Of a DNA stretch of 64,000 nt, positions 1-64,000 are shown one piece after another. Numbering within the stretch: position 1 is the first letter of the stretch; each line of letters starts with the position of its first letter. The position numbers and the translations under genes were made by a program. This stretch comes from Candidatus Omnitrophica bacterium UBA6215 (GTDB taxonomy: Bacteria; Omnitrophota; Gorgyraeia; Pluralincolimonadales; Pluralincolimonadaceae): the NCBI GenBank assembly GCA_002421665.1, contig DISH01000005.1, forward strand, positions 78,092 to 142,091. Reading direction: 5' to 3'. Below the pieces are notes generated by a model. It made no database searches. It had not been told where the DNA came from and saw only the letters and a program-made list of their open reading frames with translations.

Positions 1-114
1 TTTGCCATGGTCATGGCGGGAGCAGTGGTAGCGACCTTGCCCGTCCTTATCGTGTTTATTGCTTTCCAGAAGTATTTCATAAAAGGAATAGCGCTTACAG
101 GGTTAAAGGCCTGA
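1..114 (+). CDS. Carbohydrate ABC transporter permease, C-terminal fragment (MalG/UgpE-like)
   Basis: Frame 1 translates to FAMVMAGAVVATLPVLIVFIAFQKYFIKGIALTGLKA* (stop at 112-114), which is the characteristic C-terminal tail of sugar ABC inner-membrane permeases. The 5' end is truncated by the window edge. Confidence 0.75.
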   Translation, partial: FAMVMAGAVVATLPVLIVFIAFQKYFIKGIALTGLKA

Positions 115-140
115 AAAGCCTTGAAGTTGCCCTATGGGAT

Positions 141-154
141 TGTTATCGCTAACA
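141..154 (+). promoter_or_regulatory. LacI/CcpA-type palindromic operator TGTTATCGCTAACA
   Basis: 14-bp near-palindrome matching the LacI-family/cre consensus TGWNANCGNTNWCA at every constrained position. It abuts the -35 box of the lacI-GH2 promoter. Confidence 0.5.
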
Positions 155-183
155 TTGACAAAGCACGGTTAATCGTGTAAACT
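155..183 (+). promoter_or_regulatory. Putative sigma70 promoter (TTGACA-N17-TAAACT) for the LacI-GH2 operon
   Basis: Perfect -35 hexamer TTGACA at 155-160, a 17-nt spacer, then TAAACT at 178-183, about 20 nt upstream of the lacI ATG at 205. Confidence 0.45.
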
Positions 184-204
184 TTATCGAAGGGTCAAGA
201 GACC

Positions 205-1230
205 ATGAAACGTTTCGAAAAGTCCAGTATAACTATAAAAGACATAGCCAAAAAGGCCGGTGTCGCGCACTCTACCGTCTCTCTTGTTATGAACGACCGT
301 GAACACGTGTCGCCCAAGCTGCGCGAAAAGATACTGAAGATAGCCAATGAGATGGGCTATATGCCTAACATGGTAGCCCGCAGCCTTATAAGCAAGAAAT
401 CCTCCACGGTGGGCGTAGTCTTTCCCGAGAACCCGCATTTTTTCACCATAACGTACTTCCTTATGATAATCGAGGGTATACAGAATGCCTGCAAGAAATA
501 TAATAGGGCGCTTATGTTCTTCAGCCTTGACCAGACCAAGGGCGAGTCATATTACCAGATCTCCAGAAAGTGGCTCATCGACCTCATGATAATAATGAAC
601 GTAGACTATACCAGGGACATCTCCAAGGACATCCAGGACTTGAGGGATAACGGCATTTACTTCTCTTTCCTGACTAAGTATCTCGGGAAAGAAAAGGTCA
701 ATTCGGTATGCGTGGATAATTATGAGGGCGTCAGGATGGTGCTTGAGCATCTTGCCTCGCAGGGCCATAAACGAGTAGGTTATATCGCGGGTAATCCTAA
801 TTCGGCCGACGGTCCCGAGAGGACCCAGGCATACAAGGCCTTATATAAGAAGATGGGTTTAGACCAGGACGAGGAACTCATTGTCCAGGGTGATTTTACC
901 TTTGAGAGCGGAGAGAGGGAAGCCCCTAAGCTCCTGGACCTCAAGAAGCCCCCTACCGCGATATTCGCCGCTAGCGACTATATGGCGATAGGCGCTATGA
1001 GGGTGATCAAGGAACGCGGACTTTCCATACCGGGAGATATCGCAGTTATGGGTTTCGACAACACCCTGGAAGCTGCTTACGTTGAGCCTGCCCTTACCAC
1101 CATAAGGCAGCCGCTGCAGGAGATGGGAGAGAAAGCCGTAGACCTGGCTATACGTTCCATGAATGACGAGAGTTTTGAACCGCAGTCACTTGCCATTAAA
1201 CCGGAGCTCATAAAGAGACAATCATGCTGA
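205..1230 (+). CDS. LacI-family transcriptional regulator
   Basis: N-terminal HTH IKDIAKKAGVAHSTVSLVMN followed by a periplasmic-binding-protein-like sugar-binding fold. The stop overlaps the start of the downstream GH2 gene. Confidence 0.9.
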   Translation: MKRFEKSSITIKDIAKKAGVAHSTVSLVMNDREHVSPKLREKILKIANEMGYMPNMVARSLISKKSSTVGVVFPENPHFFTITYFLMIIEGIQNACKKYNRALMFFSLDQTKGESYYQISRKWLIDLMIIMNVDYTRDISKDIQDLRDNGIYFSFLTKYLGKEKVNSVCVDNYEGVRMVLEHLASQGHKRVGYIAGNPNSADGPERTQAYKALYKKMGLDQDEELIVQGDFTFESGEREAPKLLDLKKPPTAIFAASDYMAIGAMRVIKERGLSIPGDIAVMGFDNTLEAAYVEPALTTIRQPLQEMGEKAVDLAIRSMNDESFEPQSLAIKPELIKRQSC

Positions 1231-4200
1231 AAAAAATCTTTAGCCAAGCGGTGTATCATGTCCTTTTAGCCCTTATTTTATCTTCCGTGCCGGCATTCGC
1301 AGCGGCCCAGCCCGAGGCCGAAGAAAAGACGCAACCGCCCACTTTTGAGATAAAACAGATAGACGAGGTCTTTGTCCCCTTCCAGAACGGCATACCATAT
1401 CCTTCATGGGAAAGGCAGGAGCGTGAATATATAGACCTGGACGGGCAATGGAGATCGCAGCGCCAGGCAGTAGACCATAAACTTACCCTTTCCGAGAGGA
1501 CCTCGGAGGGTATAACCAGGGTGGAACAGGAGGGCGCGGGAAGGCAGAAACCGGATTATGACGATAAGGCATGGAATGACAAAACCATCCCCGGGGTGGA
1601 GAATCCCGCTCCCGATAGATATATGGACGGCGTCTGGTACAGGCGTCATTTCGAAGTGCCTGCGGATGCCGCGGGCAAATACGTCAAGCTTATGTTCGAA
1701 GCCGCCAACTATTTTACCGACGTGTGGGTCAACGGGAAATGGGTAGGCTGCCACGAAGGCGGGTATACGCCGTTCGCTTTCGACGTAAGCAAATACCTGA
1801 ATTACGGCAAGGATAACGTTATCGCGGTAAGGGTAGATAACATCCCCTGGATACCTCACGGCGACAGTTCATCGGAGGCGCAGAGGACCAACGGGCATAA
1901 CATAATCCCGTATGCGACTTGCGACTGGTGGAATTACGGCGGCATAACCAGGGATGTCTATCTTGAGATCTCCCCCGCAGTCTCGGTCGTCCGCGCCGAC
2001 ATAAAGGCAAAGCCGGCCGGCGAGAAGGATTCAGAGGTCAACGTAAACGTTACCGTCTATAACAACGGCGATTCGGAAATAACCGTCCCGGTCTCTATCA
2101 GGGTCCTCGGCACCAACATGAGGCAGAAGGACATAGAGACCGTTAATGCCAAAAAATTATCATCGAACAGGACAATGTCGGTAAAAGGCGATACTTCCAG
2201 GGAGATAACGCTCAAGCCCGGCGAGGCACGGGCGGCAAGTTTTTCGCTTACTTCCGGTGCGCTGAAGTTCTGGTCGCCTGAATCCCCGGAGCTCTATGTC
2301 CTGCAGGTTACGTTAGGCGATAAAAAGAGGAAACTGGATGATTTCTATACGCAGTTTGGGATCAGACAGGTCCAGGTTGACAAGGCGAGTTCAAAGATAC
2401 TCCTTAACGGGAAAGAGATATTCCTGCGCGGTATCGCCAGGCATGAGGCTTTCTACGGAGAGCCCGGCCCTCCGGATTTCGGCCCTTTAAGGGTGGCCGG
2501 GGATTTCGGGTTTGTTAAGGAAGCGAACGCGAATTTTGTCAGGACCGCCCATTACCCTAACCAGCAGCAGACGTATGTGATAGCTGACAGGATGGGATTG
2601 CTTATATGGGAAGAGATCCCGGTCTTCTGGTTCGGAGGACCCGAATTCATGATGCAGAAGAACGTGCGCGGTATCGCCAGGCAGATGTGGCTTGAGATGA
2701 TATACCGTGACTACAACAGGCCGTCCATAATAATACTGGGTACATGCAACGAATGCAGCTGGCAGAAAGAGAGGGCCGACTTCATAAAGGACCTCAAGGA
2801 CAACGCCTCGAAGGTCGACGGCACCCGCCTCGTTGCCCAGTCTGCTTCGGGCAGTGATCCTACGGACGCGACCCAAAAGGAATGCGACGTGATCGGTTTC
2901 ACCACTTATTATGGGATATTCTACGGCAGCTCTTATTATACGGACACGAAAGAGGCCCTCGAAAAGACGCATAAGGCCTTTCCCGGTAAACCTATCGTAT
3001 CCACCGAATACGGCATATGGTCGGCCTATGGGGATGTCCCGCAGGAGAGGATGCAGGTCGATGTCGCGAAAGACACTTTCGCGGCGTTCGCCGAACTTCC
3101 TTTTGTGGCCGGCTCCGCCTGGTGGACCCTTGCCGATTGGCATACTATGATAACCGAGCCCCAGCACATGGGACTCTTGACCATCGACAGGAAGTCGCAA
3201 AAGCCCGTTTATTTCCAGATCCAGAAGCAGCATGCCACCCTTTTGGGCGACCTCTCGGTGAACCTGAAGGAGCCGAAGGATGACGATACCGTAAAAGGCA
3301 AGATACGTATATCTGCGGAAATAAAAGGCAAAGAGAAGCCGCAATTTATAGATCTTATAGTCGAAGGCAAGGAGCTCGGCAGGCTTTCTCAGAAGAAAGA
3401 TATCTCCCAGATGGATTTAGATACATCCAAGCTGCCTGACGGTCCGAATACGCTTATAGTGCGCGCAAAGAGCAAGCAGGGATATTACGTCTCGGATTTT
3501 GTCAGGATAAATGTTGACAATAACGATGAACCTCCGGTCCTGGATATAACCGTTAAGGACGGCGACCTTGTTATGGGGCGTGTAGCGCTTAGCGCGATAG
3601 CTTCAGACGACAGGGATACCCCGAAGGTCACTTACTCTATAGACGGGTCGGAACCCAAGAGAATGTCCAACCCCTCTGAGAATTCTTACCAGGCGGAATG
3701 GGACGCATCCGGGCTCGCTGACGGGTCGATGCATGAATTGACCTTTACCGCCGCGGACTCGTCCGGGCAGACTGTCGAGAAGAAAGTTACCGTTAAGATC
3801 GATAACAAGCCCGGAAGGTATGTTGAGCTGCCCTTCGACCACGACTGGATATCAAACAACGGGAAATATACGGACGGGACGGGATGGGATTTCGCGGCTG
3901 AAGACCTGCCTGCTTCGAATTCGGAATTTATCTTCAACGGCGCTGATAAGGTAAAATTCAAGTTCGGCGACAAGGCCGACGGCGCGTTGAACAATGTTGA
4001 ATGCGCGAAGCAGAAGATATCTTTCTCGCCCGGATATTACAGCAAGGTCTATATACTCGGGTCGATGCATGACGGCGGCGCCAGGTGTCCGTTCCTGCTC
4101 AATTATACCGACGGGACCCAAGAGAAAGTCCTTGCCGGATTCTCTGACTGGTGGGGCGGAAACCCGGTTTTCGGCGAGGCCGTTGCGATAAAGACCACCC

Positions 4201-5813
4201 ACCATCATGAGGCCAGCGGCGAAAGGAAACCGGGCTCAGGGATATACATGCAGACGATCGAGCCTGACAGCAAGAAAGTCCTGTCTTCAATAATACTGCC
4301 TGCCGAGCCGAAATTGCACGTATTTGCCATGACGCTTGAAGGGGAAGAGTGCAATGACGCTGTACCGGAGCCTTCCATACTTGAGCCCCGGGCGAACGCG
4401 TCGGTCGGGGATATCGTCAGGATAGTTGCCGAAGATACGGAGAGCGATATATCAAAGATGGAATATTCGGTAGATTCCGGCGAATGGCTGCCTATGAAGG
4501 CTGAAGCCGAAGGAAAGTATACCGCGGAATGGGACACGACAAAAACCGGCCGCATAGAACACTCGATAAAGATCAAGGCTACGGATAAGATAGGCCAGAT
4601 AAGCGTAAAAGGCATAGATGTAAGGGTCATAAACCGCGTTACCATAATATTCCCGTTCGAGGGTGCCAGTATCTATAAGACCGCGAACATAATGGTAGAG
4701 CCGAGAGCCAACAGGGAAGCGGAGAAGATCGAATTTTCGGTGGATAACGGGGTTTTTGTCGCCATGCCCCTTTCAGGGATGGGTCTTTATACAGCGGAAT
4801 GGGATACGCAAGGATATAAACCGGGTTCAAACCATTTGCTCGTGGTCAGGGAGTATGAAAAAGGCGGCGCCGTTACGATAGATACCGTAAAGGTAAGCAC
4901 GGATTCCATAAACGTCCTGATAGCAGAGCCGATAAAGGGCCATTCCATAAAAGTGGATAAGAATATCCGGGACTGGGTAGGGGTGCCTTCGGAACAGGAG
5001 AACACGGCCACGGTAAATAACGGTGAATTTATCTGGAAAGACGCCAAGGATGACGATACCGGCAACGGTCATTACACCTATCCCACCAATAAAGCGCTCA
5101 AGAAAGGCTGCGACCTTAAGGAGTTCAGGGTCACGTTCGACGATAATAACCTGTATTTATTGATCAAGGCGGACAGGCCCGGAGATTTCTGGGCGCCTTA
5201 CAGGATAATAGGCATAGACACCGACGGGGCCAAAGGGGGCAAAGGCGGGACACAGGTCCTTGCTGAAGGGGATATGGACGATGTAGGTCCGGACAGGGGT
5301 TCATACGGAGAGATAAAGGTTGCCCCGGAACTGGCCTGCGAATATGTCATAGGTATCTATAATTCATATAAGGGCAGGATATGGGAGGCGGGGAAAGACG
5401 GCACGGGTAAATTGATCGCCCGCAAAGAAGCACAGCCGGATGATACGAAGGGTTTCAAGGTGGATGATTGCAACTGGAGCTCTGTTGAGGTCGCCATCCC
5501 CTGGAAATTGCTGGGCGGGGTGCCTTACGGGCAGACATGGAGATTTATTGTAGGGATAGGCCAGCAGGACAACGACACTTTCAGGGAAATAGAGAAGGAT
5601 GCGTCGGAATGGCGCGGCGGCGGCGGCGAATCCAGCGATATCTTCGGGCCTGATCCCGATGTGTATGATATAGCCAGCCCGGACAAGAAAACCCAGGAGT
5701 TCGAGCTACGCGGTTATGATCCGCAAAGCGATCCCGGCGATCCCGAAGGATTTGCCACTATAACAAAATCATATCTGGTTGTGACCTTCAGCGAAGCGCA
5801 GCAGAAACAATAG
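1224..5813 (+). CDS. Secreted multidomain glycoside hydrolase family 2 (beta-galactosidase/beta-glucuronidase-like) with Ig-like repeats and a C-terminal domain shared with the downstream paralogs
   Basis: Signal peptide at the N-terminus. GH2 motifs include NGKWVGCHEGGYTPFAFDVS and the TIM-barrel region HYPNQQQTYVIADRMGLLIWEEIP. Three Ig-like repeats each carry an AEWD motif (YQAEWDASG, YTAEWDTTK, YTAEWDTQG). The last ~295 aa (from GHSIKVDKNIRDW) are homologous to the ORFs at 5829, 6841 and 7831. Confidence 0.9.
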   Translation: MLKKIFSQAVYHVLLALILSSVPAFAAAQPEAEEKTQPPTFEIKQIDEVFVPFQNGIPYPSWERQEREYIDLDGQWRSQRQAVDHKLTLSERTSEGITRVEQEGAGRQKPDYDDKAWNDKTIPGVENPAPDRYMDGVWYRRHFEVPADAAGKYVKLMFEAANYFTDVWVNGKWVGCHEGGYTPFAFDVSKYLNYGKDNVIAVRVDNIPWIPHGDSSSEAQRTNGHNIIPYATCDWWNYGGITRDVYLEISPAVSVVRADIKAKPAGEKDSEVNVNVTVYNNGDSEITVPVSIRVLGTNMRQKDIETVNAKKLSSNRTMSVKGDTSREITLKPGEARAASFSLTSGALKFWSPESPELYVLQVTLGDKKRKLDDFYTQFGIRQVQVDKASSKILLNGKEIFLRGIARHEAFYGEPGPPDFGPLRVAGDFGFVKEANANFVRTAHYPNQQQTYVIADRMGLLIWEEIPVFWFGGPEFMMQKNVRGIARQMWLEMIYRDYNRPSIIILGTCNECSWQKERADFIKDLKDNASKVDGTRLVAQSASGSDPTDATQKECDVIGFTTYYGIFYGSSYYTDTKEALEKTHKAFPGKPIVSTEYGIWSAYGDVPQERMQVDVAKDTFAAFAELPFVAGSAWWTLADWHTMITEPQHMGLLTIDRKSQKPVYFQIQKQHATLLGDLSVNLKEPKDDDTVKGKIRISAEIKGKEKPQFIDLIVEGKELGRLSQKKDISQMDLDTSKLPDGPNTLIVRAKSKQGYYVSDFVRINVDNNDEPPVLDITVKDGDLVMGRVALSAIASDDRDTPKVTYSIDGSEPKRMSNPSENSYQAEWDASGLADGSMHELTFTAADSSGQTVEKKVTVKIDNKPGRYVELPFDHDWISNNGKYTDGTGWDFAAEDLPASNSEFIFNGADKVKFKFGDKADGALNNVECAKQKISFSPGYYSKVYILGSMHDGGARCPFLLNYTDGTQEKVLAGFSDWWGGNPVFGEAVAIKTTHHHEASGERKPGSGIYMQTIEPDSKKVLSSIILPAEPKLHVFAMTLEGEECNDAVPEPSILEPRANASVGDIVRIVAEDTESDISKMEYSVDSGEWLPMKAEAEGKYTAEWDTTKTGRIEHSIKIKATDKIGQISVKGIDVRVINRVTIIFPFEGASIYKTANIMVEPRANREAEKIEFSVDNGVFVAMPLSGMGLYTAEWDTQGYKPGSNHLLVVREYEKGGAVTIDTVKVSTDSINVLIAEPIKGHSIKVDKNIRDWVGVPSEQENTATVNNGEFIWKDAKDDDTGNGHYTYPTNKALKKGCDLKEFRVTFDDNNLYLLIKADRPGDFWAPYRIIGIDTDGAKGGKGGTQVLAEGDMDDVGPDRGSYGEIKVAPELACEYVIGIYNSYKGRIWEAGKDGTGKLIARKEAQPDDTKGFKVDDCNWSSVEVAIPWKLLGGVPYGQTWRFIVGIGQQDNDTFREIEKDASEWRGGGGESSDIFGPDPDVYDIASPDKKTQEFELRGYDPQSDPGDPEGFATITKSYLVVTFSEAQQKQ

Positions 5814-5828
5814 CTTGGAGGCGGTATT

Positions 5829-6812
5829 ATGGCGGTTTTGTTCTTTGTCCTGTTTGTCGTTTTTTCTGGTCCGTGCTTTGCGCAGTCGGGATCAGATGCA
5901 GTAAAAGGCATGTCTCCCGAAGAAGCGGGCAATATAGCACTGTCCGGCCATAAGATAGAGGTTGATAAATCCCTCTTTGACTGGAAGGGCATACTGCCCG
6001 ATGAAGAGAACAGCGCTGCCGTCAACAACGGCGAATATATCTGGAGGGATGCTTCAGGGGACGACACCGGCAACGGCAGATATACATATCCTTTGGACAG
6101 GCAATTGAGGAAGGGGGCGGACCTCAAGGAATTCCGTATCACCTTCGATGAAGACAACCTGTATTTTTTCATAAAAACTAACAGGCCCGGAGATTGGTGG
6201 GTCCCGTACAGGATAGTCGGCATCGATACAGACGGAGCTTCCGGAGGCAAGGGCGGTACGGAAGTCCTGGCCCAGGGAGACATGGATGATTACAGCTTTG
6301 ATTCTGGAACGTTCGCCGAACTCAAAGTTGCCCCGGAACTGGCCTGCGAATACGTAGTGGCCGTATCTTCCACCTACAAGGGCAGGATATGGGATGCCTC
6401 GCAGGCAGGCGCATGCAAGCTTGTCGCCCTCAGGGACGACAGCCCTGACGATACACCAGGCTTCAGGATAGCGGATATGAATTGGAATACGCTGGAAGTG
6501 GCCATCCCGTGGTCGTTGATAGGCGGACGGCCCGAGAATAAGGCATATAGGTTCATAGTGGCAGTGGGCCAGCAGGATTATGATGTAGCCAGGGAGATAG
6601 AGGAAGTCGCTAACGAATGGCACGGAGGAGGTGGTGAGTCGAGCGAGGCCAATGGTGTCGACCCGGATGTCTTTGACCTGGCGGGCGCCGATAAGGCTAC
6701 CCAGGAGAGGGAACTTGGGAGCTTTAAGATGAGTGCGTCTCCGGGCGATACGCAAGGGTTCGCTACGATTGACAGATCATACCTTACGGTGAACTTCGGT
6801 CCAAAACAGTAG
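5829..6812 (+). CDS. Secreted protein, paralog A of the GH2 C-terminal domain family (uncharacterised; possible glycan-binding domain)
   Basis: Signal peptide MAVLFFVLFVVFSGPCFAQS. Conserved blocks NNGEYIWRDASGDDTGNGRYTYP, DLKEFRITFDEDNLYF, IVGIDTDGASGGKGGTEVLAQGDMDD and EWHGGGGESS are shared with the GH2 C-terminus and the two downstream ORFs. An SD sequence lies upstream. Confidence 0.85.
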   Translation: MAVLFFVLFVVFSGPCFAQSGSDAVKGMSPEEAGNIALSGHKIEVDKSLFDWKGILPDEENSAAVNNGEYIWRDASGDDTGNGRYTYPLDRQLRKGADLKEFRITFDEDNLYFFIKTNRPGDWWVPYRIVGIDTDGASGGKGGTEVLAQGDMDDYSFDSGTFAELKVAPELACEYVVAVSSTYKGRIWDASQAGACKLVALRDDSPDDTPGFRIADMNWNTLEVAIPWSLIGGRPENKAYRFIVAVGQQDYDVAREIEEVANEWHGGGGESSEANGVDPDVFDLAGADKATQERELGSFKMSASPGDTQGFATIDRSYLTVNFGPKQ

Positions 6813-6840
6813 CTTAATAATAAAAGAGGAGGTGGGTTAG

Positions 6841-7770
6841 ATGGGAAGAGTGTTGACAGTGCTGGTAGCTGTATTGGCGTTGTCATCGGTATGCTTCGCG
6901 GATGATGCCGTTAACGGCCATAAGATAGCCGTTGACGATAAGTCCGTACGCGACTGGAAGGGTACGGCGCCGGAACAGGAGAATACGTTCGTTGTAAGCG
7001 AAGGTGAGTACATCTGGAAGGATGCTTCCGGGGACGACACCGGCAACGGCAAGTATGTTTATCCGGAGAACAAGGCGCTCAAGAAGGGTGCCGATTTGAA
7101 AGAGTTCAGGGTAACTTTCGACAACGATAACCTGTATATGCTGTTCAAGACAGACAGGCCCGGAGATTGGTGGGTCCCGTACAGGATAGTCGGCATCGAT
7201 ACAGACGGAGCTTCCGGAGGCAAGGGCGGTACGGAAGTCCTGGCCCAGGGAGACATGGATGATTACAGCTTTGATTCTGGAACGTTCGCCGAACTCAAAG
7301 TTGCCCCGGAACTGGCCTGCGAATACGTAGTGGCCGTATCTTCCACCTACAAGGGCAGGATATGGGATGCCAAGGGTAAGTTGATTGCCCGCAAAGAAGC
7401 CCAACCGGACGATACTCCCGGTTTTAAGGTCGGTGACTACAACTGGAACGCCGTTGAAGTTGCTATTCCGTGGGAGCTCATCGGAGGTAAACCGGCCGAA
7501 GGCACCGCTTGGAGGCTGGTTGTAGCTACCGGTCAGCAGGATAACGACCTGGCGCGTGAAGTAGAAGAAGAAGTAAGCGAATACCGCGCCGGCGGCGGAG
7601 AGTCGAGCGAGGACAACGGTGTCGACCCGGATGTCTTTGACCTGGCGGGCGCCGACAAGGCTACCCAGGAGAAAGAACTTGCAAGCTATAAGGCTGACGG
7701 TGAGCCTGGCGACGCCAACAGCTTCGCCGTTATAAGTAAGTCGTTCCTGACTGTGAAATTCGGCAAGTAA
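6841..7770 (+). CDS. Secreted protein, paralog B of the same domain family
   Basis: Signal peptide MGRVLTVLVAVLALSSVCFA and the same conserved blocks. Nucleotides 7156-7375 are identical (about 220 bp) to 6181-6400 of paralog A. Confidence 0.85.
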   Translation: MGRVLTVLVAVLALSSVCFADDAVNGHKIAVDDKSVRDWKGTAPEQENTFVVSEGEYIWKDASGDDTGNGKYVYPENKALKKGADLKEFRVTFDNDNLYMLFKTDRPGDWWVPYRIVGIDTDGASGGKGGTEVLAQGDMDDYSFDSGTFAELKVAPELACEYVVAVSSTYKGRIWDAKGKLIARKEAQPDDTPGFKVGDYNWNAVEVAIPWELIGGKPAEGTAWRLVVATGQQDNDLAREVEEEVSEYRAGGGESSEDNGVDPDVFDLAGADKATQEKELASYKADGEPGDANSFAVISKSFLTVKFGK

Positions 7771-7789
7771 TATAGAGATAATTAAACCA

Positions 7790-7819
7790 CAGGAGGGGCC
7801 GTGATCCCGGCTCCTCCTG
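7790..7819 (+). other. GC-rich stem-loop (about 12 bp stem) between paralog B and C, immediately upstream of the paralog C SD
   Basis: CAGGAGGGGCCG ... CCCGGCTCCTCCTG pairs as an inverted repeat. No T-tract follows it. GAGG then lies 8 nt before the ATG at 7831. Confidence 0.4.
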
Positions 7820-7830
7820 AGAGGTATAAA

Positions 7831-8790
7831 ATGATAAAGAGATCGGCATTCTTCGCGTTACTTGTATTGTTTGTCGTGTATTTAGGCCCTGTATTTTCTT
7901 ATATAGGCGTAGGGTCATTATCCGGCCATTCTGTACGGGTAGACGGCTCGGTTGCAGACTGGGTCGGGACCCCTCCAGAAAAATATAATACCGCCATAAT
8001 AAGCAAAGGCGAGTATATATGGAAAGACGCCCTTAATGATGATACCGGTAACGGAAGATATACCTATCCGAAGAATCCCGCTTTCGCGAAAGCTGCCGAC
8101 CTGGAAGAATTCCGGATCACATGGGACTCAAAGAATATGTATTTTCTAATAAGATCGTCGCGTCCCGGCGACTGGTGGTCTCCCGTAAGGCTTATAGCCA
8201 TAGATACGGACGGGATGGGCGGGGGCAGGAGGGGAATGAAGGTCATACAGCAGGGCGACCTCAACTCCCTTGATGCCGATACCGGGACATTCGGGGAGCT
8301 TAGGGTATCTAATTCGCTTGCGGCGGATTATATCATATGTATCGCGGGAACCTATAAAGGCCGCATATGGGACGCGAAAGGCAATCTTGTAGCTAAGGCC
8401 ATAGGCGAAAAAACAGACACCAGGGGATTCAAGATCAAGGATTCCAATATGTGTGCCGTCGAGGTCCAGGTCCCGCTGAAGATACTCGGTAATCCGGCGG
8501 GTAAGACCTGGAGGTTCATAGTGGCAATGGGCACAGAGGACAAGGAACATCTCAGGGAGATACATAAAGAAGCCGATGATTGGTACGGCGGCGGCGGGGA
8601 AGATACTTTCTCCGAAGATGGCGTGGACCCCGATTACTATGATCTGGCGAGCCCCAGCCAGACGACGCAGGAGATAGAGCTATCGAGTTATAAGCCGAAC
8701 GCGCCGGCAGGCGATACGTCGGCTTTCGCGGTCATAGAGAAGTCATATCTTCAGGTCAAATTTTCCCCCTACTTGCAGGTTACTAAATAA
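7831..8790 (+). CDS. Secreted protein, paralog C (more divergent) of the same domain family
   Basis: Start taken at MIKRSAFFALLVLFVVYLGPVFS (signal peptide). The ORF-track start at 7801 reads through the upstream hairpin. Blocks GEYIWKDALNDDTGNGRYTYP, DLEEFRITWDSKNMYF, IDTDGMGGGRRGMKVIQQGDLN and DWYGGGGED are conserved. Confidence 0.8.
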   Translation: MIKRSAFFALLVLFVVYLGPVFSYIGVGSLSGHSVRVDGSVADWVGTPPEKYNTAIISKGEYIWKDALNDDTGNGRYTYPKNPAFAKAADLEEFRITWDSKNMYFLIRSSRPGDWWSPVRLIAIDTDGMGGGRRGMKVIQQGDLNSLDADTGTFGELRVSNSLAADYIICIAGTYKGRIWDAKGNLVAKAIGEKTDTRGFKIKDSNMCAVEVQVPLKILGNPAGKTWRFIVAMGTEDKEHLREIHKEADDWYGGGGEDTFSEDGVDPDYYDLASPSQTTQEIELSSYKPNAPAGDTSAFAVIEKSYLQVKFSPYLQVTK

Positions 8791-8808
8791 GACAGATTCT
8801 TATCTAAC

Positions 8809-9822
8809 ATGAAGAAAGTCACTTTTAAAGAGATATCGAAGATCGTAGGGGTTTCCCCTATGCACGTCTCCCGGGCCCTGGCAGGGCATCCTTATGTAAA
8901 GGAAGACCTGAGGAAGAAGATATTCAAGGTCGCTAAGGAGCTTAACTACAGCATCAATCCTTTCGGCAGGGGCCTGTCCAAGAATATACAGATGAAGGCG
9001 CGGATGATATGCCTTCTTACAAACTATGATAATTTTTTTAGGACCGAATATTTCATAGATCTCATAGATTCCATAAGCGAGAATTGCAGGTCGAAAGACT
9101 GTGACGCCATAATAGTCAGCCTTACCGACGATAAACGCGATAACGTCAACAGGCTCAAGAACCTGGTCAATTATTACAAGGCGGGTATAATAGAAGGGTT
9201 CGTATTTATAGCTCCCGACCTCGGTTCGCAGGAGGGGCTTTTCCTTTGCTCGGAAAAGGTCAACTTTGTTTGTGTCGGCAGCAGGATAGACCCCGAGACA
9301 AAATACGTGGATATAGATAATTTCAAGGCGGGCTTTGATGTCGGCGAATACCTCGCGGGGCTCGGCCACAGGAGATTTGCATTCATCAAAGGGGCGGAGA
9401 ACCGTTTCGATACCCGCGAAAGGATGCAGGGGTTCTCAACTGCCTTGGGCATGAAGGGCCTGGAGATAGACCCCGACCTTATAGTAAAAGGCGATTACAA
9501 GATAGCCGGCGGGAAGAAGGCGACCGCATCGGTTTTTTCGCGCAACAAGAAACCCGACGCGATATTCTATGCGAACGACCTGATGGCTTACGGGGGGATG
9601 GAGTTTTTTAAGGAGAAGAAGATCGATGTGCCCGGGGACGTGTCTATAGTAGGTTTTGACGACCTTGCGGCTTCGGCAAATTGCCGCCCGCCGCTTACCA
9701 CGGTAAGACAGCCTTACGCGGAGATGGGTGAGGCGGTAATGGAAGCCGTCTTTGACCGTAATTTTACTGCAATGAAGATACCGGGTGAACTTATAATAAG
9801 AAAAAGCTGCGGGAGGTTATAA
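8809..9822 (+). CDS. LacI-family transcriptional regulator (second copy)
   Basis: HTH FKEISKIVGVSPMHVSRALAG at the N-terminus, followed by a PBP-like domain. Confidence 0.85.
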   Translation: MKKVTFKEISKIVGVSPMHVSRALAGHPYVKEDLRKKIFKVAKELNYSINPFGRGLSKNIQMKARMICLLTNYDNFFRTEYFIDLIDSISENCRSKDCDAIIVSLTDDKRDNVNRLKNLVNYYKAGIIEGFVFIAPDLGSQEGLFLCSEKVNFVCVGSRIDPETKYVDIDNFKAGFDVGEYLAGLGHRRFAFIKGAENRFDTRERMQGFSTALGMKGLEIDPDLIVKGDYKIAGGKKATASVFSRNKKPDAIFYANDLMAYGGMEFFKEKKIDVPGDVSIVGFDDLAASANCRPPLTTVRQPYAEMGEAVMEAVFDRNFTAMKIPGELIIRKSCGRL

Positions 9823-9830
9823 AGGAGACC

Positions 9831-12800
9831 ATGATGAGCACCAGCGCGGTATACAGGATAGGCGATGACAACGAATTCATTATAGAGAACTATAACCATT
9901 CCAAAGCGTTTTCCAGCTTTCTGCCGGGGATCGCCGGCCTGGACGGAATACCCATGTGGACCTTTTATGTCAACAGGAACCAGGCCGTATGCAGTTTCGG
10001 CATAGAGGGAAAAGACCGCTCTATGATGGAGTTCTTTCCCGCAAACTTCGCCTACCAACTTGTAGGATCGCAGGGTTTCAGGACATTCATCAAGTTATCC
10101 TCGAAAGACGGCTATATTTATTACGAACCTTTCCGTACTTATGAGAAGGAAGAGAAATATATTCCTTCTCAGACTATGGTGATAAGGCCCTATTCCGTGA
10201 CCATAATGGAAGAGAACCGCAAGCTTGGCCTGGACGTGAAGATAGAATATTGTAACCTGTCAGGCAGGCCTTTCCCCGGACTCATGAGAAAGGTTGAGGT
10301 CAGGAATACTTCACGCAAACAGGTTTCGTTCGAGATCATAGACGGTATGCCGCAGGTAGTCCCGTTCGGAATGGATGATTTCAGCCTCAAGAAGATGAAA
10401 TACCTGGTGAAATCTTTTAGTTTTGTGGAGAACCTGGAAAAGAAGATCCCTTATTTCCATATCAAGACGACGCATGAGGACGGCCCCGAAGTGGCGATGG
10501 TCAAGAAGGGGCATTTTTACGCCTGTTTCAGGACAAAAGGCGCTAAGATGGAACTACTCAGGCCTATGGTTGACGTATCGCAGGTATTCGGGGCAAGGAA
10601 AGATTTCATATATCCGTCCGAGTTCAACGTTAAGAAAAAGTTCTCCTATGACGCCAAGAATGAATTAAAGAGCGGGGAATTCGCCTGCGCGATGTGCTAC
10701 CAGGACGTGAAGCTGGGCCCTTCAGGGTCACTGGTCCTTACGTCGGTTTTTGGCACCCTGGATTCGCTGGATGGGACATCGAAAGTGGCGCGCACGGTTA
10801 CGGCCGACCTCATGGAAAAGCAGCTTACGAAGAACAGGGAGCTCATCGAATCCATAATGGCCAGGTCGCTTGTCATAAGCGAAGACCGCAGGTTCGACAG
10901 GTATTCCCTGCAAAATTACCTCGATAATGTCCTCAGGGGCGGGCTTCCCATAACGGTGACGAAGGACAGGAGCAAGGTTTTTTACGTATATTCAAGGAAG
11001 CACGGGGATCTTGAGCGCGATTACAACCAGTTCTATACCTCCCCGACCGAATATTCGCAGGGAGATTCCAATTACAGGGACGTAAACCAGAACAGGCGCA
11101 ACGACCTTTTCTTCAATCCCGATGTCGGGATGACGAATATAGTAAATTACGTGAACCTTATACAGCTTGACGGGTTCAACCCGCACGGTGTAGGAGGAAT
11201 TACGTTCAGGTATAAAGGGGACGAGGAAACGCTCAGGTCGCTTTTTGGCCCGAGCGCGGCAGGTGCGAAGGCTTTCTTCGGCAAGCCATTCGCCCCGGGA
11301 GACATCTTCAAATTGCTTGACGCCGGGAAGGTAAAAACCGGTTTATCCAAGGAAGAACTTCTCTTGAGGATACTTGAAAGGTCCGAGGCGGTACAGAATT
11401 CCAAGCACATCGAAGGTTACTGGACCGACCATACTTTTTATAACATAGACCTCATAGAAAGTTTCATCTCGATATTTCCCGACAGGAAGAAGGAGCTCTT
11501 TTTCGATAACACGGGGTTCACCTTCCATGACAGTATGTACGTGGTGATGCCGAGGGAGGACAAGTATATACTTTGGGACGGAAAACCCATGCAGGCGGGA
11601 AGCGTCAGGCTTGACGAAGAAAAGAAACAGATGATAACGGACCGCGCCAGTGACAATACCCTTGTGCGCAAGGAGAACGGCAAGGGTGAGGTCTACAGGA
11701 CCAACCTTATAACGAAACTTTTCATACTCGCGGTCAATAAAATCAATTCCATAGCCCCGGACGGTTGCGGGCTGGAGATGGAGTCGGATAAGCCCAACTG
11801 GTGCGATGCCTTGAACGGGCTTCCCGGAATGTTCGGCTCGTCATCGAACGAGACATTCGAGCTCAAGAGGCTGGTATCCATGGTCTCGGATAACCTCGGC
11901 GCCGCCCAACTCGAAATCCCGGAGGAAGTCGCGGATATTGTTTCCGCGTCAAAAGATATTTTAAACGCCTATCTTTCCGGGGGCCTCGACGATCATGCCG
12001 CCTGGGACAAGCTTACAACCCTTAAAGAGGAATTCAGGGCGAGGACGAAGTTCGGCATAACGGGCCGCATGGTCAGCCTTAGCGCCGAAGATGCTTCGGG
12101 ATACCTTAACCTTGCATCCAAGAGGGTGCAGTCCGCGATAGACAAGAGTTTTAACGGGAATTCCGGGTTGTTTTCCGGGTATTTTATAAATATCCCGGTT
12201 GATTACGAGAAGATAACTTTTACCGATGATAAGGGCAGGGAAGTTCCAAGGACAAACCATAAGGGGCTCCCCTGCATAAAGGTCAAGAAGTTCGAGTCGA
12301 AGGCGCTTCCTCTCTTCCTGGAGGCGCAGGTTCACGCGATGAGGACGGAGAAAGACATATCGCTCAAGGCGCGGCTTCACGGAAATCTCATGAAGAGCGG
12401 GCTGGTGGACAAGAAGCTGAAGATGTTCTTCGTCAACGACTCCATTGCCAATGAGCCGTACGAGATAGGCAGGATCAAGACGTTCAATCCGGGCTGGCTG
12501 GAGAACCAGTCGATATGGCTGCATATGGAATACAAATATATGCTCGAACTCCTAAGGGGAGGCCTTTATAAGGACTTCTTCAGGAACATGAAGAACGTGT
12601 TGGTGCCGTTCCTTCCCGCCGAGGTATACGGCAGGAGTGTATTTGAGAACTCGTCCTTCATTGCCAGCAGCGCACATCCGGATAAGAAGGTCCACGGGCA
12701 GGGGTTCTACGCGCGCCTGTCCGGCTCCACAGCGGAATTCATACATATGTGGCTTATCATGATGACCGGCGGCAGGCCGTTCGGGTTAGACGGCAGCGGC

Positions 12801-13124
12801 AAGCTTATATTCAAGCTTTGTCCCGTGATAGAGGCGAGGATGTTCCTTAAAAAAGACCGCAAGGTGAGCTATTACCTGCCGGACGGGACCTTGAAGACCG
12901 AAACGGCCGGGAAGGGAACGCTGAAATTCATGTTCCTCGGAAGCATTCCCGTTACATATGTCAATGCTTCAGGTAAAGATATATCAGGGGACAACGGCAA
13001 GACGCGCTATGAAGTTACCATGGATGACGCCACCGTCAAGTTTTTTGACGGGGAAGTCCCCGAACCGTATTCAGCCATGATCAGGCAGGGGAAAGCCCGG
13101 GAGATAAAAGTTTACTTTAACTGA
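9831..13124 (+). CDS. Large cytoplasmic protein, putative glycoside hydrolase/phosphorylase of an (alpha/alpha)6-barrel-like family (family unassigned)
   Basis: 1097 aa with no signal peptide. It lies between a LacI regulator and a GH35 gene. The N-terminus (YRIGDDNEFIIENYNHSKAFSSFLPGIAG) loosely resembles GH94/GH65-type phosphorylase N-termini. The C-terminal region ENQSIWLHMEYKYMLELL is reminiscent of six-hairpin glycosidases. The family cannot be assigned by eye. Confidence 0.5.
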   Translation: MMSTSAVYRIGDDNEFIIENYNHSKAFSSFLPGIAGLDGIPMWTFYVNRNQAVCSFGIEGKDRSMMEFFPANFAYQLVGSQGFRTFIKLSSKDGYIYYEPFRTYEKEEKYIPSQTMVIRPYSVTIMEENRKLGLDVKIEYCNLSGRPFPGLMRKVEVRNTSRKQVSFEIIDGMPQVVPFGMDDFSLKKMKYLVKSFSFVENLEKKIPYFHIKTTHEDGPEVAMVKKGHFYACFRTKGAKMELLRPMVDVSQVFGARKDFIYPSEFNVKKKFSYDAKNELKSGEFACAMCYQDVKLGPSGSLVLTSVFGTLDSLDGTSKVARTVTADLMEKQLTKNRELIESIMARSLVISEDRRFDRYSLQNYLDNVLRGGLPITVTKDRSKVFYVYSRKHGDLERDYNQFYTSPTEYSQGDSNYRDVNQNRRNDLFFNPDVGMTNIVNYVNLIQLDGFNPHGVGGITFRYKGDEETLRSLFGPSAAGAKAFFGKPFAPGDIFKLLDAGKVKTGLSKEELLLRILERSEAVQNSKHIEGYWTDHTFYNIDLIESFISIFPDRKKELFFDNTGFTFHDSMYVVMPREDKYILWDGKPMQAGSVRLDEEKKQMITDRASDNTLVRKENGKGEVYRTNLITKLFILAVNKINSIAPDGCGLEMESDKPNWCDALNGLPGMFGSSSNETFELKRLVSMVSDNLGAAQLEIPEEVADIVSASKDILNAYLSGGLDDHAAWDKLTTLKEEFRARTKFGITGRMVSLSAEDASGYLNLASKRVQSAIDKSFNGNSGLFSGYFINIPVDYEKITFTDDKGREVPRTNHKGLPCIKVKKFESKALPLFLEAQVHAMRTEKDISLKARLHGNLMKSGLVDKKLKMFFVNDSIANEPYEIGRIKTFNPGWLENQSIWLHMEYKYMLELLRGGLYKDFFRNMKNVLVPFLPAEVYGRSVFENSSFIASSAHPDKKVHGQGFYARLSGSTAEFIHMWLIMMTGGRPFGLDGSGKLIFKLCPVIEARMFLKKDRKVSYYLPDGTLKTETAGKGTLKFMFLGSIPVTYVNASGKDISGDNGKTRYEVTMDDATVKFFDGEVPEPYSAMIRQGKAREIKVYFN

Positions 13125-13137
13125 TGCGGAGGATGTC

Positions 13138-15906
13138 GTGGACAAGAAGGTGATCTCTTTCGACAGCAAGAGCATGATGGTAAACGGCAGGCGTGTCATG
13201 CTCTACGGCGGGGAGTTCCATTATTTCCGCGTTCCGAACGAATTATGGGAAGACAGGCTGCAGAAGATGCGGTCTGCCGGACTGAACCTGGTCGTTACGT
13301 ATATACCGTGGAATTTCCACGAGACGGAAGAAGGCAAGTTCCTGTGGGACGGCGACAGGGACCTCGATAAGTTCATTACCCTTACCCAAAAGTACGGTTT
13401 TTACCTGATAATTAAACCGGGCCCGTATATTTGCGCGGAATGGGATTTCGGCGGTTTCCCGGATTGGCTGCTTGGCAAGGAGATAAACCTGCGCGAAGAC
13501 GACCCGGTATATATGAAGTTGATCGCGAGGTATTACAAGGAGATAGCGGGTATAATCAGGCCGCATCTTATCACGAGGGGAGGCAACATAGTACTCTTCC
13601 AGGTCGAGAACGAGTATGACCACCTGATAGCCTATACCGGTATAGAGAGATACAGGAAGGGAGCGCTTAAATACCACCTTAAGCTCCTTGAAATGGCCAG
13701 GAAAGAAGGCATAGATGTTCCCGCCTTTACGGTCGAAGGCAGCTTCCTCAGGAAAAGCGAGATAATCGACGCCCGCACCTATTATCCCAACATACCCTGG
13801 ATATGGCTCTGGGAGTTCAACGATTTTGACAAGGCGATAAGGGACTCGGTCGCGGCCCAGCCCTCAAAGCCCCTCATGATCATGGAGCTCGAGACGGGAT
13901 GGTTCGCCCAGTTCGGAAAGCCGCTCTACCAGATAGAGCCGGAGGTTACCAGGGCGATACTCAGGACCGTCATTGCCGAAGGAGCTTCCGTGATGAACCA
14001 TTTCATGTTCATAGGAGGCACGACTTTCCCGTACTGGAACTGCAAAGGCGATTACGGCGGGATAGGGACCTGTACCACATACGACTTCGGCCACTCCCCG
14101 GTAAGGGAATGGGGAGAGGTATCGCCCACAAAGTACCATATGGCCCGCAATACCGCCCAATTCCTCGACTCATTCGAGGATGAACTGTTCTCCTCCGAGA
14201 AAAAAGAAGGTGCCGCTAAATTCGCCAAGGGAGGCGAGACCGTAGCGCTTATCGACGGCAGGAATGCTGTCCCGAACCCGGATTTCTCCGGGACATTCGA
14301 GAATGTTGAGGTTCTTGAAAGATACGGGAAGAAGGGCGGGTTTGTCATGGCCCGCAACCTTACCGAGGATACGCATAAAGTGCGTATATCGTATTTCTCC
14401 CCGCTGGAAGGCAGGCAGATGGTCATGCCGGCGGCCCAGGACCTTAAACTCGCGTCGAGGTCGTCGTTCCTCTTTCCGGTGGATATAACGGCAGGAAAGA
14501 AGGGCGTTGTCATAAGGTATTCCACATGCGAGCTTGTGCTAAGGAAGAAGATAGCCAACGAAAATTTCATCTTCCTGTCGGGCAGGCCGGAAGTACCAGC
14601 GGAGACATTGATAAAATGCCCATCGAAGCCCTTGACACTGGAAGGGAAATTTGGCGTAGAAAAAGTGAAGGGCGGATATCTTGTGACGAATGAGAACGAC
14701 GGCACGGGCATATTGAAGGCAGGCGGGGTCTTCTTCGTTTTTCTCGACGACAAGACCGCGTCAAAGGTCTGGGACCGGCATGATACCGTGGTGATAAGTG
14801 ATTACTATTATATAGAGGATATTTTTAATAACGGCAAGAGCATTGATATTTGCGCTCAGGTGAAGAACGGTTGCAACCAGCGCACCAGGATATTCACGGG
14901 CCTTAGGCCGCGGTCGGTCACGATAAACGGCGAGAAAACCGCGTTCAAGTATGACAGGCGGACGAAGTCCGCCAGGTTTGAATTCGATTGCGCCGTAGAG
15001 GAACTGCCCAAGGTAACCTGGCTTGACGCGCCGCGGTTCGCTTCGGACGTCGAGGAGAAGGGGCCGGATTATGAAGATTCCTCGTGGAAAAAAATAAAAC
15101 TGCCGAATTCCCTCGAGAAGGCGGGCCTGCTGGAACACGGTTTCCTGTGGTACAGGAAGAAGTTTGAGCTAAAGGGGAAGCCTTCCAAGTGCGTACTCAA
15201 AATAGAGACCGGCGAAATGGACCGTTTCTATGTTTATGTCAACGGCCGGTTCGTCTGGAGAGGCATAGAGAACAAGGACCTGGATATAACGCGATTCGTC
15301 AGGAAGGGCGATAACCTGCTTGCCGTCAGGTATGAGAATGCCTACCATACTAAGGCGCACCCGCACGAAGGGGCGATCAAAAAATTCAGCGGCATACTAA
15401 ATCCGGTAAGGGTATCCGGAAAGATATCCGGAAGGGAGTTTAACATTATCCTGGATAACCTGCTTGTCCGCGAAAAGGCGGGAGGCCTGCTAAAAGGTTA
15501 TCACGAGCCTGACTGCATTGAGGTCTCGTGGAGGAGGACGCCTCCGGCCAGGAAGTATGTTATTCCCGAGGAGATGGGGGAGTTGGTGTGGTACAGGAGG
15601 AAATTTCGTTTCCTCACGCGAAAAGGCGGCGTATGCGCGCTTAAACTGACCATAGACCATGCTTTCGAAAGGTGCATAATCTACCTTAACGGCAAGGCCC
15701 TCGGTAAATATGAGTCAGTGGGCCCGCAAAACGATTTTTATATTCCGGAGACATTCCTTCGCTCGGAAAATACCCTGGCAATACTGCTTGAAGGTCCGGG
15801 GGTCCATCCCGTAAAGGAGTTTGGATTCGTGCCGCCGGTTCTCAAGGATCCCAGGATAGGATTTTATTACAGCGCCAAAAAGATACTGGCAAGGATATCC
15901 CGGTAA
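13138..15906 (+). CDS. Glycoside hydrolase family 35 beta-galactosidase
   Basis: Hallmark GH35 N-terminus FHYFRVPNELWEDRLQKMRSAGLNLVVTYIPWNFHE ... GPYICAEWDFGGFPDWLL and the catalytic-region motif QVENEY. Confidence 0.9.
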   Translation: MDKKVISFDSKSMMVNGRRVMLYGGEFHYFRVPNELWEDRLQKMRSAGLNLVVTYIPWNFHETEEGKFLWDGDRDLDKFITLTQKYGFYLIIKPGPYICAEWDFGGFPDWLLGKEINLREDDPVYMKLIARYYKEIAGIIRPHLITRGGNIVLFQVENEYDHLIAYTGIERYRKGALKYHLKLLEMARKEGIDVPAFTVEGSFLRKSEIIDARTYYPNIPWIWLWEFNDFDKAIRDSVAAQPSKPLMIMELETGWFAQFGKPLYQIEPEVTRAILRTVIAEGASVMNHFMFIGGTTFPYWNCKGDYGGIGTCTTYDFGHSPVREWGEVSPTKYHMARNTAQFLDSFEDELFSSEKKEGAAKFAKGGETVALIDGRNAVPNPDFSGTFENVEVLERYGKKGGFVMARNLTEDTHKVRISYFSPLEGRQMVMPAAQDLKLASRSSFLFPVDITAGKKGVVIRYSTCELVLRKKIANENFIFLSGRPEVPAETLIKCPSKPLTLEGKFGVEKVKGGYLVTNENDGTGILKAGGVFFVFLDDKTASKVWDRHDTVVISDYYYIEDIFNNGKSIDICAQVKNGCNQRTRIFTGLRPRSVTINGEKTAFKYDRRTKSARFEFDCAVEELPKVTWLDAPRFASDVEEKGPDYEDSSWKKIKLPNSLEKAGLLEHGFLWYRKKFELKGKPSKCVLKIETGEMDRFYVYVNGRFVWRGIENKDLDITRFVRKGDNLLAVRYENAYHTKAHPHEGAIKKFSGILNPVRVSGKISGREFNIILDNLLVREKAGGLLKGYHEPDCIEVSWRRTPPARKYVIPEEMGELVWYRRKFRFLTRKGGVCALKLTIDHAFERCIIYLNGKALGKYESVGPQNDFYIPETFLRSENTLAILLEGPGVHPVKEFGFVPPVLKDPRIGFYYSAKKILARISR

Positions 15907-15920
15907 TGGCACATTGTATC

Positions 15921-15948
15921 TTGACAAATATATCCCATATGATATAAT
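15921..15948 (+). promoter_or_regulatory. Near-consensus sigma70 promoter TTGACA-N16-TATAAT upstream of gltB
   Basis: TTGACA at 15921-15926 and TATAAT at 15943-15948, both perfect hexamers, in the 120-nt intergenic region before gltB. Confidence 0.55.
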
Positions 15949-15981
15949 TATTACACCTAAAACGACTTAGGAATAGACGAG

Positions 15982-16025
15982 GACGTCTTCTATATATCTT
16001 TAATAATAGAAGGCGTCTTTTTTTA
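15982..16025 (+). terminator. Terminator-like hairpin plus U-tract in the gltB leader (possible attenuator)
   Basis: GACGTCTTCTAT (15982-15993) pairs with ATAGAAGGCGTC (16006-16017) as a 12-bp stem with one G-U pair, followed by TTTTTTT. It sits between the putative promoter and the gltB start at 16030/16042. Confidence 0.45.
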
Positions 16026-16029
16026 TCAG

Positions 16030-19000
16030 TTGGTTAAACAAATGAGAGAGAACGGGACCATATTAAACCATCTGCCCGAAAAACAAGGGCTCTATGATCC
16101 GCAATTCGAGCATGACAGTTGCGGCGTAGGATTCGTCTGCGATATAAAGGGCCGCAGGTCACACGGTATCGTCGAAAAGGGTGTTCTTGCGCTTGAGCAC
16201 CTGATGCACAGGGGCGCTACGGGTTCCGACCCGAAAACGGGCGACGGCGCCGGCGTTCTTATCCAGGTACCGCACGAGTTCTTCCGGAGGGAATGCCCTA
16301 AATCGGGAATATCGTTGCCCGGCGCGGGAGATTACGGGGCGGGGCTTGTTTTTCTTCCTACCGAAGGCAGGGACAGGAAATTCTGCGAAGATAATTTCAG
16401 GAAGATAGCAGAGGAAGAGGGCCTCATCTTTTTGGGCTGGCGTGATGTACCCGTCGATGATTCCATGATAGGCAAGACGGCCCGTGATGCCGAGCCGGTG
16501 ATAAAGCAGGTCTTTATCGGAAAACCTTCCTCGATAAAAGATGAACTTACATTTGAGAGGAAACTCTTTGTAGCGCGCAGGCGCGCAGAGAACCTGGTCC
16601 GGGGCTCGAAGATAGCGCAGAAAAAATATTTTTATGTAACGGGCCTTTCCTGCCGTACGGTAAGCTATAAAGGCCTTTTGATGTCCACCCAGCTCAAGGA
16701 GTATTTCCTCGACCTCAAGGACGAGAGCATCAAAAGCTCGTTTGCCCTTATCCATGCCCGTTACAGCACGAATACTTTCCCTACATGGGACCTCTCGCAG
16801 CCGTTCCGCTACCTGGCGCACAACGGCGAGATAAATACCCTGCGCGGAAATATCAACTGGATGGCCGCCAGGCAGGGCCTCTTCAAGAGCGGTATGTTCG
16901 GAAAGGATATAAAGAAGATATTCCCCGTCATCGTCCCAGGCGGCAGTGATTCGGCGATGCTGGATAATGCCCTCGAGATGCTCATTCTTAGCGGCCGCCC
17001 GTTGCACCATGTGATGATGATGCTCATCCCGGAAGCATGGCAGAGCAATAACCAGATAGATTCCCGCAGGAAGGATTTCTACGAATACCACGCCTGCCTT
17101 ATGGAGCCATGGGACGGACCCGCCGCCGTCGCGTTCACCGATGGAAGGTATATTGGCGCTACGCTTGACCGTAACGGATTGAGGCCGGCGCGTTATGTTG
17201 TGACGAAAGACGATATGGTAGTAATGGCCTCGGAAGTCGGCGTGCTTGATATTCCCGCCGAGAATATACTGGTCAACGGTCGGCTTAAACCGGGCAGGAT
17301 GTTCCTTATCGACACGGTCGAGGGGCGCATTATCGACGACAAGGAGCTCAAGGACAAGATTGCCTTTGAAAAACCCTACGGGAAGTGGCTGAAAGACAAC
17401 CTCGAGACCCTCGAGGATGTCAAGGCGCCTAAAAAAGTAAAAGCGCCCGCGATAAAGGATATATTAAGCCAGCAGAAGGCATTCGGGTACACCAAAGAAG
17501 CCCTGAAGACGATAATAAGGCCGATGGCCGAGACCGGCGCCGAACCTACCGGCTCGATGGGCGACGACACCCCGCTTGCGGTCCTTTCCGAGAAACCGAG
17601 GATATTCTACGATTATTTCAAGCAGTTGTTCGCGCAGGTCACGAACCCGCCGATAGACCCTATCCGCGAGGAACTCGTGATGACCCTTGATACTTACCTC
17701 GGGCGCGAGAAGAATATTTTGGAAGAGACCCCGGACCACTGCCACAGGCTCAAGGTCGGTAATCCCGTGCTCACCGACGAAGAGCTCGCAAGGATAAAGC
17801 ATATAAAGAACAGGACTTTCAGGACGAAAGTGATATCCACCTTGTTCGAGGTAAAGAAGGGCAAGACAGGGTTCAGGAAATCGCTCGACAGGATACGCAG
17901 GGAATCTTCGGCCGCGATAAAGGCCGGATACAGTTTCATTATATTGAGCGACAGGGGAGTAGATGGAAAACGCGCAGCGCTTCCCGCGCTTTTGGCCTGC
18001 GCTTCGGTGCACCATCACCTTATTCGCGAGGCGACGCGCACCCAGGCGAGCATAATCCTCGAGAGCGGAGAGCCGAGGGAAGTGGCGAATTTCGCGCTCC
18101 TGTTTGGTTACGGGGCCGATTGCGTAAATCCATACCTGGCGTACAGGTCTATAGAAGAGCTGATAAAGTCCGGTGAACTCGACAAGGATTTCAGGACCGC
18201 GCAAAAAAATTACATACACGCCCTGACGCACGGGATAATGAAGATACTCTCGAAGATGGGCATTTCGACGATACAAAGCTACCGCGGCGCGCAGATATTC
18301 GAAGCGCTGGGCCTGAACGGCGAGATAATAGACGAATGCTTTACCGGCACGGTATCGAGGATAGGCGGCGTGGGCCTTGATGTCATAGCGCAGGAGACCA
18401 TAGCCAGGCACGACGACGCTTTCCCGTCGCGGCCAGGCAGGGAGCCGCAGCTCGACAACGGCGGCCTTTACCAGTGGCGCCGCGACGGAGAGTTCCACCT
18501 TTGGAACCCCGAATCGATAGCCGCCCTGCAGGATTCCGTCCGCAATAATGATTTTGAAGCCTTCAAGAGGTTCAGCGGTCTCATCAATAACCAGGAAAAC
18601 CACCTTTGCACTTTACGCGGCCTCCTGAAATTCAAGGAGACGCAGGCTATACCCATAGGGGAGGTTGAGCCCGCCTCCGAGATAGTAAAGCGTTTCGTGA
18701 CGGGTGCCATGAGCTTCGGCTCCATCAGCAAGGAAGCCCACGAGGCGATGGCCACCGCGATGAACCGCATGGGCGCCAAGTCCAATTCCGGAGAGGGCGG
18801 CGAAGACCCTATGAGGTTTATCCCGCTTCCCAACGGCGACAGTTTGCGCTCTGCCACTAAGCAGGTGGCCTCCGGCAGGTTCGGTGTCACGAGCAACTAT
18901 CTTGCCAATGCCGACGAACTCCAGATAAAGATAGCCCAGGGTGCCAAGCCGGGCGAAGGCGGCCAGCTTCCAGGGCACAAGGTAAGCGTTACGATCGCGA

Positions 19001-20592
19001 AGGTCCGCCACTCCACGCCGGGGGTGACCCTTATCTCGCCGCCTCCGCACCATGACATTTATTCGATAGAGGACCTGGCGCAGCTCATATTCGACCTAAA
19101 GAACGCGAATCCACGCGCGAGGGTAAGTGTAAAGCTCGTCTCCGAGATAGGCGTTGGTACCATAGCCGCCGGTGTAGCTAAAGGCCATGCCGATATGATA
19201 CTCATCTCGGGCGGAGACGGCGGCACGGGCGCCTCGCCCATAAGTTCGATTAAGCACGCCGGTCTTCCGTGGGAACTCGGCATATCCGAGACGCACCAGA
19301 CGCTCGTCCTTAACGATCTAAGGAGCCGTGTCAGGCTGCAGACCGACGGGCAGATGAGGACGGGCCGAGATATCGTCATAGCGGCTATCCTCGGCGCCGA
19401 GGAGTTCGGGTTCGCTACGGCCGCGCTGGTAGTCCTCGGATGTATGATGCTCAGGCATTGCAACCTGAATAATTGCTCGGTCGGTGTAGCTACCCAGGAT
19501 GAGATATTAAGGAAGAGGTTCAGCGGCAAAGCGGAATACCTGCAGTCGTATTTCACGTTCGTGGCGGAAGAGGCGCGCGCCATAATGGCGCAGCTTGGCG
19601 TCAAGGGCATAGACGAGCTTGTCGGCCGCACCGAATTGCTCGAGCCGAACAAGGCGATACTTAATTGGAAAGCGAAGGGCGTAGATTTTTCGAATATCCT
19701 TTATAAGCCGGAGGCCGGGGAGGGCGTCGGTACGCGCTGCCTAATGAAGCAGGACCACGGCATAGATAAGATCCTTGACCTGAAATTGATCGAAGCGGCG
19801 AAACCCGCGCTTGACAACAGGGAAAAAGTCTCCGCCGAACTGGCGATAAATAACACCGACAGGACCACAGGGGCGATGCTAAGCGGCGAACTCTCAAAGC
19901 GCTACGGCGAGGACGGCCTGCCGGATGATGCTATTCGTTTCAAGTTCAGCGGAACCGCAGGCCAGAGCTTCGGCGCGTTCCTGGCCAGGGGTATAACTTT
20001 CGAGATAGAGGGGCAGTCGAACGATTATGTCGGAAAGGGCCTCTCGGGAGGAAAGATCATCGTCTATCCGTCGAAGAAGGCGCGGTTCGATCCTTCGGAG
20101 AATATAATAATCGGTAATACCACTTTCTACGGTGCCACGTCGGGCGAGGCATATATCCGCGGCGCGGCCGGTGAGAGGTTTTGCATCCGCAATTCCGGCA
20201 TCCTGGCCGTTGTCGAGGGTGTCGGCGACCACGGTTGCGAATACATGACAGGCGGGCGCGTGGTCATCATCGGAAGGACCGGGCGCAACTTCGCCGCGGG
20301 CATGTCGGGCGGTATCGCTTATGTTTACGACGAGGACAAAAAATTCAAGTCTCGCTGCAACATGGGAATGGTGGAGTTCGACGCCCTTGACGATGACGAC
20401 AGGTTCGCCATCCGCGCGCTCCTGAAGAACCATGTCCAGTATACAGGAAGCGCCAAGGCGAAGAAGATACTGGATAGCATAGAGAGTGAAATTAAGAGTT
20501 TCGTTAAAGTAATGCCGACCGAATACAAGAAGGTCCTTGCGGGCGGTATAGTCAAGAAGAAGCCTGTTTTTTCAGAGGTCAGCGATGGGTGA
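16030..20592 (+). CDS. gltB: Glutamate synthase large subunit
   Basis: N-terminal amidotransferase Cys1 motif [11 protein letters not shown], then FMN/TIM-barrel and C-terminal GXGXG domains. 1520 aa. The real start may be the ATG at 16042. Confidence 0.95.
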
Positions 20593-22021
20593 CGTAAAGG
20601 GTTTCCTGAAGATCAAACGCGGCCATTCGGATTACCGTCCGGTCTCCGAGAGGGTCAAGGACTATAAAGAAGTTGCCGTCCTGCGCCCGGAGGCTAAGTC
20701 CCGCGACCAGGGTTCGCGGTGCATGGACTGCGGTGTCCCGTTCTGCCATTGGGGCTGCCCGTTAGGCAATTACGTCCCCGAATGGAACGACCTCGTCTAT
20801 CGCGGGCATTGGAAGAAGGCTATGGAGTCCCTTTCATCGACGAACAACCTGCCTGAAGTTACCGGCAGGATATGTCCGGCTATCTGCGAATTTGCCTGCG
20901 TCCTCGGCTATAACGACGATCCCGTCACCATACGCGAGAATGAACTGGATATCATCGAACACGCTTTCAAAAAAGGCTGGATAAAGGCCAACCCTCCGAA
21001 AAAACGCACCGGCAAGAAGGTGGCTGTCATAGGCTCGGGCCCGTCGGGCCTCGCCTGCGCCGCACAACTCAACAAGGCCGGGCACAAGGTGACCGTCTTC
21101 GAGCGCGACGAGAAGGCCGGCGGTATTATGCGCTTCGGCATACCGGATTTCAAACTGGACAAGTCGGTCCTCGACAGGCGCATCAAGATATGGAAGAAAG
21201 AGGGTATAATCTTCAAGACCTCTACCGAAGCGGGCGCCGATTACAAGGCCTCGCGGCTAAAGAAAGATTTTGACGCCATAGTCCTCGCGGGCGGAAGCCG
21301 CGTCCCGCGCGACTTGACCATACCGGGCCGCGAATTGGGCGGGATACATTTCGCCATGGATTACCTCATGCAGTCCAACAGGAGGGTTTCCGGCAAGAAG
21401 ATAGGTCTTAGCGAGCTGATAGACGCGAAGAACAAGAAGGTCGTCGTCATCGGCGGCGGCGATACCGGCTCGGACTGCGTGGGCACGGCCCACAGGCAGG
21501 GCGCCTCAAGTGTGACACAGATAGAACTTCTCCCCCAGCCTCCGGAATGCCGCACGAAAGCTTTTCCCTGGCCGAAATATCCCATGCTCCTTAAGACTAC
21601 GACGAGCCATGAGGAAGGCGGGGCGCGCTATTGGTCGGTCTCGACCAAGAGGTTCGAGGGCGCGGGAGGCAAGTTAAAGAAACTTATCTGCGTCAAGGTT
21701 GAGCTGGGCCGCGACGACAAAGGGTGCATGCTTATCAAAGATGTCCCCGGAAGCGAGTTCGAGATAGAGGCCGACCTGGTCGTGCTGGCTCTCGGGTTTC
21801 TCCACCCCGAAAAAGGGCTCCTTGGCCAACTGGGTATCGAGCTTGATGCCCGCGGCAACGTCAAGACAGGCGCGGACAACGCCACATCCGTAAGGAAGAT
21901 CTTTGCCGCCGGCGATATGAGAAGAGGCCAATCGCTGATCGTCTGGGCCGTCTCCGAAGGCCGCCGCGCCGCCCACTTTGTCGATAAATTCCTCATGGGC
22001 TCCACCCGACTGCCGCTTTAA
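20585..22021 (+). CDS. gltD: Glutamate synthase small subunit (NADPH-dependent)
   Basis: Fe-S cysteine cluster [10 protein letters not shown]...CP, FAD/NAD Rossmann motif [17 protein letters not shown] and second dinucleotide motif [13 protein letters not shown]. Overlaps the gltB stop. Confidence 0.95.
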
Positions 22022-22171
22022 AGTACAAAAACCCACAAATTACGAATCTCATCAGCGATTTATCGTGTTAAAAATCATCTTTCGTATGCTATACTTAAAA
22101 ATAAGGTAGCGGAAAGTGCCATAAAAAGCGAATTCGTATAATATATGTTAGAATAGGATAATAATAGAAAA

Positions 22172-22585
22172 ATGATGGATGTAAAAAATAGATTAGAATT
22201 CATAAATAGCCATGTAAAACGGACTTTTACAGATAAAACATGGATGTATTTGGTTTTACTTATTTCGCTCATATTTAATATATTTTATTCGATAAAAGTA
22301 TTGAATATCGTATTAGTTATTTGGTTTTTGTTGCTAGCCTTTGATTTACTTTTTAAAGCAACGGAAGCAAGCGATTTAATGAAATCTAAACCTACAGCCA
22401 ATGTTGCAAAACTGATTTACCTTTTAATAGGCCTTAGTATCTTGCTGATATTTATAGTAGCAACGAATCATTTTGTATTTGCTATTTTCACATTAGTATT
22501 TCACTATTTGTTATATTCGTTTATTTCTATTGTAGTATGTCGAAACATAGGAATATATTTGCAAAAAATCGCGGCTTTATTTTGA
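22172..22585 (+). CDS. Small integral membrane protein (about 4 TM helices), hypothetical, inside the low-GC island
   Basis: 137 aa, very hydrophobic (LVLLISLIFNIFYSIKVLNIVLVIWFLLLAF...). AT-rich codon usage differs from the flanking genes. Confidence 0.5.
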   Translation: MMDVKNRLEFINSHVKRTFTDKTWMYLVLLISLIFNIFYSIKVLNIVLVIWFLLLAFDLLFKATEASDLMKSKPTANVAKLIYLLIGLSILLIFIVATNHFVFAIFTLVFHYLLYSFISIVVCRNIGIYLQKIAALF

Positions 22586-22723
22586 ATATAAAATTATTCT
22601 AATAAATGTTATGCGAAAATAATTATTTTTTAACACTTACAAATATGAATTTCTTCTCAAAATGGTTTAAAAAACAAAGTAATACTGTTAAATGATGCGA
22701 AATTTCGAGATATCGAAAAGAAA

Positions 22724-23209
22724 ATGACAAACGATCCAGAAGTCAAAAAAATAGGCGAACGTATGCGGTTGATTGCTCTTGGAACAGTGCTTGGGCAATC
22801 AGGAAAATTTGATGGCGCTATCAAAGCTTTAAAAGAGGCAATCAAAATAAGCCCTGACGCAATGGAAGCCTATATTCCCTTAGCAATGGCATATAGAGGT
22901 AAAAACATGCTTGATGAGGCGCTCGAAATTTTGCATCAAGTCGAAGAGAAAAAAATATCGAATAGCGAAGACCCCAGTGTTATGGACTTTGACCTGTATT
23001 TTACGTTTGCTACTATTTATGTTCGTAAAGACGACAGACCTAACGCAGTTAAGTATGCAAAAAAAGCAATCAAAGCAAATGATAATCCAGTAACGAAAAA
23101 GGAAATTGACGAAGCAATTAAATTTGGAGTTATAAATAGTGGCGAACCCGATCGCACACCTATGATAGAAGGACTAAGAGAACTCATTAAAGAATACGAA
23201 GAAGAGTAA
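22724..23209 (+). CDS. TPR-like helical repeat protein, hypothetical (low-GC island)
   Basis: 161 aa with TPR-like A/Y-rich helical pairs (AIKALKEAIKISPDAMEAYIPLAMAYRGKNMLDEALEIL) and an acidic C-terminus. Confidence 0.5.
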   Translation: MTNDPEVKKIGERMRLIALGTVLGQSGKFDGAIKALKEAIKISPDAMEAYIPLAMAYRGKNMLDEALEILHQVEEKKISNSEDPSVMDFDLYFTFATIYVRKDDRPNAVKYAKKAIKANDNPVTKKEIDEAIKFGVINSGEPDRTPMIEGLRELIKEYEEE

Positions 23210-23283
23210 AAAATAATTATCATCGCACAGGGAGCACTATGCGGCTGTACTCCTTTCAGCTGCTCATATTTACTGCACTAATA

Positions 23284-23343
23284 GGGGACGCGTCAAAAAG
23301 GGACAGGTCAAACAAACAGAGTGTCCCAAAATGACACGTCCCC
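23284..23343 (+). repeat. GC-rich nested inverted repeat (structured element) in the low-GC island, upstream of the HEPN-like gene
   Basis: GGGGACGCGTCA ... TGACACGTCCCC forms a 12-bp imperfect inverted repeat. An inner GGGACA ... TGTCCC pair lies between the arms. Confidence 0.4.
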
Positions 23344-23376
23344 AATGAATGTGCTGATGAAACCGGGGTATCAATT

Positions 23377-23952
23377 TTGACTCCAAGCAAGAAAAAAATT
23401 AGAGAAATAACTGGATTTACATTCGACAAACAGGGACGTGACCCTGAAAACTGGTTTAATATTGCCCGTTCGTTTTATGAAGCAGCTATTCTGCTAAATA
23501 GCAGTTCAAAAAATAGCCCCTCAATCCCTTACTATTATAATGCAGGTCTATCCATCGAGCTACTTCTGAAAGCGATTATTTTATCTAAACACAAAAGTTT
23601 TAAAATCGACCATAACCTTGTTCAGCTATCTAAGGATTCAGGGGCCAATCTTACAAAAGATCAAGAGCACACATTAAAGCTTCTTTCCGAGATAATCATT
23701 TGGAGAGGACGCTATCCAATCCCAAAAACAAAGGGTCAATGGAATAATTACATGGATGTGATACTTGAGAAGCATATTGTTAAGGAAAGGGCCGGTAACA
23801 CTCATAGAACCCTCGTTCATAGAGGGCGTTTCCCGTCAATAGAGAATTATAAAAAAATATGGAATATCTGTGAAATTGAATATAAAAATCAGCATAACAA
23901 TTCACTCCAGCGGAGGCTCGTTCCACTCGCACCCGCTGAGTTCAAATGTTAA
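23377..23952 (+). CDS. HEPN-like domain protein (putative RNase/abortive-infection or toxin component), hypothetical
   Basis: 191 aa, predicted all-helical. An R-x4-H motif (KERAGNTHR, R138..H143) follows helices such as YYYNAGLSIELLLKAIILSK. Located in a low-GC island. The assignment is tentative. Confidence 0.4.
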   Translation: MTPSKKKIREITGFTFDKQGRDPENWFNIARSFYEAAILLNSSSKNSPSIPYYYNAGLSIELLLKAIILSKHKSFKIDHNLVQLSKDSGANLTKDQEHTLKLLSEIIIWRGRYPIPKTKGQWNNYMDVILEKHIVKERAGNTHRTLVHRGRFPSIENYKKIWNICEIEYKNQHNNSLQRRLVPLAPAEFKC

Positions 23953-24006
23953 ATACCATTAACAGCAAAGGTTGGCTTGTCCCCCAAATTATGCTAAACT
24001 ATCCCC

Positions 24007-24612
24007 ATGGACAACCATTCAAACGAAGCGCTTAACGTTATCTACCGGCGCCACAGCATAAGGCAGTTCCAGGACAAACCGGTCGATGACACACTCATCA
24101 AGACCATCCTTGACGCTGCGAACCGCGCGCCTTCCGCGCACAACCAGCAGTCGTGGAAATTCATCGTCATAAAAGGTGACAAGAAACGCCAGCTTGCCGA
24201 ACTCGTCACCGGGCAGGCGGCGAACTTCCCCAAGCCGTCCTCATCCATATTGCGCATGGCCGCGCGCAGTATAATCAGCGCCCCGGTGGTGATAGCGGTA
24301 ATGAATACCGGAACGCTTATAGCGCACGGCACCGAGCTCTTCAGCATAGAAAAAGATAAAGCCGCCGATTTCTTCCGCACGATGGAGATACAAAGCTCCG
24401 CCGCGGCCGTCGAGAACCTTTTGATCTCCGCGACGTCCCTCGGGCTCGGCAGTGTGTGGCTCGGGGTCCTTTTCCTTATAAAGGACCGGGTGCTGGAATT
24501 CTTCGGAGAGGCGAAGGGGGAGTTCATGGCCGTTATACCCCTCGGATACCCGATAGAAGCGCGCGAGGGCCCGAAGAAGAAGTCGCTCGAATATGTCGTA
24601 AGGTACCTCTAA
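24007..24612 (+). CDS. Nitroreductase family protein (NAD(P)H-flavin oxidoreductase)
   Basis: RHSIRQFQDKPVDDTLIKTILDAANRAPSAHNQQSWKFIVI is the classic nitroreductase N-terminus. Confidence 0.8.
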   Translation: MDNHSNEALNVIYRRHSIRQFQDKPVDDTLIKTILDAANRAPSAHNQQSWKFIVIKGDKKRQLAELVTGQAANFPKPSSSILRMAARSIISAPVVIAVMNTGTLIAHGTELFSIEKDKAADFFRTMEIQSSAAAVENLLISATSLGLGSVWLGVLFLIKDRVLEFFGEAKGEFMAVIPLGYPIEAREGPKKKSLEYVVRYL

Positions 24613-24613
24613 A

Positions 24614-24820
24614 GTGGCATTCATGAGGCCTTCCGTAAAATTTGCCGCGGTTATCGCGGCAGTTTTAATAGCAACTTCAGGCTGCGGTAAAATTAAGTCA
24701 TGGGTGGACGAGCAGGAGTCTTTCGTTGAACGCAGCGGCGAGGCCGTACACGGGGATCTCGATAAAGTAATAGACGCGGCCAACAGACACAACGGTGACC
24801 TTGAAAGGGAAATGAAATGA
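24614..24820 (+). CDS. Small lipoprotein, hypothetical
   Basis: Signal peptide with lipobox LIATSGC, 68 aa. ATGA overlaps with both neighbouring genes. Confidence 0.4.
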   Translation: MAFMRPSVKFAAVIAAVLIATSGCGKIKSWVDEQESFVERSGEAVHGDLDKVIDAANRHNGDLEREMK

Positions 24821-25242
24821 TGACCAAAGAGCAGATCATAAAACTGATAAATTCGCACTTGTCGTGCCACCTTGCCACCTTAGATGAGAACAACCAGCCT
24901 CGCGTCCGCGGAATGCTCGCTTACCGCGCCGATGACGACGGCATAATATTCCATACGGGCAGTTCAAAAGATCTTTTTAAACAGGTCCGCGATAACCCCC
25001 TTGTCGAGGCGTGTTTCTATGACAGGGACAGCCAGACGCAGATAAGGGTCTCGGGAAAGGCGGCGATCGTATATGACGACAACCTGAAACGTGAGATAGT
25101 CGCCTCGAGGACTTTCCTGAAGCCGTGGGTGGAGGAACTGGGACTCGACGTGATCGCCGTTTTCCGCATTACCGAATGCGTTGCCTCGGTGTGGACATTC
25201 GAGACAAACTTTGCCCCAAAAGAATACATTAAGCTTACCTAA
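24817..25242 (+). CDS. Pyridoxamine 5'-phosphate oxidase-like FMN-binding protein
   Basis: The pattern HLATLDENNQPRVRGMLAYRADDDGIIFHTGSSKDLFKQVRDNPLVEACFYD is typical of the PNPOx/general-stress split-barrel family. Confidence 0.65.
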   Translation: MMTKEQIIKLINSHLSCHLATLDENNQPRVRGMLAYRADDDGIIFHTGSSKDLFKQVRDNPLVEACFYDRDSQTQIRVSGKAAIVYDDNLKREIVASRTFLKPWVEELGLDVIAVFRITECVASVWTFETNFAPKEYIKLT

Positions 25243-26161
25243 TGTTATCCTCGCCCCAATGGCGGGGATAAGCGACCTCCCTTACCGCATGCTGAACCGC
25301 AGGTTCGGCGTAAAGTTCGCTTTTACTGAGATGGTCAATGCCCGTTCCCTGAGCTATAACAACGTAAAGGCAATAGAGCTGCTCGGATCCGCCAAGGACG
25401 ACAGGCCGTTGGGTGTCCAGATTGTCGGGAGCGAACCCGAATACATCTGCCGCGCCATAGAGAAACTCCATAAATACAAGTTTGACGTGCTGGATTTCAA
25501 CGCCGCCTGCCCCGAACGAAAGGTTGTCGCGAAGGGGGAGGGCGCCGCGCTGCTCAAGGACCTCAAGAAACTAAAACGCCTCTTGAAGATATTTGTAAGG
25601 GAATCGAAATGGCCGGTCACGGTCAAGATCCGCGCGGGCTGGGACAAAAACACTATTATTGCCGCGGACGCAGCGCTTTGTGTCGAAGACGCGGGCGTCT
25701 CGGCGATATTCGTCCACGGCAGGACCAGAAATCAGCTTTACAGCGGCACGGTTGATTACCGCGTAATAAAAGAAGTAAAGGACGCCGTTAAAGTTCCCGT
25801 GATAGGCAGCGGCGACGTCCTCTCCGCGCCGCAGGCAAAGAAGATGTTCGATGAGACCGGTTGCGACGGCATACTCATCGCCCGCGGCGGCCTCGGCAAC
25901 CCGTGGATATTCCGCGAGATAGAGTCTTACCTGGCGGACGGCAGCGTGCCCGCGCGCCCCTCGATAAAAGAGGTGAAAAAGACGATGACTGCCCACCTTG
26001 AGGCGTCTATTAAATGTTTCGGTATCAAGAGGGCGGTCCCGTCATTCCGGAAATTCTTCAGCTGGTATACCAGAGGGCTCGATAACGTTCGGCCCTTAAG
26101 GGTAAAGGCATGTTTTGCATCGACGAAGAAAGGCATGCTCGAGGTTATAGGTGAGATATAA
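25181..26161 (+). CDS. dusB: tRNA-dihydrouridine synthase
   Basis: ILAPMAGISDLPYRMLNRRFG...FTEMV Dus N-terminal motif and TIM barrel. The true start is probably internal (for example TTG at 25211), because the ORF-track start overlaps the upstream gene. Confidence 0.8.
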   Translation: MPRCGHSRQTLPQKNTLSLPNVILAPMAGISDLPYRMLNRRFGVKFAFTEMVNARSLSYNNVKAIELLGSAKDDRPLGVQIVGSEPEYICRAIEKLHKYKFDVLDFNAACPERKVVAKGEGAALLKDLKKLKRLLKIFVRESKWPVTVKIRAGWDKNTIIAADAALCVEDAGVSAIFVHGRTRNQLYSGTVDYRVIKEVKDAVKVPVIGSGDVLSAPQAKKMFDETGCDGILIARGGLGNPWIFREIESYLADGSVPARPSIKEVKKTMTAHLEASIKCFGIKRAVPSFRKFFSWYTRGLDNVRPLRVKACFASTKKGMLEVIGEI

Positions 26162-26684
26162 GCTCGGAGCGCTTGTAAGACTGCCGATCGTCCTGTTCTT
26201 CGCTTATCTCCTCGTAAGATACATAGGTGATAGCTCATACAGCAGCATCTTTGACGGGGTCAATTATGCCGTCCATGAATTTGGCCATGTTCTCTTCTCG
26301 TTTTTCGGGCAAACCATGCATATCGCGGGCGGCTCGATATTCGAGATCATCGCGCCGGTCATAGTAATGATAGGATTTCTTAGACAACGCGATTATTTCG
26401 CGGTATCGTTCGCGTTCGGATGGCTGGCAACCGCATTTTACAATGTCGCGATATATGCGGCCGATGCCAGGGCGATGGAGCTTGAACTCATCGCTCCGTG
26501 GGCTTTCGGAGCAGATGACGTAATACACGATTGGAATTATTTATTATCGTATTTTAATATGCTACAATATGATTCGGCGGTTGCGTTTGCGCTCAGGTGC
26601 ATGGGACTGCTCTCGATGGTCGTTTGTATTGTAGCCGGTTTTTGGGTTATATGCCTAATGATAAGGAGAAAGGATGAGGATTAA
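26151..26684 (+). CDS. Membrane protein with HExxH motif, hypothetical
   Basis: 177 aa, multi-TM, containing YAVHEFGHVLF. Confidence 0.45.
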   Translation: MRYKLGALVRLPIVLFFAYLLVRYIGDSSYSSIFDGVNYAVHEFGHVLFSFFGQTMHIAGGSIFEIIAPVIVMIGFLRQRDYFAVSFAFGWLATAFYNVAIYAADARAMELELIAPWAFGADDVIHDWNYLLSYFNMLQYDSAVAFALRCMGLLSMVVCIVAGFWVICLMIRRKDED

Positions 26685-27765
26685 AAGGATAGCTGTACTT
26701 ACCGGCGGAGGGGACTGCCCCGGCCTTAACGCCGTTATCCGTGCCGTAGCGAAGATGGCCATGGGTGAGGGCGGAGAGGTCATAGGTATCGAGGACGGAT
26801 ATGAAGGCCTTGTAACGGGAAGGATGAGAAAACTGGAGAATCGGGATGTTTCCGGCATATTGACCCTTGGCGGGACCATCCTCGGCACCTCGAATATCGC
26901 CAATCCCTACCGTTACGCGGTAGAGGGGAAGGGCTGCAAGATTACCTTTAGGGATTATCACAAGCGCGCGATAGACAATTTCAAAAAACTCAAGGCAGAT
27001 GCACTTGTTGCCATAGGCGGGGACGGCACCCTTTCAACGGCTTACAGGCTCAACAGGGACGGCATCCCGGTGGTCGGCGTCCCTAAGACTATAGATAATG
27101 ATATCGTCGGCACGGACGTCACATTCGGGTTCGACACAGCGGTGTCGATCGCGACAGAGGGGATAGACCGCATACACACTACCGCGCAGTCCCACCACCG
27201 CGTAATGATAGTCGAGGTCATGGGCCGCACGGCAGGATGGATAGCCCTTCATTCCGGTGTAGCCGGCGGAGGGGATATAATACTCATCCCGGAGATACCT
27301 TACGATGTAAACGTGGTCGTAAAGAAGATAAAAGAGCGCCATGGCAGGGGAAAGAGGTTCAGCATTATCGTCGTCGCCGAAGGTTCGAAGCCGAAAGGCG
27401 GGGATGTAGTGGTGCAAAGGGTTGTAAAGGAGAGTACGGAAGCCGTGCGCCTTGGGGGCATCGGATTCGTGCTCGGCAACCAAATAGAAAAGATGACCTT
27501 CATAGAGACGCGAACCGTTGTCATGGGCCACTTGCAGCGCGGAGGTTCTCCTACTCCTTTCGACAGGGTCCTCGCTACGCAGTTGGGCACTACTGCCATG
27601 GAATTGATAGACAAGGGGGCGTTCGGGCATATGGTAGGCGTTCGTAACAATGAGTTCGTCAAGGTCCCGCTGAAGGAAGTCGCGGACGGTAAGAGGCTGG
27701 TCCCGAAAGACCATCCGTTGGTCATCTCGGCGCGGGCGGTAGGGACGTGTTTTGGCGACAGGTAA
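26674..27765 (+). CDS. pfkA: 6-phosphofructokinase
   Basis: RIAVLTGGGDCPGLNAVIRAV and GGDGT motifs. PFK fold over 363 aa. Confidence 0.9.
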   Translation: MRIKRIAVLTGGGDCPGLNAVIRAVAKMAMGEGGEVIGIEDGYEGLVTGRMRKLENRDVSGILTLGGTILGTSNIANPYRYAVEGKGCKITFRDYHKRAIDNFKKLKADALVAIGGDGTLSTAYRLNRDGIPVVGVPKTIDNDIVGTDVTFGFDTAVSIATEGIDRIHTTAQSHHRVMIVEVMGRTAGWIALHSGVAGGGDIILIPEIPYDVNVVVKKIKERHGRGKRFSIIVVAEGSKPKGGDVVVQRVVKESTEAVRLGGIGFVLGNQIEKMTFIETRTVVMGHLQRGGSPTPFDRVLATQLGTTAMELIDKGAFGHMVGVRNNEFVKVPLKEVADGKRLVPKDHPLVISARAVGTCFGDR

Positions 27766-27780
27766 CCGGAGGAGGAAGAG

Positions 27781-28146
27781 ATGTCTCTTAAAATAAACGT
27801 AGACAAGAAGCCGGGGGACGTTTTTGTTTTCAGTATCAACGGGTCGATCGACACCGATACTTATAAAGAACTTGATGACAGGGTAAGCCCTTTGCTCAGT
27901 TCCGGAGCGAAAGTTATCATCTTTGACATGGAAGGCGTTGAATATGTCAGCAGTATGGGCTTAAATACCATATTCAAAGTGCAGCGTGCGCTTGATAAGA
28001 CCTCCGGGACTTTTATGATGACCAACATACAACCCCAGGTCAAGAAGGTCTTCGAGATAGTCAAGGCCCTTCCTAACATGAAGGTATTTGAGAGCATAGA
28101 GGAGGTCGACGCCTACCTCTACAAGATACAGAAGGGGGACATATGA
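27781..28146 (+). CDS. STAS-domain anti-sigma factor antagonist
   Basis: 121 aa. FSINGSIDTDTYKELDDRV ... FDMEGVEYVSSMGLNTI matches the SpoIIAA-like fold. Confidence 0.7.
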   Translation: MSLKINVDKKPGDVFVFSINGSIDTDTYKELDDRVSPLLSSGAKVIIFDMEGVEYVSSMGLNTIFKVQRALDKTSGTFMMTNIQPQVKKVFEIVKALPNMKVFESIEEVDAYLYKIQKGDI

Positions 28147-28406
28147 AGAAGTCCATCCTGATAGCGCTTTTAAGGACGAGGAGCAAGTCGGCCGTAAAGT
28201 TCCAGAAAGTCCTGACGAAGTACGGCTGTATAGTCAAGACCCGGCTGGGTATCCATGACGGCGTCGGGGGGATCTGTTCCGACACGGGTCTCATAATCCT
28301 CGAGCTGGTCGGAGACAGGAAGGATATCGGCGCCCTAGAGAAGAAACTGAACTCAATAACAGGCGTATCGGCGAAGCTCGTAGAAATATCCCTGAAGGAC
28401 AAATGA
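28143..28406 (+). CDS. Small hypothetical protein (87 aa)
   Basis: Operonic with ATGA overlaps to both neighbours. No recognisable motifs. Confidence 0.4.
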   Translation: MKKSILIALLRTRSKSAVKFQKVLTKYGCIVKTRLGIHDGVGGICSDTGLIILELVGDRKDIGALEKKLNSITGVSAKLVEISLKDK

Positions 28407-28870
28407 AAAGGAACTTCATGCTGCTTGCCGTCAGACAGGCGGCCAGAAACCTTAAGAAACCCGACGGCGGGCCTTTTGGCGCATGCATCGTAAGAAAAGG
28501 GAAAGTGGTAGCTGTCGGCCGCAATACCGTCCTTAAGAACGATGCCACCTGCCATGCCGAGATAAACGCCATCCGTGCCGCCTCGCGCAAGCTTAAGACA
28601 TTCGACCTCTCCGGATGCGAGATATACTCTACCACAGAACCCTGTCCCATGTGTTTCTCCGCCATACATTGGGCGCGTATCGGCAGGATAATCTTCGGCA
28701 CCACTACAAAAGACGCGAAAAAGATAGGGTTCAACGAACTTGTGATAACAGACAAGAAACTTAATTCCCTCGGAAAAAGTAAAGTAAAGATAACCTCAGG
28801 CTTCATGCGTAAAGAATGCCTGGAGCTATTCAGGAGGTTCAATGCCCTTCCATACAAGGAACTATACTGA
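28403..28870 (+). CDS. CMP/dCMP-type deaminase (tRNA adenosine deaminase TadA or guanine deaminase-like)
   Basis: Zinc-binding CDA motifs CHAEINAI and TEPCPMCFSAI. Confidence 0.8.
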   Translation: MKRNFMLLAVRQAARNLKKPDGGPFGACIVRKGKVVAVGRNTVLKNDATCHAEINAIRAASRKLKTFDLSGCEIYSTTEPCPMCFSAIHWARIGRIIFGTTTKDAKKIGFNELVITDKKLNSLGKSKVKITSGFMRKECLELFRRFNALPYKELY

Positions 28871-29384
28871 CCGCCGCAAAGGAAGGTCCTGGGTAAGGAT
28901 ATACCTTTGGGCCGTCGCGATATCAGCAGTTGCCTATTTCGGCTTTAATCTTGCCCGCGACATATTCGGCGGAGAAGAAGCCAAGGTCCGTAAATTTATA
29001 ATGCAGGGCAAATCCCGCATCGAGAAGAAAGATATCATAGGCCTCTCTGACATGGTCTCGGCCGATTATAGGGACAAATACGGCAACGACAAGATGACGC
29101 TGGTATACGGCGCAAAATCCTTCCTGGCTTATTATAAGGACATCTTTGTCAACATCGAGAAGGCGGACATTTCCCTTAACGGCCCCAAGGACGGCGCCGA
29201 AGCCGAGGTCACCGCGCTTATTATCGGTAAGACAAAGGACGGGAAGTCGGATACGATAATGGAAGGCCTTGAAGGCGAAAAAGACAAATTCAGGTTAAAG
29301 CTCAAAAAAGAAAAAGACGGTTGGAAGCTTCTCGAGCTCGAGTTCCTCCAGCCGCTTAATATTATGGGCGAGAGGGTAGGTTAG
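28842..29384 (+). CDS. Membrane-anchored hypothetical protein
   Basis: N-terminal TM segment IYLWAVAISAVAYFGF followed by a soluble domain. Confidence 0.4.
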   Translation: MPFHTRNYTDRRKGRSWVRIYLWAVAISAVAYFGFNLARDIFGGEEAKVRKFIMQGKSRIEKKDIIGLSDMVSADYRDKYGNDKMTLVYGAKSFLAYYKDIFVNIEKADISLNGPKDGAEAEVTALIIGKTKDGKSDTIMEGLEGEKDKFRLKLKKEKDGWKLLELEFLQPLNIMGERVG

Positions 29385-30789
29385 ACTTAAAGCCGGCCTT
29401 TTTCTTTATTTCGTTATACCAGGTCATCGAAGCGTAAAACTGCTTTTGCGCCAGCAGCAATTCCTTGAATTTATCCTTTTCCTCCTGGAATTTCTTTTCG
29501 TCTATCGGTATCAGGGCATCCAGTTTTATCACTGCGTATCCGTCGTGGACCCTGATCACCCGGTTGAATATTTCTCCTTCTTTCATTGAAAGGGCCGCGT
29601 CGGCGAATTCATTGGATATGCCTATGCCCTCAATATACTGGCTGCGCGTAAAAGGCCCGGTCCTTTTTTCGGTGAGCAAAAGCTTCTTGGCCACTCCATC
29701 GAATTTGGCCTTTTCTTTTTTTACCTCGGAGAGGGCCTCTTCAGCCTTAGCCTTAGCCACATCGCCGGCTTTTTCCGCTTTTACCGCGGCGCGGACCCTG
29801 TCTTTCACGTCGACAAATTCAGCGGCTTTCTCCTCGACCTTTTCTTTGACCCTTATGATATAGATCCCTTTGTCCGTTTCAAACGGTTTGCTCAAAGTTC
29901 CCGCATCGAGCGCGAAAGCAGCACCTGCGAATTTCATGTCAAAACCGACCCCCGGGATGTTAGCTTCCTTGCTGAATAAACCCGTCTCTTTTACTTCGAG
30001 GGAGAATTTCTTCGCGACAGAATCCAGATCAGTATTGCCGGCAAGCTCGTAGGAGACATCGAGCATTTCTTTGCGCACTTTTTCCCTGGATTCATCTTTT
30101 GTATCGGGGAAAGTTTTTACTATATATTCGACGTTGACCCGCTCGGGGATTACAAACATATCCGCTTTCTTGTCGAAGAACGCTTTTACCTCTTCGTCTG
30201 TTACGGAGACCTGCCCCAGGTAGTCGGAGCTCTTCGCCAGTATGTAGTCTACTTTAGCTTTTTCGTGCGCCAGCTTGTATTGTTGCAGGACATCTTCATC
30301 CGAGACGGAAACATCCTCGATGTTCTTGTCTATAAGCTTCCTTATTTTTAGATCGTCCCTTACGATATCCTCGAATTGTACCGGCGTAAGCCCGAAGTTA
30401 TATTTGAGTATATCCTCGTAGAGGCGCCTGCTGAAGGCCCCGTTCTTGTCGTTGAAGACGCCCATTGCCTGGACAAAACCTGCTATGTCGCGGTCGCTTA
30501 CCTTTATACCTTCTTTTTTTGCCTCATAGAGCAGTATTATCCTGTCCCAGGTCTGTTCCTGGAGCGAGGCTTCCAGCTGTTCGCTGCGCGGGAGTTCGCC
30601 GTACTTCATTATCATCTGGGTCCTTGTGGCGACGTAGGCGTTTTGGAAATCTCCCATCGATATGTTCTTGCCGAAGACCCTTCCCGCCGGAGGGGCGGTC
30701 TCATGGCTGCTTATAGCATAGAGGCCTATGAAGGCGGCTATAAGGATGTAAAGCGGTATTCTCGCGTTTTCTCTTATTTGTTTGAGCAT
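29362..30789 (-). CDS. Periplasmic peptidyl-prolyl isomerase chaperone (PpiD/SurA-like, parvulin domain)
   Basis: N-terminal membrane anchor, a SurA-N-like region and a parvulin domain (FSKEANIPGVGFDMKFAGAAFALDAGTLSKPFETDKGIYIIRV). Confidence 0.7.
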   Translation of the reverse strand: MLKQIRENARIPLYILIAAFIGLYAISSHETAPPAGRVFGKNISMGDFQNAYVATRTQMIMKYGELPRSEQLEASLQEQTWDRIILLYEAKKEGIKVSDRDIAGFVQAMGVFNDKNGAFSRRLYEDILKYNFGLTPVQFEDIVRDDLKIRKLIDKNIEDVSVSDEDVLQQYKLAHEKAKVDYILAKSSDYLGQVSVTDEEVKAFFDKKADMFVIPERVNVEYIVKTFPDTKDESREKVRKEMLDVSYELAGNTDLDSVAKKFSLEVKETGLFSKEANIPGVGFDMKFAGAAFALDAGTLSKPFETDKGIYIIRVKEKVEEKAAEFVDVKDRVRAAVKAEKAGDVAKAKAEEALSEVKKEKAKFDGVAKKLLLTEKRTGPFTRSQYIEGIGISNEFADAALSMKEGEIFNRVIRVHDGYAVIKLDALIPIDEKKFQEEKDKFKELLLAQKQFYASMTWYNEIKKKAGFKSNLPSRP

Positions 30790-30909
30790 TTTTGGTTCTC
30801 CTTTGAGGAAATTTAATGTATTATAACAAGAAAAGCTTCCGCGGGCAATCCCATTTTGAGGTAAACCTTTTGCCTTTGGAGACGTCTAACATGATAAAAG
30901 GAGGGTCCT

Positions 30910-31302
30910 ATGAAAGGATATATGGCGGTATTGGCTGTTGTGCTTATACTGGTGGTGGCTTTGATAGCGGGAGCAACCGGTTTTACCATAGGCAAGACGC
31001 AAGCCCGCAGGGCGATATTCAGGGAGGCCTGTGAGCGCGGTCCTATGATGTTGCACGGCGGCGATATGATGCCCGATATGCGCAGGGCCGAAAGGTTCCA
31101 CCGCTTCCGCGATTTTGCGAAGAATCGTCCTGAAGACATGAAGGAAATGATGGCCGAGAGGAAAGACCAGATACGCGAACGTCTTACCGACCTCAAGAAG
31201 CGGGACCCGGATAAGTTCCGCGAGGTCATGCAAAGGATGGATATGCTAGAGGACAATATATCTTCTCTGCGCAGGGAGTTGGAAGCCGAACCGGTAAAAT
31301 AA
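30910..31302 (+). CDS. Membrane-anchored periplasmic protein, possible CpxP/Spy-like stress protein
   Basis: TM anchor followed by a charged helical region. Sits upstream of an ECF sigma factor. Weak call. Confidence 0.35.
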   Translation: MKGYMAVLAVVLILVVALIAGATGFTIGKTQARRAIFREACERGPMMLHGGDMMPDMRRAERFHRFRDFAKNRPEDMKEMMAERKDQIRERLTDLKKRDPDKFREVMQRMDMLEDNISSLRRELEAEPVK

Positions 31303-31314
31303 CGGTATAGCCAA

Positions 31315-31887
31315 GTGGATCCGGAACTCAGGCTTATAGAGCGCGCCAGGAACGGCGATCGCGAAGCGTTCAATCTACTTGTAGATCTTTACAGGGAAAG
31401 GGCGTTTTCCGTTGCTTTTGGTTTTACCGGGAACACCGAGGACGCCAAGGACGCCCTTCAGGAAGCTTTCGTCAAGGCGTATATAAGCATCATAAATTTC
31501 AGGGGATCCTCGAGTTTTTACACCTGGTTTTACAGGATACTGGTGAACCAGTGTAAAGACCTTCTCCGCAAGAGAGGGATAATAAAAAGGGTTTTTTCCG
31601 CCCCTCTGCCCGGTCCCTACGGCGAAGAACCTGCCGTAGAGGCGGTTGATACCTCCCGGGGCCCGTTTGACAGGGTCCTTGACCTGGAAACGAAACGTCT
31701 TATTGGTGAAGCTGTCGACAAGTTGCCGGCTAAGCAGAAGTCCGTATTTATATTGAGGCACATAGAGGGGATGAAGATGGATGAGATCGCCCGGGTGGTC
31801 GGATGCAGTGAATCTACCGTAAAAGTCCACCTTTTCAGGGCAGTAAGGGGGTTGAGATGCCGACTGACGAAAAGTTTATCGATCTGA
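31315..31887 (+). CDS. ECF-subfamily RNA polymerase sigma factor (sigma-24 type)
   Basis: Region 2 (FNLLVDLYRERAFSVAFGFTGNTEDAKDALQEAFVKAY) and region 4 ([27 protein letters not shown]). Confidence 0.9.
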   Translation: MDPELRLIERARNGDREAFNLLVDLYRERAFSVAFGFTGNTEDAKDALQEAFVKAYISIINFRGSSSFYTWFYRILVNQCKDLLRKRGIIKRVFSAPLPGPYGEEPAVEAVDTSRGPFDRVLDLETKRLIGEAVDKLPAKQKSVFILRHIEGMKMDEIARVVGCSESTVKVHLFRAVRGLRCRLTKSLSI

Positions 31888-32231
31888 TATCGAAGGCCAG
31901 GAAGGCGCCCGTGATGTCCAAGGGTTTTTGGGCGAAATTTGACGCGGAGCTTGGCGCTAAACTTAATGCCGCGGAAAAGAAAAGGATTTCCCTGCCTTTG
32001 GCGGTATTTGAAGCCGTCGAAGATATGGCCGCCGTCTTAAGGAATGTCGAATTCAAGCGTGCCCTGGCTACTGCTTCCGTTGCGGTCACGGTCATCGGTT
32101 TTAGCATCATATTCTCCATGAGGGGAGGTCCGGGGCTCTATTCGGTCTCATCGCTTACCAACGACGAGCTTATCGATGAGATAGTCATTCTGGGTACCTG
32201 CGGTTCCGGCGAAAATATGATTGACTTTTAG
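31857..32231 (+). CDS. Putative anti-sigma factor (single TM)
   Basis: Overlaps the 3' end of the sigma gene. 124 aa with one TM segment ([18 protein letters not shown]). Confidence 0.45.
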
Positions 32232-32256
32232 CCCCTTTGAATATAAAATAGGGGCC

Positions 32257-33132
32257 ATGTCAAAGCTAAAGATAGGACTACCAAAGGGTAGCCTGCAAGA
32301 GGCTACCTTTAAGCTGTTTAAAAAGGCCGGGTTTTCCTTGTCCGGCTCGGAAAGATCCTACTTTCCTTCCGTAGACGATAAGGAGCTTGAACCTGTACTG
32401 CTCAGGGCCCAGGAGATGTCCCGTTACGTGGAGCAGGGGATACTCGATTGCGGTATAACCGGCAACGACTGGGTGCTGGAGAACGGTTCCAATGTCGTCC
32501 GCGTAGACGAGCTTACCTACGCAAAACAAAGCCTAAACCCCGTGCGGTGGGTCTTGGCGGTCCCCGAGAGTTCGGGTATCCGCAGTATAAAGGACCTTAA
32601 CGGCAAGAGGGTAGCCACGGAACTGGTAAATTTCACTAAAACATATCTTAAGAAGAAGAATATAAAGGCAGATGTTGAGTTCTCATGGGGCGCTACCGAG
32701 GCCAAGGTCTATTCGGGCCTGGTAGATGCCATAGTGGAGCTGACGGAGACCGGTTCTTCGCTCAAGGCCCATAACCTTAAGATCGTCGAGACCCTTTGTA
32801 CTTCCACCACGCAGCTTATTGCCAACAAGAAGTCCTGGAAAGACAGTTGGAAGAAGTGCAAGATAGAACAGATAGCGCTGCTGTTGAAAGGTGCTATAGC
32901 CGCGGAAGAAAAAGTCGGGCTGAAGATGAACGTTTCCGAGAACGACCTGGACAAGGTCCTCAAGACGTTACCGGCCATGCGCAGGCCGACCATATCGCAC
33001 CTGAGCGTAAAAGGATGGGTTGCCGTTGAGACGATCATCGACGAGAAACAGGTCCGCGAGCTCATACCTAAATTGAGATCAGCCGGTGCGGAAGGTATAA
33101 TAGAATATCCGCTTAACAAGGTAATATACTAA
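32257..33132 (+). CDS. hisG: ATP phosphoribosyltransferase (long form)
   Basis: [23 protein letters not shown]...[12 protein letters not shown] and a C-terminal regulatory domain. Start taken at the ATG at 32257 (MSKLKIG); the track starts at TTG 32221. Confidence 0.8.
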
Positions 33133-33149
33133 AGGAGGGGAGTCGCAAG

Positions 33150-33239
33150 ATGCCGTGCGGTAAGAAGCGTAAAAGAAGAAAGATACGTACGCACAAGAGA
33201 AAGAAGAGACTCCGCAGGGACAGGCACAAGAAGAAGTAG
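33150..33239 (+). CDS. 29-aa hyperbasic peptide MPCGKKRKRRKIRTHKRKKRLRRDRHKKK (possible ribosomal protein bS22-like)
   Basis: Consensus SD AAGGAGG lies 8 nt upstream of the ATG. The composition and the HKRKKRLRR core resemble bS22 of mycobacteria and Bacteroidetes. Below the ORF-track size cutoff. Confidence 0.4.
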   Translation: MPCGKKRKRRKIRTHKRKKRLRRDRHKKK

Positions 33240-33248
33240 CAGCTTCCT

Positions 33249-34757
33249 GTGAACCTGACTTCTTATCACGTGAAAAGGTATTTGGTCTTATCTGTGATAG
33301 GGGTGGCCCTTTTTGTCATGATAAAAGGGTCACCTCTATATTCCAAGTCCACCGAAGGGAACTCCGCCACTAAGGCGTATGCCCATTTCCTTATGGGTAC
33401 CGTTCTCGATGGAGAGGGGAAATTTGACGCTGCCCTGGATGAGTACAAGCTTGCCCTTAAGCTTGATCCGGCGTCCTCTACGACAAACACGAGGATAGCC
33501 CTTGACTACATAAGGATCAATGATACGGCCGCGGCCTCCAGGTATCTCGATACGGCCATAGCCATAGATCCCGACGACACCAAGGCGCGTTTCATACTCG
33601 CCCTTCTTTATACTATAAACAAGGAATCCGACAAGGCCGCGGCCCAGTACGAAGAGATAGTAAAAAGGGACCCGCATGACATAAAGGCCCTCGCTTCCCT
33701 GGCTGATCTTTATGTGATACAGCAAAAGATAGAAGAGGCCGCCAGGATCTATGAGGACATCCTCAAAGAGGGCACGGATACGAGCCTTATCCATTTTACG
33801 TTAGGGATCTTTTACAGCAAGCTCGAGAAATACGACCAGGCCCTCGAACATTTCAACGAGGCCCTTAAGCTTGACCCTGATTATACCGAGGCACGCTTGA
33901 GCAGGGCCATACTCTATGAGCTAAGGGGTGATTATTCAAAGGCGATAGAGGATTACAAGAAGATCCTCGATTCCGAACCGCTTAACATTAAGATATACAA
34001 GTTGCTTGCTCATGCCTATTACAGGGACAAAAAGCCCGGCGAGGCGATAAAGACCTTCAAGCTTGTTATAGACCTTGAACCGGACAAGGCGGACGGTTAT
34101 CTTGACCTGGCTTATCTGTACCTTGACGACAAAAAGCCCGACGAGGCGATAAAAGTCCTCGATAAGGCGGCGATATTGAAAGACGTAAAAGATATAAGCG
34201 TGATATATATTGTCAAGGGAATGGCGTATTCGCAGAAGAAGATGAAAGAACAGGCCCTTGATTCCTATAAGAGGGCAGTCGAGTTATCCCCAAAAGACGC
34301 GGAAGGGTATTTTTACCTGGGCGCGGCCTACGAACGCCAGGGGGAGCGCAAGCTTTCGGAAGAGAACCTTAGGAAGGCCATAGAACTTAACCCGAAGCAT
34401 GCCGATGCACTTAATTACCTTGGGTATATGTATGCCGAGGACGGCGTTAAGCTTGACGAGGCTATAGTACTTATAAAACGCGCCTTGGATATAAGTCCGA
34501 ACAACGGGGCTTATATAGACAGCCTGGGATGGGCCTATTACCGTAAGGGCATGATCGATGAGGCGGAAATAGAGCTCAAGAAGGCCATAGAGATCTACGG
34601 GAAAGACCCGGTGCTATACGACCATATGGGGGATGTGTATTACAAGAAGGGCTTGACGGACAAGGCGAAAGAATTCTGGAAGAAATCCCTGGAGATTGAC
34701 CCCGACCAGAAAGGGATAAAAGAGAAGCTCGAAAAAGCCGAAAGAACAGACAAATAG
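33249..34757 (+). CDS. TPR repeat protein (membrane-anchored or secreted)
   Basis: N-terminal hydrophobic anchor followed by at least 10 tandem TPR motifs (e.g. AYAHFLMGTVLDGEGKFDAALDEYKLALKLDP). Confidence 0.8.
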   Translation: MNLTSYHVKRYLVLSVIGVALFVMIKGSPLYSKSTEGNSATKAYAHFLMGTVLDGEGKFDAALDEYKLALKLDPASSTTNTRIALDYIRINDTAAASRYLDTAIAIDPDDTKARFILALLYTINKESDKAAAQYEEIVKRDPHDIKALASLADLYVIQQKIEEAARIYEDILKEGTDTSLIHFTLGIFYSKLEKYDQALEHFNEALKLDPDYTEARLSRAILYELRGDYSKAIEDYKKILDSEPLNIKIYKLLAHAYYRDKKPGEAIKTFKLVIDLEPDKADGYLDLAYLYLDDKKPDEAIKVLDKAAILKDVKDISVIYIVKGMAYSQKKMKEQALDSYKRAVELSPKDAEGYFYLGAAYERQGERKLSEENLRKAIELNPKHADALNYLGYMYAEDGVKLDEAIVLIKRALDISPNNGAYIDSLGWAYYRKGMIDEAEIELKKAIEIYGKDPVLYDHMGDVYYKKGLTDKAKEFWKKSLEIDPDQKGIKEKLEKAERTDK

Positions 34758-35585
34758 ATGAACAGACCCAATGTAGACCAGCTTAAGGATATCGCGAAAG
34801 AGATAAGGAAGGATGTGCTGACGATGCTTTCGGAAGCGGGTTCCGGGCACACATCCGGATCGCTGTCATGCATCGAGATCGTAGTAGCGCTCTATTACTA
34901 TAAACTGCAGAACGACCCCAAGAACCCTAAGTGGGCCGAGAGAGACAGGTTCATACTCTCGAAAGGGCATACTTGCCCGACCCTTTACGCGGTCCTGGCG
35001 CGCAGGGGATTTTTCCCGTGCGAAGCCCTTATGACGCTCAGGAAACGCGGTTCGATATTGCAGGGACACGCCAGCTTATGCACGCCCGGTTGCGAGGCAT
35101 CTACCGGTTCCCTCGGGCAGGGCCTTTCTATATCCAATGGCGTAGCGCTTGCCGGACGCCTGGATTTCAAGGATTACAGGGTATATTGCCTTATGGGAGA
35201 CGGGGAACAGGATGAAGGCCAGGTCTGGGAGGCGGCGATGACCTCGGCCCATTACAAGATAGATAATCTTTGCGCCATAGTTGATTATAACAAGCAGCAG
35301 ATAGACGGATGGCTTAGTGACGTAAAGAATATAGAGCCGCTGAAAGACAAGTGGGCGGCTTTCGGCTGGCATGTCCTTGAGGTTGACGGACATGATTTCA
35401 AGCAGCTTATGGATGCTTTTGACAAGGCCGAGATGGTCAAGGGCAAACCAACGGTGATAATAGCCCATACCGTAAAAGGAAAAGGCGTATCATATGTCGA
35501 GAAGAACTCGGTAGGTTTCCACGGCACCACACCCAAGAAGGCAGATCTTGAAAAGGCCTTAAAAGAAATAGAAGAGGGTCTATAA
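34758..35585 (+). CDS. Transketolase, N-terminal (TPP-binding) subunit of split enzyme
   Basis: GSGHTSGSLSCIEIVVALYY and the GDGEQDEGQVWEA TPP motif. Confidence 0.9.
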   Translation: MNRPNVDQLKDIAKEIRKDVLTMLSEAGSGHTSGSLSCIEIVVALYYYKLQNDPKNPKWAERDRFILSKGHTCPTLYAVLARRGFFPCEALMTLRKRGSILQGHASLCTPGCEASTGSLGQGLSISNGVALAGRLDFKDYRVYCLMGDGEQDEGQVWEAAMTSAHYKIDNLCAIVDYNKQQIDGWLSDVKNIEPLKDKWAAFGWHVLEVDGHDFKQLMDAFDKAEMVKGKPTVIIAHTVKGKGVSYVEKNSVGFHGTTPKKADLEKALKEIEEGL

Positions 35586-35589
35586 ATAT

Positions 35590-36531
35590 ATGGCAGACTT
35601 AAAACCAACCCGTGACGGTTTCGGAGAAGCTCTGGTGGAACTCGGAAAGACCAACGAGGAAGTTGTCGTACTTTCGGCCGACCTTACCTCCTCCGTAAGG
35701 GCCAACTGGTTCAGGGAGAAGTACCCCGAAAGGTTCTTTGATTTCGGCGTTGCCGAGCAGGATATGATGTCGACCGCGGCGGGTTTTGCCCTCTGCGGCA
35801 AAATACCTTTTGCGACGACGTTCGGTATATTCGCCTCGGGCAGGGCATGGGACCAGATAAGGCTGTCAATTTGCTACATGAACCTTAACGTCAAGGTAGT
35901 GGGAAGCCACGGCGGTATCTCGGTAGGCCCCGATGGTGCTTCGCACCAGGCCCTTGAGGAGATAACGCTGATGCGCGTGCTGCCTAACATGACAGTTATC
36001 GTTCCGTGCGATTCCGAAGAAGCCAGGGTGGCTACCATAGCGGCTGTTTCCCATAAAGGGCCGGTATACTTAAGGCTGGGGCGTGAGCCTTTCCCCATAA
36101 TAACTAATTATAAAGGCGATTACAGGATCGGCAAGGCCGTTACGATGGCGGACGGCTCGGACCTGACCATAATAAGCACCGGCATAATGGTCCAGGAGGC
36201 TATGAAGGCCTGCGAAGAACTTAAGAAGCAGGGCATATCGGCCAGGGTCATCAACCTTCATACGGTAAAACCCATAGATAAGGATGTTATTGTAAAAGCC
36301 GCTAAAGAGACGGGCGCCATAGTTACTGCCGAGGAACATACTGTAGTAGGCGGAATGGGAAGCGCGGTAGCTGAAGTGCTTGCCGAGAATTTTCCTGTCC
36401 CCGTAAAGATGGTGGGAATGAAAGACCGTTTCGGTGAATCCGGAGAAGCCAGGGACCTTATGAAGTATTTTGGTCTTACTTCCGAAGGTATAAATGCGGC
36501 TGCCCTGGAAGTCCTGAAGTTGAAAAAATAA
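35590..36531 (+). CDS. Transketolase, C-terminal (pyrimidine-binding) subunit
   Basis: FFDFGVAEQDMMSTAAGFALCGKIPF and the C-terminal transketolase domain. Confidence 0.9.
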   Translation: MADLKPTRDGFGEALVELGKTNEEVVVLSADLTSSVRANWFREKYPERFFDFGVAEQDMMSTAAGFALCGKIPFATTFGIFASGRAWDQIRLSICYMNLNVKVVGSHGGISVGPDGASHQALEEITLMRVLPNMTVIVPCDSEEARVATIAAVSHKGPVYLRLGREPFPIITNYKGDYRIGKAVTMADGSDLTIISTGIMVQEAMKACEELKKQGISARVINLHTVKPIDKDVIVKAAKETGAIVTAEEHTVVGGMGSAVAEVLAENFPVPVKMVGMKDRFGESGEARDLMKYFGLTSEGINAAALEVLKLKK

Positions 36532-37394
36532 TGCCTGAAGTCATCCTGAAATCTCCCGCGAAGATCAACCTTTACCTGAAGGTGCTCGGCAAGAGGCCTG
36601 ACGGCTACCATGACATAGAGACCGTATTCGAACGTATAGACCTTTGCGATGAATTGTCGTTTAAGGCCATAACCGATGAAATTGTGATCAAGTGCGATAA
36701 CCCCCAAGTCCCTTGTGACCGCCGCAATCTGGTATACAAGGCTGCCCAGATGCTTAAAGAAAGGTACGCGATACCTTCCCTCGGGGTCGAGATAAACCTT
36801 AAAAAGAATATTCCTGTGGCCGCAGGCCTGGGGGGGGCGAGTTCAAATTGCGCCTATGCCCTGCGCGGTTTGAGCCAGTTATGGGGGTTGAAGGTCAGCA
36901 GGGAAGAGCTTTTTGAAATAGGCAGCGCCATAGGCGCCGACGTGGCTTTTTTCCTCATGGATGCCGGCCGGGCCGTAGGCAAAGGAAGAGGCGAAGTCCT
37001 GGAGGCGGCGCCCCAGGGTAATGGTTTCTGGTACCTTCTTGTCAATCCGGGTTTCCCGGTCTTTGCAAAAGACGCCTACCAGGGCCTAAATTTGGGCTTG
37101 ACACCCACCCCGGCCCATAGTACAATTGACCCTGCCTGCCTTAAGGACATCAAATTTGATGCGCTTAAGGGATTTGTCTTTAATAGTTTAGAAGACCCGG
37201 TAGTTCGCTTGCATAGTGCCATCTCCGAGATCAAATCTGAAATAATCAGATCCGGGCTTAAAGTTGTTATGATGAGCGGAAGCGGGCCCACTGTTTTTGG
37301 CGCAGCTTCGAGCAGAGAGGAAGCGCTCGACGCCAAAAATAAGCTCGTTCTTAGAGAAGGCTGGCAGGCTTTTATCGCGACAACATTGTGGTAA
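36531..37394 (+). CDS. ispE: 4-diphosphocytidyl-2-C-methyl-D-erythritol kinase
   Basis: [25 protein letters not shown] and the GHMP kinase motif [12 protein letters not shown]. Confidence 0.9.
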
Positions 37395-37437
37395 TAAGCC
37401 GGCCGCTTTTCGTCTATGCATAAAAGGAGCGGTTGAG

Positions 37438-37872
37438 ATGGTTATCACAGAAGTAAGGGTCTTTCTTAAGGAGGGCCAGGACAAGAAGTTAAAGGCTTAT
37501 GCTACCGTGACTTTCGACAACTGTTTTGTCGTCAGAAATATAAAGGTAATAGAAGGGCAGAAGGGGCTTTTTGTGGCGATGCCTTCAAGGAAGATGAAGG
37601 AGGCGTGCCCGAAATGCAGGTTCAAGAACGTAGTAAGATCAAAATATTGCAATAATTGCGGGAACAGCCTCGACGGTATTGTACGCCCGGCCGCTAAATC
37701 GCCGGAAGAAGAAGCTTCCGCACGCCAGTCGGAACATAAAGATATAGCCCATCCAATAACTCTCGAATTCAGGGAGCTTATCCAGAAGAAGGTCCTGGAC
37801 GCTTTCGAAGTAGAGAAGAAAAAGGGCCTTTCCCCCGTCAGAGGGGGAGATTACGCAGAAGAAGAGGACTAG
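37438..37872 (+). CDS. spoVG: SpoVG-family protein with C-terminal zinc-ribbon extension
   Basis: [52 protein letters not shown] is the SpoVG core, followed by [22 protein letters not shown] and an acidic tail. SD AAGGAG lies before the ATG at 37438; the track ORF has an unsupported N-terminal extension. Confidence 0.8.
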
Positions 37873-37883
37873 CCCTCACGGGC

Positions 37884-37936
37884 AGGCCTTCCCTTTCCAC
37901 TAAAGGAAGGGCCTAATCCAAAGGTTTATTTTCTTC
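37884..37936 (+). terminator. Putative intrinsic terminator after spoVG
   Basis: AGGCCTTCC ... GGAAGGGCCT forms an imperfect stem, followed by the T-rich tract TTTATTTTCTTC. Confidence 0.4.
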
Positions 37937-38010
37937 TGCCCGGTAGTGTAAAGGTAGCACACGAGAATTTGGATCTCGGCGTTGAGGTTCGAATCCTCAC
38001 CGGGCAACCA
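37937..38010 (+). tRNA. tRNA-Gln (anticodon UUG)
   Basis: 74-nt cloverleaf. Acceptor stem TGCCCGG/CCGGGCA with the U1-A72 pair typical of bacterial tRNA-Gln. D-stem GTGT/GCAC. Anticodon stem CGAGA/TCTCG with loop ATTTGGA. T-arm GAGG-TTCGAAT-CCTC. Discriminator A followed by CCA. Confidence 0.85.
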
Positions 38011-38026
38011 GTGCGAGAAAATTAAT

Positions 38027-39268
38027 ATGGCAGAGAGATGCTCGTTTTGCGGGAAATCCCGCGAAAAAGTCAAAAAGCTTTTTTCGGGCCAAGGCGCTTA
38101 TATTTGTGAGAGTTGCGTCAGGCTTTGCAGCCAGATACTGTCCAGCGACGAGGAAGAAGAGCTTAAGCTAAAACGCGAGAACAAGGTCAAGGAACTCCTC
38201 AAACCTGCCGAGATCAAGCGTCAGCTCGACCAGTATATCATAGGCCAGGAGCGCGCCAAGCGCCAGCTTTCCGTGGCCGTTTATAACCACTACAAAAGGA
38301 TAGTAACGCAGATACAGAACCGTGACGTAGAGTTCGAGAAATCGAACGTTCTGCTCATCGGGCCTACGGGTTCCGGAAAAACCCTCCTCGCGAGGACCCT
38401 CGCCAGGGTCCTGGATGTACCTTTTGCGCTTTGTGATGCGACCCCACTTACCGAAGCCGGATATGTAGGCGAAGACGTCGAGAACGTATTGTTGCGCCTG
38501 TTGCAGGCGTGCAATTACGATGTCAAGCGCGCCCAGTACGGCATAATTTATATCGATGAGATAGACAAGATAGGCAAGACCCAGGACAACGTATCGGTGA
38601 CCAGGGATGTTTCCGGTGAAGGCGTACAGCAGGCCCTCTTGAAGATATTGGAAGGTACCATAGCAAACGTGCCTCCGCAGGGTGGCAGGAAACACCCGCA
38701 GCAGGAGTATATACAGATAGACACATCAAATGTCCTTTTTATCTGCGGAGGGACTTTCTCGGCCCTGGACAAGATAATAGAGCGCCGCGCAGGAAGGAAG
38801 ACGATAGGTTTCAGCGCCCAGGAAGAGAAAGCCAGGAAGCTCGGCGATGTGCTTTCTCAGGTAGAACCCGAAGACCTCTTGAAATTCGGCATGATACCGG
38901 AGTTCGTGGGAAGGTTCCCGGTGATCGCAACCCTTAATGCGCTTGACGAAAAAGACCTTATGGAGGTCCTGGTACGCCCGAAGAACTCGCTTATTAAACA
39001 GTATACAAAATTTTTTGAGATGGAGAACGTGAAACTCTCGTTTCCCGACGAAACCCTCGCGGCCATAGCCAAAAAAGCGATGCATAAAGGCACAGGCGCC
39101 CGCGCGTTACGTTCCATACTTGAAGAAGTAATGTTCGAGGTAATGTACGATATCCCGTCCCAGAACGAAATAGCGGAATGTGTCATTACCCCCGAATGTA
39201 TCACGCGCGGAGTAAAGCCAATACTTATAGCGCGCAACGAAGATAAAGATAAACGTAAAATAGCATAA
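38027..39268 (+). CDS. clpX: ATP-dependent Clp protease ATP-binding subunit ClpX
   Basis: N-terminal Zn-finger CSFCGKS...CESC, Walker [12 protein letters not shown] and sensor motifs. Start at [10 protein letters not shown] (38027); the track start at 37982 overlaps the tRNA. Confidence 0.95.
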
Positions 39269-39284
39269 AAGAGCCAGGTCGGAA

Positions 39285-40559
39285 TTGAGCGGTTTTGGTT
39301 GCATAGTCCTTGCCGCCGGCAAGGGAACACGTTTTTACTCGGATACCCCGAAAGTCCTGCATGGTCTGCACGGAAAGCCGATACTGCAGCATGTCCTCGA
39401 GACAGTCAGGTCTGTGGGTTTTAAACGTCCGGTAGTGGTGATAGGCCACAAGGCCGGCGAAGTCGAGAGGTTTCTCAAGGGTCAGGGCGCAATCCCCGTT
39501 GTTCAGAAGCTGCAGCTCGGCACGGCTGATGCAGTCAGATGCGCCGAAAGCGAACTGTCCGTATATGATGATATAACCGTCCTTTATGGGGACGTTCCGT
39601 TGGTCAGGGAAGAGACCCTCAGGTCTTTGATCGGTTTTCATAAGTCGTCCGTTGCTTCGTGTACGGTATTGACCGTGGATATGGCGGACCCTTCCGGCTA
39701 CGGCCGTATAATACGCGGCATCTCCGGGAATGTTGAGGCGATAGTCGAGGAGAAAGAGGCTACCGCAGAAGAAGCCCGTATAAAAGAGATAAATGTCGGA
39801 CTTTATTGCTTCGACCGCAGGGACCTTTTTTCGGCGATGAAGAAGATACGCAGGTCGAAAGTCAAAAAGGAATTTTATCTTACTGATGCCATAGAGATAC
39901 TTATTTCCGAGGGCAAATCCGTAAGGGCTTATAAAACCGGCGACCCGGATGAATCGATAGGCATGAACTCGAGGACTGATTTGGCAAAGGCATATTCAAT
40001 AATAAGCAGGAGAAAGGCCGAGGAACTCAATAAAGACTGCGTGACGGTGCTTGATCCCTCGACCACGTTCATCTCTCCCGACGCTAAGATAGGCAGGGAC
40101 ACGGTTATCTATCCGTTTACCGTCATAGAGAGGGATGTAAAGATAGGCAGGGGATGCTCCGTAGGTCCCTTTTGCAGGCTTAGGCCTGGCACGGTGCTTG
40201 AGGACGGTGCCGAAATCGGGAATTTTGTGGAAGTCGTCCGGACGAAGGTCGGGAAAGGGTCAAAGGCCAAGCATCTTACATACCTGGGGGACTCGGTGCT
40301 GGGCAAGAATGTCAATATAGGATGCGGCACCATTACCGCTAATTACGACGGCAAGAAAAAGAGCCTGACCTTTATAGGGGACGGGACGTTCATTGGAAGC
40401 GGGACAGTTCTTATCGCCCCTGTCAAGGTAGGTAATGGCGCGGTAACCGGAGCAGGAAGCGTGGTCTTGAAGGACAGGGATATACCGGCCCATAGGACGG
40501 CTGTAGGCGTACCGGCAAGGATATTGGACACATCAAAAAACAAAAAGGGTAAAAGATGA
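39285..40559 (+). CDS. glmU: Bifunctional UDP-N-acetylglucosamine pyrophosphorylase / glucosamine-1-phosphate N-acetyltransferase
   Basis: IVLAAGKGTRFYSDTPKVLH, DPSGYGRII and the C-terminal LbH region GNFVEVVRTKVGKGSKAKHLTYLGD...NIGCGTITANYDG align with GlmU. Confidence 0.85.
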   Translation: MSGFGCIVLAAGKGTRFYSDTPKVLHGLHGKPILQHVLETVRSVGFKRPVVVIGHKAGEVERFLKGQGAIPVVQKLQLGTADAVRCAESELSVYDDITVLYGDVPLVREETLRSLIGFHKSSVASCTVLTVDMADPSGYGRIIRGISGNVEAIVEEKEATAEEARIKEINVGLYCFDRRDLFSAMKKIRRSKVKKEFYLTDAIEILISEGKSVRAYKTGDPDESIGMNSRTDLAKAYSIISRRKAEELNKDCVTVLDPSTTFISPDAKIGRDTVIYPFTVIERDVKIGRGCSVGPFCRLRPGTVLEDGAEIGNFVEVVRTKVGKGSKAKHLTYLGDSVLGKNVNIGCGTITANYDGKKKSLTFIGDGTFIGSGTVLIAPVKVGNGAVTGAGSVVLKDRDIPAHRTAVGVPARILDTSKNKKGKR

Positions 40560-41512
40560 AAATAAACGGGAACCTGCTCGTATTTTCGGGAAATGCCAAT
40601 CGTGCTCTCGCGAAGAAGATTTGCAACTACCTGAAGGTCCCCTTGGGCAATGCCTCCGTTGACAGGTTCAACGACGGTGAGATAAGGATAAAGATCGAGG
40701 AGGACGTCAGGGGCAAGGATGTGTTTATCGTCCAGCCTACCTGTTCCCCGGGCAATGACAACCTGATGGAACTCCTGATAATGATAGATGCGATAAAACG
40801 TTCTTCGGCGCGCCGCATAACCGCGGTAATGCCGTATTACGGATACAGCAGGCAGGACAGGAAAGACCGTCCCAGGGTCCCTATAACGGCAAAACTTGTT
40901 GCCAACCTTATAACGGTTGCCGGCGCCAGCAGGGTGCTTACGATGGACCTGCATGCCGGACAGATACAAGGGTTCTTTGATATCCCCCTGGATAACCTTT
41001 TTGCCGTTAACACGTTCATGAAGTATTTTGAGAAAAAGCACCTACCTAACCTTGTGGTGGTCTCGCCCGACGTCGGCGGGATCAAGATGGCCCGCGCATA
41101 TGCCAAGAAATTCAAGACCGGGCTTGCCGTTGTCGACAAGAGGCGCATAAGCGATAAGCAGGCGGAAGTGATGAATATAATGGGTGAAGTAAGAGGCAAG
41201 AATGTCTGCCTTATCGATGACCTGGTTGCCACCGCAGGTACTCTCGTAGAGGCGGTCGCGGCACTTAAGAAAGCCGGCGCCAGGAAGGTTTTCGCGGCGG
41301 CCACCCACCCTGTATTGTCAGGGCCTGCCATAGAAAGGATACGTAATTCCGAGCTCGAAGAGCTTATAGTGACCGATACCATACCCATACCGAAAGAGAA
41401 GATGATCCCGCAGATAAAGGTCTTGTCAGTCGGCCCTCTTCTCGGGCAGGCTATAACGAGGATACACAACGAACAATCGATAAGCATATTATTCGATAAG
41501 GTGTACCAGTAA
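40556..41512 (+). CDS. prs: Ribose-phosphate pyrophosphokinase
   Basis: LLVFSGNANRALAKKICNYL...FNDGEIRIKIEEDVRGKDVFIVQ and the PRPP-binding loop. Confidence 0.95.
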   Translation: MKINGNLLVFSGNANRALAKKICNYLKVPLGNASVDRFNDGEIRIKIEEDVRGKDVFIVQPTCSPGNDNLMELLIMIDAIKRSSARRITAVMPYYGYSRQDRKDRPRVPITAKLVANLITVAGASRVLTMDLHAGQIQGFFDIPLDNLFAVNTFMKYFEKKHLPNLVVVSPDVGGIKMARAYAKKFKTGLAVVDKRRISDKQAEVMNIMGEVRGKNVCLIDDLVATAGTLVEAVAALKKAGARKVFAAATHPVLSGPAIERIRNSELEELIVTDTIPIPKEKMIPQIKVLSVGPLLGQAITRIHNEQSISILFDKVYQ

Positions 41513-41562
41513 AGCAATGATATGCTCCGTAATGGAGCTCATTCAGAAAGGAAAAAGAAGAA

Positions 41563-42276
41563 ATGGAACAGGTAAAACTGGAAGCCAGGGTCAGGAAAGA
41601 TCTGGGGAAATCGGCAGTAAAGCATGAACGCGAAAAAGGCATAATACCTGCTATTGTCTATCGCAAGGGCGAGAATGCCATGCCGATATACCTTAACAGG
41701 AAATCTATGGAATTGGCTCTCCATACATCCGCCGGAGAGAATGCCCTTATCAACCTCAAGATAGAAGGGGATGACAAGGCGAAATCCAAGACGTGCATAA
41801 TCAAGGAGATACAGCATGATCCCTTGAGCGGGAGCATGCTCCATATCGATTTCAACGAGATATCACTTACGGAAGAGATCAAGGTTGACGTTCCCCTTGC
41901 TCCTAAGGGTGAATCTATCGGCGTTAAGCAGGATGGAGGCGTCCTGGAGCATCTTCTCTGGGAGATACAGGTCGAGTGCTTGCCTACCGCTATACCCGAA
42001 AAGCTTGAGATAGATGTAAGCGGATTGAAGATAGGTGATGCCTTGTTCGTCAAGGACATAGTGGCTCCTGATGGCGTCAAGATACTCAATGACCCTGAGG
42101 TCAGGATATTCGCGGTCGAGAAGCCGGTAGAGATCAAGCCTGAGGAGGCTGCTGCCGAGGCCGAAACCGCGCCTTCCGAACCCGAAGTATTGAAACAGAA
42201 GAAGCCTGAGGAGATAGCCGCCGAGGAAGAAGCCAAGGCCAAGGCGAAGGAGAAGGAGAAGGAGAAGAAGGAATAA
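41563..42276 (+). CDS. rplY: 50S ribosomal protein L25 / general stress protein Ctc
   Basis: RVRKDLGKSAVKHEREKGIIPAIVYRKGE and an acidic/lysine-rich C-terminal tail. Confidence 0.9.
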   Translation: MEQVKLEARVRKDLGKSAVKHEREKGIIPAIVYRKGENAMPIYLNRKSMELALHTSAGENALINLKIEGDDKAKSKTCIIKEIQHDPLSGSMLHIDFNEISLTEEIKVDVPLAPKGESIGVKQDGGVLEHLLWEIQVECLPTAIPEKLEIDVSGLKIGDALFVKDIVAPDGVKILNDPEVRIFAVEKPVEIKPEEAAAEAETAPSEPEVLKQKKPEEIAAEEEAKAKAKEKEKEKKE

Positions 42277-42285
42277 TACGGCCCT

Positions 42286-42876
42286 ATGAAATTGATCGTA
42301 GGCTTGGGCAATCCCGGAGGCAAGTACGAGGCAACGCGGCATAATGTAGGATTTATGGTCGCCGAGACATTGGCCGCAAAGCATGGAATAAGATTGCGAA
42401 CCAGGGCATACGATTCGATAGCGGGAAAAGGCAGGATAGCGGGAGAGGACGTGGCGATCATCCTTCCGCAGACATATATGAACAGGTCGGGGCAGGCTGT
42501 CAAGGCTTTCTCCGCCAGGAATAAAGTAATGCCGGGGGAGATACTTGTGGTATGCGACGATGTGAACCTGTCCCTCGGGGTGATAAGGTTGCGCCGGACG
42601 GGATCAGCAGGCGGGCATAACGGCCTGGCTTCTATCATAGAATCCCTGGGGAGCGCGGATTTCGTCAGGCTGCGTGTCGGCATAGGCAGGAAAGATTCCG
42701 GAAGGGAAGTTGGAGGCCCTCAGCTGAGCGGATATGTCCTTTCGGTTTTTTCAAAGAAAGAGGCCGAAGAGCTTGAGTGCATAGTAGAGACCGCGGCGGA
42801 ATGCTGCGAAACATGGATCAGGAACGGCGCCGAACGCGCCGCAAACCTGTTCAACGCAAAGAATAGAAAGGAATGA
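42286..42876 (+). CDS. pth: Peptidyl-tRNA hydrolase
   Basis: MKLIVGLGNPGGKYEATRHNVGF and the GHNG motif. Confidence 0.95.
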   Translation: MKLIVGLGNPGGKYEATRHNVGFMVAETLAAKHGIRLRTRAYDSIAGKGRIAGEDVAIILPQTYMNRSGQAVKAFSARNKVMPGEILVVCDDVNLSLGVIRLRRTGSAGGHNGLASIIESLGSADFVRLRVGIGRKDSGREVGGPQLSGYVLSVFSKKEAEELECIVETAAECCETWIRNGAERAANLFNAKNRKE

Positions 42877-43169
42877 AGATGAAGAAATACGAAGGTCTGT
42901 TCATACTTAAATCGAACCTTACCGATGAGGAGAACGGCAAGCTTGTGAACTCTATCCTGGATGTTGTAGCCAAGAACGGCGGAAAGGTTGATGCAAAAGA
43001 AGACCTTGGGACCCGCGATCTGGCTTATAATATAAAGAAAGAGAAGAAAGGCCGCTACCTGCTGGTATATTTCACCGCAGAGGCCTCAGCCATAGCTTCC
43101 ATGGAAAAGACTTATAAGATAAACGAGTCCATATTAAGGACAGTAGTATTTATTAACGAAGCAGCATAG
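42873..43169 (+). CDS. rpsF: 30S ribosomal protein S6
   Basis: KYEGLFILKSNLTDEE; 98 aa. Confidence 0.85.
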   Translation: MKMKKYEGLFILKSNLTDEENGKLVNSILDVVAKNGGKVDAKEDLGTRDLAYNIKKEKKGRYLLVYFTAEASAIASMEKTYKINESILRTVVFINEAA

Positions 43170-43180
43170 GAGAATTCGTT

Positions 43181-43597
43181 ATGGCAAGTCTGAACAAGGT
43201 TTTTCTCATTGGTAACCTTACCCGTGACCCGGAATTGCGTTATATACCGAGCGGCAGCGCCGTTACTACGTTCACGGTAGCGGTGAACAGGGTCTATACG
43301 CAGCAGGGAGAGAAGAAAGAGGAAGTGTCTTACATAAGGGTTGTTGTCTGGGCGAAGATGGCCGAGACCTGCGGCGAGTACCTTTCTAAGGGCAGCCCGG
43401 TTTTCGTTGAAGGCAGGATACAGAGCAGGAGCTGGGAGACGCCTCAGGGCGAAAAGCGCTCTACGATCGAGGTAATAGCCGAAAGGGTGCAATTCCTCGG
43501 AAAGACAAAGGGCGGAAAGCAGGACCTGCCGGCCCCGGACGCAGAGACGCCCGATGCGCACCAGAGCGGTCCTCAGGACGATGGCGTACCGTTTTAA
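43181..43597 (+). CDS. ssb: Single-stranded DNA-binding protein
   Basis: OB-fold N-terminus LNKVFLIGNLTRDPELRYIPSG with a DDGVPF C-terminal tail. Confidence 0.95.
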   Translation: MASLNKVFLIGNLTRDPELRYIPSGSAVTTFTVAVNRVYTQQGEKKEEVSYIRVVVWAKMAETCGEYLSKGSPVFVEGRIQSRSWETPQGEKRSTIEVIAERVQFLGKTKGGKQDLPAPDAETPDAHQSGPQDDGVPF

Positions 43598-43639
43598 TCG
43601 AATAGAGATAAAATCCAAACAGGAGAAGACAGGAGCGAA

Positions 43640-43870
43640 ATGGAAAGAAGAGAGAAGAGGGTTTTCAGGAAAAAGGTATGCAAGTTTTGCAGCGAGAAGA
43701 TAAACGCGATCGATTATAAGGACACGGTAAAACTGTCCAAGTTCATAACCGAGCGCGGTAAGATAATACCGTCAAGGATATCAGGGAATTGCGCGAAGCA
43801 TCAGCGCATGCTGGCCAAGGCCATAAAGAAGGCCCGGTTGGCCGCGTTCATTCCCTACACATCCGTCTAA
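43640..43870 (+). CDS. rpsR: 30S ribosomal protein S18
   Basis: [43 protein letters not shown]. Confidence 0.95.
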
Positions 43871-43901
43871 CAGGATACACGAAAATATAAGGGGTTATAC
43901 G

Positions 43902-44351
43902 ATGTCCGCAAAGGTCATATTGTTGAAAGATGTCGCCGGCCTCGGAAAATCCGGGGATGTTGTATCGGCCAGCGACGGTTACATGAGGAATTACCTGTTT
44001 CCCCGAAAGTTGGCGCTCCCGGCGACCGAACAGAACATAAAGGTAGCGGAAACCAATAAGAAATTGAGGCAGGAGGCGCTTGAGAAAGAAAAAGAGGAAG
44101 CCCTGAAACTCGCGGATGCTATATCCAAAGCATCGATAACCATCGCGATGGAGGCGGGCAAGGATGACAAACTTTTCGGTTCCGTTACAAGCGCTGATAT
44201 ACACAAGGCGATGGAAGCCGAAGGGATATCCGTTGACAAGAAGAAGATAGACCTGAAGGAGCATATAACCCAGATAGGTATATTCCAGGTGCCTGTCAAG
44301 CTGCATCCTGATATAAACGCTTCTCTCAAACTTTGGGTGGTCAAAAAATAA
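43902..44351 (+). CDS. rplI: 50S ribosomal protein L9
   Basis: MSAKVILLKDVAGLGKSGDVVSASDGYMRNYLFPRKLA. Confidence 0.95.
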   Translation: MSAKVILLKDVAGLGKSGDVVSASDGYMRNYLFPRKLALPATEQNIKVAETNKKLRQEALEKEKEEALKLADAISKASITIAMEAGKDDKLFGSVTSADIHKAMEAEGISVDKKKIDLKEHITQIGIFQVPVKLHPDINASLKLWVVKK

Positions 44352-44352
44352 G

Positions 44353-45717
44353 ATGGCCCAAGGCAAGGAAGGTAAAGATATCGCCTTAGAAAAGCTCCCC
44401 CCGCAGAACTTGGACGCGGAGATGGCGGTCCTCTGTTCCATGCTTATAGAGGAAGAAGCGATATCCCATGCTTTCGAGATACTCTCGGAGGATGCCTTCT
44501 ACAAACAGGCCCACCGCCTTATATTCAGGGCCATGGTCGGCCTTTACAGCAATAGCAAAGCCGTAGATCTTGTTACGCTCGCGGAAGAGCTCAGGAAAAA
44601 AGGAGAGTTGGAAGATGCGGGCGGCATAAATTACCTGACCTCGCTCAGCACGTTCGTCCCTACCGCGGCGAATGTCCGGCATTATGCCAAGATAGTCAAG
44701 GACAAGAGCATGCTGAGGAACCTCATAGCTACCGCTACTACCATATTATCGGAAGCGTATGACGGACAGGACGACGCCAGGGAACTTCTCGACAAGGCGG
44801 AAAGGCTTATATTCGAGATATCCTCCAAGAAGACAGAGGGAGGTTTCGTTTCGCTCAAAGAGATAATAAAAGATTCCATAGAGACGATAGATTCCCTTTA
44901 CCAGAGGAAGACGAATATAACGGGCCTGGCGACAGGGTTCGATGATTTCGACAAGATGACATCCGGCCTGCACGAGGGAGAGCTTATAGTAGTGGCAGGC
45001 AGGCCTTCAATGGGAAAGAGCGCCCTCGCATGCTGCATAGCCGAGCACGCGGGTATAGTCCTTAAGCAGCCCGTGGCGATATTCAGCCTTGAAATGTCGA
45101 AGGAATCCCTCGCCCAGAGGATGCTTTGTTCCCACGCGAGGGTAGACGCCAGCCGTGTAAGGACGGGTTTTCTTTCGCAATCAGACTGGCCCCATCTTGT
45201 CAATGCTGCGGGAAAATTCTCAGAGGCACCTATATTCATAGACGACACCTCGGCACTTTCCGCCCTTGAGTTGAGGGGGAAAGCCAGGAGGCTGAAGTCA
45301 CAGCACGACCTTAAGCTCATCATAGTAGATTACCTCCAACTGATGGAAAGCCCTTCGATGCGTTCCGAAGGCAGGCAACAGGAGATAGCGGACATATCGA
45401 GGTCCCTTAAGGCCCTGGCAAAAGAGATAAATGTGCCTCTTATAGCCGTAAGCCAGCTCTCGAGGAAGCCGGAGGGAAGGGACGATAAAAGGCCGCAGCT
45501 TGCGGACCTTAGGGAATCGGGCGCCATCGAACAGGATGCCGACCTCGTACTGCTTTTGTTCAGGGAAGAGTTCTATACTCCCACGGAAGAGAACAGGGGT
45601 ATAGCCGAGCTGATGGTCGCGAAACAGCGTAACGGCCCGACGGGACCCATAAAACTGGCGTTCATCAAAGAACTGACAAGATTCGAAAATCTTTCCGTGA
45701 GACAGGAAAGCTACTAG
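44353..45717 (+). CDS. dnaB: Replicative DNA helicase
   Basis: N-terminal DnaB domain and the Walker A motif GRPSMGKSALA within the RecA-like fold. Confidence 0.95.
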   Translation: MAQGKEGKDIALEKLPPQNLDAEMAVLCSMLIEEEAISHAFEILSEDAFYKQAHRLIFRAMVGLYSNSKAVDLVTLAEELRKKGELEDAGGINYLTSLSTFVPTAANVRHYAKIVKDKSMLRNLIATATTILSEAYDGQDDARELLDKAERLIFEISSKKTEGGFVSLKEIIKDSIETIDSLYQRKTNITGLATGFDDFDKMTSGLHEGELIVVAGRPSMGKSALACCIAEHAGIVLKQPVAIFSLEMSKESLAQRMLCSHARVDASRVRTGFLSQSDWPHLVNAAGKFSEAPIFIDDTSALSALELRGKARRLKSQHDLKLIIVDYLQLMESPSMRSEGRQQEIADISRSLKALAKEINVPLIAVSQLSRKPEGRDDKRPQLADLRESGAIEQDADLVLLLFREEFYTPTEENRGIAELMVAKQRNGPTGPIKLAFIKELTRFENLSVRQESY

Positions 45718-45782
45718 GCCGTTACAATTTGCTTTACTTTATGTTATGCGTATGTTAAATTAATTCTTTAAATGAGGATTTT

Positions 45783-48152
45783 ATGAAGATCTTCCCTAGA
45801 ATATTCCTGGTCATTCTGCTTACCCTTGGGGTTATAGGCCCCGTTTTCTCAGAGGAGGCCCCTGCCGTTACTGAGGTTGCCGTTGAACCGGCTGCCACGG
45901 ACCAGCCTGCGCCTTCCGCTGCGTCCGTACCTGCGGAAAAGAGCGTCAAGAGCGTACTTATAGTCGGGAATAAGACCATATCGTCATCCCTGGTCCTTTC
46001 CAAGGTCAAGACAAAGCCCCAGGAGGCCTACAAAAAGACCACGGTTGACGAAGACATAAAACGCATATACGGTCTCGGCTATTTCTCGGACGTGAAAGCG
46101 GAGGTAAAGGAATTTTCCGATGGCATAGAAGTTGTTTTTATCGTTACGGAAAAACCCCCTATAGGCCAGATAGTTTTTGCGGGCAATAAGGCCTTTCGCG
46201 ATGAAAGACTGAAGAAAGAACTCAAGATAAAACCCGATGAGATACTTGACGAGAGGCAGCTCAAGGAAGGAATCAGGGCCATCAGGGAGATGTATTACAG
46301 GAAAGGGTATACGCATTCAAAGATAGATTACGCTATCAGGCTTGATCCGACGACCAACAGGGCCGTGGTTACCATTATGATAGAGGAAGGCAAAAGGGTC
46401 AAGATACGCAAGATAACCTTTGAAGGGAACAAAGCCTTCAAGTCGGATGTGCTGTTAAGGCTCATGTCCACAAAGACTGCCTGGTGGTTCTTCAGGTCAG
46501 GTATTTTCAACGAGGACGCTTTCGATTCCGACCTGGATAAATTAAGGGCTTTCTACGGCGATAACGGATATCTCGATGCCAAGATGGAGCCGGAGTTGAA
46601 GTATGACGATGACGGTAAGTTCCTTTTCATAAATATAAAGATAGATGAAGGCAAACAATACCTGGTCAATTCCATAGGCATATCCGGAAATGCCGTTATA
46701 TCGGAAAAAGATATCCGCAAGACGCTTAAGATGACTGTAGGCAAGGCCTTCAGCAGGAACGGCCTAAGGGAAGATGCGGATGCTATACAGGGTCTTTATT
46801 TCGATAAGGGTTATATATACGCGGTGGTCAAGACAGATACGGCTATCGACCCTGCCAGCGGCAATATAGATGTTAAATATTCGATAACCGAGAATGATTT
46901 GACCTTTGTCGGGAGAATAGATATCCGCGGCAACGTCCGCACTAAGGACAAGGTAATAAGAAGGGAATTGAGGCTTCGTCCGGGACAGCCTTTCAGCGGA
47001 GAAAAATTGCAGCGTTCCAAGGAGCGTCTGTATAATCTGGGCTATTTCGAGGATATAACTTTCGATACCGAGAAGACCCCGGAGCCCAACAAGGCCAACC
47101 TGCTTGTCGATGTCAAAGAGACAAAGACCGGCGAGTTTTCTTTCGGCGGCGGTTTTTCGACCGTGGATAAACTTGTAGGTTTTGTCCAGGTTACACAGAG
47201 AAATTTTGACATTATGAATTGGCCTACCTTTACGGGCGGCGGGCAACAGCTTGTACTAAGGGCCGAGGTCGGTACATCCAGGAGGGACTACCAGTTAAGC
47301 TGGACCGACCCGTGGATATTCGATTACCCGTACCTGTTCGGTTTTGACATATACCAGAACACAAGGTTATCGTCGAGCAGTACCGGTTACGGTTACGATG
47401 AGCGCAGGAGAGGCGCGGACCTAAGGTTCGGCAAGGAGTTCGATGATTTCGACAGGGCCGACCTTACTTACAGGCTGGAAGAGGTAAGGATATCCAATGT
47501 TGATGATGGTGCCACCAATGACCTTAAGAAAGAAGCGGGAACGAATAATATCTCAAGCCTCCTCTTGGGCCTTACCAGGGATACGAGGGATTCTAATTTC
47601 AGCCCGACCAAAGGTTACCTGCTCTACGGTTCCGTAGAAGGCGCCGGCGGTCCGCTGCAGGGCGATAAGGATTTCCTGAAATGGTACGGGTCGGCTTCCG
47701 TATATTTTTCCCCGATAAATAAGCAGGTCCTGGAACTTAGCACGCGGTTGGGTGCGGTGGGCGCTTTCGGGGATTCCGACGGTGTCCCGATATACGAAAG
47801 GTTCTTTGCCGGCGGCGCGGATTCGGTCCGCGGTTACAAGGAAAGAGGGCTTGGTCCCAAAGATCCCGCTACCAATGATCCGTTGGGCGGCGAAGCCATG
47901 ATAGTGGCGAGCGCGGAATATACATTCCCGGTCATTGAATTTTTGAAAGGCGCCGTATTTTTCGATGCCGGTAATGTCTGGGAAAAAGAAGGGGATTTCG
48001 GGCAGGGAGGTTACAAGTATTCGACAGGCGCCGGCGTAAGGGTCAAGACGCCCGTCGGTCCGGTCAAGCTGGATTACGGTTTTCCGCTCAAGACTGACCC
48101 GGGAGAAAAGAAGAAGGGCCGGTTCCATTTCAGTTTGAGCAGAGCTTTTTAA
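45783..48152 (+). CDS. bamA: Outer membrane protein assembly factor BamA
   Basis: Signal peptide, five POTRA-like repeats, and a C-terminal Omp85 beta-barrel ending in F. Confidence 0.9.
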   Translation: MKIFPRIFLVILLTLGVIGPVFSEEAPAVTEVAVEPAATDQPAPSAASVPAEKSVKSVLIVGNKTISSSLVLSKVKTKPQEAYKKTTVDEDIKRIYGLGYFSDVKAEVKEFSDGIEVVFIVTEKPPIGQIVFAGNKAFRDERLKKELKIKPDEILDERQLKEGIRAIREMYYRKGYTHSKIDYAIRLDPTTNRAVVTIMIEEGKRVKIRKITFEGNKAFKSDVLLRLMSTKTAWWFFRSGIFNEDAFDSDLDKLRAFYGDNGYLDAKMEPELKYDDDGKFLFINIKIDEGKQYLVNSIGISGNAVISEKDIRKTLKMTVGKAFSRNGLREDADAIQGLYFDKGYIYAVVKTDTAIDPASGNIDVKYSITENDLTFVGRIDIRGNVRTKDKVIRRELRLRPGQPFSGEKLQRSKERLYNLGYFEDITFDTEKTPEPNKANLLVDVKETKTGEFSFGGGFSTVDKLVGFVQVTQRNFDIMNWPTFTGGGQQLVLRAEVGTSRRDYQLSWTDPWIFDYPYLFGFDIYQNTRLSSSSTGYGYDERRRGADLRFGKEFDDFDRADLTYRLEEVRISNVDDGATNDLKKEAGTNNISSLLLGLTRDTRDSNFSPTKGYLLYGSVEGAGGPLQGDKDFLKWYGSASVYFSPINKQVLELSTRLGAVGAFGDSDGVPIYERFFAGGADSVRGYKERGLGPKDPATNDPLGGEAMIVASAEYTFPVIEFLKGAVFFDAGNVWEKEGDFGQGGYKYSTGAGVRVKTPVGPVKLDYGFPLKTDPGEKKKGRFHFSLSRAF

Positions 48153-48169
48153 CTAGAAAGGAGAAAAAA

Positions 48170-48697
48170 ATGAAAGCAGTTTCAAGGTTTTTGGTCATAG
48201 CATTATTTATGACCATATCTTTTGCGGCTGCGAATTCGGTTTTTGCCGCAGCGGAAAAGATCGGTTATATGGATTTTGCCAAGGTTTTTGATGAATATAA
48301 CAAGACCAAGGACTTCGACAAACAGCTCGAGGCTAAAGGAACCGCCAAGCAGGGAGAAAGAGACAAGCTCGTCACAGAGATAAAGAAGCTTAAGGACGAA
48401 GCGGACCTTGCTTCGGACAGGGACAGGGCCAAGAAGCAGGCTGTTGTCGACGACAAGATAAAGAAATTAGGCGAGTTTGACAGGGATTCAAGGGAAGCCC
48501 TCAGGAAAGAGCGCGATGATATGGCCCGTGCCATATTCAAGGAGATCAAGGAAGTCGTGGATGATATAGGCAAGAAAGAAGGCTACAAATATATCATCGA
48601 TTCCAGGATGGTCCTTTACGGCAACGCCAGTGACGATCTGACGGACCGCGTGCTCAAGATCCTGAACGACAAATATATGGTGAAGGGAAAGAAATAA
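48170..48697 (+). CDS. skp: Periplasmic chaperone Skp (OmpH)
   Basis: Signal peptide followed by a coiled-coil K/E/D-rich region of OmpH family size, in the conserved bamA-skp-lpxD order. Confidence 0.75.
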   Translation: MKAVSRFLVIALFMTISFAAANSVFAAAEKIGYMDFAKVFDEYNKTKDFDKQLEAKGTAKQGERDKLVTEIKKLKDEADLASDRDRAKKQAVVDDKIKKLGEFDRDSREALRKERDDMARAIFKEIKEVVDDIGKKEGYKYIIDSRMVLYGNASDDLTDRVLKILNDKYMVKGKK

Positions 48698-48721
48698 GCG
48701 GTGTCCGAGGAAGGTCCTTCT

Positions 48722-49786
48722 ATGCGCAAGACCCTTAAAGAGATTGCGCAGTTAATAGACGGCGAAGTAATAGGCGACAGCGGCATAGTCATAACAGGCA
48801 TAAGCGGTATAAGGGAGGCGGAAGAGGGAGACCTCTCTTTTCTGGCCAACCCGCGTTATGCGCCGCTTATGGAGATAACGAAAGCAGCTGCCGTTATAAC
48901 GTCCCGGGAGATAGATTCCGCCCCGAAGCCGATCATAAGGACCGATAATCCTTCGTTGGCTTTTTCGAAGATAATTTCCATGTTGTTGCCTAATAGCCAG
49001 CAGTATCCTTCCGGTATACATCCCGCGGCGGTAATAGGCAAGAATGTAAAACTCGGCCGCGATATTGCAGTACAGGCCTATGCCGTTATAGACGACGGCG
49101 CCGTTATCGGCGACAGGACGATAATTTATTCCGGCTCGTATATAGGATATAATGCGAAAGTCGGGTGCGATTGCCTTATATATCCCAATGTAGTGCTGCG
49201 AGAGAATGTCGTTATCGGCGACAGGGTCATAATACATTCCGGGACATGTGTCGGGAGCGACGGTTTCGGGTTTGCCACCATTAACGGCGAACACCATAAG
49301 ATACCGCAAATAGGGACAGTGGTAATAGAAGACGATGTTGAGATAGGCGCTAACGTAACCATAGACAGGGCGCGTTTCGGTAAGACGGTCATCGGCCGCG
49401 GCACCAAGATCGACAATCTTGTCCAGATAGCTCATAATGTTGTCATAGGCGAGAATTCGATAATAATAGCCCAGGCCGGTATATCCGGCTCTACCGTAAT
49501 AGGCAAGAATGTTACCATAGCCGGGCAGGCGGGGCTAGTGGGCCATATAACTGTCGGAGATAATGCGGTCCTTGCAGCCCAGGCCGGTGTGACAAAATCT
49601 GTTCCCGCAAATATATGCGTATCAGGTTACCCGGCTAAACCGCACGATGAGGCTAAAAGGCTTAACGCTTTTATTTCACGTCTTCCCCAGATAGCCGAAG
49701 ACATAAAGAATCTAAAGGAAAGAATAACCCAGTTGGAGAACAAAATATCAGATGGAACAACAGCTGACGATAAAAAGCGCGGTTGA
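48722..49786 (+). CDS. lpxD: UDP-3-O-acylglucosamine N-acyltransferase
   Basis: The N-terminus aligns with LpxD ([22 protein letters not shown]) and is followed by hexapeptide repeats. A GTG at 48701 is an alternative start. Confidence 0.9.
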
Positions 49787-51083
49787 GATAGAGGGCGTAG
49801 GGCTCCATACGGGTGCCAAAACCCGGATGCGGCTGCTTCCCGCCGAACAGAATGCGGGAATAAGTTTCGTGCGCGTAGACCTGCCGGGCAAACCCGTGAT
49901 AAAAGCTAATATAGCCAATGTCATGGAGTCCAGCCGTAAGCTCAGGAGGACGTCGTTGGCTTTTGATGACGCTGAGATCCATACGATCGAGCACCTTATG
50001 TCCGCGCTAAGCGGCATGGCTATCGATAATATAACCATAGAGATCAACGGTCCAGAGATACCCGGACTTGACGGATCAGCCGCTTCTTTCGTAGAGCTGA
50101 TCAAGAAGGCGGGGCTAGAGCGCCAAGCGGAGCAGAGGAAGTCCTTTACCGTAAAAGAACCTATATGGCTGGAAGAGGACGATACCGTGCTTGCGATACT
50201 GCCCGATTCTGAATTTAAGATATCCTATATGTTGAGCTATGACCACCCGATGCTGAGGTCGCAGTATGTTTCAGTAGTTATCAATCCCGAAACATACGAA
50301 AAAGAAATAGCGCCGACCAGGACTTTCTGTCTTGAAGCGGAAGCCGAGGCGCTCAGGACGCAAGGGCTTGGCAAAGGAGCGAATTTCGACAACACGCTTG
50401 TCGTTGGAAAGGACGGCGTAATAAAGAACAAACTGAAGTTCGATGATGAATTCGCCCGTCACAAGATATCCGATCTCATAGGCGACCTCTACCTTCTCGG
50501 TATGGCGCTTAAAGGCCACGTTATAGCCGTAAAGTCCGGGCATCCGCTTAACATCAGGCTTCTACAAAAGATCAGGCAGCAGCAGGAACGTATGCGCGCA
50601 GGCGCCATGGAAAGCAAGGGCCCGGGAATAGTAGGCACTCCCCTGGATATAAACGACATAAAGAAGATCCTTCCCCACCGCTATCCATTCCTTTTAGTGG
50701 ACAGGGTCATAGAGCTGGAAGAGGACAAGAGGGCGGTAGGGATAAAGAACGTGACCATGAACGAATTCTATTTCCCCGGGCATTTCCCTGATATGCCCAT
50801 CATGCCAGGCGTGCTTATCATGGAGGCCCTGGCGCAGGTTGCCGGCGTCATGATGCTTAACAAGAGGGACAACAAGGGTAAATACGCTTTCTTCATGTCG
50901 ATGGATAAGGTCAAGTTCCGCAAGGCGGTAGTGCCCGGCGATCAGCTTATCCTTGAGACAGAGGTGCTTAAACTGAGGTCGAAGACCGTCCAGGTAAGGG
51001 CTGTTGCCAGCGTGGACGGCAAGGTAGCCGCCGAGGGCGAACTGATGTTCGCGCTTGTAGGCGGGGAAGAGGCGTCGGAGTAG
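49752..51083 (+). CDS. lpxC: Bifunctional UDP-3-O-acyl-N-acetylglucosamine deacetylase / 3-hydroxyacyl-ACP dehydratase (LpxC-FabZ fusion)
   Basis: The N-terminus aligns with LpxC ([20 protein letters not shown]). The C-terminal ~150 aa form a FabZ hot-dog fold ([14 protein letters not shown]...[23 protein letters not shown]). Confidence 0.9.
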
Positions 51084-51099
51084 TTTCGGAATATAGACG

Positions 51100-51870
51100 A
51101 TGAAGATACATCCTACAGCGGTAGTGGATAAAAAGGCAGAATTGGCCGACTCGATCGAAGTCGGCCCTTATGCTATTATCGGACCCAGCGTGAAGATAGG
51201 CGAGGGGACGATAGTTGGAGCGCATGCGGTCATCGACGGTTATACGACCATAGGAAAGAACAACAAGATATTCACGGGTGCAGTCATCGGTTCCATAACT
51301 CAAGACCTGAAATTCAAAGGCGAAAAGAGCTACGTCAGGATAGGCGATAATAACATAATACGCGAATATGTGACCGTGAATATGGGTACCGACAAGGACT
51401 CTTCCACGGTCATCGGCAATAATGTGCTTTTGATGGCGTACTGTCATGTAGCGCATGATTGCGTGATCAAGGACAGGGCGATAATAGCCAATTGCGGGAC
51501 TTTCGCCGGATATGTTATCGTAGAAGAGAGGGCCGATATCGGAGGGCTAACCGGGGTCCACCAGTTCGTGCGTATAGGCAAGCTTTCCATAATAGGCGGA
51601 TGCTCAAAAGTGACCCAGGACGTAGTGCCTTATTCGATGAGCGACGGACATCCCCTGAAGATATACGGACTTAATACGGTCGGCCTCGAAAGAGCCAAGG
51701 TCCCGCAGGAGTCCCGCAATGCCCTCAAAAAGGCCTTCAAGTTGCTCTTCAATTCAGGGCTTACCGTATCCCATGCTTTGGAAGAGATAAGGTCGGAGGT
51801 CCCGAAATGTCCCGAAGTCGATTATCTTGTCGAATTTGTCACCGCTTCAGAACGCGGCATCGCTAAATAG
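51100..51870 (+). CDS. lpxA: Acyl-ACP--UDP-N-acetylglucosamine O-acyltransferase
   Basis: MKIHPTAVVDKKAELADSIEVGPYAIIG and LbH repeats. Confidence 0.9.
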   Translation: MKIHPTAVVDKKAELADSIEVGPYAIIGPSVKIGEGTIVGAHAVIDGYTTIGKNNKIFTGAVIGSITQDLKFKGEKSYVRIGDNNIIREYVTVNMGTDKDSSTVIGNNVLLMAYCHVAHDCVIKDRAIIANCGTFAGYVIVEERADIGGLTGVHQFVRIGKLSIIGGCSKVTQDVVPYSMSDGHPLKIYGLNTVGLERAKVPQESRNALKKAFKLLFNSGLTVSHALEEIRSEVPKCPEVDYLVEFVTASERGIAK

Positions 51871-51876
51871 AAAAAT

Positions 51877-52683
51877 ATGGACACAATAGGTCTGATCGCA
51901 GGTAAGAGTGATTTTCCGCTTATTTTTGCCCGCGCGGCTAAGGCCAAGGGTTACAGCGTTGTGGCGGTAGGTATAGAGGGTGAGACGAAGCCCGAAGTTG
52001 AAGCCCTTGCCGATAATTTCCGTTGGGTAAGCCTGGGAGAACTTTCGAAAGTTCTCGATTTTTTCAAGGCGGAGGGCATAAAGAAGGCTGTTATGGCCGG
52101 GGGTATAACCAAGTCCAGGATATTCAACGAGGCCCTTAAAATAGACGGATTGATGAAATCTATCTTGGTAAAGGCCCTCGACAGGAAGGACGATACCCTC
52201 CTCTCCATGATAACATCTACGTTGAGGTCTTCCGGGGTCGAACTGCTCGATTCAACCCTTTTCTTGGAAGATTTGCTTCCGGCAGCGGGCTTGTTGACCT
52301 CCGTCAGACCTTCCCCGTCCCAGGAGGACGACATAAGGTTCGGCATTCCAATAGCCAAAGAGATCGCCGGGATGGATATAGGCCTTTCAGTGTTTATCAA
52401 GGACAAGGCCGTTATAGCAGTCGAGGATATCGAAGGCACCGATGCCATGATAAGGCGCGGCGGAAGACTTGCCGGTCCGGGAGGAACGGTCGTGAAAGTC
52501 GCGCGGCCTAAGCAGAGCATGAAGTTCGACCTGCCCGTGATAGGCCCGCAGACTATAGCCTCGATGGCGGAAGCGAAAGCCGGTTGTATTGCCATAGAAG
52601 CAAAGAAGACCCTGATCATAGACAAGGAGGAGACCGTGCGGCTTGCCGATGGAAAAGGCGTCGCCGTAACGGCCATAAAATAA
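51877..52683 (+). CDS. lpxI: UDP-2,3-diacylglucosamine hydrolase LpxI (DUF1009 family)
   Basis: IGLIAGKSDFPLIFARAAKAKGYSVVAVGIEGETKPEVEALAD is the LpxI-type N-terminus. Position directly after lpxA matches the known synteny. Confidence 0.65.
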   Translation: MDTIGLIAGKSDFPLIFARAAKAKGYSVVAVGIEGETKPEVEALADNFRWVSLGELSKVLDFFKAEGIKKAVMAGGITKSRIFNEALKIDGLMKSILVKALDRKDDTLLSMITSTLRSSGVELLDSTLFLEDLLPAAGLLTSVRPSPSQEDDIRFGIPIAKEIAGMDIGLSVFIKDKAVIAVEDIEGTDAMIRRGGRLAGPGGTVVKVARPKQSMKFDLPVIGPQTIASMAEAKAGCIAIEAKKTLIIDKEETVRLADGKGVAVTAIK

Positions 52684-52684
52684 A

Positions 52685-53368
52685 ATGAGCGGTATACTGC
52701 TCTTGGGCTCGGAAGATGAAGGCCTTAAACGCGCCAGGAAGGCGCTTAAGGAATCGGATTACCGGGTGCATTTCTCGGATGAGACCATTGACGTAAAAAC
52801 AGCATACGAGGAAGCCCTCAGCCGCCGTCCGGACGTGATCATCCTGGATTTCACCTCACCGAAAGTGTTTGACGCCCAATCAGCTTATCGCGCCTTTAAG
52901 AAAGACAGATTCCTTAAGGAGACGCTCCTTTTTGCCGTCCTGCCTGCTGACGGCATCCAGGTCCTCGATAATATACCCGCTATAGGAGATTTTATATTTG
53001 AGCCTTTTAATCCTTCCGAGCTGGTTACGAGGGTGAAGGTGCTTCTCAAGAAGGCCATACCTACCGATTCGGAAGACATGATAAAGGCCGGGGATCTTAT
53101 AATAGACGTATCCAGGTATGAGGTGACCCTGAGCGGGAGCAAGCTTGAATTGACCTTCAAGGAGTATGAGCTCCTTAAGTTCCTTGCCTCCAACAAGGGC
53201 CGCGTATATTCCCGCGACCAGCTCCTGGACAAGATCTGGGGCTATGACTATTACGGCGGGACCAGGACGGTAGATGTACATATCCGCCGTTTGCGCAGCA
53301 AGATAGAGGACCGAAGGCACGCCTTCATAGAGACAGTCCGCAATATCGGCTACAAATTCATCGCATAA
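52685..53368 (+). CDS. Orphan OmpR/PhoB-family response regulator with degenerate receiver domain (GlnR-like candidate)
   Basis: C-terminal winged-helix trans_reg_C region LTFKEYELLKFLASNKGRVYSRDQLLDKIWGYDYYGGTRTVDVHIRRLRSKIE. The receiver keeps an Asp in IILDF, but the conserved Thr/Ser and Lys positions appear substituted (FAVLPA and EPFNPSEL in place of KPF). No kinase gene is adjacent. Confidence 0.8.
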   Translation: MSGILLLGSEDEGLKRARKALKESDYRVHFSDETIDVKTAYEEALSRRPDVIILDFTSPKVFDAQSAYRAFKKDRFLKETLLFAVLPADGIQVLDNIPAIGDFIFEPFNPSELVTRVKVLLKKAIPTDSEDMIKAGDLIIDVSRYEVTLSGSKLELTFKEYELLKFLASNKGRVYSRDQLLDKIWGYDYYGGTRTVDVHIRRLRSKIEDRRHAFIETVRNIGYKFIA

Positions 53369-53400
53369 TCCCTTCCCGTATCCTTCCTGAAATTAATCGA

Positions 53401-53445
53401 GATTTAACCTGCGCGTAACACAGATTTAACATCCATCCGTATACT
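53401..53445 (+). promoter_or_regulatory. Triple direct-repeat operator GATTTAAC-n6-GTAAC-n6-GATTTAAC followed by TATACT -10 box (putative OmpR-family activator site)
   Basis: Three xTAAC half-sites at 11-bp periodicity (53401-53430), with TATACT at 53440-53445. The same arrangement recurs at 58160-58205 upstream of glnA. Confidence 0.5.
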
Positions 53446-53478
53446 CTTTTGTGTAAACAATAGAAACGGGAGTCGCTT

Positions 53479-53652
53479 GTGAAAGGGAAAGAGCCAGCAA
53501 GTAAGTACCGGTGCGCTAAGTGTGGATACATCACACAACGTACGGCGCCCCCTAAGAACTGCCCGATATGCAGGGCCGGTTCGGAAACGTTTGACGACAT
53601 CGGAGTCGATAGGTCATCGAAGATCAAGGCGATCTATAAAACCCGAAGTTGA
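53479..53652 (+). CDS. Small zinc-ribbon protein (57 aa; CxxC...CxxC), hypothetical
   Basis: GTG start with GGGAG SD. Translates to VKGKEPASKYRCAKCGYITQRTAPPKNCPICRAGSETFDDIGVDRSSKIKAIYKTRS. Below the ORF-track cutoff. First ORF downstream of the repeat operator. Confidence 0.45.
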   Translation: MKGKEPASKYRCAKCGYITQRTAPPKNCPICRAGSETFDDIGVDRSSKIKAIYKTRS

Positions 53653-53678
53653 TTTTACGTTAAAAAGGAGGCAGTAAA

Positions 53679-54458
53679 ATGAAAAAGCTGGCGAGTTTGT
53701 TAGTTTTAGTTTCATTATTGTGGGTTCCTTCCCTGGTTTTCGCAACAGCCACCACGCATATCTGGGCCCCATCAACCGATGTCCAGGCTTACGGTGTCAT
53801 GCATATAACCGGTGATATGTACCTTCCTACCGGAAGGGATTCAGCCGGTAACAGGCCGTCAACGGTCACCAACGAAGGCCTTACGGTCGGCGTCCTGCCG
53901 TTCGAGAAGTTCAATATCGAGGCCGGTTTTGACCACAAGACCGGTTTTGGCGACCTGGATGATTATCCCATGTATTTCAACGCTAAAGGCGGGATCCCGG
54001 AAGGCGCTTTCGGTGAATATTTCCCAGCTTTGGCCGTGGGCGCCTATGATATCGGCACAAAGAAGAACGCCACGAACTATAACATAGTTTACGGCAAAGC
54101 GGCCAAGACGTTCAAGGCGGGTGATTTTGACCTTGGAAGAGTATCCGCCGGTTATTTTTACGGGAACGACAAACTGCTTCTTGACCAGAACGGCAATAAG
54201 GACAACGACGGTTTCTTCGGCGCTTGGGAAAGAACGATGTCGGAGATATCTGACAAGCTCTGGCTTTGTGTTGAGTACCAGGGGACCAAGAGCGCTTACG
54301 GATGCTGGAACTTCGGCGGTTCGTGGAAATTTTCCGACAATGTCTCAATGCTCGTCGGTTTCGACCGTTACAACAACAGGAACCTTGCCGATACGGTTAC
54401 GGTCCAGTTCGATATAGACTTCGACGTATTCAGCAAAATGTTCAAGAACAATAAGTAG
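53679..54458 (+). CDS. Secreted/outer-membrane porin-like protein, hypothetical
   Basis: Strong SD and signal peptide MKKLASLLVLVSLLWVPSLVFA. Aromatic-rich alternating strands suggest a beta-barrel. Sits immediately upstream of amt. Confidence 0.45.
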   Translation: MKKLASLLVLVSLLWVPSLVFATATTHIWAPSTDVQAYGVMHITGDMYLPTGRDSAGNRPSTVTNEGLTVGVLPFEKFNIEAGFDHKTGFGDLDDYPMYFNAKGGIPEGAFGEYFPALAVGAYDIGTKKNATNYNIVYGKAAKTFKAGDFDLGRVSAGYFYGNDKLLLDQNGNKDNDGFFGAWERTMSEISDKLWLCVEYQGTKSAYGCWNFGGSWKFSDNVSMLVGFDRYNNRNLADTVTVQFDIDFDVFSKMFKNNK

Positions 54459-54467
54459 AGGTGACCC

Positions 54468-55835
54468 ATGTTTAAAAAACTAGCGTTAATACTCGCGGTA
54501 TTCGCGATAACAGTCGGGACTTCGTGTCTGGCGTTTGCCCAGGACCCGAGCGGCGCCGAGACCCTTGCACAAAACCCGAATTCACCGGTCGATTACGTGT
54601 GGGTCCTTGTATGCGGATTCCTCGTCTTCTTTATGCAGGCAGGATTCGCGATGGTTGAAGCCGGGTTTTGCAGGGCCAAGAACGCGACAAACCTAATGGC
54701 GAAGAATACGATAGACTTTACTTTGGCTTCGCTCATCTTCATGGCTTTCGGGTTCGCGTTCATGATGGGTAATGATTACAACGGCATAATAGGTACTTCC
54801 GGATGGTTTCTCCACGGCGATAACTATGATGTAGGCCGTTACCTCATGTTCTTCTGGCAGCTGGTATTTGCCGGGACGGCGGCGACGATAGTCTCGGGTG
54901 CTGTAGCCGAAAGGCTCAAGTTCAAGGCCTATTTCCTTTACAGTATCCTGGTAACCGCCCTTATATATCCGTTGTATGGACACTGGGTATGGGGCGGCGG
55001 ATGGCTTTCTAAACTGCCCTTCGGAGTCGGCCACGTTGATTTTGCCGGTTCCGGAGTCGTTCACACTATCGGCGGCTTCGTCGGTCTCGCCGGTGCGATA
55101 GTCCTGGGGCCGCGCTTCGGGAAGTTCGATAAGAACAGGAAGCCGAAGGCCATACCGGGCCACAGCATTACTCTTGCGGCGCTTGGTACCTTTATCCTCT
55201 GGTTCGGATGGTTCGGGTTCAATCCCGGATCCACGTTTTCCGCCCATCAGTTGAGGATAGCGGTGATCGCGGTCAATACCAACCTTGCCGCTGCCGCAGG
55301 TGCAGCTGTCGCCTTGTTGCTTGTCTTCATGAAGACGAAGAAGTGGGATGTAGGCATGATGCTTAACGGTTGCCTGGCCGGCCTCGTGGCCATTACCGCG
55401 CCGTGCGCGTGGGTAGAGGCGTGGGCAGCTGTTGTTATAGGCGCCATAGCCGGTGCATTGGTGGTTGTTGGCGTCTATTTCTGGGAAAACCGCGGCATCG
55501 ATGATCCTGTCGGTGCTGTAAGTGTCCACGGCATAAACGGTGTGTGGGGCCTTATAAGCGTCGGTCTTTTTGCCGACGGCACCTATGGCTTAGGCTCAAC
55601 TTCCGAACCCTTCGTTAAAGGACTGTTCTACGGAGGCGGTTCCGGGCAGTTGATCGCTCAGCTCATAGGCGCTGCTGTGTGCGTTTCGTGGGCGTTCATA
55701 CTCGGTTTTGCAGGTTTCAAGTTAATGGATAAGATGTTCGGTATAAGGGTTTCCCCGCACGAAGAGCTCAAGGGTCTGGACATCCCGGAGCACGGGACTC
55801 CCGCTTATCCTAATTTCTATACGTACAGTAATTAA
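54468..55835 (+). CDS. amtB: Ammonium transporter (Amt family)
   Basis: Signal peptide, 11 TM segments, and Amt signatures DFAGSGVVHTIGG and GFNPGS. Confidence 0.95.
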   Translation: MFKKLALILAVFAITVGTSCLAFAQDPSGAETLAQNPNSPVDYVWVLVCGFLVFFMQAGFAMVEAGFCRAKNATNLMAKNTIDFTLASLIFMAFGFAFMMGNDYNGIIGTSGWFLHGDNYDVGRYLMFFWQLVFAGTAATIVSGAVAERLKFKAYFLYSILVTALIYPLYGHWVWGGGWLSKLPFGVGHVDFAGSGVVHTIGGFVGLAGAIVLGPRFGKFDKNRKPKAIPGHSITLAALGTFILWFGWFGFNPGSTFSAHQLRIAVIAVNTNLAAAAGAAVALLLVFMKTKKWDVGMMLNGCLAGLVAITAPCAWVEAWAAVVIGAIAGALVVVGVYFWENRGIDDPVGAVSVHGINGVWGLISVGLFADGTYGLGSTSEPFVKGLFYGGGSGQLIAQLIGAAVCVSWAFILGFAGFKLMDKMFGIRVSPHEELKGLDIPEHGTPAYPNFYTYSN

Positions 55836-55843
55836 AGAGGGCC

Positions 55844-56188
55844 GTGAAAATGAAAAAAATAGAAGCGGTTGTTCGAGTCGAGAAGCTTGAGGAGATCACC
55901 GAGGCCCTGGATAAGTTCGGCTATCCCGGAATGATGATAACGCACATTGAAGGGCATGGCCGCCAGAAGGGGCTCTCGGAGCAGTTCAGGGGAAGGGAGT
56001 ATAAGGTGAATTTCCTTCCGAAGATCAAGATCGAGATCGTCGTAAAGGATGGCGATGTCGAGAAATTGGTAAAGGCCATATCGGGCATAGCCAGGACCGG
56101 CGAGATAGGAGACGGGAAGATATTCATATACCCCGTCGAAGATACTATCAGGATACGCACCGGAGAGAAAGGCGAGGGCGCGATTTAG
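55844..56188 (+). CDS. glnK: Nitrogen regulatory protein P-II
   Basis: MKKIEAVVRVEKLEEITEALDKFGYPGMMITHIEGHGRQKG ... T-loop RGREYKV. Confidence 0.9.
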   Translation: MKMKKIEAVVRVEKLEEITEALDKFGYPGMMITHIEGHGRQKGLSEQFRGREYKVNFLPKIKIEIVVKDGDVEKLVKAISGIARTGEIGDGKIFIYPVEDTIRIRTGEKGEGAI

Positions 56189-56191
56189 GCC

Positions 56192-56371
56192 ATGTTCGAC
56201 AAGGAACTGATAGAGAAGATACGCAGGCTGAAGGAAGACAAGGGCTATACTCTCTATGATCTGGCGAAAAGGGTCGACATTCAGCCGTCGACCCTGGAGC
56301 GCTGGTTCAAGACCAACCGCATAAACAAGGTGTACGCGGGCGTTGTAAAAGAGAGGCTGGGCATAAAATAA
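56192..56371 (+). CDS. Small HTH protein (59 aa), hypothetical
   Basis: MFDKELIEKIRRLKEDKGYTLYDLAKRVDIQPSTLERWFKTNRINKVYAGVVKERLGIK contains a helix-turn-helix. Lies between glnK and the second amt gene. Below the ORF-track cutoff. Confidence 0.4.
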   Translation: MFDKELIEKIRRLKEDKGYTLYDLAKRVDIQPSTLERWFKTNRINKVYAGVVKERLGIK

Positions 56372-56433
56372 TTTTTTGTGCCCGATTTATGTCAGTTGGA
56401 TACACAATTGAGGCAAAAGGAAAGGAGAGGTAA

Positions 56434-57792
56434 ATGGCGAAAGTCTTGAAAAGTCCGCCGTTCTGGTTCTTTGCGGTATTCCTGCTTTTTACTGTGATAG
56501 CAACGGTCGTTGCGGCAGAGGAGGTCGCGCCTTCCGCGGCGGCGCCCTCAGAATTAGCCCAGGTTGATACAGGGGATACCGCATGGTTGCTGACTTCGGC
56601 AGCCCTTGTCCTGGTCATGACGCCGGCACTGGCTTTTTTCTACGGAGGGCTTGTCCGCAGGAAGAACATCCTGTCCATACTGATGCAGTGTTTCATGCTC
56701 ATGTGCATAATAACCATACAATGGGTGCTGTTCGGGTATTCGCTTTCATTTGGTCCGGATATCAAGGGGATTATAGGAGGATTGGGGTGGTTTGGCCTTA
56801 AGAACGTCGGCCTTGAGCCCAACCCGGTTTACGCCGCTACGGTCCCTCACCAGGCGTTCATGATATTCCAGGCTATGTTCGCTATCATAACCCCGGCCCT
56901 TATCCTGGGCGCTTTTGCCGAAAGGATGAAATTCTCGACCTTCTGCGTATTTTCCGTATTGTGGGCTACGATAGTCTATGATCCGGTCTGCCATTGGGTA
57001 TGGGGGGCGGGAGGATTCCTCAGGGCCGACGGAGCGCTCGATTTCGCCGGAGGCACCGTTGTGCATATTAACGCCGGTATAGCCGCGCTTGCCAGCGCGC
57101 TGGTGCTGGGCAAAAGGCAGGGCTATCCGCACAAGATATCGCCTCCGCATAACCTTCCTTTTGCCGTTCTGGGTGCGGGGTTGCTCTGGTTCGGATGGTT
57201 CGGTTTTAACGGAGGCAGTGCCCTTGGTTCGGGTGCCTTGGCAACGAATGCTTTTGTGGTCACGCATATTGCCGCCGCGGCAGCCGGACTTACGTGGGCC
57301 ATGCTTGACTGGATATTCAATTCCCGGTCCACCGTTTTGGGCATAATAACCGGAGCGGTTGGCGGCCTGGTAGCCATAACCCCCGCATCGGGTTTCGTGA
57401 ATCCGATAGGCGCTATCTGGATAGGGATAGGTGTCTCGGTGCTTTGCTACATATCTGTTGCAGTCCTGAAAGTGAAATTCGGCTACGACGATTCACTAGA
57501 TGCATTTGGCGTCCATGGAGTGGGAGGAATATGGGGAGCGCTTGCGACGGGGCTTTGGGCCACGAAGGCGGTCAATCCCGCCGGAGCGGACGGCCTTTTC
57601 TACGGGAATCCCGCCCAGTTCTTTATACAGTTCAAAGCGGTTATAATTACGGCTGCCTATTCGTTCGTTGTGACATTTGTCCTGCTCAAGATATTGGATG
57701 CGATCATGGGTTTGCGCGCCAGCGAACAGGATGAGAAGATAGGTCTTGATTTGACCCAGCACCGTGAAGCCGGTTACACGGTACTAGATTAA
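56434..57792 (+). CDS. amt: Ammonium transporter (second Amt paralog)
   Basis: DFAGGTVVHINAG and GFNGGS signatures; 452 aa. Confidence 0.95.
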   Translation: MAKVLKSPPFWFFAVFLLFTVIATVVAAEEVAPSAAAPSELAQVDTGDTAWLLTSAALVLVMTPALAFFYGGLVRRKNILSILMQCFMLMCIITIQWVLFGYSLSFGPDIKGIIGGLGWFGLKNVGLEPNPVYAATVPHQAFMIFQAMFAIITPALILGAFAERMKFSTFCVFSVLWATIVYDPVCHWVWGAGGFLRADGALDFAGGTVVHINAGIAALASALVLGKRQGYPHKISPPHNLPFAVLGAGLLWFGWFGFNGGSALGSGALATNAFVVTHIAAAAAGLTWAMLDWIFNSRSTVLGIITGAVGGLVAITPASGFVNPIGAIWIGIGVSVLCYISVAVLKVKFGYDDSLDAFGVHGVGGIWGALATGLWATKAVNPAGADGLFYGNPAQFFIQFKAVIITAAYSFVVTFVLLKILDAIMGLRASEQDEKIGLDLTQHREAGYTVLD

Positions 57793-57798
57793 GGAGGA

Positions 57799-58146
57799 AT
57801 GATAATGAAATATTTAATTGCCATTGTACAGCCTGACCGGCTCGATGAAGTGCTCACCAGGCTCGAAGAGAAGGAGATACATCTTGTGACCGTCACTCCG
57901 GTCATGGGACGCGGCCGCCAGAAGGGTATTTCGGAGGTCTACAGGAGCCATAAAGAGGCAGGCAGCCTTCTTAAGAAGGCAAAACTTGAGATCGCCGTCA
58001 ACGACGATTTCGTTAAGCCTGCCATAGACGCGATACTGGAAGGCGCCCGCACAGGACATGTCGGAGACGGAAAGATATTTGTCCTGGATATGCCCGAATG
58101 CATAAGGATAAGGACGGGCGAGAAAGGCTGTCCGGCAATAGGATAA
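57799..58146 (+). CDS. P-II family nitrogen regulatory protein (second, divergent copy)
   Basis: KYLIAIVQPDRLDEVLTRLEEKEIHLVTVTPVMGRGRQKG shows the PII fold. Immediately downstream of amt. Confidence 0.85.
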   Translation: MIMKYLIAIVQPDRLDEVLTRLEEKEIHLVTVTPVMGRGRQKGISEVYRSHKEAGSLLKKAKLEIAVNDDFVKPAIDAILEGARTGHVGDGKIFVLDMPECIRIRTGEKGCPAIG

Positions 58147-58159
58147 AACCGCCCCCGGA

Positions 58160-58205
58160 GATTTAACATTCCCGTAATATGGATTTAACAATAGGGTTGT
58201 ATACT
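58160..58205 (+). promoter_or_regulatory. Second copy of the triple direct-repeat operator GATTTAAC-n6-GTAAT-n6-GATTTAAC plus TATACT, upstream of glnA
   Basis: GATTTAAC at 58160-58167 and 58182-58189 with GTAAT in between, then TATACT at 58200-58205. Identical architecture and spacing (within 1 nt) to the site at 53401. Confidence 0.5.
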
Positions 58206-58235
58206 TTTTCCACAAAATAAAAGGAGGAAGCCAGC

Positions 58236-59738
58236 ATGGCAAAGAAGAAGGAAGTAAAGGAAGTCAAGACAGCCAATCCGTTGGCGAACGGCTCGTTCAA
58301 TGAGAAAGCCGCCCGCGACGTGATAAAGTTGATCAAGGAAAAAGACATCAAGATGGTCGACCTGAAGTTCAACGACCTTCCCGGTCTTTGGCAGCATTTT
58401 ACTATACCCGCCTCAGAGATAAAGGAGATGGACGATATCACCCACTCCATATGGGTCGATGGTATAGGTTTCGACGGTTCCTCGATACGCGGTTTCCAGA
58501 AGATACAGGAATCCGACATGATCCTTATCCCGGACCCGACGAGCGCGGTGGTAGATCCCGTCTGCGAAGTACCGACGGTCAGCATACTTTGTGATATTTA
58601 TGACCCGCTTACGCGCAAGCCGTATTCGCGCGACCCGCGTTATATAGCGAGGAAAGCGGAGAAGTACCTCAAGGATACCGGAATAGCCGACAGTATCTAT
58701 TTTGGGCCGGAAGCCGAATTCTTCCTTTTTAACGACGTGCGTTTCGACCAGAACGAGAATTCAGGCTATTATTTCGTGGATTCCAACGAAGGTGACTGGA
58801 ATACCGGACGCAAGGAAGAACCGAACCTTGGATACAAGATCCGTTACAAGGAAGGATACTTCCCGGTCCCGCCGCATGACACCCTGCAGGACCTGAGGAG
58901 CAGGATGATACTCAAGATGAAGGAAGCCGGTGTCAACATCGAGGTCCATCATCATGAGGTTGCGACTGCCGGCCAGTGCGAGATCGACATAAAGTTCGAT
59001 AAGCTCACCAAGATGGCCGACAGCCTGCTTATGTATAAGTACATAATCAAAAACATGGCCAGAAAGGCCGGCATGGTGGCTACTTTCATGCCTAAACCGC
59101 TCTTTGCCGATAACGGTTCCGGTATGCACTGCCATCAGAGCTTATGGAAGAACGGCGTTAATCTGTTCTATGACAAGAACGGCTACGCGCTCCTGAGCCA
59201 GACCGCCAAGTATTACATCGGCGGGTTGCTCAAGCACGCGAACAGCCTTATGGCATTCTGCGCCCCGACCACAAACTCTTATAAGAGGCTTGTCCCGGGC
59301 TACGAAGCGCCTGTTAACCTTGTATATTCCGCCCGTAACCGTTCTGCCGCAGTACGTATCCCCATGTACAGCGACAGCCCGAAATCCAAGAGGATCGAGT
59401 TCAGGCCTCCGGACCCGTCATGTAACGGCTATATCGCGTTCGCTGCCATGCTCATGGCCGGTTTGGACGGTATCCAGAACAAGATCGATCCGGGCAAGCC
59501 TACCGACAAGGACCTCTTTGAGTTGGGAGAGGAAGAGATGTCCAAGATACCGACCGTCCCGTCATCGCTGCGCCGTTCCATTGATGCGCTTGAGGCGGAC
59601 CACGATTATCTGCTCAAGGGCGGTGTCTTTACCAAGGATGTGATAGACATCTGGATCGAATACAAGAGGAAGAAGGAGATAGACGCCGTCAGGATGCGTC
59701 CGCATCCCTACGAGTTCTACCTTTACTTCGATATCTGA
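58236..59738 (+). CDS. glnA: Glutamine synthetase type I
   Basis: Beta-grasp N-terminal domain ([14 protein letters not shown]) and catalytic domain motifs ([31 protein letters not shown]). Confidence 0.95.
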
Positions 59739-59741
59739 TAG

Positions 59742-60494
59742 TTATTCGAGAGGCGGATTATAGGGGCGGTTCTGATAAGGGCTTGCTGGCTCCTCACCTT
59801 TAACAGGTGGCGGGACCGTCCCTGATCCACTCCCGGAAAAGGCGAGATAACCTATGAATACCAGATTAACTACAGGAACCAGCATTAGAAGCGCTAAAAT
59901 CCCCGGCTTGCCCCTTGCCTCAGAGATCCTGTACCACATGTAGATAATTATTGCTACATCCAGCAACGGTACGAGGAGGACAAGCAGCCACAAGTAGTTC
60001 AAGCCCCCTATTTTGCACATGAGAAAAAGGTTTGCTATCGGTATCCATGCCAGCCAAGCGGGCTGCGTGCCGGTTTTTATGGCTATCAATTGAAGGCATA
60101 AAGCGGAAAAGATATAATAAAACAGAAAGATCGCAAGTATTATACCCAGCAAGACTACGAGAAAAACCGCCGATTCTTTAGTTGTTATTGTTCGGGTATC
60201 TTCAGAGCGCAGTTCTTCTGTCTGTGCGGGGGCAGCTTTGACCTCAGGAGCGGTAATCTCAGCAGGTTGCAGGGTTTTTGGTTCGACCTTTACAGGTTCG
60301 CCGTTTATCGATTCTATTTCGGACAGGTCGTAGGTCATTTCGGTGACGCCGTATATCTCCATAGTAACGGTATCGCCGGCGATAGATTTGATGTTACCAT
60401 CAACCGTCTTTCCCGATTTAAAAATAACCGTATCCGCCCAAAGATTTGTGCTGAAGAGTATAGATACAACCGAAAGAATGACTATTTTTTTCAT
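59742..60494 (-). CDS. Membrane protein, hypothetical (signal peptide, periplasmic domain and C-terminal multi-TM region)
   Basis: 250 aa, convergent with glnA. Has a hydrophobic C-terminal half and a Pro-rich tail. Confidence 0.5.
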   Translation of the reverse strand: MKKIVILSVVSILFSTNLWADTVIFKSGKTVDGNIKSIAGDTVTMEIYGVTEMTYDLSEIESINGEPVKVEPKTLQPAEITAPEVKAAPAQTEELRSEDTRTITTKESAVFLVVLLGIILAIFLFYYIFSALCLQLIAIKTGTQPAWLAWIPIANLFLMCKIGGLNYLWLLVLLVPLLDVAIIIYMWYRISEARGKPGILALLMLVPVVNLVFIGYLAFSGSGSGTVPPPVKGEEPASPYQNRPYNPPLE

Positions 60495-60557
60495 GTGAGT
60501 ATCCTTTTTTGGTGATTTTATACGTTTTTGGCGCGGAAATCAACAAAATTTCTTTAC

Positions 60558-60585
60558 TTGCTTTTTAACGCTTTTTTGGTATAAT
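60558..60585 (+). promoter_or_regulatory. Putative sigma70 promoter TTGCTT-N16-TATAAT for nadE-glnA2
   Basis: TTGCTT at 60558-60563 and TATAAT at 60580-60585, about 20 nt before the nadE start. Confidence 0.4.
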
Positions 60586-60604
60586 AAAAGGCCAAATTAG
60601 AGAG

Positions 60605-62323
60605 GTGAAAATGGACCCGATCCGCTTTGCCATGGCCCAGGTCAACCCTACCGTGGGCGACCTTCAGGGCAATAAGGAAAAGATCATTAAATCCATAAGT
60701 GATGCAAGATCATTGGGTTGCGACGTTGTTATCCTCCCTGAACTGGTATTAACAGGGTATCCTCCCGAAGACCTGCTTTTAAAGCCCCAATTCGTAGATG
60801 ACGCCATGAAGGCCCTCAACGATATAGCGCATAAGGCGGATAATATAATAGTAATAGTCGGCTGCCTCGACAAGGGCAAGGATGGTATTTACAATTCGGC
60901 TGCTCTTATACGCGATAAGGAACTGCTCCATATATACCACAAAATACTCCTCCCGAATTACGGTGTTTTTGACGAAAAACGCTATTTTGATGCCGGGAGC
61001 GAGACATTCGCTTTCAAGCTGGAAGGGCTTAAGATAGGCGTAAATATATGCGAAGATATATGGGAAGGCGCAGGGCCGGCCAATTTCGCGGCCATGGAGA
61101 TGGGTGCCCAGGTGATCATAAATATATCCGCTTCCCCGTATCATTCAGGCAAGCTGCAGGAACGCGAGAATATGCTGGTCGAACGGGCTCGCGAGACCTC
61201 TTCCATAATATTCTATAACAACCTTGTCGGCGGACAGGACGGGCTGGTTTTTGACGGCGGAAGCATGATAATAGGCTGGAAAGGGTCCGTTCTTGCCAGG
61301 GGCAAGCAATTTGAGGAAGATATAATCCTTTTTGACCTCAATGCGGAAGAATACCTCAAATACAGGAAATCTCCGAAAAAGAAGAACGGTGTCCCGGCAT
61401 ATAAGACCAGGGAATTGTCCGTTAAAAGGTGTGAGGTCAAGATCCGCCCTCCGTTCCCTCCGCACAGGACCGAGAAACTTGGCAGTGTAGAAGAGATCTA
61501 CAAGGCTCTGGTGGCAGGGACAAGGGATTATGTCCTCAAGAACGGTTTTAAAAAAGCCGTTCTTGGCATCAGCGGGGGCATAGATTCCGCCCTTGTCGCA
61601 TGCATAGCCGCCGATGCGATGGGAAAAGACAATGTGGCTGCGGTTACCATGCCCTCGATGTATACAAAGGAAGAGACCCGCGCCGATGCCATAGCTGTTG
61701 CCAGGCACCTTGGATTGAAAGCCATAACTATCCCCATAAATGTATTATACCAGTCATATATGAGGCTCCTTAAAAAAGAATTCAAGGATGCCAAACCTAA
61801 TATAGCGGAGGAGAACCTTCAGGCCAGGATACGCGGCAATATGCTCATGGCCTTATCAAATAAGTTCGATTGGCTGGTGCTTACCACCGGCAACAAGAGC
61901 GAAATGTCCACCGGATATTGCACTCTTTACGGGGACATGGCCGGAGGATTTGCGGTATTGAAGGACGTACCGAAGATGACCGTCTACCAGCTTGCGGAAT
62001 ACAGGAATGCCGTGGCAAGGAAAGAGATAATACCGATTACTACTATCAAGAGGCCTCCTACGGCCGAGCTCAGGCCCAACCAGAAGGACCAGGATTCCCT
62101 GCCGCCGTATCACGTCCTCGACGCCATACTCAAGCTTTACGTAGAAGAGGACAGGTCCGCAAATGAGATAATCGCCCAGCGTTTTGACCCGAAAGTGGTA
62201 AAGAAGGTCATTAACATGGTCGACAAGAACGAATACAAGAGGCGCCAGAGCCCCCCCGGTGTCAAGATAACCCCTAAGGCTTTCGGCAGGGACCGTAGAA
62301 TCCCGATAACCAACAGATATTAA
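60605..62323 (+). CDS. nadE: Glutamine-dependent NAD+ synthetase (nitrilase domain plus NAD synthetase domain)
   Basis: N-terminal CN-hydrolase domain (FAMAQVNPTVGDLQGN) and C-terminal PP-loop ATPase SGGIDS. Confidence 0.9.
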   Translation: MKMDPIRFAMAQVNPTVGDLQGNKEKIIKSISDARSLGCDVVILPELVLTGYPPEDLLLKPQFVDDAMKALNDIAHKADNIIVIVGCLDKGKDGIYNSAALIRDKELLHIYHKILLPNYGVFDEKRYFDAGSETFAFKLEGLKIGVNICEDIWEGAGPANFAAMEMGAQVIINISASPYHSGKLQERENMLVERARETSSIIFYNNLVGGQDGLVFDGGSMIIGWKGSVLARGKQFEEDIILFDLNAEEYLKYRKSPKKKNGVPAYKTRELSVKRCEVKIRPPFPPHRTEKLGSVEEIYKALVAGTRDYVLKNGFKKAVLGISGGIDSALVACIAADAMGKDNVAAVTMPSMYTKEETRADAIAVARHLGLKAITIPINVLYQSYMRLLKKEFKDAKPNIAEENLQARIRGNMLMALSNKFDWLVLTTGNKSEMSTGYCTLYGDMAGGFAVLKDVPKMTVYQLAEYRNAVARKEIIPITTIKRPPTAELRPNQKDQDSLPPYHVLDAILKLYVEEDRSANEIIAQRFDPKVVKKVINMVDKNEYKRRQSPPGVKITPKAFGRDRRIPITNRY

Positions 62324-62338
62324 AAAAGGAGACGTAAA

Positions 62339-63679
62339 ATGCCAGCAAGAATAGTCAAGGACAAGGAATATGTGTTGAAGATGGCCAAAGAGGCCAACGT
62401 AAAATTCATCAGGCTCTGGTTTACGGACATCCTGGGGTTTGTAAAGTCTTTCGCCATAACCGTCGAGGAACTTGAAGGGGCCCTCGAAGAGGGTATGGGT
62501 TTCGACGGTTCTTCGATAGAAGGTTTTGCGCGCATAGACGAATCTGACATGATGGCCAGGCCCGATCCGAGCACCTTTGTTTTGCTTCCATGGAGGCCGA
62601 AGGATGAGTTTGCCGTTGCCAGGATGTTTTGCGATATCGTCAGGCCCGACGGGACCCCGTTCACCGGCGACCCGAGATATATCCTAAAACAGAACCTGAA
62701 ACGCGCCGCAAAGCTCGGATTTACTTTCTACGTGGGCCCGGAGCTGGAATTCTTCTATTTCAAGGACAACAACGGGACGGAGCCTCTCGATGCCGGCGGG
62801 TATTTCGACTTGATCCCGCCCGATCCGGCTGCCGACCTGAGACGTGATACCGTTCTGATGCTTGAGGCAATGGGGATCGGGGTGGAATACAGCCACCACG
62901 AGGTGTCCCCCAGCCAGCATGAGATAGACCTCAGGTATACCGATGCCCTGACTATGGCCGATGCTGCCATGACTTACCGTGTAGTTGTAAAGGAAGTTGC
63001 CCAGCGTTTCGGCGTATACGCGACTTTCATGCCGAAACCCGTTTTTGGCATGAATGGTTCCGGTATGCATGTCCACCAGTCATTGTTCAAGGGAGACAAG
63101 AACGCCTTTTTTGATGCCAAGGATAAATTCCATCTTTCAAAGATCGCAAAGTCCTATATCGCGGGGCTTCTCAAGCATTCGCGCGAGATAACAGCAGTTA
63201 CCAGCCAGTGGGTCAATTCTTATAAGAGGCTTGTCCCGGGCTACGAAGCGCCTGTTTATATAGCTTGGGCGAAGAAGAACCGTTCCACGCTTGTCAGGAT
63301 ACCTGAATATAAGGTTGGAAAAGAAAAGGCAACGCGCGTGGAGTACCGCTCTCCGGACCCGGCCTGCAATCCGTATCTTGCCTTCAGCGTGATGCTTGCC
63401 GCCGGGCTTGAAGGTATCGAAAAGAACTATGAATTGATCCCTCCGACAGAAGAGAATGTTTTTGAGCTCACTCCGGACGAGAGGGCTAAGAGGGGGATAA
63501 GGCCGCTTCCGGGCGATTTGTATGAGGCTATCCTCGAGACCGAGAAGAGCTCTGTAGTAAAGAAAGCTCTCGGGGACCACGCCTTCACCACATTTATCGA
63601 AAATAAGAAGATAGAGTGGGACAAATACAGGGCTCGGGTCACGGACTACGAAATAAAGGAGTACCTGTCTATACTATGA
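62339..63679 (+). CDS. glnA: Glutamine synthetase (second copy, type I-like)
   Basis: GFDGSSIEGF, KPVFGMNGSGMHVHQSLF and [13 protein letters not shown]. 446 aa. Confidence 0.9.
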   Translation: MPARIVKDKEYVLKMAKEANVKFIRLWFTDILGFVKSFAITVEELEGALEEGMGFDGSSIEGFARIDESDMMARPDPSTFVLLPWRPKDEFAVARMFCDIVRPDGTPFTGDPRYILKQNLKRAAKLGFTFYVGPELEFFYFKDNNGTEPLDAGGYFDLIPPDPAADLRRDTVLMLEAMGIGVEYSHHEVSPSQHEIDLRYTDALTMADAAMTYRVVVKEVAQRFGVYATFMPKPVFGMNGSGMHVHQSLFKGDKNAFFDAKDKFHLSKIAKSYIAGLLKHSREITAVTSQWVNSYKRLVPGYEAPVYIAWAKKNRSTLVRIPEYKVGKEKATRVEYRSPDPACNPYLAFSVMLAAGLEGIEKNYELIPPTEENVFELTPDERAKRGIRPLPGDLYEAILETEKSSVVKKALGDHAFTTFIENKKIEWDKYRARVTDYEIKEYLSIL

Positions 63680-64000
63680 AGCGCAAAACTGCGGCAAGGG
63701 CACAGAAGCCATCGGCTTACGAGAGGCACATAGAGGCCCTCTCCAAGATAAGCCAGACGATAACCTCTAACCTTTATCTTGAAGATATACTCAAACTTAT
63801 TGTTATGGTTACCGCCGAGCTTATGGATTCCAACATATGCTCGCTCATGCTTGTTGATGAGCAAAAAGGCGAACTGGTAATCCGTGCTACCCAGAGCGTA
63901 AGTGAGGCATATAATAAGAAGCCTAACATAAAAATAGGCGAGGGTATAGCCGGGATGGTGGCTAAAGACGGGAAACCGATAGTCGCTTCCGATGTTCGCG
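63676..64000 (+). CDS. GAF-domain protein, N-terminal fragment (possible NifA/NtrC-like regulator or PtsP)
   Basis: ILKLIVMVTAELMDSNICSLMLVDEQKGELVIRATQS and IGEGIAGMVAKDGKPIVASDV form a GAF fold. ATGA overlap with the glnA2 stop. Truncated by the window edge. Confidence 0.5.
   Translation, partial: MKRKTAARAQKPSAYERHIEALSKISQTITSNLYLEDILKLIVMVTAELMDSNICSLMLVDEQKGELVIRATQSVSEAYNKKPNIKIGEGIAGMVAKDGKPIVASDVR

Follow-up and report, generated by a model that had tools for sequence, protein, structure and literature searches.

The window analysed in this work is a 64-kb stretch of DNA from Candidatus Omnitrophica bacterium UBA6215, and all genes described here lie on its + strand. The window begins within a gene for a sugar ABC-transporter permease, whose 3' end occupies positions 1-113 (from sequence reading). 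The sister genomes carry the full SBP-permease-permease cassette upstream, and SBP_bac_1 and two BPD_transp_1 genes are found directly 5' of the LacI gene in sister loci L001-L003. The gene order next to this sugar ABC importer is lacI, GH2, gdc1, gdc2, gdc3, lacI, GH161, and GH35. The first LacI-family regulator (205-1230; Pfam LacI and Peripla_BP_3) overlaps the start of the GH2 gene by 7 nt and the second (8809-9822; Pfam) follows the gdc genes. They are followed by a cytoplasmic GH161-family glycoside phosphorylase (9831-13124; PDB 9qqk/9h8v, E 3e-193) that has no Pfam match and no signal peptide, and by a cytoplasmic GH35 glycosidase that also lacks a signal peptide (13138-15906; Pfam Glyco_hydro_35, E 3e-85). 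GH161 is the beta-1,3-glucan phosphorylase family (PMC6484121).

A sigma-70-like promoter was identified at 155-183 (+ strand) by consensus scan, with TTGACA and TAAACT separated by 17 nt (10 of 12 matches). The LacI-type operator-like palindrome TGTTATCGCTAACA of 14 bp (141-154), which is a unique perfect match in the window, abuts its -35 box. Nine orthologous loci keep the palindrome as TGTTAnCGnTAACA, with an invariant TTGACA box and a divergent flank upstream of the palindrome. A second palindrome in the promoter region (164-177) is poorly conserved in the orthologs and was dropped. The LacI control that had been proposed in the earlier note is therefore plausible on sequence grounds, given the two LacI genes and the conserved palindrome at the -35 box. 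Between the GH2 stop codon and the second LacI gene, the terminator-like sites listed all belong to the - strand and none to the + strand, which gives no sign of separate transcription units. All eight genes from the first lacI to GH35 may be co-transcribed as one operon controlled by the LacI operator.

The GH2 gene (1224-5813; assigned from Pfam, PDB matches, and domain breakpoints) encodes an exported glycosidase of 1529 aa and ~170 kDa. The protein consists of a signal peptide, a GH2 N/Ig/TIM core (~126-669), an Ig-rich extension (~701-1040) that includes an AziU2-like domain, two Ig domains (~1041-1230), and a C-terminal Glucodextran_C (GDC) domain. PF02837, PF00703, and PF02836 were all matched above their cut-offs and GH2 structures in the PDB were matched with E values down to 5e-54. 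The homolog search with residues 701-1045 returned three weak matches only, and the obvious orthologs were not among them. The single-sequence AF2 model of the same residues was discarded (pLDDT 35.8). The enzyme is nearest to glucuronidase-type GH2s. The N-x-K motif of GH2 beta-glucuronidases binds the uronate carboxylate. This motif is absent here, where the HMMER alignment places QHM against the NRK of 6ncy, and glucuronidase specificity was rejected. The GH2 also reaches none of the NCBIfam equivalog cut-offs. With these results and the GH161 phosphorylase in the putative operon, the capture of galactosides that had been suggested for this locus is not established.

The same module of ~300 aa is present four times, in the C-terminal 298 residues of the GH2 and in three downstream proteins with signal peptides. 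The fused copy corresponds to GH2 residues ~1232-1529 (nt ~4917-5813), which agrees with the start at 4930 in the earlier note, and its local HMM match covers ORF residues 1240-1532 (E 4e-144). Free paralog 1 (5829-6812; 327 aa) consists of a signal peptide and a single GDC domain, with GGAGG located 8 nt 5' of its start codon. Paralog 2 (6841-7770; 309 aa) follows. Paralog 3, which is the most divergent, ends at 8790 and starts either at GTG 7801 (329 aa) or at ATG 7831 (319 aa). Pairwise identities among the copies are 49-70%, with 70% between paralogs 1 and 2, and the identities of paralogs 1, 2, and 3 to the GH2 tail over ~300 residues are 57, 62, and 49%, respectively. All four ORFs are intact and on the + strand. 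The HMM of the four copies was searched against the six-frame translation of the whole window and recovered exactly these four (E 1e-173 to 1e-177), with no fifth copy in the 64 kb. A tandem array of three secreted paralogs that duplicate the C-terminal domain of the GH2 is thus confirmed by alignments, HMM search, and intact ORFs. The motif blocks described earlier as conserved are not exact in every copy. They read SEGE...YVYP and EYRAGGGE in paralog 2, and LIAIDTDGMGGGRRG, GDLNS, and DWYGGGGED in paralog 3.

Each free protein has a Shine-Dalgarno site and a hydrophobic N-terminal signal peptide. Signal peptides are found in the GH2 and the three GDC proteins and not in the GH161 and GH35 proteins. 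A canonical lipobox is absent from all three free proteins, in which neither a TM segment nor a sorting signal was found. Lipoprotein anchoring was rejected: the signal peptides of paralogs 1 and 2 contain Cys residues, but not within a lipobox, and those of paralog 3 and the GH2 contain none. As only Sec signal peptides and no anchor are seen, the surface location suggested in the earlier note is no more than putative.

The module belongs to Pfam PF09985 (Glucodextran_C), and all four copies score above the gathering score of 22 bits. The GH2 tail scores 72.2 bits (E 6e-20), and paralogs 1, 2, and 3 score 72.4, 77.0, and 84.0 bits (E 5e-20, 2e-21, and 1e-23), respectively. Close homologs carry the NCBI name 'glucodextranase DOMON-like domain-containing protein'. 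The PDB sequence search with the four-copy profile gave no match and that with a 69-sequence profile gave only a weak, non-significant match to glucodextranase domain C (E 0.62), so a fold search was needed. The AlphaFold (AF2) model of paralog 2 is all-beta with a pLDDT of 93.3. The fold search with this model gave glucodextranase domain C as the best match, followed by the starch-binding CBM74 and CBM9. The motifs DDxGxGxYxYP and EWxxGGG...DPxxxD..TQ are common to the module and the type structure, where they align to residues 781-816 and 962-1000 of 1ug9, and the same residues are at least 95% conserved in 82 domain copies. About 50 residues reach this level, and they are the same set in fused and free copies. 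The tentative assignment to glucodextranase C in the earlier note is therefore correct, on both family matches and fold. The module is predicted to be an acidic, all-beta DOMON/CBM9-like sandwich of ~300 residues.

The Pfam profiles of SLH (PF00395), CBM9 (PF06452), and DOMON gave no match to the module even at E<=10, so the CBM9 and DOMON Pfam families were rejected. CBM74 (Sas6, 7UWU) shows no detectable sequence similarity to it. An SLH domain was also rejected, as the model is all-beta while SLH consists of helical repeats of ~55 residues, and the SLH-like anchoring proposed earlier is not supported; 'SLH-like' is a historical label of PF09985. DOMON domains with redox function are known from cellobiose dehydrogenase and the gamma subunit of ethylbenzene dehydrogenase. 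That the GDC domains likewise carry haem or some other cofactor for electron transfer is highly improbable. Haem axial ligands (a Met/His or Met/Lys pair) are not conserved, and no Met, Lys, or His is found among the residues that are at least 95% conserved in the 82 domains. His27 in the first strand motif is the only one of these that is widely conserved (at least 90% in the 69-protein alignment). The operon has no redox enzymes and the best matches of the module are carbohydrate-related.

Strong purifying selection acts on all four copies. The dN/dS against the sister genome is 0.02-0.05 at dS 0.3-0.5 for each copy, with 0.045, 0.024, and 0.043 for paralogs 1, 2, and 3, respectively. A gene-conversion tract of 218 nt was identified from the longest identical run and a sliding-window profile, where positions 6181-6398 of paralog 1 and 7154-7371 of paralog 2 (both + strand) are 100% identical while their flanks are only 54-69% identical. 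The tract sequences are population-specific and the tract was renewed independently in the sister population. Gene conversion between paralogs 1 and 2 is ongoing, and with its independent renewal the tract illustrates concerted evolution cleanly, in a natural tandem array known from metagenomes. The tandem layout and the tract without a single mismatch could also point to decaying duplicates or to repeats made by metagenome mis-assembly. This explanation can practically be dismissed, as selection and synteny both refute it: the ORFs are uninterrupted and have Shine-Dalgarno sites, the dN/dS values are low, the array is conserved across phyla, and the same structure with population-specific tracts is present in several independent assemblies. 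In the tree, the paralog 3 type forms a separate old clade and is the oldest type of free GDC.

The association of free genes with the GH2 in related genomes is stronger than the earlier note could know. Among the 30 loci of species-representative genomes that could be determined, 28 have a free gene directly 3' of the orthologous GH2. A GH2 of ~1500 aa with the fused domain is followed by one to three free copies in 21 of these 28 loci, and the other seven have a GH2 of ~1040-1100 aa that lacks the domain and precedes a single free copy, or two in L027. The short GH2 ends at residue ~1040, exactly where the long GH2 continues with two Ig domains and GDC. A protein of 523 aa (P0116) was rejected as a third architecture, being merely a C-terminal fragment of a long GH2. 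On the GH2 side, all ten enzymes with at least 50% identity carry or precede GDC as compared with none of ~45 remoter GH2s, where both locus samples were retrieved with subfamily-derived patterns and are not random samples. The partner genes are adjacent or overlapping (a 13-nt gap in L005, an overlap in L031), and the pairing is conserved across several phyla. The coupling between this GH2 and free GDC is specific and strict, with fusion and fission. The opposite picture named in the earlier note, a well-characterised family of unrelated function with widespread free homologs that have no link to glycosidases, is not what was found.

The GH2 beta-galactosidases LacL/LacM and EbgA/EbgC are split forms of the fused LacZ type, with the C-terminal domain either fused or encoded by an adjacent gene of ~300 codons. 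The short and long GH2s here follow the same fusion/fission logic. By this precedent, free GDC could join the GH2 after export as a structural subunit, where a short GH2 and one GDC equal the fused long GH2 and extra copies fill further oligomer positions; its function would be protein-protein contact and not glycan binding. We consider this possible but doubtful. It fits the clean fusion and fission at a single breakpoint, the adjacent or overlapping partner genes, the complete coupling on the GH2 side, and the retention of free copies beside fused ones. However, each partner has its own signal peptide, which leaves assembly only after separate export, and the occurrence of the domain on unrelated enzymes of other lineages (GH15, GH57, GH13, GH53, and GH65) fits a general ligand module better. 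The small subunit of LacL/LacM and EbgA/EbgC is the GH2 'small chain' domain of cytoplasmic enzymes, whereas the GDC partners match only PF09985, have their own signal peptides, and exist as extra free copies beside the fused form.

Three loci have a close free homolog among housekeeping and envelope genes, in the conserved order comEA-comEC-GDC-Mem_trans-pilZ-bamD-lptE-holA, and no glycosidase neighbour is present at these loci of a small clade of free copies. This GH2-unlinked clade is sister to the paralog 3 type in the tree. One remoter homolog is located after an Omp85 gene. These four loci count against the reading of free GDC as a partner of the GH2. They would suit a domain that binds its own envelope component or other GDC domains, where the free copies form a surface layer or scaffold on which the fused copy of the GH2 docks, as would the historical label of PF09985 and the gene conversion by which the domain cores of paralogs 1 and 2 stay identical. 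We regard such an anchor as rather unlikely, since the fold is all-beta without an SLH match, the free proteins lack lipobox, TM segment, and sorting signal, and in relatives already equipped with T9SS tails or TM anchors the domain cannot be the anchor. Furthermore, tandem duplicates commonly undergo gene conversion without having such a function, and the envelope-gene neighbourhoods amount to four loci only. A more elaborate possibility, which is unlikely, is that free GDC proteins and the GDC tail of the GH2 co-assemble domain to domain into an extracellular enzyme-display scaffold made from a single domain type. If so, it would resemble cohesin/dockerin or S-layer systems and be confined to Omnitrophota, Elusimicrobiota, and phyla close to them, and in it recurrent gene conversion keeps the interacting cores compatible and the GH2-independent member beside envelope-biogenesis genes gives cell attachment.

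The best explanation, which we hold with roughly even confidence, is that the free GDC proteins are exported, non-catalytic, and probably glycan-binding partners of this GH2 subfamily. They would be exported alone as single-domain proteins of 32-34 kDa and, once outside the cytoplasm, would most likely bind the polymeric glycan substrate in trans, while the fused copy would bind it in cis. Such binding would concentrate the substrate or present it to the GH2, and import of the oligosaccharides released would leave the GH161 phosphorylase and GH35 to complete their breakdown in the cytoplasm. Binding of glycans and dependence on Ca2+ are suggested only by the fold relatives and the conserved acidic and aromatic residues, where likeness in fold to CBM74 and CBM9 does not prove binding by GDC. 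Placement in the periplasm, at the surface, or in the medium, the substrate, and any contact between partner and GH2 are inferred as well. Sugar binding has been demonstrated for no Glucodextran_C domain, and CAZy does not count the family among its CBMs; the kinetics of one GH65 enzyme point to a possible role of its Glucodextran_C domain in glucan-chain recognition (PMC10074034). These kinetics, together with remoter relatives in which the domain accompanies T9SS sorting tails or is joined to GH57 or GH13, and a free-standing relative between a sugar ABC transporter and GH66, indicate a working module rather than an anchor. A free copy that acted only as a CBM in trans would be expected to become dispensable on fusion, yet one to three free copies are kept beside the fused GH2s.

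The type member of PF09985 is domain C of the Arthrobacter globiformis glucodextranase (GH15; 1ULV/1UG9), which has only ~18% identity to the module. Domain C is a C-terminal accessory of an actinobacterial alpha-glucan enzyme, whereas the module here is fused to a beta-glycosidase-type GH2 and also occurs as stand-alone exported proteins in tandem. In fold, the module resembles the CBM74 of Sas6 (7UWU/7UWW), which binds starch in Ruminococcus bromii and is not catalytic. Sas6 combines CBM26, CBM74, and a dockerin for cohesin-dockerin display on a Gram-positive cell, while the free GDC proteins are single-domain and have no docking module. The CBM9 of Thermotoga maritima Xyn10A (1I82) has 189 aa and is much smaller than GDC. 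The surface glycan-binding proteins of Bacteroidota PULs are non-catalytic, exported, and encoded beside glycosidases, a sugar importer, and a sugar-responsive regulator. The GDC proteins resemble them in locus setting, by analogy only, as the two are not homologous and both a lipoprotein signal and SusC/D are absent here. In the Omnitrophota genomes collected for a recent survey, the TonB/Sus architecture is reported to be missing (bioRxiv 10.64898/2026.06.07.730766).

The Glucodextran_C family was known as a recurrent accessory domain of archaeal and bacterial glycosidases whose function is still unproven; the stand-alone exported tandem copies tied to a GH2 add a variant to this family. These loci supply single-domain exported versions of 32 kDa tied to one enzyme subfamily, and the enzyme itself occurs naturally both split and fused, which makes direct experiments on domain function possible. 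We know of no cultured free-living representative of Omnitrophota, to which the finding adds a defined carbohydrate-acquisition module. GH2 enzymes also recur beside giant proteins in this phylum (bioRxiv 10.64898/2026.06.07.730766).

The last ~298 residues of the 1529-aa GH2 enzyme (1224-5813, + strand) and the three small proteins encoded downstream on the same strand, paralog 1 (5829-6812, 327 aa), paralog 2 (6841-7770, 309 aa), and paralog 3 (7801/7831-8790, 329/319 aa), are alignable over their whole length. Paralogs 1, 2, and 3 exhibit 57%, 62%, and 49% identity to the GH2 tail, respectively, and paralogs 1 and 2 exhibit 70% identity to each other. The HMM built from the four copies recovered only these four (E ~1e-175) from the six-frame translation of the 64-kb window. 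These results confirm the fourfold repeat of one module described in the earlier note and place it well outside what chance could produce. The motif blocks listed for it are broadly right, although paralogs 2 and 3 deviate from them.

Each of the four copies scores above the gathering threshold of Pfam family PF09985 (Glucodextran_C, GDC), and no other Pfam family, SLH, CBM9, and DOMON included, matches them even at E<=10. The best fold match of the module is glucodextranase (1ulv, score of 19.9), which is also the sole significant match in Foldseek, followed by the Sas6/CBM74 starch-binding module (7uwu, 14.0), a putative carbohydrate-binding protein (4jpq, 11.1), CBM9 (1i82, 10.5), and several haem-type DOMON proteins (<=9.5). 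The profile-to-PDB alignment places the loops DDxGxGxYxYP and EWxxGGG...DPxxxD..TQ on glucodextranase residues 781-816 and 962-1000, respectively. The Pfam and fold matches bear out the family that had been guessed (glucodextranase-C); the 'SLH-like' anchoring proposed beside it is unsupported. Close public homologs, almost all from Candidatus Omnitrophota MAGs, are named 'glucodextranase DOMON-like domain-containing protein' by NCBI. Glucodextran_C has been described as DOMON-like and CBM9-like, and as present on GH15, GH57, GH65, GH49, GH13, and GH53 enzymes. When 1.84 billion representatives were searched exhaustively with the profile, the family proved modest in size (651 representatives at E<=1e-3). 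Within it, the ~7 representatives of the GH2-coupled subfamily group tightly and are set apart from the next matches by a large gap in score.

Each of paralogs 1-3 has a Shine-Dalgarno site and a hydrophobic N-terminal signal peptide; none carries a canonical lipobox, a TM anchor, or a sorting tail. The mature proteins are acidic (31.5-33.7 kDa, pI 4.4-5.1). The pseudogene reading of the free copies is effectively excluded by dN/dS, which is 0.022-0.045 in all four copies when they are compared with a sister population (dS 0.30-0.52). Among 82 domains, fused and free, drawn from many genomes, ~50 residues reach >=95% conservation and only nine positions tell the clades apart; fused and free copies therefore share the same functional core. 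The residue conservation over these domains also effectively excludes the haem-DOMON reading.

The four copies lie in a compact row of same-strand genes (1-16 kb, + strand), which also contains the end of an ABC permease gene (1-113), LacI-family regulators 1 (205-1230) and 2 (8809-9822), a 1097-aa ORF (9831-13124), and a GH35 enzyme (13138-15906). The 1097-aa ORF has no Pfam match, matches the solved GH161 phosphorylases 9qqk and 9h8v (E 3e-193), and is found at the corresponding place in most orthologous loci. The GH2 enzyme also carries a signal peptide, and none is present at the N-terminus of the GH161-family or GH35 protein. From the GH2 stop to LacI-family regulator 2, no + strand terminator-like site was found, and the sole good promoter of the row is at 155-183. 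It is adjoined by the 14-bp LacI-type palindrome TGTTATCGCTAACA (141-154), directly upstream of TTGACA. This palindrome and the invariant -35 box are kept in nine orthologous loci while their flanks diverge, which makes the LacI control claimed earlier probable. The second palindrome (164-177) is less conserved than the first.

The gene neighbourhoods were surveyed through homolog look-ups, a species-representative genome scan, and local HMM/phmmer annotation of each locus. The long GH2 orthologs, which are present in the same collection, were never among the results of the word-indexed homolog search, so non-listing is no proof of absence for long multidomain proteins. Among 30 determinable species-representative loci, 21 have an orthologous ~1500-aa GH2 with the fused domain, followed by one to three free copies. 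Another seven have an orthologous ~1040-1100-aa GH2 without the domain, immediately followed by one free copy (two in locus L027) at a spacing from overlap to 190 nt. GH2 is absent nearby in the other two. The surveyed loci are labelled Omnitrophota, Elusimicrobiota, Auribacterota, and Verrucomicrobiota. The short GH2 stops exactly at the position that corresponds to residue ~1040 of the window GH2, past which the long form carries two Ig domains and the GDC domain. All ten GH2s with >=50% identity to the window catalytic region have the Ig-rich extension and carry or precede GDC, as opposed to none of ~45 remoter GH2s (<=45% identity, ~780 aa, without the extension). This coupling is a classic fusion/fission ('Rosetta stone') signal of functional link, and the link of module to enzyme claimed earlier is upheld by 28/30 loci and 10/10 close GH2s.

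The 'surface' location and the 'galactoside' specificity fared less well, and both are speculative. As to specificity, the structures nearest to the GH2 catalytic region (2100-3400, + strand) are those of gut-bacterial glucuronidase/galacturonidase, and the window GH2 has Q-H-M in place of the N-x-K carboxylate motif of glucuronidase-type structures; no NCBIfam equivalog cut-off was reached, and the operon encodes a GH161-family phosphorylase. The domain that closes the short GH2 form (residues ~885-1040; ~3876-4343, + strand) is blank in Pfam. Its 17-sequence profile matched the azinomycin aziridine-forming proteins AziU2/Azi28 (7wuw, 8gs1; E 8e-17), unexpected relatives within a glycosidase; its AF2 model from a single sequence failed (pLDDT 36).

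We give about an even chance to the reading that the free proteins are exported, non-catalytic glycan-binding partners of this GH2 subfamily, coupled to an uptake and cytoplasmic finishing pathway. They would most probably be Ca2+-stabilised and would bind, in trans, the same polymer that is bound in cis by the fused copy. The adjacent ABC importer would take up the products, and the cytoplasmic GH161-family phosphorylase and GH35 would complete their processing. A ligand-binding module, rather than an anchor, is favoured by the fold relatives, by GDC on proteins that already have T9SS tails or on GH57/GH13, and by another free-standing relative located between a sugar ABC transporter and GH66. 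The kinetics of a GH65 enzyme hint likewise (PMC10074034).

The lack of any demonstrated sugar binding by this family (PMC10074034) and the retention of extra free copies beside fused enzymes count against the glycan-binding reading. So does a small, close free clade with no adjoining glycosidase (L012 10001-10942, L039 1413-2375, L040 5267-6208), found in the conserved row comEA-comEC-GDC-Mem_trans-pilZ-bamD-lptE-holA, where the GDC stop overlaps the Mem_trans start. Both this copy (L040) and one linked to a GH2 (L030) occur in the Kappaea frigidicola MAG. The remoter free-standing members were located in three contexts (L052 4874-5902, L053 8001-9083, L055 2089-2997): besides the GH66 neighbour, one follows two giant T9SS-tailed proteins and is convergent with GH57, and one follows an Omp85/BamA-like gene, which also counts against the model. 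Because of the glycosidase-free clade, the Omp85 context, the extra copies, and the lack of demonstrated binding, two rivals are kept live: a free GDC protein acting as a LacLM-like subunit of GH2, which we hold to be possible at perhaps half that likelihood, and GDC proteins acting as an envelope scaffold, which is improbable.

In the neighbour-joining tree, the deepest GDC branches are the single partners of short GH2s, and the paralog-3 type, the array's last gene, forms a separate old clade. The fused domains of Omnitrophota group as sister to the paralog-1/2 type, which suggests that duplication of the first free gene gave rise to the fused tail. In locus L027, a short GH2 is retained together with one gene for each of the free types. 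Paralogs 1 and 2 share a 218-nt tract of 100% identity (6181-6398 = 7154-7371) between flanks of only 54-69% identity. Several independent assemblies of the sister population again have the tract nearly identical between the two paralogs (four differences), and there it departs from the window tract at 17-19 of 218 sites. After the two populations split, the conversion was therefore renewed independently, and it is not an assembly artefact; the tract is absent in more distant genomes. Over the segment encoding KLIARKEAQPDDT, the GH2 tail (5397-5504) exhibits ~79% nucleotide identity to paralog 2 (7366-7473) and only ~56-62% to paralog 1, which suggests an older exchange between the fused copy and a free copy.

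Neither the domain family nor its database name is new. None of the following is described in the searched literature: a stand-alone exported Glucodextran_C form, the almost obligatory pairing of this form with a single GH2 subfamily, natural split and fused GH2/GDC pairs, or tandem amplification with ongoing concerted evolution. The finding itself is not startling; the long-open function of Glucodextran_C is now directly testable.

The nearest public genome record (L014, CAZAEH010000019.1) shows 97% protein identity and carries the label 'uncultured Planctomycetia bacterium', which is probably a taxonomic mis-assignment because the other close relatives are mostly labelled Candidatus Omnitrophota.

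Follow-up and report, generated by a model that had tools for sequence, protein, structure and literature searches.

Two neighbouring genes on the same strand, called paralogs A and B here, share an internal segment of 218 nucleotides without a single mismatch in the window, by which we mean the whole stretch of 64,000 nucleotides analysed. It is highly probable that this segment and a second, shorter one have been homogenised by recurrent interlocus gene conversion while their flanks evolved independently. Comparison with a sister species that carries the same tract with its own sequence content points to sub-genic concerted evolution since the two species split.

The Glucodextran_C array

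The initial annotation described A and B as tandem paralogs; both are present, but the array holds four paralogous copies of a Glucodextran_C (CBM-like) module and not two. The array is part of a sugar-utilisation operon that contains GH2 and is flanked by LacI, in a Candidatus Omnitrophota MAG. Omnitrophota is an uncultured phylum of small cells with no genetic system. The first copy, Z, makes up the C-terminal ~300 residues (about 4866–5789, forward strand) of a GH2-family glycoside hydrolase of 1529 aa (1224–5813, forward strand), in which Pfam identifies the GH2 N, TIM and C domains, Big_7 and PF09985. A tblastn search with paralog B led to this same C-terminus (4866–5789) at 62% amino acid identity. 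Three stand-alone genes follow on the forward strand. Paralog A (5829–6812) is an open reading frame for a predicted secreted protein of 327 aa with a hydrophobic N-terminus, paralog B (6841–7770) one for a predicted secreted protein of 309 aa, and paralog C (7801–8790) is the third, its more likely start being the ATG at 7831. All four copies match the PF09985 profile (Glucodextran_C) with 72–84 bits (72 for A, 77 for B and 84 for C) at a Pfam cut-off of 22. The protein of paralog A is identical to P0001, which is encoded on a 179-kb NCBI MAG contig, and the exact protein of paralog B is also found on two independent JGI contigs. The Z-A-B-C order is collinear in at least eight species, and the array is therefore old.

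A sequence search of the PDB with paralog B detected no chain, and the fold was therefore taken from an AF2 model (pLDDT 92.8) and Foldseek. The best PDB folds were glucodextranase (1UG9; E = 4.5e-9), the CBM74 of Sas6 (7UWV) and CBM9 (1I82). The array resembles modules of the Glucodextran_C/CBM9/CBM74 type in its Pfam family, to which all four copies belong, and in the fold modelled for B. It differs from them in that the enzyme carries one copy, and the three genes downstream of it each encode a free-standing secreted protein.

Two tracts shared by paralogs A and B

Tract 1 covers 6181–6398 in A and 7154–7371 in B (both forward strand, offset 973), with 0 mismatches in 218 nt and the same codon phase in both genes. 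It encodes A residues about 118–190 (RPGDWW...YKGRIWDA) and B residues 105–177. The initial annotation had reported an identity of about 220 bp at 6181–6400 and 7156–7375; the tract was correctly recognised, but its B coordinates were 2–4 nt off, and the two ranges as written do not match. In the model of paralog B the tract contains the strands 113–120, 152–154, 162–167 and 171–176 and a Gly-rich loop. The B-copy sequence is also present in the independent contigs L001 and L002. The tract spans the region between two motifs that are conserved at the nucleotide level across the copies; the repeat family D4 (23 nt), found in all four copies, is located at the 3′ end of the tract, and D5 (32 nt), shared by Z, A and B, is contained in it.

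The boundaries are abrupt. The identity between A and B drops from 100% to about 60% within a few nucleotides at 6180/6181 and at 6398/6399. At the right-hand boundary (6399–6416) A reads SQAGAC where B reads KG, a length difference of 12 nt. This insertion in A is common to the window species and its sister species L003, and it is missing from the A orthologs of the outgroups shown. Outside the tracts, A and B are 64% identical at all positions, within the 60–70% estimated initially, and 43% identical at third positions.

When the columns of the A/B codon alignment were shuffled 20,000 times, the longest identical run was 45 nt, compared with the 218 nt observed. Consecutive identical third positions number 74, against a maximum of 26 in 20,000 shuffles, and the analytic P is about 1e-28 to 1e-40. 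Tract 1 is exact and far beyond chance. Because a bubble-popping assembler could erase a few real differences between A and B, the identity of 100% could in truth be “at least about 99%”.

Tract 2 has its core at 6636–6708 in A and 7600–7672 in B (forward strand, offset 964), with 3 mismatches in 73 nt (at 6649, 6653 and 6692) and one exact run of 38 nt. The wider stretch, 6627–6728 and 7591–7692, is 89% identical over 102 nt. A near-identical stretch had been placed at 6640–6720 and 7600–7680; the second tract is real, and its true register is the one given here. With tract 1 removed, a run of 38 nt was reached in 0 of 20,000 shuffles. Permutations of this Sawyer/GENECONV type thus reach the run of neither tract. 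A possible short third patch (6030–6078, forward strand) is about 90% identical to 7003–7051, with an exact run of 22 nt at 6057–6078. The patch is ambiguous: it covers the motif GEYIWxDAxGDDTGNG, which every species conserves in each of the four copies, and constraint could explain the similarity.

The other two copies take no part in the conversion. Copy Z is 69% identical to tract 1 at the nucleotide level, and the comparison within the genome showed no excess over comparisons across genomes. Paralog C is 54–56% identical to A and B, and 54% within tract 1. A three-way mosaic was considered, as B resembles Z to the right of tract 1 (repeat D3, 77%). It was rejected, since the resemblance is equal between and within genomes and is therefore ancestral, not a product of conversion. 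The likeness of Z to A and to B on the left of tract 1 is likewise the same between genomes as within them, and conversion was rejected there too. Short patches of at least 85% identity among outgroup paralogs fall mostly on conserved motifs, show no within-genome excess and were likewise not counted as conversions.

Sister species, outgroups and direction of transfer

The long tract was found in only two species, the window species and the sister species L003, which is about 9% diverged from it. The longest exact match between the A and B copies of L003 (A′ and B′) is 212 nt, compared with 218 nt in the window, and among 11 other species no paralog pair exceeds 41 nt. A′ and B′ differ at four edge positions (6182, 6183, 6185 and 6398) and at 0 of the 212 nt between them. 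At the right edge, identity collapses from position 6399 in the window and one nucleotide earlier, at 6398, in L003; the left edge differs by 5 nt. A scan of genome contigs and metagenome contigs found no third species that carries the tract.

Inside tract 1 the two species are separated by 16 fixed differences, 14 of them at third codon positions, and each is present in both paralogs. They include 2 amino acid changes in 72 codons, both again in both paralogs. The paralogs are thus closer to each other within a genome (0/218 in the window, 0/212 in the interior of the L003 tract) than to their orthologs (17–19/218). Outside the tracts this is reversed, and the orthologs are closer than A and B. 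In the flanks of tract 1 the orthology is normal, A pairing with A and B with B: at 33 diagnostic sites, A is A-like at 26–27 and B is B-like at 22–23, while the sites inside the tract are mixed. Matrices of A against B across genomes show a within-genome excess in the window and L003 only.

The dS in tract 1 is 0.38 between the species and 0 within the genome. For GH2, Z and the remainder of A and B, the between-species background amounts to 0.30–0.36, and the dN/dS of the tract resembles that of the flanks. In six outgroup species, the columns of tract 1 are 67–76% identical between A and B at the nucleotide level, 50–59% at third positions and 70–79% at the amino acid level. The synonymous rate of the tract between species is normal, and species without the tract show just 67–76% identity in these columns; constraint on the sequence is therefore not the cause of the identity. 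Synonymous sites have been homogenised with no sign of constraint on either the protein or the nucleotides.

Had conversion ceased before the split, about 16 differences would be expected within each genome, and the probability of finding none is about 1e-7 per lineage. Conversion therefore occurred after the split, in both lineages and recently in each. With 16 differences between species and 0 within a genome, the last conversion in each lineage is dated to approximately the final 19% of the time elapsed since the split; how many events each lineage underwent is a statistical inference from two tract-carrying species and not a count.

These comparisons bear out the gene conversion and ongoing concerted evolution proposed in the initial annotation: in the sister species, A and B are also identical in the tract, with the 16 species differences in both paralogs. 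The conversion mosaic stands as well, as the flanks show normal orthology and outgroups with the same array show no tract. The diversifying shuffling offered with it does not agree with the effect seen, which is the homogenisation of a segment.

The direction of transfer was examined with diagnostic sites derived from one sister clade of five related species. The diagnostic states of tract 1 are interleaved, with 7 A-like, 9 B-like and 4 other, and the shared tract probably combines ancestral states of the A type with others of the B type. For tract 2, most diagnostic states in the A copy are B-like in either species, and the B copy of the window has gained A-like states (2 more than the B copy of L003), which suggests a transfer from B to A followed by one from A to B. 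In the sister species, the tract 2 columns of A′ and B′ are only 71–89% identical and vary among strains. The dS between the B orthologs is 1.74 in tract 2 against a background of about 0.3, as expected if the B copy of the window was overwritten after the species split. Conversion overall was apparently bidirectional, and the directions of individual events are uncertain.

L031 is the only contig in which A and B differ inside the tract, with 15 differences in 6239–6368. Its B copy equals the L003 tract, and the 15 differences lie in its A copy. Its use to polarise the latest event as B to A was withdrawn, as the contig is a patchwork relative to L003: blocks of 0% and of 10–15% divergence alternate over 5.3 kb, with about 10 single-base indels. 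It could be a strain chimera or a recombinant between lineages.

Mechanism, alternatives and known systems

Non-reciprocal homologous recombination would keep the 218-bp segment and the segment of about 75 bp alike in A and B. It may proceed by RecA-type strand invasion during the repair of gaps or breaks, between sister chromosomes or within one chromosome, and mismatch repair may limit it. The island of identity would be self-perpetuating, since a block far above the bacterial minimal processing segment (about 30 bp or less) should be a good substrate for recombination. The flanks of ~64% identity and the 12-nt indel at the right edge would halt heteroduplex extension, and such barriers would account for the near-equal boundaries in both species. 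PMC8918686 describes the MEPS concept and how a block of identity behaves between heterologous flanks. A function of the identity itself would not need to be invoked.

All the sequences are metagenome-assembled, and the tract troubles assemblers, some assemblies breaking inside it. One consensus might therefore have been threaded through two differing copies (a collapsed or bubble-popped repeat), or the contig might be a chimera. We consider such an artefact very improbable. At least three assemblies of the window species (the window, L033 with L001, and L002) and five of the sister species (L003, L028, L030, L032 with L034, and L029) agree, and they come from different samples and pipelines. 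The tracts of the two species differ at 16 sites while each is internally identical, so that the error would have had to arise repeatedly, each time with the content of its own species. Bubble popping does not remove differences as large as those between orthologs (about 8%), and L031 shows that a contig can hold differing A and B tracts. With the two repeats direct and in tandem, the sole path that uses each unique flank once would be Z, A-left, tract, A-right, B-left, tract, B-right and C, a gene order confirmed by synteny in eight species. The contigs L033 and L032 stop within tract sequence, which is what a genuine repeat exceeding the assembly k-mer would cause. Assembly collapse is thus unlikely. 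The near-equal boundaries would most simply arise from one founding event in the common ancestor, whether an ancient conversion or a partial duplication, with the identity merely retained. We give this a very small probability, as the 16 substitutions between the species include none that separates A from B (P about 1e-7 per lineage) and the extent of tract 2 differs between them; a recent exchange of the whole array is excluded by the 9% divergence across the locus. Long antisense ORFs run over both tracts and could speak for a nucleotide constraint imposed by an element embedded there, be it an antisense gene, a structured RNA or a regulatory site. Uncultured lineages often carry DGRs, and the tracts might instead be a DGR template/variable repeat pair. 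The probability of either is close to negligible. Synonymous divergence of the tract between species is at the background level, and each copy sits in frame inside an old, full-length paralog. The antisense ORFs arise from reading the duplicated sequence on the opposite strand: those at 5714–6283 and 7059–7256 have their first 34 residues in common, and those at 6054–6755 and 6883–7404 share a long block. Their duplication was rightly attributed to the tract in the initial annotation. An embedded RNA was rejected on the Rfam search, which gave no match in 4500–9500 at E ≤ 1, and a DGR was rejected because tract 1 has no mismatches and those of tract 2 (C/A, T/C and T/C) are not adenine-specific. 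A scan for promoters and terminators found nothing beyond the shuffle expectation that bears on the tract.

A further reading modifies the gene conversion explanation rather than replacing it: conversion would supply the variation, and selection would keep the tract and its boundaries, as A and B would both need the same central β-sheet segment. We consider this rather unlikely. The boundaries are almost equal in two species about 0.35 apart in dS, the species differ by just 2 amino acids in 72 codons in both paralogs, and in the model the tract forms a contiguous structural block of the predicted β-sandwich. PMC6053082 also argues that, in prokaryotes, concerted evolution of long duration is concentrated in genes of the same complex or pathway. 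Among the needs that are conceivable, if doubtful, are a shared partner, a hetero-oligomer interface or an identical ligand subsite, with longer conversions purged. A and B might then, at similarly modest odds, be specialised at their N- and C-terminal thirds while the identical central β-sheet block co-evolves under selective maintenance. A tentative extension is that this block docks on the same partner (for instance the GH2 enzyme or the cell surface) or mediates co-assembly, kept in step by gene conversion. If true, this would be concerted evolution at the level of a domain fragment in an extracellular glycan-capture array of Omnitrophota. Against it, six outgroup species keep the array with only 70–79% amino acid identity in the tract columns, and the function of the array therefore does not need the identity. 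The dN/dS of the tract is like that of the flanks, the left edge lies 5 nt apart in the two species, and the boundaries match the mechanical barriers, namely the indel and the flanks of about 64% identity. Recurrent conversion with independently evolving flanks is the reading we prefer.

Gene conversion at this locus would mean that tandem paralogs in Omnitrophota undergo active, recurrent homologous recombination with one another. The locus offers a well-controlled natural case of sub-genic concerted evolution, with two species that have the tract, six that do not, and equal gene order. There are practical consequences as well: an exact repeat of 218 bp breaks short-read assemblies at the A/B locus, and analyses of orthology or selection in this CBM-like family would be misled if the tract were left unmasked.

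The A/B case is a clean and ordinary instance of bacterial gene conversion and calls for no new mechanism. The classic example of RecA-dependent gene conversion and concerted evolution of duplicated genes is tufA/tufB of Salmonella and E. coli. A review by Santoyo and Romero from 2005 is said to cover concerted evolution by gene conversion in bacteria. As in tufA/tufB, the paralogs here are identical within a genome and diverged between species, the transfer would be non-reciprocal and driven by homology, and synonymous sites are homogenised. The tuf genes are homogenised as whole genes, lie far apart on the chromosome and encode interchangeable proteins, whereas here only internal blocks of 218 bp and about 75 bp are affected, in two neighbouring genes whose remaining sequence is about 64% identical. 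For prokaryotes, Wang and Chen 2018 (PMC6053082) report long-lasting recurrent concerted evolution of 26 genes, most of which belong to core pathways and have evolved in this way for over about 500 million years. The present case concerns two sister species (dS about 0.35), a sub-genic segment and accessory secreted glycan-binding proteins of an uncultured phylum. From what their summaries describe, mammalian TLR1/TLR6 (PMC2077338) and HMA4 of Arabidopsis halleri (bioRxiv 10.1101/2025.10.29.685298) resemble A and B as tandem genes with a sharply bounded homogenised block and mosaic divergence. Both differ in being eukaryotic, with meiotic or mitotic recombination and other requirements for the length of homology. 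The PE/PPE/ESX genes of Mycobacterium tuberculosis, as outlined in PMC13061034 and PMC12046097, show a similar recurrent conversion of short tracts that is hard to see with short reads. There conversion makes hotspots of strain diversity in antigen families, whereas what is seen at the A/B locus is homogenisation, and tract 1 varies little among strains.

Architecture of the array and its two tracts

Four same-strand copies of one domain occur at the locus, compared with two in the initial annotation. The first copy, Z (about 4866–5789), makes up the C-terminal ~300 residues of a GH2 glycoside hydrolase (1529 aa, ORF 1224–5813). The other three are stand-alone genes, A (5829–6812, 327 aa), B (6841–7770, 309 aa) and C (7801–8790), spaced by 28–30 nt and each with a hydrophobic N-terminus. 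All four score far over the threshold for Pfam PF09985 (Glucodextran_C), and no fifth copy was found across the 64-kb window. A sequence search of the PDB with B gave no match. AlphaFold2 modelled B with high confidence (pLDDT 92.8), and the PDB folds closest to the model are 1UG9 (Arthrobacter glucodextranase, E = 4.5e-9), 7UWV (CBM74 of Ruminococcus Sas6) and 1I82 (a CBM9).

LacI-type regulators flank the array on both sides (205–1230 and 8809–9822). The 1097-aa ORF downstream of the second (9831–13124) is kept in the sister species and has no Pfam hit. Its sole NCBIfam match, to GH149 beta-1,3-glucan phosphorylase over residues 529–786, is sub-threshold (112 bits against a cut-off of 1150); the ORF possibly encodes a glycoside phosphorylase or hydrolase of an unclassified type. 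Related contigs carry an ABC-transporter permease upstream of the array. These neighbours place the three secreted CBM-like proteins in a sugar-utilisation operon. The B–C spacer holds a perfect 12-bp GC-rich hairpin (7790–7819; RNA MFE −27.4 kcal/mol, z = −5.0) overlapping GTG 7801, the start of C in the ORF list. A more plausible start is ATG 7831, which follows GAGAGG, and the hairpin could serve as an intra-operon attenuator or mRNA-stability element. Rfam families gave no match at E ≤ 1 in 4500–9500.

Beyond two tracts, A and B are identical at 64% of all positions, in line with the 60–70% initially proposed, and at 43% of third positions. Tract 1 (6181–6398 in A, 7154–7371 in B) spans 218 nt at an offset of 973, with no mismatches and equal codon phase in both genes. 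The initial annotation had correctly reported an identical tract here, with B coordinates (7156–7375) that were 2–4 nt off. The second near-identical stretch that it described is present at an offset of 964, with 3 mismatches in a 73-nt core (6636–6708 and 7600–7672) and 89% identity over a wider stretch (6627–6728 and 7591–7692). In column shuffles, the longest identical run was 45 nt versus the 218 observed in tract 1, and at most 26 consecutive third positions were identical versus 74 observed. With tract 1 excluded, the 38-nt run of tract 2 was matched in none of 20,000 shuffles. The duplicated antisense ORFs are, as had been suggested, only the reverse reading of the duplicated DNA.

Divergence between species and between paralogs

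The sister species L003 is collinear with positions 1–14000 of the window at about 90% identity, and it also carries tract 1. Its paralogs A' and B' differ there only at 6182, 6183, 6185 and 6398 (window numbering), with no differences in the 212 nt between these edge positions. Between the two species, tract 1 differs at 16 positions, of which 14 are third-codon and two change an amino acid, and every one of these differences is carried by both paralogs of each species. This pattern, with A and B identical within each genome, upholds the earlier proposal of gene conversion between tandem copies. The between-species dS is 0.38 in tract 1 compared with 0.30–0.36 in the GH2 body, Z and the remainder of A and B; tract 1 thus diverges at an ordinary neutral rate between species and not at all between paralogs. 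The flanks of tract 1 behave as ordinary orthologs, and A × B identity matrices across genomes reveal a within-genome excess in the window and L003 only. A last exchange older than the split would predict about 16 A/B differences per genome, and the probability of seeing none is ~1e-7 per lineage. We infer that in each of the two lineages the last exchange falls in approximately the most recent fifth of the interval since they separated (95% bound), most simply through repeated events.

Two segments adjoining tract 1 show saturated synonymous divergence between the window and L003, against a surrounding dS of about 0.3. These are 6030–6180, directly to its left in A (18% nucleotide differences, dS undefined, 3 of 50 residues changed), and 7372–7460, directly to its right in B (15%, dS about 2.5, 0 of 29 residues). 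No donor for either segment was found among Z, B and the sampled outgroups, and import from an unsampled lineage is possible.

The duplications are old, because at least eight Omnitrophota species (L003–L010, from GTDB representatives) have a collinear Z-A-B-C array. In six of these, A and B share 67–76% of nucleotides, 50–59% of third positions and 68–79% of the protein sequence in the tract-1 columns, just slightly more than in the rest of the gene, and no paralog pair has an exact match longer than 41 nt. Constraint at the protein or codon level therefore cannot yield 218 identical bases. Another rival reading is an assembly artefact. All sequences compared are metagenome-assembled, and assembly could have smoothed out one or two true A/B differences, but several observations count against this reading. 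Assemblers would not merge copies that diverge as much as the orthologs do, and the tract recurs independently. Two JGI contigs of separate sample origin carry B with its tract (L001 and L002, 99.8% and 100% identical to the window), and L033, from the sample of L001, includes the A tract as far as its nucleotide 108. In the sister species, both copies occur in L003, L028, L030 and L032 plus L034, and A occurs in L029, from at least five samples. Three contigs break within tract 1 (L033 ends at 6288, L032 ends at the equivalent of 7274, and L034 starts at the equivalent of 7255), as expected where a genuine repeat exceeds the assembly k-mer in length. Such breaks mean that the locus is systematically fragmented in short-read assemblies, and complete A/B genes are likely under-represented in databases. 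A template/variable pair of a diversity-generating retroelement (DGR) is made very improbable by the mismatch pattern and by the location of both copies inside old full-length paralogs. Recurrent gene conversion is, with high probability, the explanation of the A/B tracts. The B–Z similarity to the right of tract 1 was not attributed to conversion; it is ancestral, since it is equally high between genomes.

A 41-nt exact match links Z (9317–9357) and A (10280–10320) of the outgroup L005. It falls towards the left of the tract-1 columns and comes with a small within-genome excess (0.81 versus 0.68–0.78 across genomes), a hint that in other species short conversions between different copy pairs start from the same motif. 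Two or three copies, not four, were seen in more distant Omnitrophota (L011–L014), with some loci cut by contig ends; array copy number appears to vary among them.

Direction, boundaries and proposed mechanism

The direction of transfer was assessed at diagnostic sites, at which the A and B genes of five sister-clade species carry different bases. Tract 1 mixes 7 A-type and 9 B-type states with 4 others in an interleaved order, which fits many short bidirectional patches and not one wholesale copy. Within tract 2, mostly B-like states in A of both species suggest an old B-to-A transfer, and the window B has extra A-like states with an ortholog dS inflated to 1.74, suggesting an A-to-B transfer after the split. 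These polarities are tentative, as they come from few sites and a single outgroup clade. In L003, near-identity in tract 2 covers a shorter, displaced stretch (about 6701–6722), and strains L029 and L032 have other A alleles there.

Contig L031 (JGI 3300045909, Ga0496406_024334) has a B copy equal to the L003 tract and an A copy with 15 differences, 12 of them third-codon, in 6239–6368. Its reading as a strain that escaped a recent B-to-A conversion was withdrawn, as L031 is a patchwork relative to L003 (9513–14814) along its entire 5.3 kb. Blocks of 10–15% divergence, one of them 130 nt long inside the A tract, alternate with zero-difference blocks that include about 2.2 kb over A, B and C, and the C and LacI genes of L031 are broken by about ten single-base indels. 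The contig reflects either recombination between lineages or an error-prone assembly that is chimeric between strains, and the one thing it shows is that the clade has a third tract allele.

The motifs RPGDWW and YKGRIWDA mark the two ends of tract 1, and the 23-nt repeat D4, 83–91% conserved across the four copies, lies at the 3' end. Directly beyond this end, A exceeds B by a 12-nt insertion (SQAGAC versus KG) that is common to the window and L003 and absent in the outgroup A orthologs compared. The left edge is a dense-mismatch block and lies 5 nt apart in the two species. To start, bacterial recombination needs a perfectly identical segment of about 30 bp or less, and once a heteroduplex reaches diverged sequence, mismatch repair aborts its extension (PMC8918686). 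A founding conversion in the common ancestor would have left an island of identity far above the minimal processing segment, which would become the preferred substrate of further exchange, fenced in by the ~64%-identical flanks and the indel. The shared boundaries would then be explained without selection.

Relation to known systems

Elsewhere in the window, two glutamine synthetase paralogs (ORFs 58236–59738 and 62339–63679, both Gln-synt_N plus Gln-synt_C) share a 42-nt direct repeat (59274–59315 and 63215–63256, 41/42 identical) at a conserved 16-residue motif, which could reflect micro-conversion or codon-level conservation.

A full-text literature search for Omnitrophota and glucodextranase found no paper. 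The A/B case is concerted evolution by interlocus gene conversion, a well-known phenomenon in bacteria, of which tufA/tufB is an example. Concerted evolution in prokaryotes has been surveyed (PMC6053082), and interlocus gene conversion is described in the PE/PPE families of M. tuberculosis (PMC13061034). The mosaic, sub-genic form seen in A and B is known from tandem eukaryotic paralogs such as TLR1/TLR6 (PMC2077338). Particular here is the combination of sharp internal tracts in adjacent, otherwise ~64%-identical genes, their maintenance in two species with almost equal boundaries, an accessory secreted CBM-like family and an uncultured phylum.

What the first reader, a model, noticed from the sequence alone, without database searches (positions are those of the whole stretch)
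52685..53368. Orphan OmpR-family regulator with degenerate receiver sits directly upstream of the nitrogen cluster
The winged-helix output domain is canonical, but the receiver appears to lack the conserved Thr/Ser and Lys (EPF instead of KPF; the acidic pocket is SEDE rather than DD), and no histidine kinase is encoded nearby. Atypical, phosphorylation-independent OmpR-type regulators of this kind include GlnR of Streptomyces and Mycobacterium. Its position, as last gene after lpxI and immediately before the operator-bearing amt/glnK operon, makes it the prime candidate for binding the TTAAC repeats.
Basis: partly seen in the sequence, partly recalled or inferred. Interest (0 to 1): 0.65.

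Follow-up and report, generated by a model that had tools for sequence, protein, structure and literature searches.

The report
GlnR-like orphan nitrogen regulator in Omnitrophota
The gene encodes an OmpR-type DNA-binding protein with a disabled phosphorylation site and no partner kinase nearby; it most likely switches on the neighbouring ammonium-uptake and glutamine-synthetase genes, as GlnR does in actinobacteria, which would place that control system in several other phyla.

Summary
ORF 52685-53368 encodes a 227-aa OmpR/PhoB-type protein with a canonical winged helix (Trans_reg_C, 3.5e-29). Its receiver still folds as a receiver but has lost the acidic pair (G8/S9), the Thr (L86) and the Lys (E106). 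No histidine kinase lies in the 64-kb window.

The closest solved relatives by sequence are actinobacterial GlnR proteins. All 15 DNA-contact residues reported for S. erythraea GlnR are identical here.

The TTAAC repeats are GlnR-box-like operators: 3-4 [T/G]TAA[C/T] half-sites at 11-bp spacing, followed 9-10 nt later by a -10-like TATACT. In the window they occur only upstream of the Zn-ribbon/amt/glnK operon and upstream of glnA.

Relatives with degenerate receivers and no adjacent kinase sit inside nitrogen-assimilation clusters in Dehalococcoidia, other Chloroflexota and Armatimonadota, and the Chloroflexota loci carry the same operator layout. Related Acidimicrobiia genes sit next to glnA, but no operator was detected there.

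Most likely function: a phosphorylation-independent activator of nitrogen assimilation. This is a new member of a known kind. It is not a strict GlnR orthologue: it lacks the Thr9/Arg52 network and falls in a sister clade. Binding and the input signal are untested.

The parts
52685..53368 (+). GlnR-like atypical OmpR/PhoB-family regulator, 227 aa. Degenerate receiver about residues 1-124 (52685-53056); winged-helix DNA-binding domain about residues 131-227 (53075-53365).
   Evidence: ORF; Pfam; PDB sequence search; receiver residues; model.
51877..52683 (+). lpxI, last enzyme gene of the bamA-skp-lpxD-lpxC/fabZ-lpxA-lpxI operon. The regulator gene is appended to it with a 1-nt gap, so it is probably co-transcribed and translationally coupled.
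   Evidence: Pfam LpxI_N/LpxI_C. Same junction in Omnitrophota orthologous loci L001-L003 and in L092, L095, L102-L104.
53393..53430 (+). Operator 1: four direct half-sites at 11-bp period. TTAAT (53393-97), TTAAC (53404-08), GTAAC (53415-19), TTAAC (53426-30).
   Evidence: Pattern search: 3 hits versus 0.21 expected. Top hit in the window of a PWM trained on other loci, 39.5 bits versus a shuffle maximum of 15.3. Top hit of a Chloroflexota-only PWM. Conserved in orthologous loci.
53440..53445 (+). -10-like hexamer TATACT, 9 nt after the last half-site. There is no recognisable -35, so the promoter looks activator-dependent.
   Evidence: Sequence. No full sigma-70 promoter found. A TAnnnT element sits at the same 9-10 nt distance in all 14 aligned operators from several phyla.
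53479..53652 (+). First gene behind operator 1: 57-aa rubredoxin-like zinc-ribbon protein.
   Evidence: Pfam RUBY_RBDX 5.9e-11. Conserved position in Omnitrophota loci.
53679..54458 (+). 259-aa secreted protein with no Pfam family, possibly an outer-membrane channel. Second gene of the operon.
   Evidence: ORF with signal-peptide-like N-terminus. No Pfam hit. Conserved position.
54468..56188 (+). amt1 (54468-55835) and glnK1 (55844-56188).
   Evidence: Pfam Ammonium_transp 1.5e-133 and P-II 5.4e-30.
56192..56371 (+). 59-aa Cro/C1-type HTH protein between glnK1 and amt2. It is a rival candidate DNA binder.
   Evidence: Pfam HTH_26 3.6e-5. Conserved in L001, L101, L103, L104.
56434..58146 (+). 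amt2 (56434-57792) and glnK2 (57799-58146).
   Evidence: ORFs; tblastn paralogues.
58163..58189 (+). Operator 2: three half-sites, TTAAC (58163-67), GTAAT (58174-78), TTAAC (58185-89). The position of a fourth, upstream site is CCCCC.
   Evidence: Second-best PWM hit in the window (28.6 bits; 16.5 bits). Conserved upstream of glnA in L001, L101, L103, L104.
58200..58205 (+). -10-like TATACT, 10 nt after the last half-site of operator 2.
   Evidence: Sequence; alignment of operators.
58236..59738 (+). glnA (500 aa), the gene behind operator 2.
   Evidence: Pfam Gln-synt_C 3.3e-137.

Best explanation
The gene encodes a GlnR-like, kinase-less (orphan) OmpR/PhoB-family transcription factor that controls nitrogen assimilation.

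Shown: it has a canonical winged helix that carries every DNA-contacting residue of actinobacterial GlnR. Its receiver still folds but lacks the acidic pair, the Thr and the Lys needed for normal phosphotransfer chemistry. The window contains exactly two high-scoring operators, each made of 3-4 [T/G]TAA[C/T] half-sites at 11-bp spacing. One precedes the Zn-ribbon/secreted-protein/amt/glnK/HTH/amt/glnK operon and the other precedes glnA.

Inferred: three or four protomers bind head-to-tail to these half-sites. They would span roughly -59 to -22 relative to the start site implied by the conserved -10-like TATACT, so the promoter-proximal protomer sits downstream of the missing -35. From there they would recruit RNA polymerase, as in the M. 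tuberculosis GlnR activation complex, and switch on ammonium uptake and glutamine synthesis, presumably under nitrogen limitation. Activity would not depend on Asp phosphorylation. D55 probably has a structural role in oligomerisation through the alpha4-beta5-alpha5 face, whose D102-F103, P107, E112 and R116 are invariant in the family. The gene is expressed constitutively as the last cistron of the bamA-lpx operon, so control must be post-translational. The signal is unknown.
For: Domain and residue anatomy.

No kinase in 64 kb, with positive controls. This is the only OmpR-type gene in the window.

Similarity to GlnR: best PDB sequence hits are GlnR (129.3, 119.9 and 118.9 bits) against 105 bits for RegX3 and 68 bits for the PhoB DBD. 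The DBD is 57% identical to SaeGlnR. The 15 residues T149, K151, R169, W177, R186, T187, V190, H191, R193, R194, R196, T209, R211, N212 and Y215 of SaeGlnR are identical at an offset of +8 (alignment).

Operator format matches published GlnR boxes: gTnAc-n6-GaAAC, GTAAC in the co-crystal, and t/gTAAC-n6-Gc/aAAC in M. smegmatis.

Operator statistics: the three-site pattern gives 3 overlapping hits at 2 loci against 0.21 expected. PWMs trained without the window rank the two sites first and second among about 128,000 positions.

Cross-phylum co-location:
- Dehalococcoidales L004/L005: split gltS, regulator, operator, amt, glnK, glnA.
- L013, L016, L019: regulator, operator, amt.
- L024: regulator, operator, glnA.
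- L006: glt genes then regulator, with an operator before a small ORF plus amt.
- L010: gltB, gltD, regulator.
- Armatimonadota L017 and many Acidimicrobiia: glnA then regulator.

The operator stays with the amt operon when Fur and AhpC genes are inserted between it and the regulator (L002).

Tree: an NJ tree of residues 100-226 separates all degenerate-receiver, kinase-less proteins, including the Mtb and Sae GlnR references, from PhoB/RegX3/OmpR in 191 of 200 bootstraps.

Geometry: all 14 aligned operators are followed at 9-10 nt by TAnnnT. In the GlnR complex the b2 site also lies downstream of the -35.
Against: - Nothing here shows binding, activation or nitrogen responsiveness. The start site and -10 are inferred.
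- D55 is retained, so phosphorylation by an unlinked kinase or by acetyl phosphate is not excluded.
- The receiver does not specifically resemble the GlnR receiver. Pfam GlnR_1st gives E = 0.052. No GlnR receiver appeared among the top 60 PDB hits of the N-terminal profile. The Thr9/Asp50/Arg52 network of GlnR is absent here: G8 and T57.
- PhoB shares most of the recognition-helix residues, so residue identity alone does not fix specificity.
- Raw identity over residues 100-226 is similar to a canonical Halanaerobium regulator (50.8%) and to SaeGlnR (47.2%). The tree uses few outgroups, chosen by a motif-biased scan.
- Within Omnitrophota the invariant neighbour is lpxI.
- Other DNA binders are encoded in some clusters: the 59-aa HTH here and an NrpR-like gene in L004.
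Confidence: 0.72

Rival explanations
1. The regulator belongs functionally to the operon that carries it (bamA-skp-lpxD-lpxC/fabZ-lpxA-lpxI) and controls envelope or LPS biogenesis. Its position next to the amt cluster would then be incidental.
For: In every Omnitrophota orthologous locus the gene abuts or overlaps lpxI. In L002 two unrelated genes separate it from the amt operon. A weak two-half-site match lies upstream of bamA at 45732-45769.
Against: The bamA-upstream match scores 10.7 bits, below the mean best score of shuffled sequence (11.4). Homologues in Dehalococcoidia and other phyla are embedded in amt/glnK/glnA/gltBD clusters, not envelope clusters. NCBIfam scores for envelope-stress regulators are far below cut-off, for example BaeR at 97.8 against 380. 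The only significant operators in the window precede amt and glnA.
Confidence: 0.06
2. The TTAAC operators are real nitrogen operators but are bound by another factor, such as the 59-aa Cro-type HTH at 56192-56371 or an unlinked canonical OmpR/PhoB-type regulator. The orphan regulator would then have other targets.
For: A conserved small HTH gene sits inside the regulated operon. In Streptomyces, PhoP binds at GlnR-target promoters (glnA, amtB) and MtrA represses the same nitrogen genes (titles and abstracts listed). Binding was not tested here.
Against: Tandem direct repeats at 11-bp period are the binding format seen for OmpR/PhoB winged helices bound head-to-tail; from general knowledge, Cro-type dimers usually bind inverted repeats. 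The small HTH is absent from the Dehalococcoidia and Chloroflexi loci that carry the same operator, whereas the OmpR-type gene is directly adjacent to the operator there. This is the only OmpR-type gene in the window.
Confidence: 0.1
3. It is a nitrogen regulator acting at these operators, but as a repressor that occludes the promoter rather than as an activator.
For: The half-sites would cover about -59 to -22, that is the -35 region and the spacer, which could block RNA polymerase. GlnR acts as both activator and repressor in actinomycetes (general knowledge; not drawn from the passages read).
Against: Neither promoter has a usable -35 hexamer, which is typical of activator-dependent promoters. 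The same four-site layout with the proximal site downstream of the -35 is the activating architecture solved for GlnR at amtB. The fixed 9-10 nt distance to the -10 in 14 operators from several phyla suggests a stereospecific contact with polymerase.
Confidence: 0.15
4. It is a conventional phosphorylation-dependent response regulator whose kinase is encoded elsewhere, and the receiver changes are tolerated.
For: D55 is retained in all Omnitrophota orthologues. Only 64 kb of the genome could be inspected.
Against: The metal-binding acidic pair, the Thr and the Lys are all replaced. In related family members the Asp itself is Glu or another residue. None of the roughly 60 related loci has an adjacent kinase, whereas nearly all gammaproteobacterial PhoB-type controls (22 of 23) and the Halanaerobium canonical regulator do.
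Confidence: 0.08

Closest known systems
GlnR of Actinomycetota (S. coelicolor, M. tuberculosis/M. smegmatis, S. erythraea, A. mediterranei): orphan atypical OmpR/PhoB-type global nitrogen regulator
   Same: - Two-domain architecture.
- No adjacent kinase.
- Non-canonical phosphorylation pocket with the Asp retained.
- DBD 57% identical, with all 15 reported DNA-contact residues identical.
- Operators made of 5-nt t/gTAAC-type sites with 6-nt spacers, in sets of 3-4.
- Targets are amt-glnK and glnA.
- The proximal site lies between the -35 position and the -10.
- Groups with GlnR against PhoB/RegX3 in 191 of 200 bootstraps.
   Different: - It falls in a sister group with Dehalococcoidia/Chloroflexota proteins, not inside the actinobacterial clade.
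- The receiver is not detectably GlnR_1st (E = 0.052).
- It lacks the Thr9 and Arg52 partners of the Asp-centred charge network (G8 and T57 here).
- It lies in a diderm candidate phylum and is appended to the LPS/BamA operon.
- Half-sites are mostly TTAAC rather than GTnAC/GAAAC.
PhoB (E. coli) and pho-box promoters
   Same: OmpR/PhoB family. Nearly the same recognition helix (RTVDVHIRRLR). Tandem direct repeats at 11-bp period that replace the -35. Best NCBIfam model by score (PhoB TIGR02154, 136.5 bits).
   Different: The score is far below the PhoB cut-off of 296. There is no PhoR next to it. The receiver lacks D/T/K. The half-site is TTAAC/GTAAC rather than TGTCA. The neighbours and targets are nitrogen genes, not pst/pho genes.
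Other phosphorylation-independent OmpR-type regulators (for example H. pylori HP1043, PDB 2hqr; cyanobacterial NblR)
   Same: Degenerate receiver, no cognate kinase, winged-helix output. 2hqr appears among both sequence and fold hits. The NblR model scores 105 bits.
   Different: Much weaker sequence similarity than to GlnR. Different regulons and operators.

Membership tests
OmpR/PhoB-family response regulator | C-terminal winged-helix Trans_reg_C domain | tested here: met
   PF00486 at 3.5e-29, 101 bits against a cut-off of 26.2.
OmpR/PhoB-family response regulator | N-terminal CheY-like receiver fold | tested here: met
   The family N-terminal profile hits OmpR-type receivers in the PDB at up to 7.5e-20. 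The AF2 model shows a five-strand alternating strand/helix receiver-type domain with block pLDDT mostly 84-92. Foldseek hits full-length KdpE, PhoP and others at 1e-16. The single sequence is below the Pfam Response_reg threshold (13.4 against 30.2 bits).
OmpR/PhoB-family response regulator | Conserved phosphorylation residues (acidic pair, Asp, Thr/Ser, Lys) | tested here: not met
   G8/S9, D55, L86 and E106: only the Asp remains.
OmpR/PhoB-family response regulator | Cognate histidine kinase encoded alongside | tested here: not met
   No HisKA/HATPase in the 64-kb window by Pfam on 20 of the larger unassigned ORFs or by the PhoR-core tblastn probe, which found the kinase next to nearly all PhoB-type control loci. 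The rest of the genome was not available.
Actinobacterial-type GlnR | Orphan regulator with a non-canonical pocket but the conserved Asp retained | tested here: met
   D55 is retained and the other pocket residues are replaced. No kinase. The GlnR description comes from PMC10704036.
Actinobacterial-type GlnR | Asp50-Arg52-Thr9 charge network that stabilises the homodimer | tested here: not met
   The window protein has G8 and T57 at the equivalent positions. Actinomycete loci show T...D-A-R, and a few Dehalococcoidia, Armatimonadota and Polyangia proteins keep T and R.
Actinobacterial-type GlnR | DNA-contacting residues of the GlnR DNA-binding domain | tested here: met
   15 of 15 residues listed for SaeGlnR are identical in the alignment (offset +8). 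The DBD is 55-57% identical. PhoB shares many of these residues, so this feature is necessary but not sufficient.
Actinobacterial-type GlnR | GlnR boxes (5-nt a/b sites of GTnAC/GAAAC type, 6-nt spacers, two to four sites) upstream of amtB-glnK and glnA | tested here: met
   53393-53430 and 58163-58189. Published consensus. Occupancy by this protein was not tested.
Actinobacterial-type GlnR | Promoter-proximal site downstream of the -35, with a non-optimal -35 (activation-complex geometry) | tested here: inconclusive
   The last half-site ends 9-10 nt before a conserved TAnnnT in 14 operators, and there is no -35. This matches the description. The transcription start site is not mapped.
Actinobacterial-type GlnR | Phylogenetic placement with GlnR | tested here: inconclusive
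   It is in one clade with the Mtb and Sae GlnR references against PhoB/RegX3/OmpR (191 of 200 NJ bootstraps). However, it sits in a Dehalococcoidia/Omnitrophota sister group, and the outgroup sampling is small and motif-biased.
Actinobacterial-type GlnR | Pfam GlnR_1st N-terminal domain | tested here: not met
   E = 0.052, 13.9 bits against a cut-off of 27. Ten of 22 family members reach E < 0.01, best 5.7e-5.
Actinobacterial-type GlnR | Nitrogen-responsive control of amt/glnA in vivo | not testable with these tools
   Uncultured Omnitrophota MAG; no expression data available.
PhoB | Reaches the PhoB equivalog score; PhoR adjacent; TGTCA pho boxes | tested here: not met
   TIGR02154 scores 136.5 against 296.2. 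No PhoR. The half-sites are TTAAC/GTAAC.
Envelope-stress OmpR-type regulators (BaeR, CpxR, OmpR) | Reaches family score and clusters with them | tested here: not met
   BaeR scores 97.8 against 380 and OmpR 72 against 331. The CpxR and OmpR DBDs are among the weakest PDB hits.

The most novel reading that the evidence does not exclude
The GlnR-type system consists of a kinase-less OmpR-type regulator, a four-site operator at 11-bp period, and a fixed distance to the -10. On this reading it is not an actinobacterial speciality but an old, widely shared nitrogen switch, present in Chloroflexota and Omnitrophota (regulator plus operator seen here) and probably in Armatimonadota and Acidimicrobiia (regulator next to glnA). 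In the Omnitrophota/Dehalococcoidia branch the receiver would have been rebuilt, without the Thr9/Arg52 network, into a sensor for a different nitrogen signal, for example direct binding of GlnK/PII or of a metabolite such as 2-oxoglutarate or glutamine. In Omnitrophota the gene's hard-wiring to the BamA/LPS operon would couple envelope growth to nitrogen uptake.
Probability: 0.12. Interest if true: 0.75.

Novelty: new member of a known kind. Interest (0 to 1): 0.5.

Why it matters
GlnR-type nitrogen control is described as a trait of actinobacteria, and its input signal is still unknown after two decades. Here the same regulator type, operator format and promoter geometry recur around amt/glnK/glnA in Omnitrophota and Chloroflexota (including Dehalococcoidia). 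Related kinase-less regulators sit next to glnA in Armatimonadota and Acidimicrobiia. That gives three things:

- A testable regulon prediction for uncultured phyla with almost no known regulators.
- A natural comparison set of receivers with different pocket remnants, which can be used to ask what these pseudo-receivers sense.
- A compact, well-defined operator and promoter pair that can be tested in vitro or in a heterologous host.

I found no paper in the held library that describes GlnR-type regulators in these phyla. That is absence from one library, not proof of novelty.

Tried and rejected
1. Receiver similarity to GlnR. A profile of 15 N-terminal domains was searched against the PDB. 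It hit ordinary OmpR-family and PleD receivers, and no GlnR receiver appeared in the top 60. The GlnR link therefore rests on the DNA-binding domain, the operators and the genomic context, not on the receiver.

2. Fold search with the AlphaFold model. It confirms the family fold but does not discriminate between subfamilies. KdpE and PhoP rank first and Mtb GlnR ranks 19th, though GlnR has the highest percent identity.

3. Rfam scan of the window. It found only a tRNA, so the operators and leaders match no known RNA family.

4. Autoregulation or envelope link. The weak half-site pair upstream of bamA (45732-45769) is at chance level. The two-half-site pattern alone is not enriched in the window: 13 hits against 11.9 expected. 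Only the arrays of three or more sites are significant.

5. gltB and the second glnA/nadE have no operator. gltB has its own consensus promoter plus a leader hairpin.

6. Metagenome scan with the exact operator. Eight of 15 hit loci are the same Omnitrophota arrangement. The other seven (L093, L094, L096, L098, L100, L105, L106) carry no detectable nitrogen genes and were not explained. L093 and L106 look like longer tandem repeats.

It is not a census of the family.

8. The first bootstrap attempt with Biopython timed out and was redone with a custom NJ routine.
Full report
**The object.** ORF 52685-53368 (+) encodes 227 aa. A 99%-identical protein occurs in a Candidatus Omnitrophota MAG, and about 40 orthologues at 57-80% identity were found; every one that carries a source name is from Omnitrophota.

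The upstream genes are bamA, skp, lpxD, a lpxC-fabZ fusion, lpxA and lpxI. The regulator's ATG lies 2 nt after the lpxI stop.

Downstream, the order is:
- operator 1;
- a 57-aa rubredoxin-like Zn-ribbon ORF;
- a 259-aa secreted protein with no Pfam family;
- amt and glnK;
- a 59-aa Cro-type HTH;
- a second amt and glnK;
- operator 2;
- glnA;
- a DUF5684 gene on the minus strand;
- glutamine-dependent NAD synthase and a second glnA.

gltB and gltD lie 32 kb upstream.

**Checking the observation.** The winged helix is canonical (Trans_reg_C, 3.5e-29). Response_reg scores 13.4 bits against a cut-off of 30.2.

The result agrees with the tool-made alignment of the family's N-terminal profile to B. 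subtilis PhoP receiver 1mvo:
- The acidic pair is G8-S9, followed by E10-D11-E12.
- The Thr is L86.
- The Lys is E106 ('EPF').
- The aromatic switch residue is F103.

In more distant relatives this Asp is sometimes Glu or another residue.

The domain is nevertheless a conserved, folded receiver. The N-terminal profile hits OmpR-type receivers at 7.5e-20. The AlphaFold model has a five-strand alternating strand/helix receiver-type domain with block pLDDT mostly 84-92. Receiver identity among Omnitrophota orthologues is 45-71%.

No histidine kinase is present. Pfam on 20 of the larger previously unassigned ORFs found none. A PhoR HisKA+HATPase probe detected the kinase next to nearly all (22 of 23) gammaproteobacterial PhoB-type control loci and next to the Halanaerobium canonical regulator. 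It found nothing in the window or next to any related atypical regulator; its one other hit, in L049, lies about 5 kb away on the opposite strand. This is the only OmpR-type gene in the window.

**What it resembles.** By sequence, the best solved relatives are 8hig, 8hml and 8hih. 8HML is the S. erythraea GlnR DNA-binding domain on DNA, and 8HIH is the M. tuberculosis GlnR transcription activation complex (PMC10235972); the fold-search library describes 8HIG as the same S. erythraea domain on its cognate DNA.

The DBD scores 119.9 bits against GlnR, 84.7 against the next DBD-only entry (VicR) and 68 against PhoB. Identity to the SaeGlnR DBD is 57%.

The paper lists the SaeGlnR residues that contact DNA: T149, K151, R169, W177, R186, T187, V190, H191, R193, R194, R196, T209, R211, N212 and Y215. 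In the alignment all 15 are identical in the window protein at an offset of +8. PhoB shares much of this helix, so this is supportive rather than decisive.

NCBIfam places no equivalog above threshold; PhoB is best at 136 against 296.

The receiver is not specifically GlnR-like. GlnR_1st gives E = 0.052, although 10 of 22 family members reach E < 0.01. The Thr9/Asp50/Arg52 network described for GlnR is replaced by G8/D55/T57.

**The operators.** Operator 1 is TTAAT-n6-TTAAC-n6-GTAAC-n6-TTAAC (53393-53430). Operator 2 is TTAAC-n6-GTAAT-n6-TTAAC (58163-58189). The three-site pattern gives hits only at these two places, against 0.21 expected.

This is the published GlnR-box format: gTnAc-n6-GaAAC, GTAAC in the co-crystal, and t/gTAAC-n6-Gc/aAAC in M. 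smegmatis.

A PWM built from operators in other loci ranks the two window sites first and second, at 39.5 and 28.6 bits. The best score in shuffled sequence was 15.3. A PWM built only from six Chloroflexota sites still ranks them first and second.

Both operators are followed after 9-10 nt by TATACT, and neither promoter has a usable -35.

**Evidence from elsewhere.**

Omnitrophota orthologues keep the order lpxI, regulator, operator, Zn-ribbon, secreted protein, amt (L001, L092, L095, L097, L102-L104). They also keep glnK, operator, glnA (L001, L101, L103, L104). In L002, Fur and AhpC genes are inserted after the regulator, and the operator stays with the amt operon.

Homologues at 42-52% identity in other phyla have equally degenerate receivers and no adjacent kinase, and they sit in nitrogen clusters:
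- Dehalococcoidales L004/L005: split glutamate synthase, regulator, operator, amt, glnK, glnA, then an NrpR-like gene.
- L013, L016, L019: regulator, operator, amt.
- L024 (Chloroflexi): regulator, operator, glnA.
- L006: glutamate synthase then regulator, with an operator before a small ORF plus amt.
- L010: gltB, gltD, regulator.
- Armatimonadota L017 and many Acidimicrobiia: glnA then regulator.

Fourteen operators, from Omnitrophota, Chloroflexota (including Dehalococcoidia), an actinomycete MAG and one unassigned metagenome contig, align as four half-sites, then 9-10 nt, then TAnnnT.

An NJ tree of residues 100-226 separates all these atypical proteins, together with the Mtb and Sae GlnR references, from PhoB, RegX3, OmpR and a canonical Halanaerobium regulator in 191 of 200 bootstraps. 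The window protein groups with Dehalococcoidia, not inside the actinobacterial GlnR clade.

**Mechanism.** These parts are shown: the anatomy, the operators, and the cross-phylum linkage of regulator, operator and nitrogen genes.

These parts are inferred. Three or four protomers bind head-to-tail across roughly -59 to -22, with the proximal one downstream of the absent -35. This is the arrangement solved for GlnR at amtB, where that protomer touches sigma region 4 and the beta flap and the upstream ones touch alpha. On that basis I expect activation of ammonium uptake and glutamine synthesis under nitrogen limitation, independent of Asp phosphorylation.

The gene is expressed constitutively from the bamA-lpx operon, so control would be post-translational and the signal is unknown. 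The invariant D102-F103, P107, E112 and R116 lie on the beta5-alpha5 region (secondary structure from the model) used by OmpR-family dimers; this fits constitutive oligomerisation.

**Rivals.** Four alternatives were weighed:
- An envelope regulator, because of its operon. This is disfavoured by the contexts in other phyla and by the lack of any significant operator near bamA.
- Another factor binding the repeats, such as the 59-aa HTH. This is disfavoured because that gene is absent from the Dehalococcoidia loci that keep both operator and regulator, and because direct repeats at 11-bp period are the binding format of head-to-tail OmpR/PhoB winged helices.
- A repressor rather than an activator. 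This remains possible.
- A conventional phospho-regulator with a distant kinase. This is unlikely given three lost pocket residues and family members without the Asp.

**Verdict.** The protein works like GlnR and belongs to a GlnR-containing superclade of kinase-less OmpR-type regulators. It fails two strict GlnR features, the receiver signature and the charge network, so I file it as a new member of a known kind rather than as a GlnR orthologue.

I found no paper in the held library on GlnR-type regulators in Omnitrophota or Chloroflexota. Interest is moderate. The finding extends a supposedly actinobacterial nitrogen switch to several poorly known phyla and yields directly testable operators, but the principle itself is known.

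Noticed in passing
window 15915-16030: Upstream of gltB there is a near-consensus sigma-70 promoter (TTGACA-17-TATAAT). It is followed by a strong hairpin with a U-run just before the start codon (dG -25.3 kcal/mol, z = -5.7). This looks like a leader terminator or attenuator. No Rfam family matches it, and there is no GlnR-type operator here.
   Followed up: partly
window 53479-53652: A 57-aa rubredoxin-like zinc-ribbon ORF (PF21349, 5.9e-11) is the first gene behind operator 1. It keeps this position in all Omnitrophota loci examined. Its role in a nitrogen operon is unknown.
   Followed up: partly
window 53679-54458; L026 10828-12435: A 259-aa secreted protein with no Pfam family always sits between the Zn-ribbon gene and amt. 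In another Omnitrophota lineage (L026) a GlnR-box-like operator precedes a BBP2/OmpL-type porin. The 259-aa protein may therefore be an outer-membrane channel for ammonium or a related solute.
   Followed up: partly
window 56192-56371: A 59-aa Cro/C1-type HTH protein (HTH_26, 3.6e-5) lies between glnK1 and amt2 and is conserved in Omnitrophota loci L001, L101, L103 and L104. It may be a second, lineage-specific regulator.
   Followed up: partly
window 52681-52687; L001-L003 about 8001-8004: The regulator's start codon abuts or overlaps the lpxI stop in every Omnitrophota orthologue. This implies translational coupling of a nitrogen regulator to the BamA/LPS biogenesis operon.
   Followed up: partly
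L004/L005 10982-11977: The Dehalococcoidales nitrogen cluster also carries a gene with WHD_RNase_R and NRD1_2 domains. From memory, this is the domain pair of the archaeal nitrogen repressor NrpR. It sits right after glnA, so two nitrogen regulator types may coexist there.
   Followed up: no
L026 10427-10810: A stand-alone 105-aa Trans_reg_C protein with no receiver is encoded directly behind a four-half-site GlnR-box-like operator in a high-GC Omnitrophota MAG.
   Followed up: partly
L093, L094, L096, L098, L100, L105, L106: Seven metagenome contigs carry the exact 29-nt operator pattern but have no detectable amt, glnK, glnA or regulator genes. In L093 and L106 the unit continues as further 11- or 22-bp repeats. 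The origin and meaning are unknown.
   Followed up: partly
window 45732-45769 (minus strand): A two-half-site TTAAC/ATAAC match lies in the dnaB-bamA intergenic region, upstream of the operon that carries the regulator. It scores at chance level (10.7 bits against a shuffle mean maximum of 11.4), so it is not evidence of autoregulation.
   Followed up: yes
window 49752-51083: lpxC and fabZ are fused into one 443-aa ORF. The fusion is conserved in the Omnitrophota loci (LpxC + FabA domains in L001-L003).
   Followed up: no
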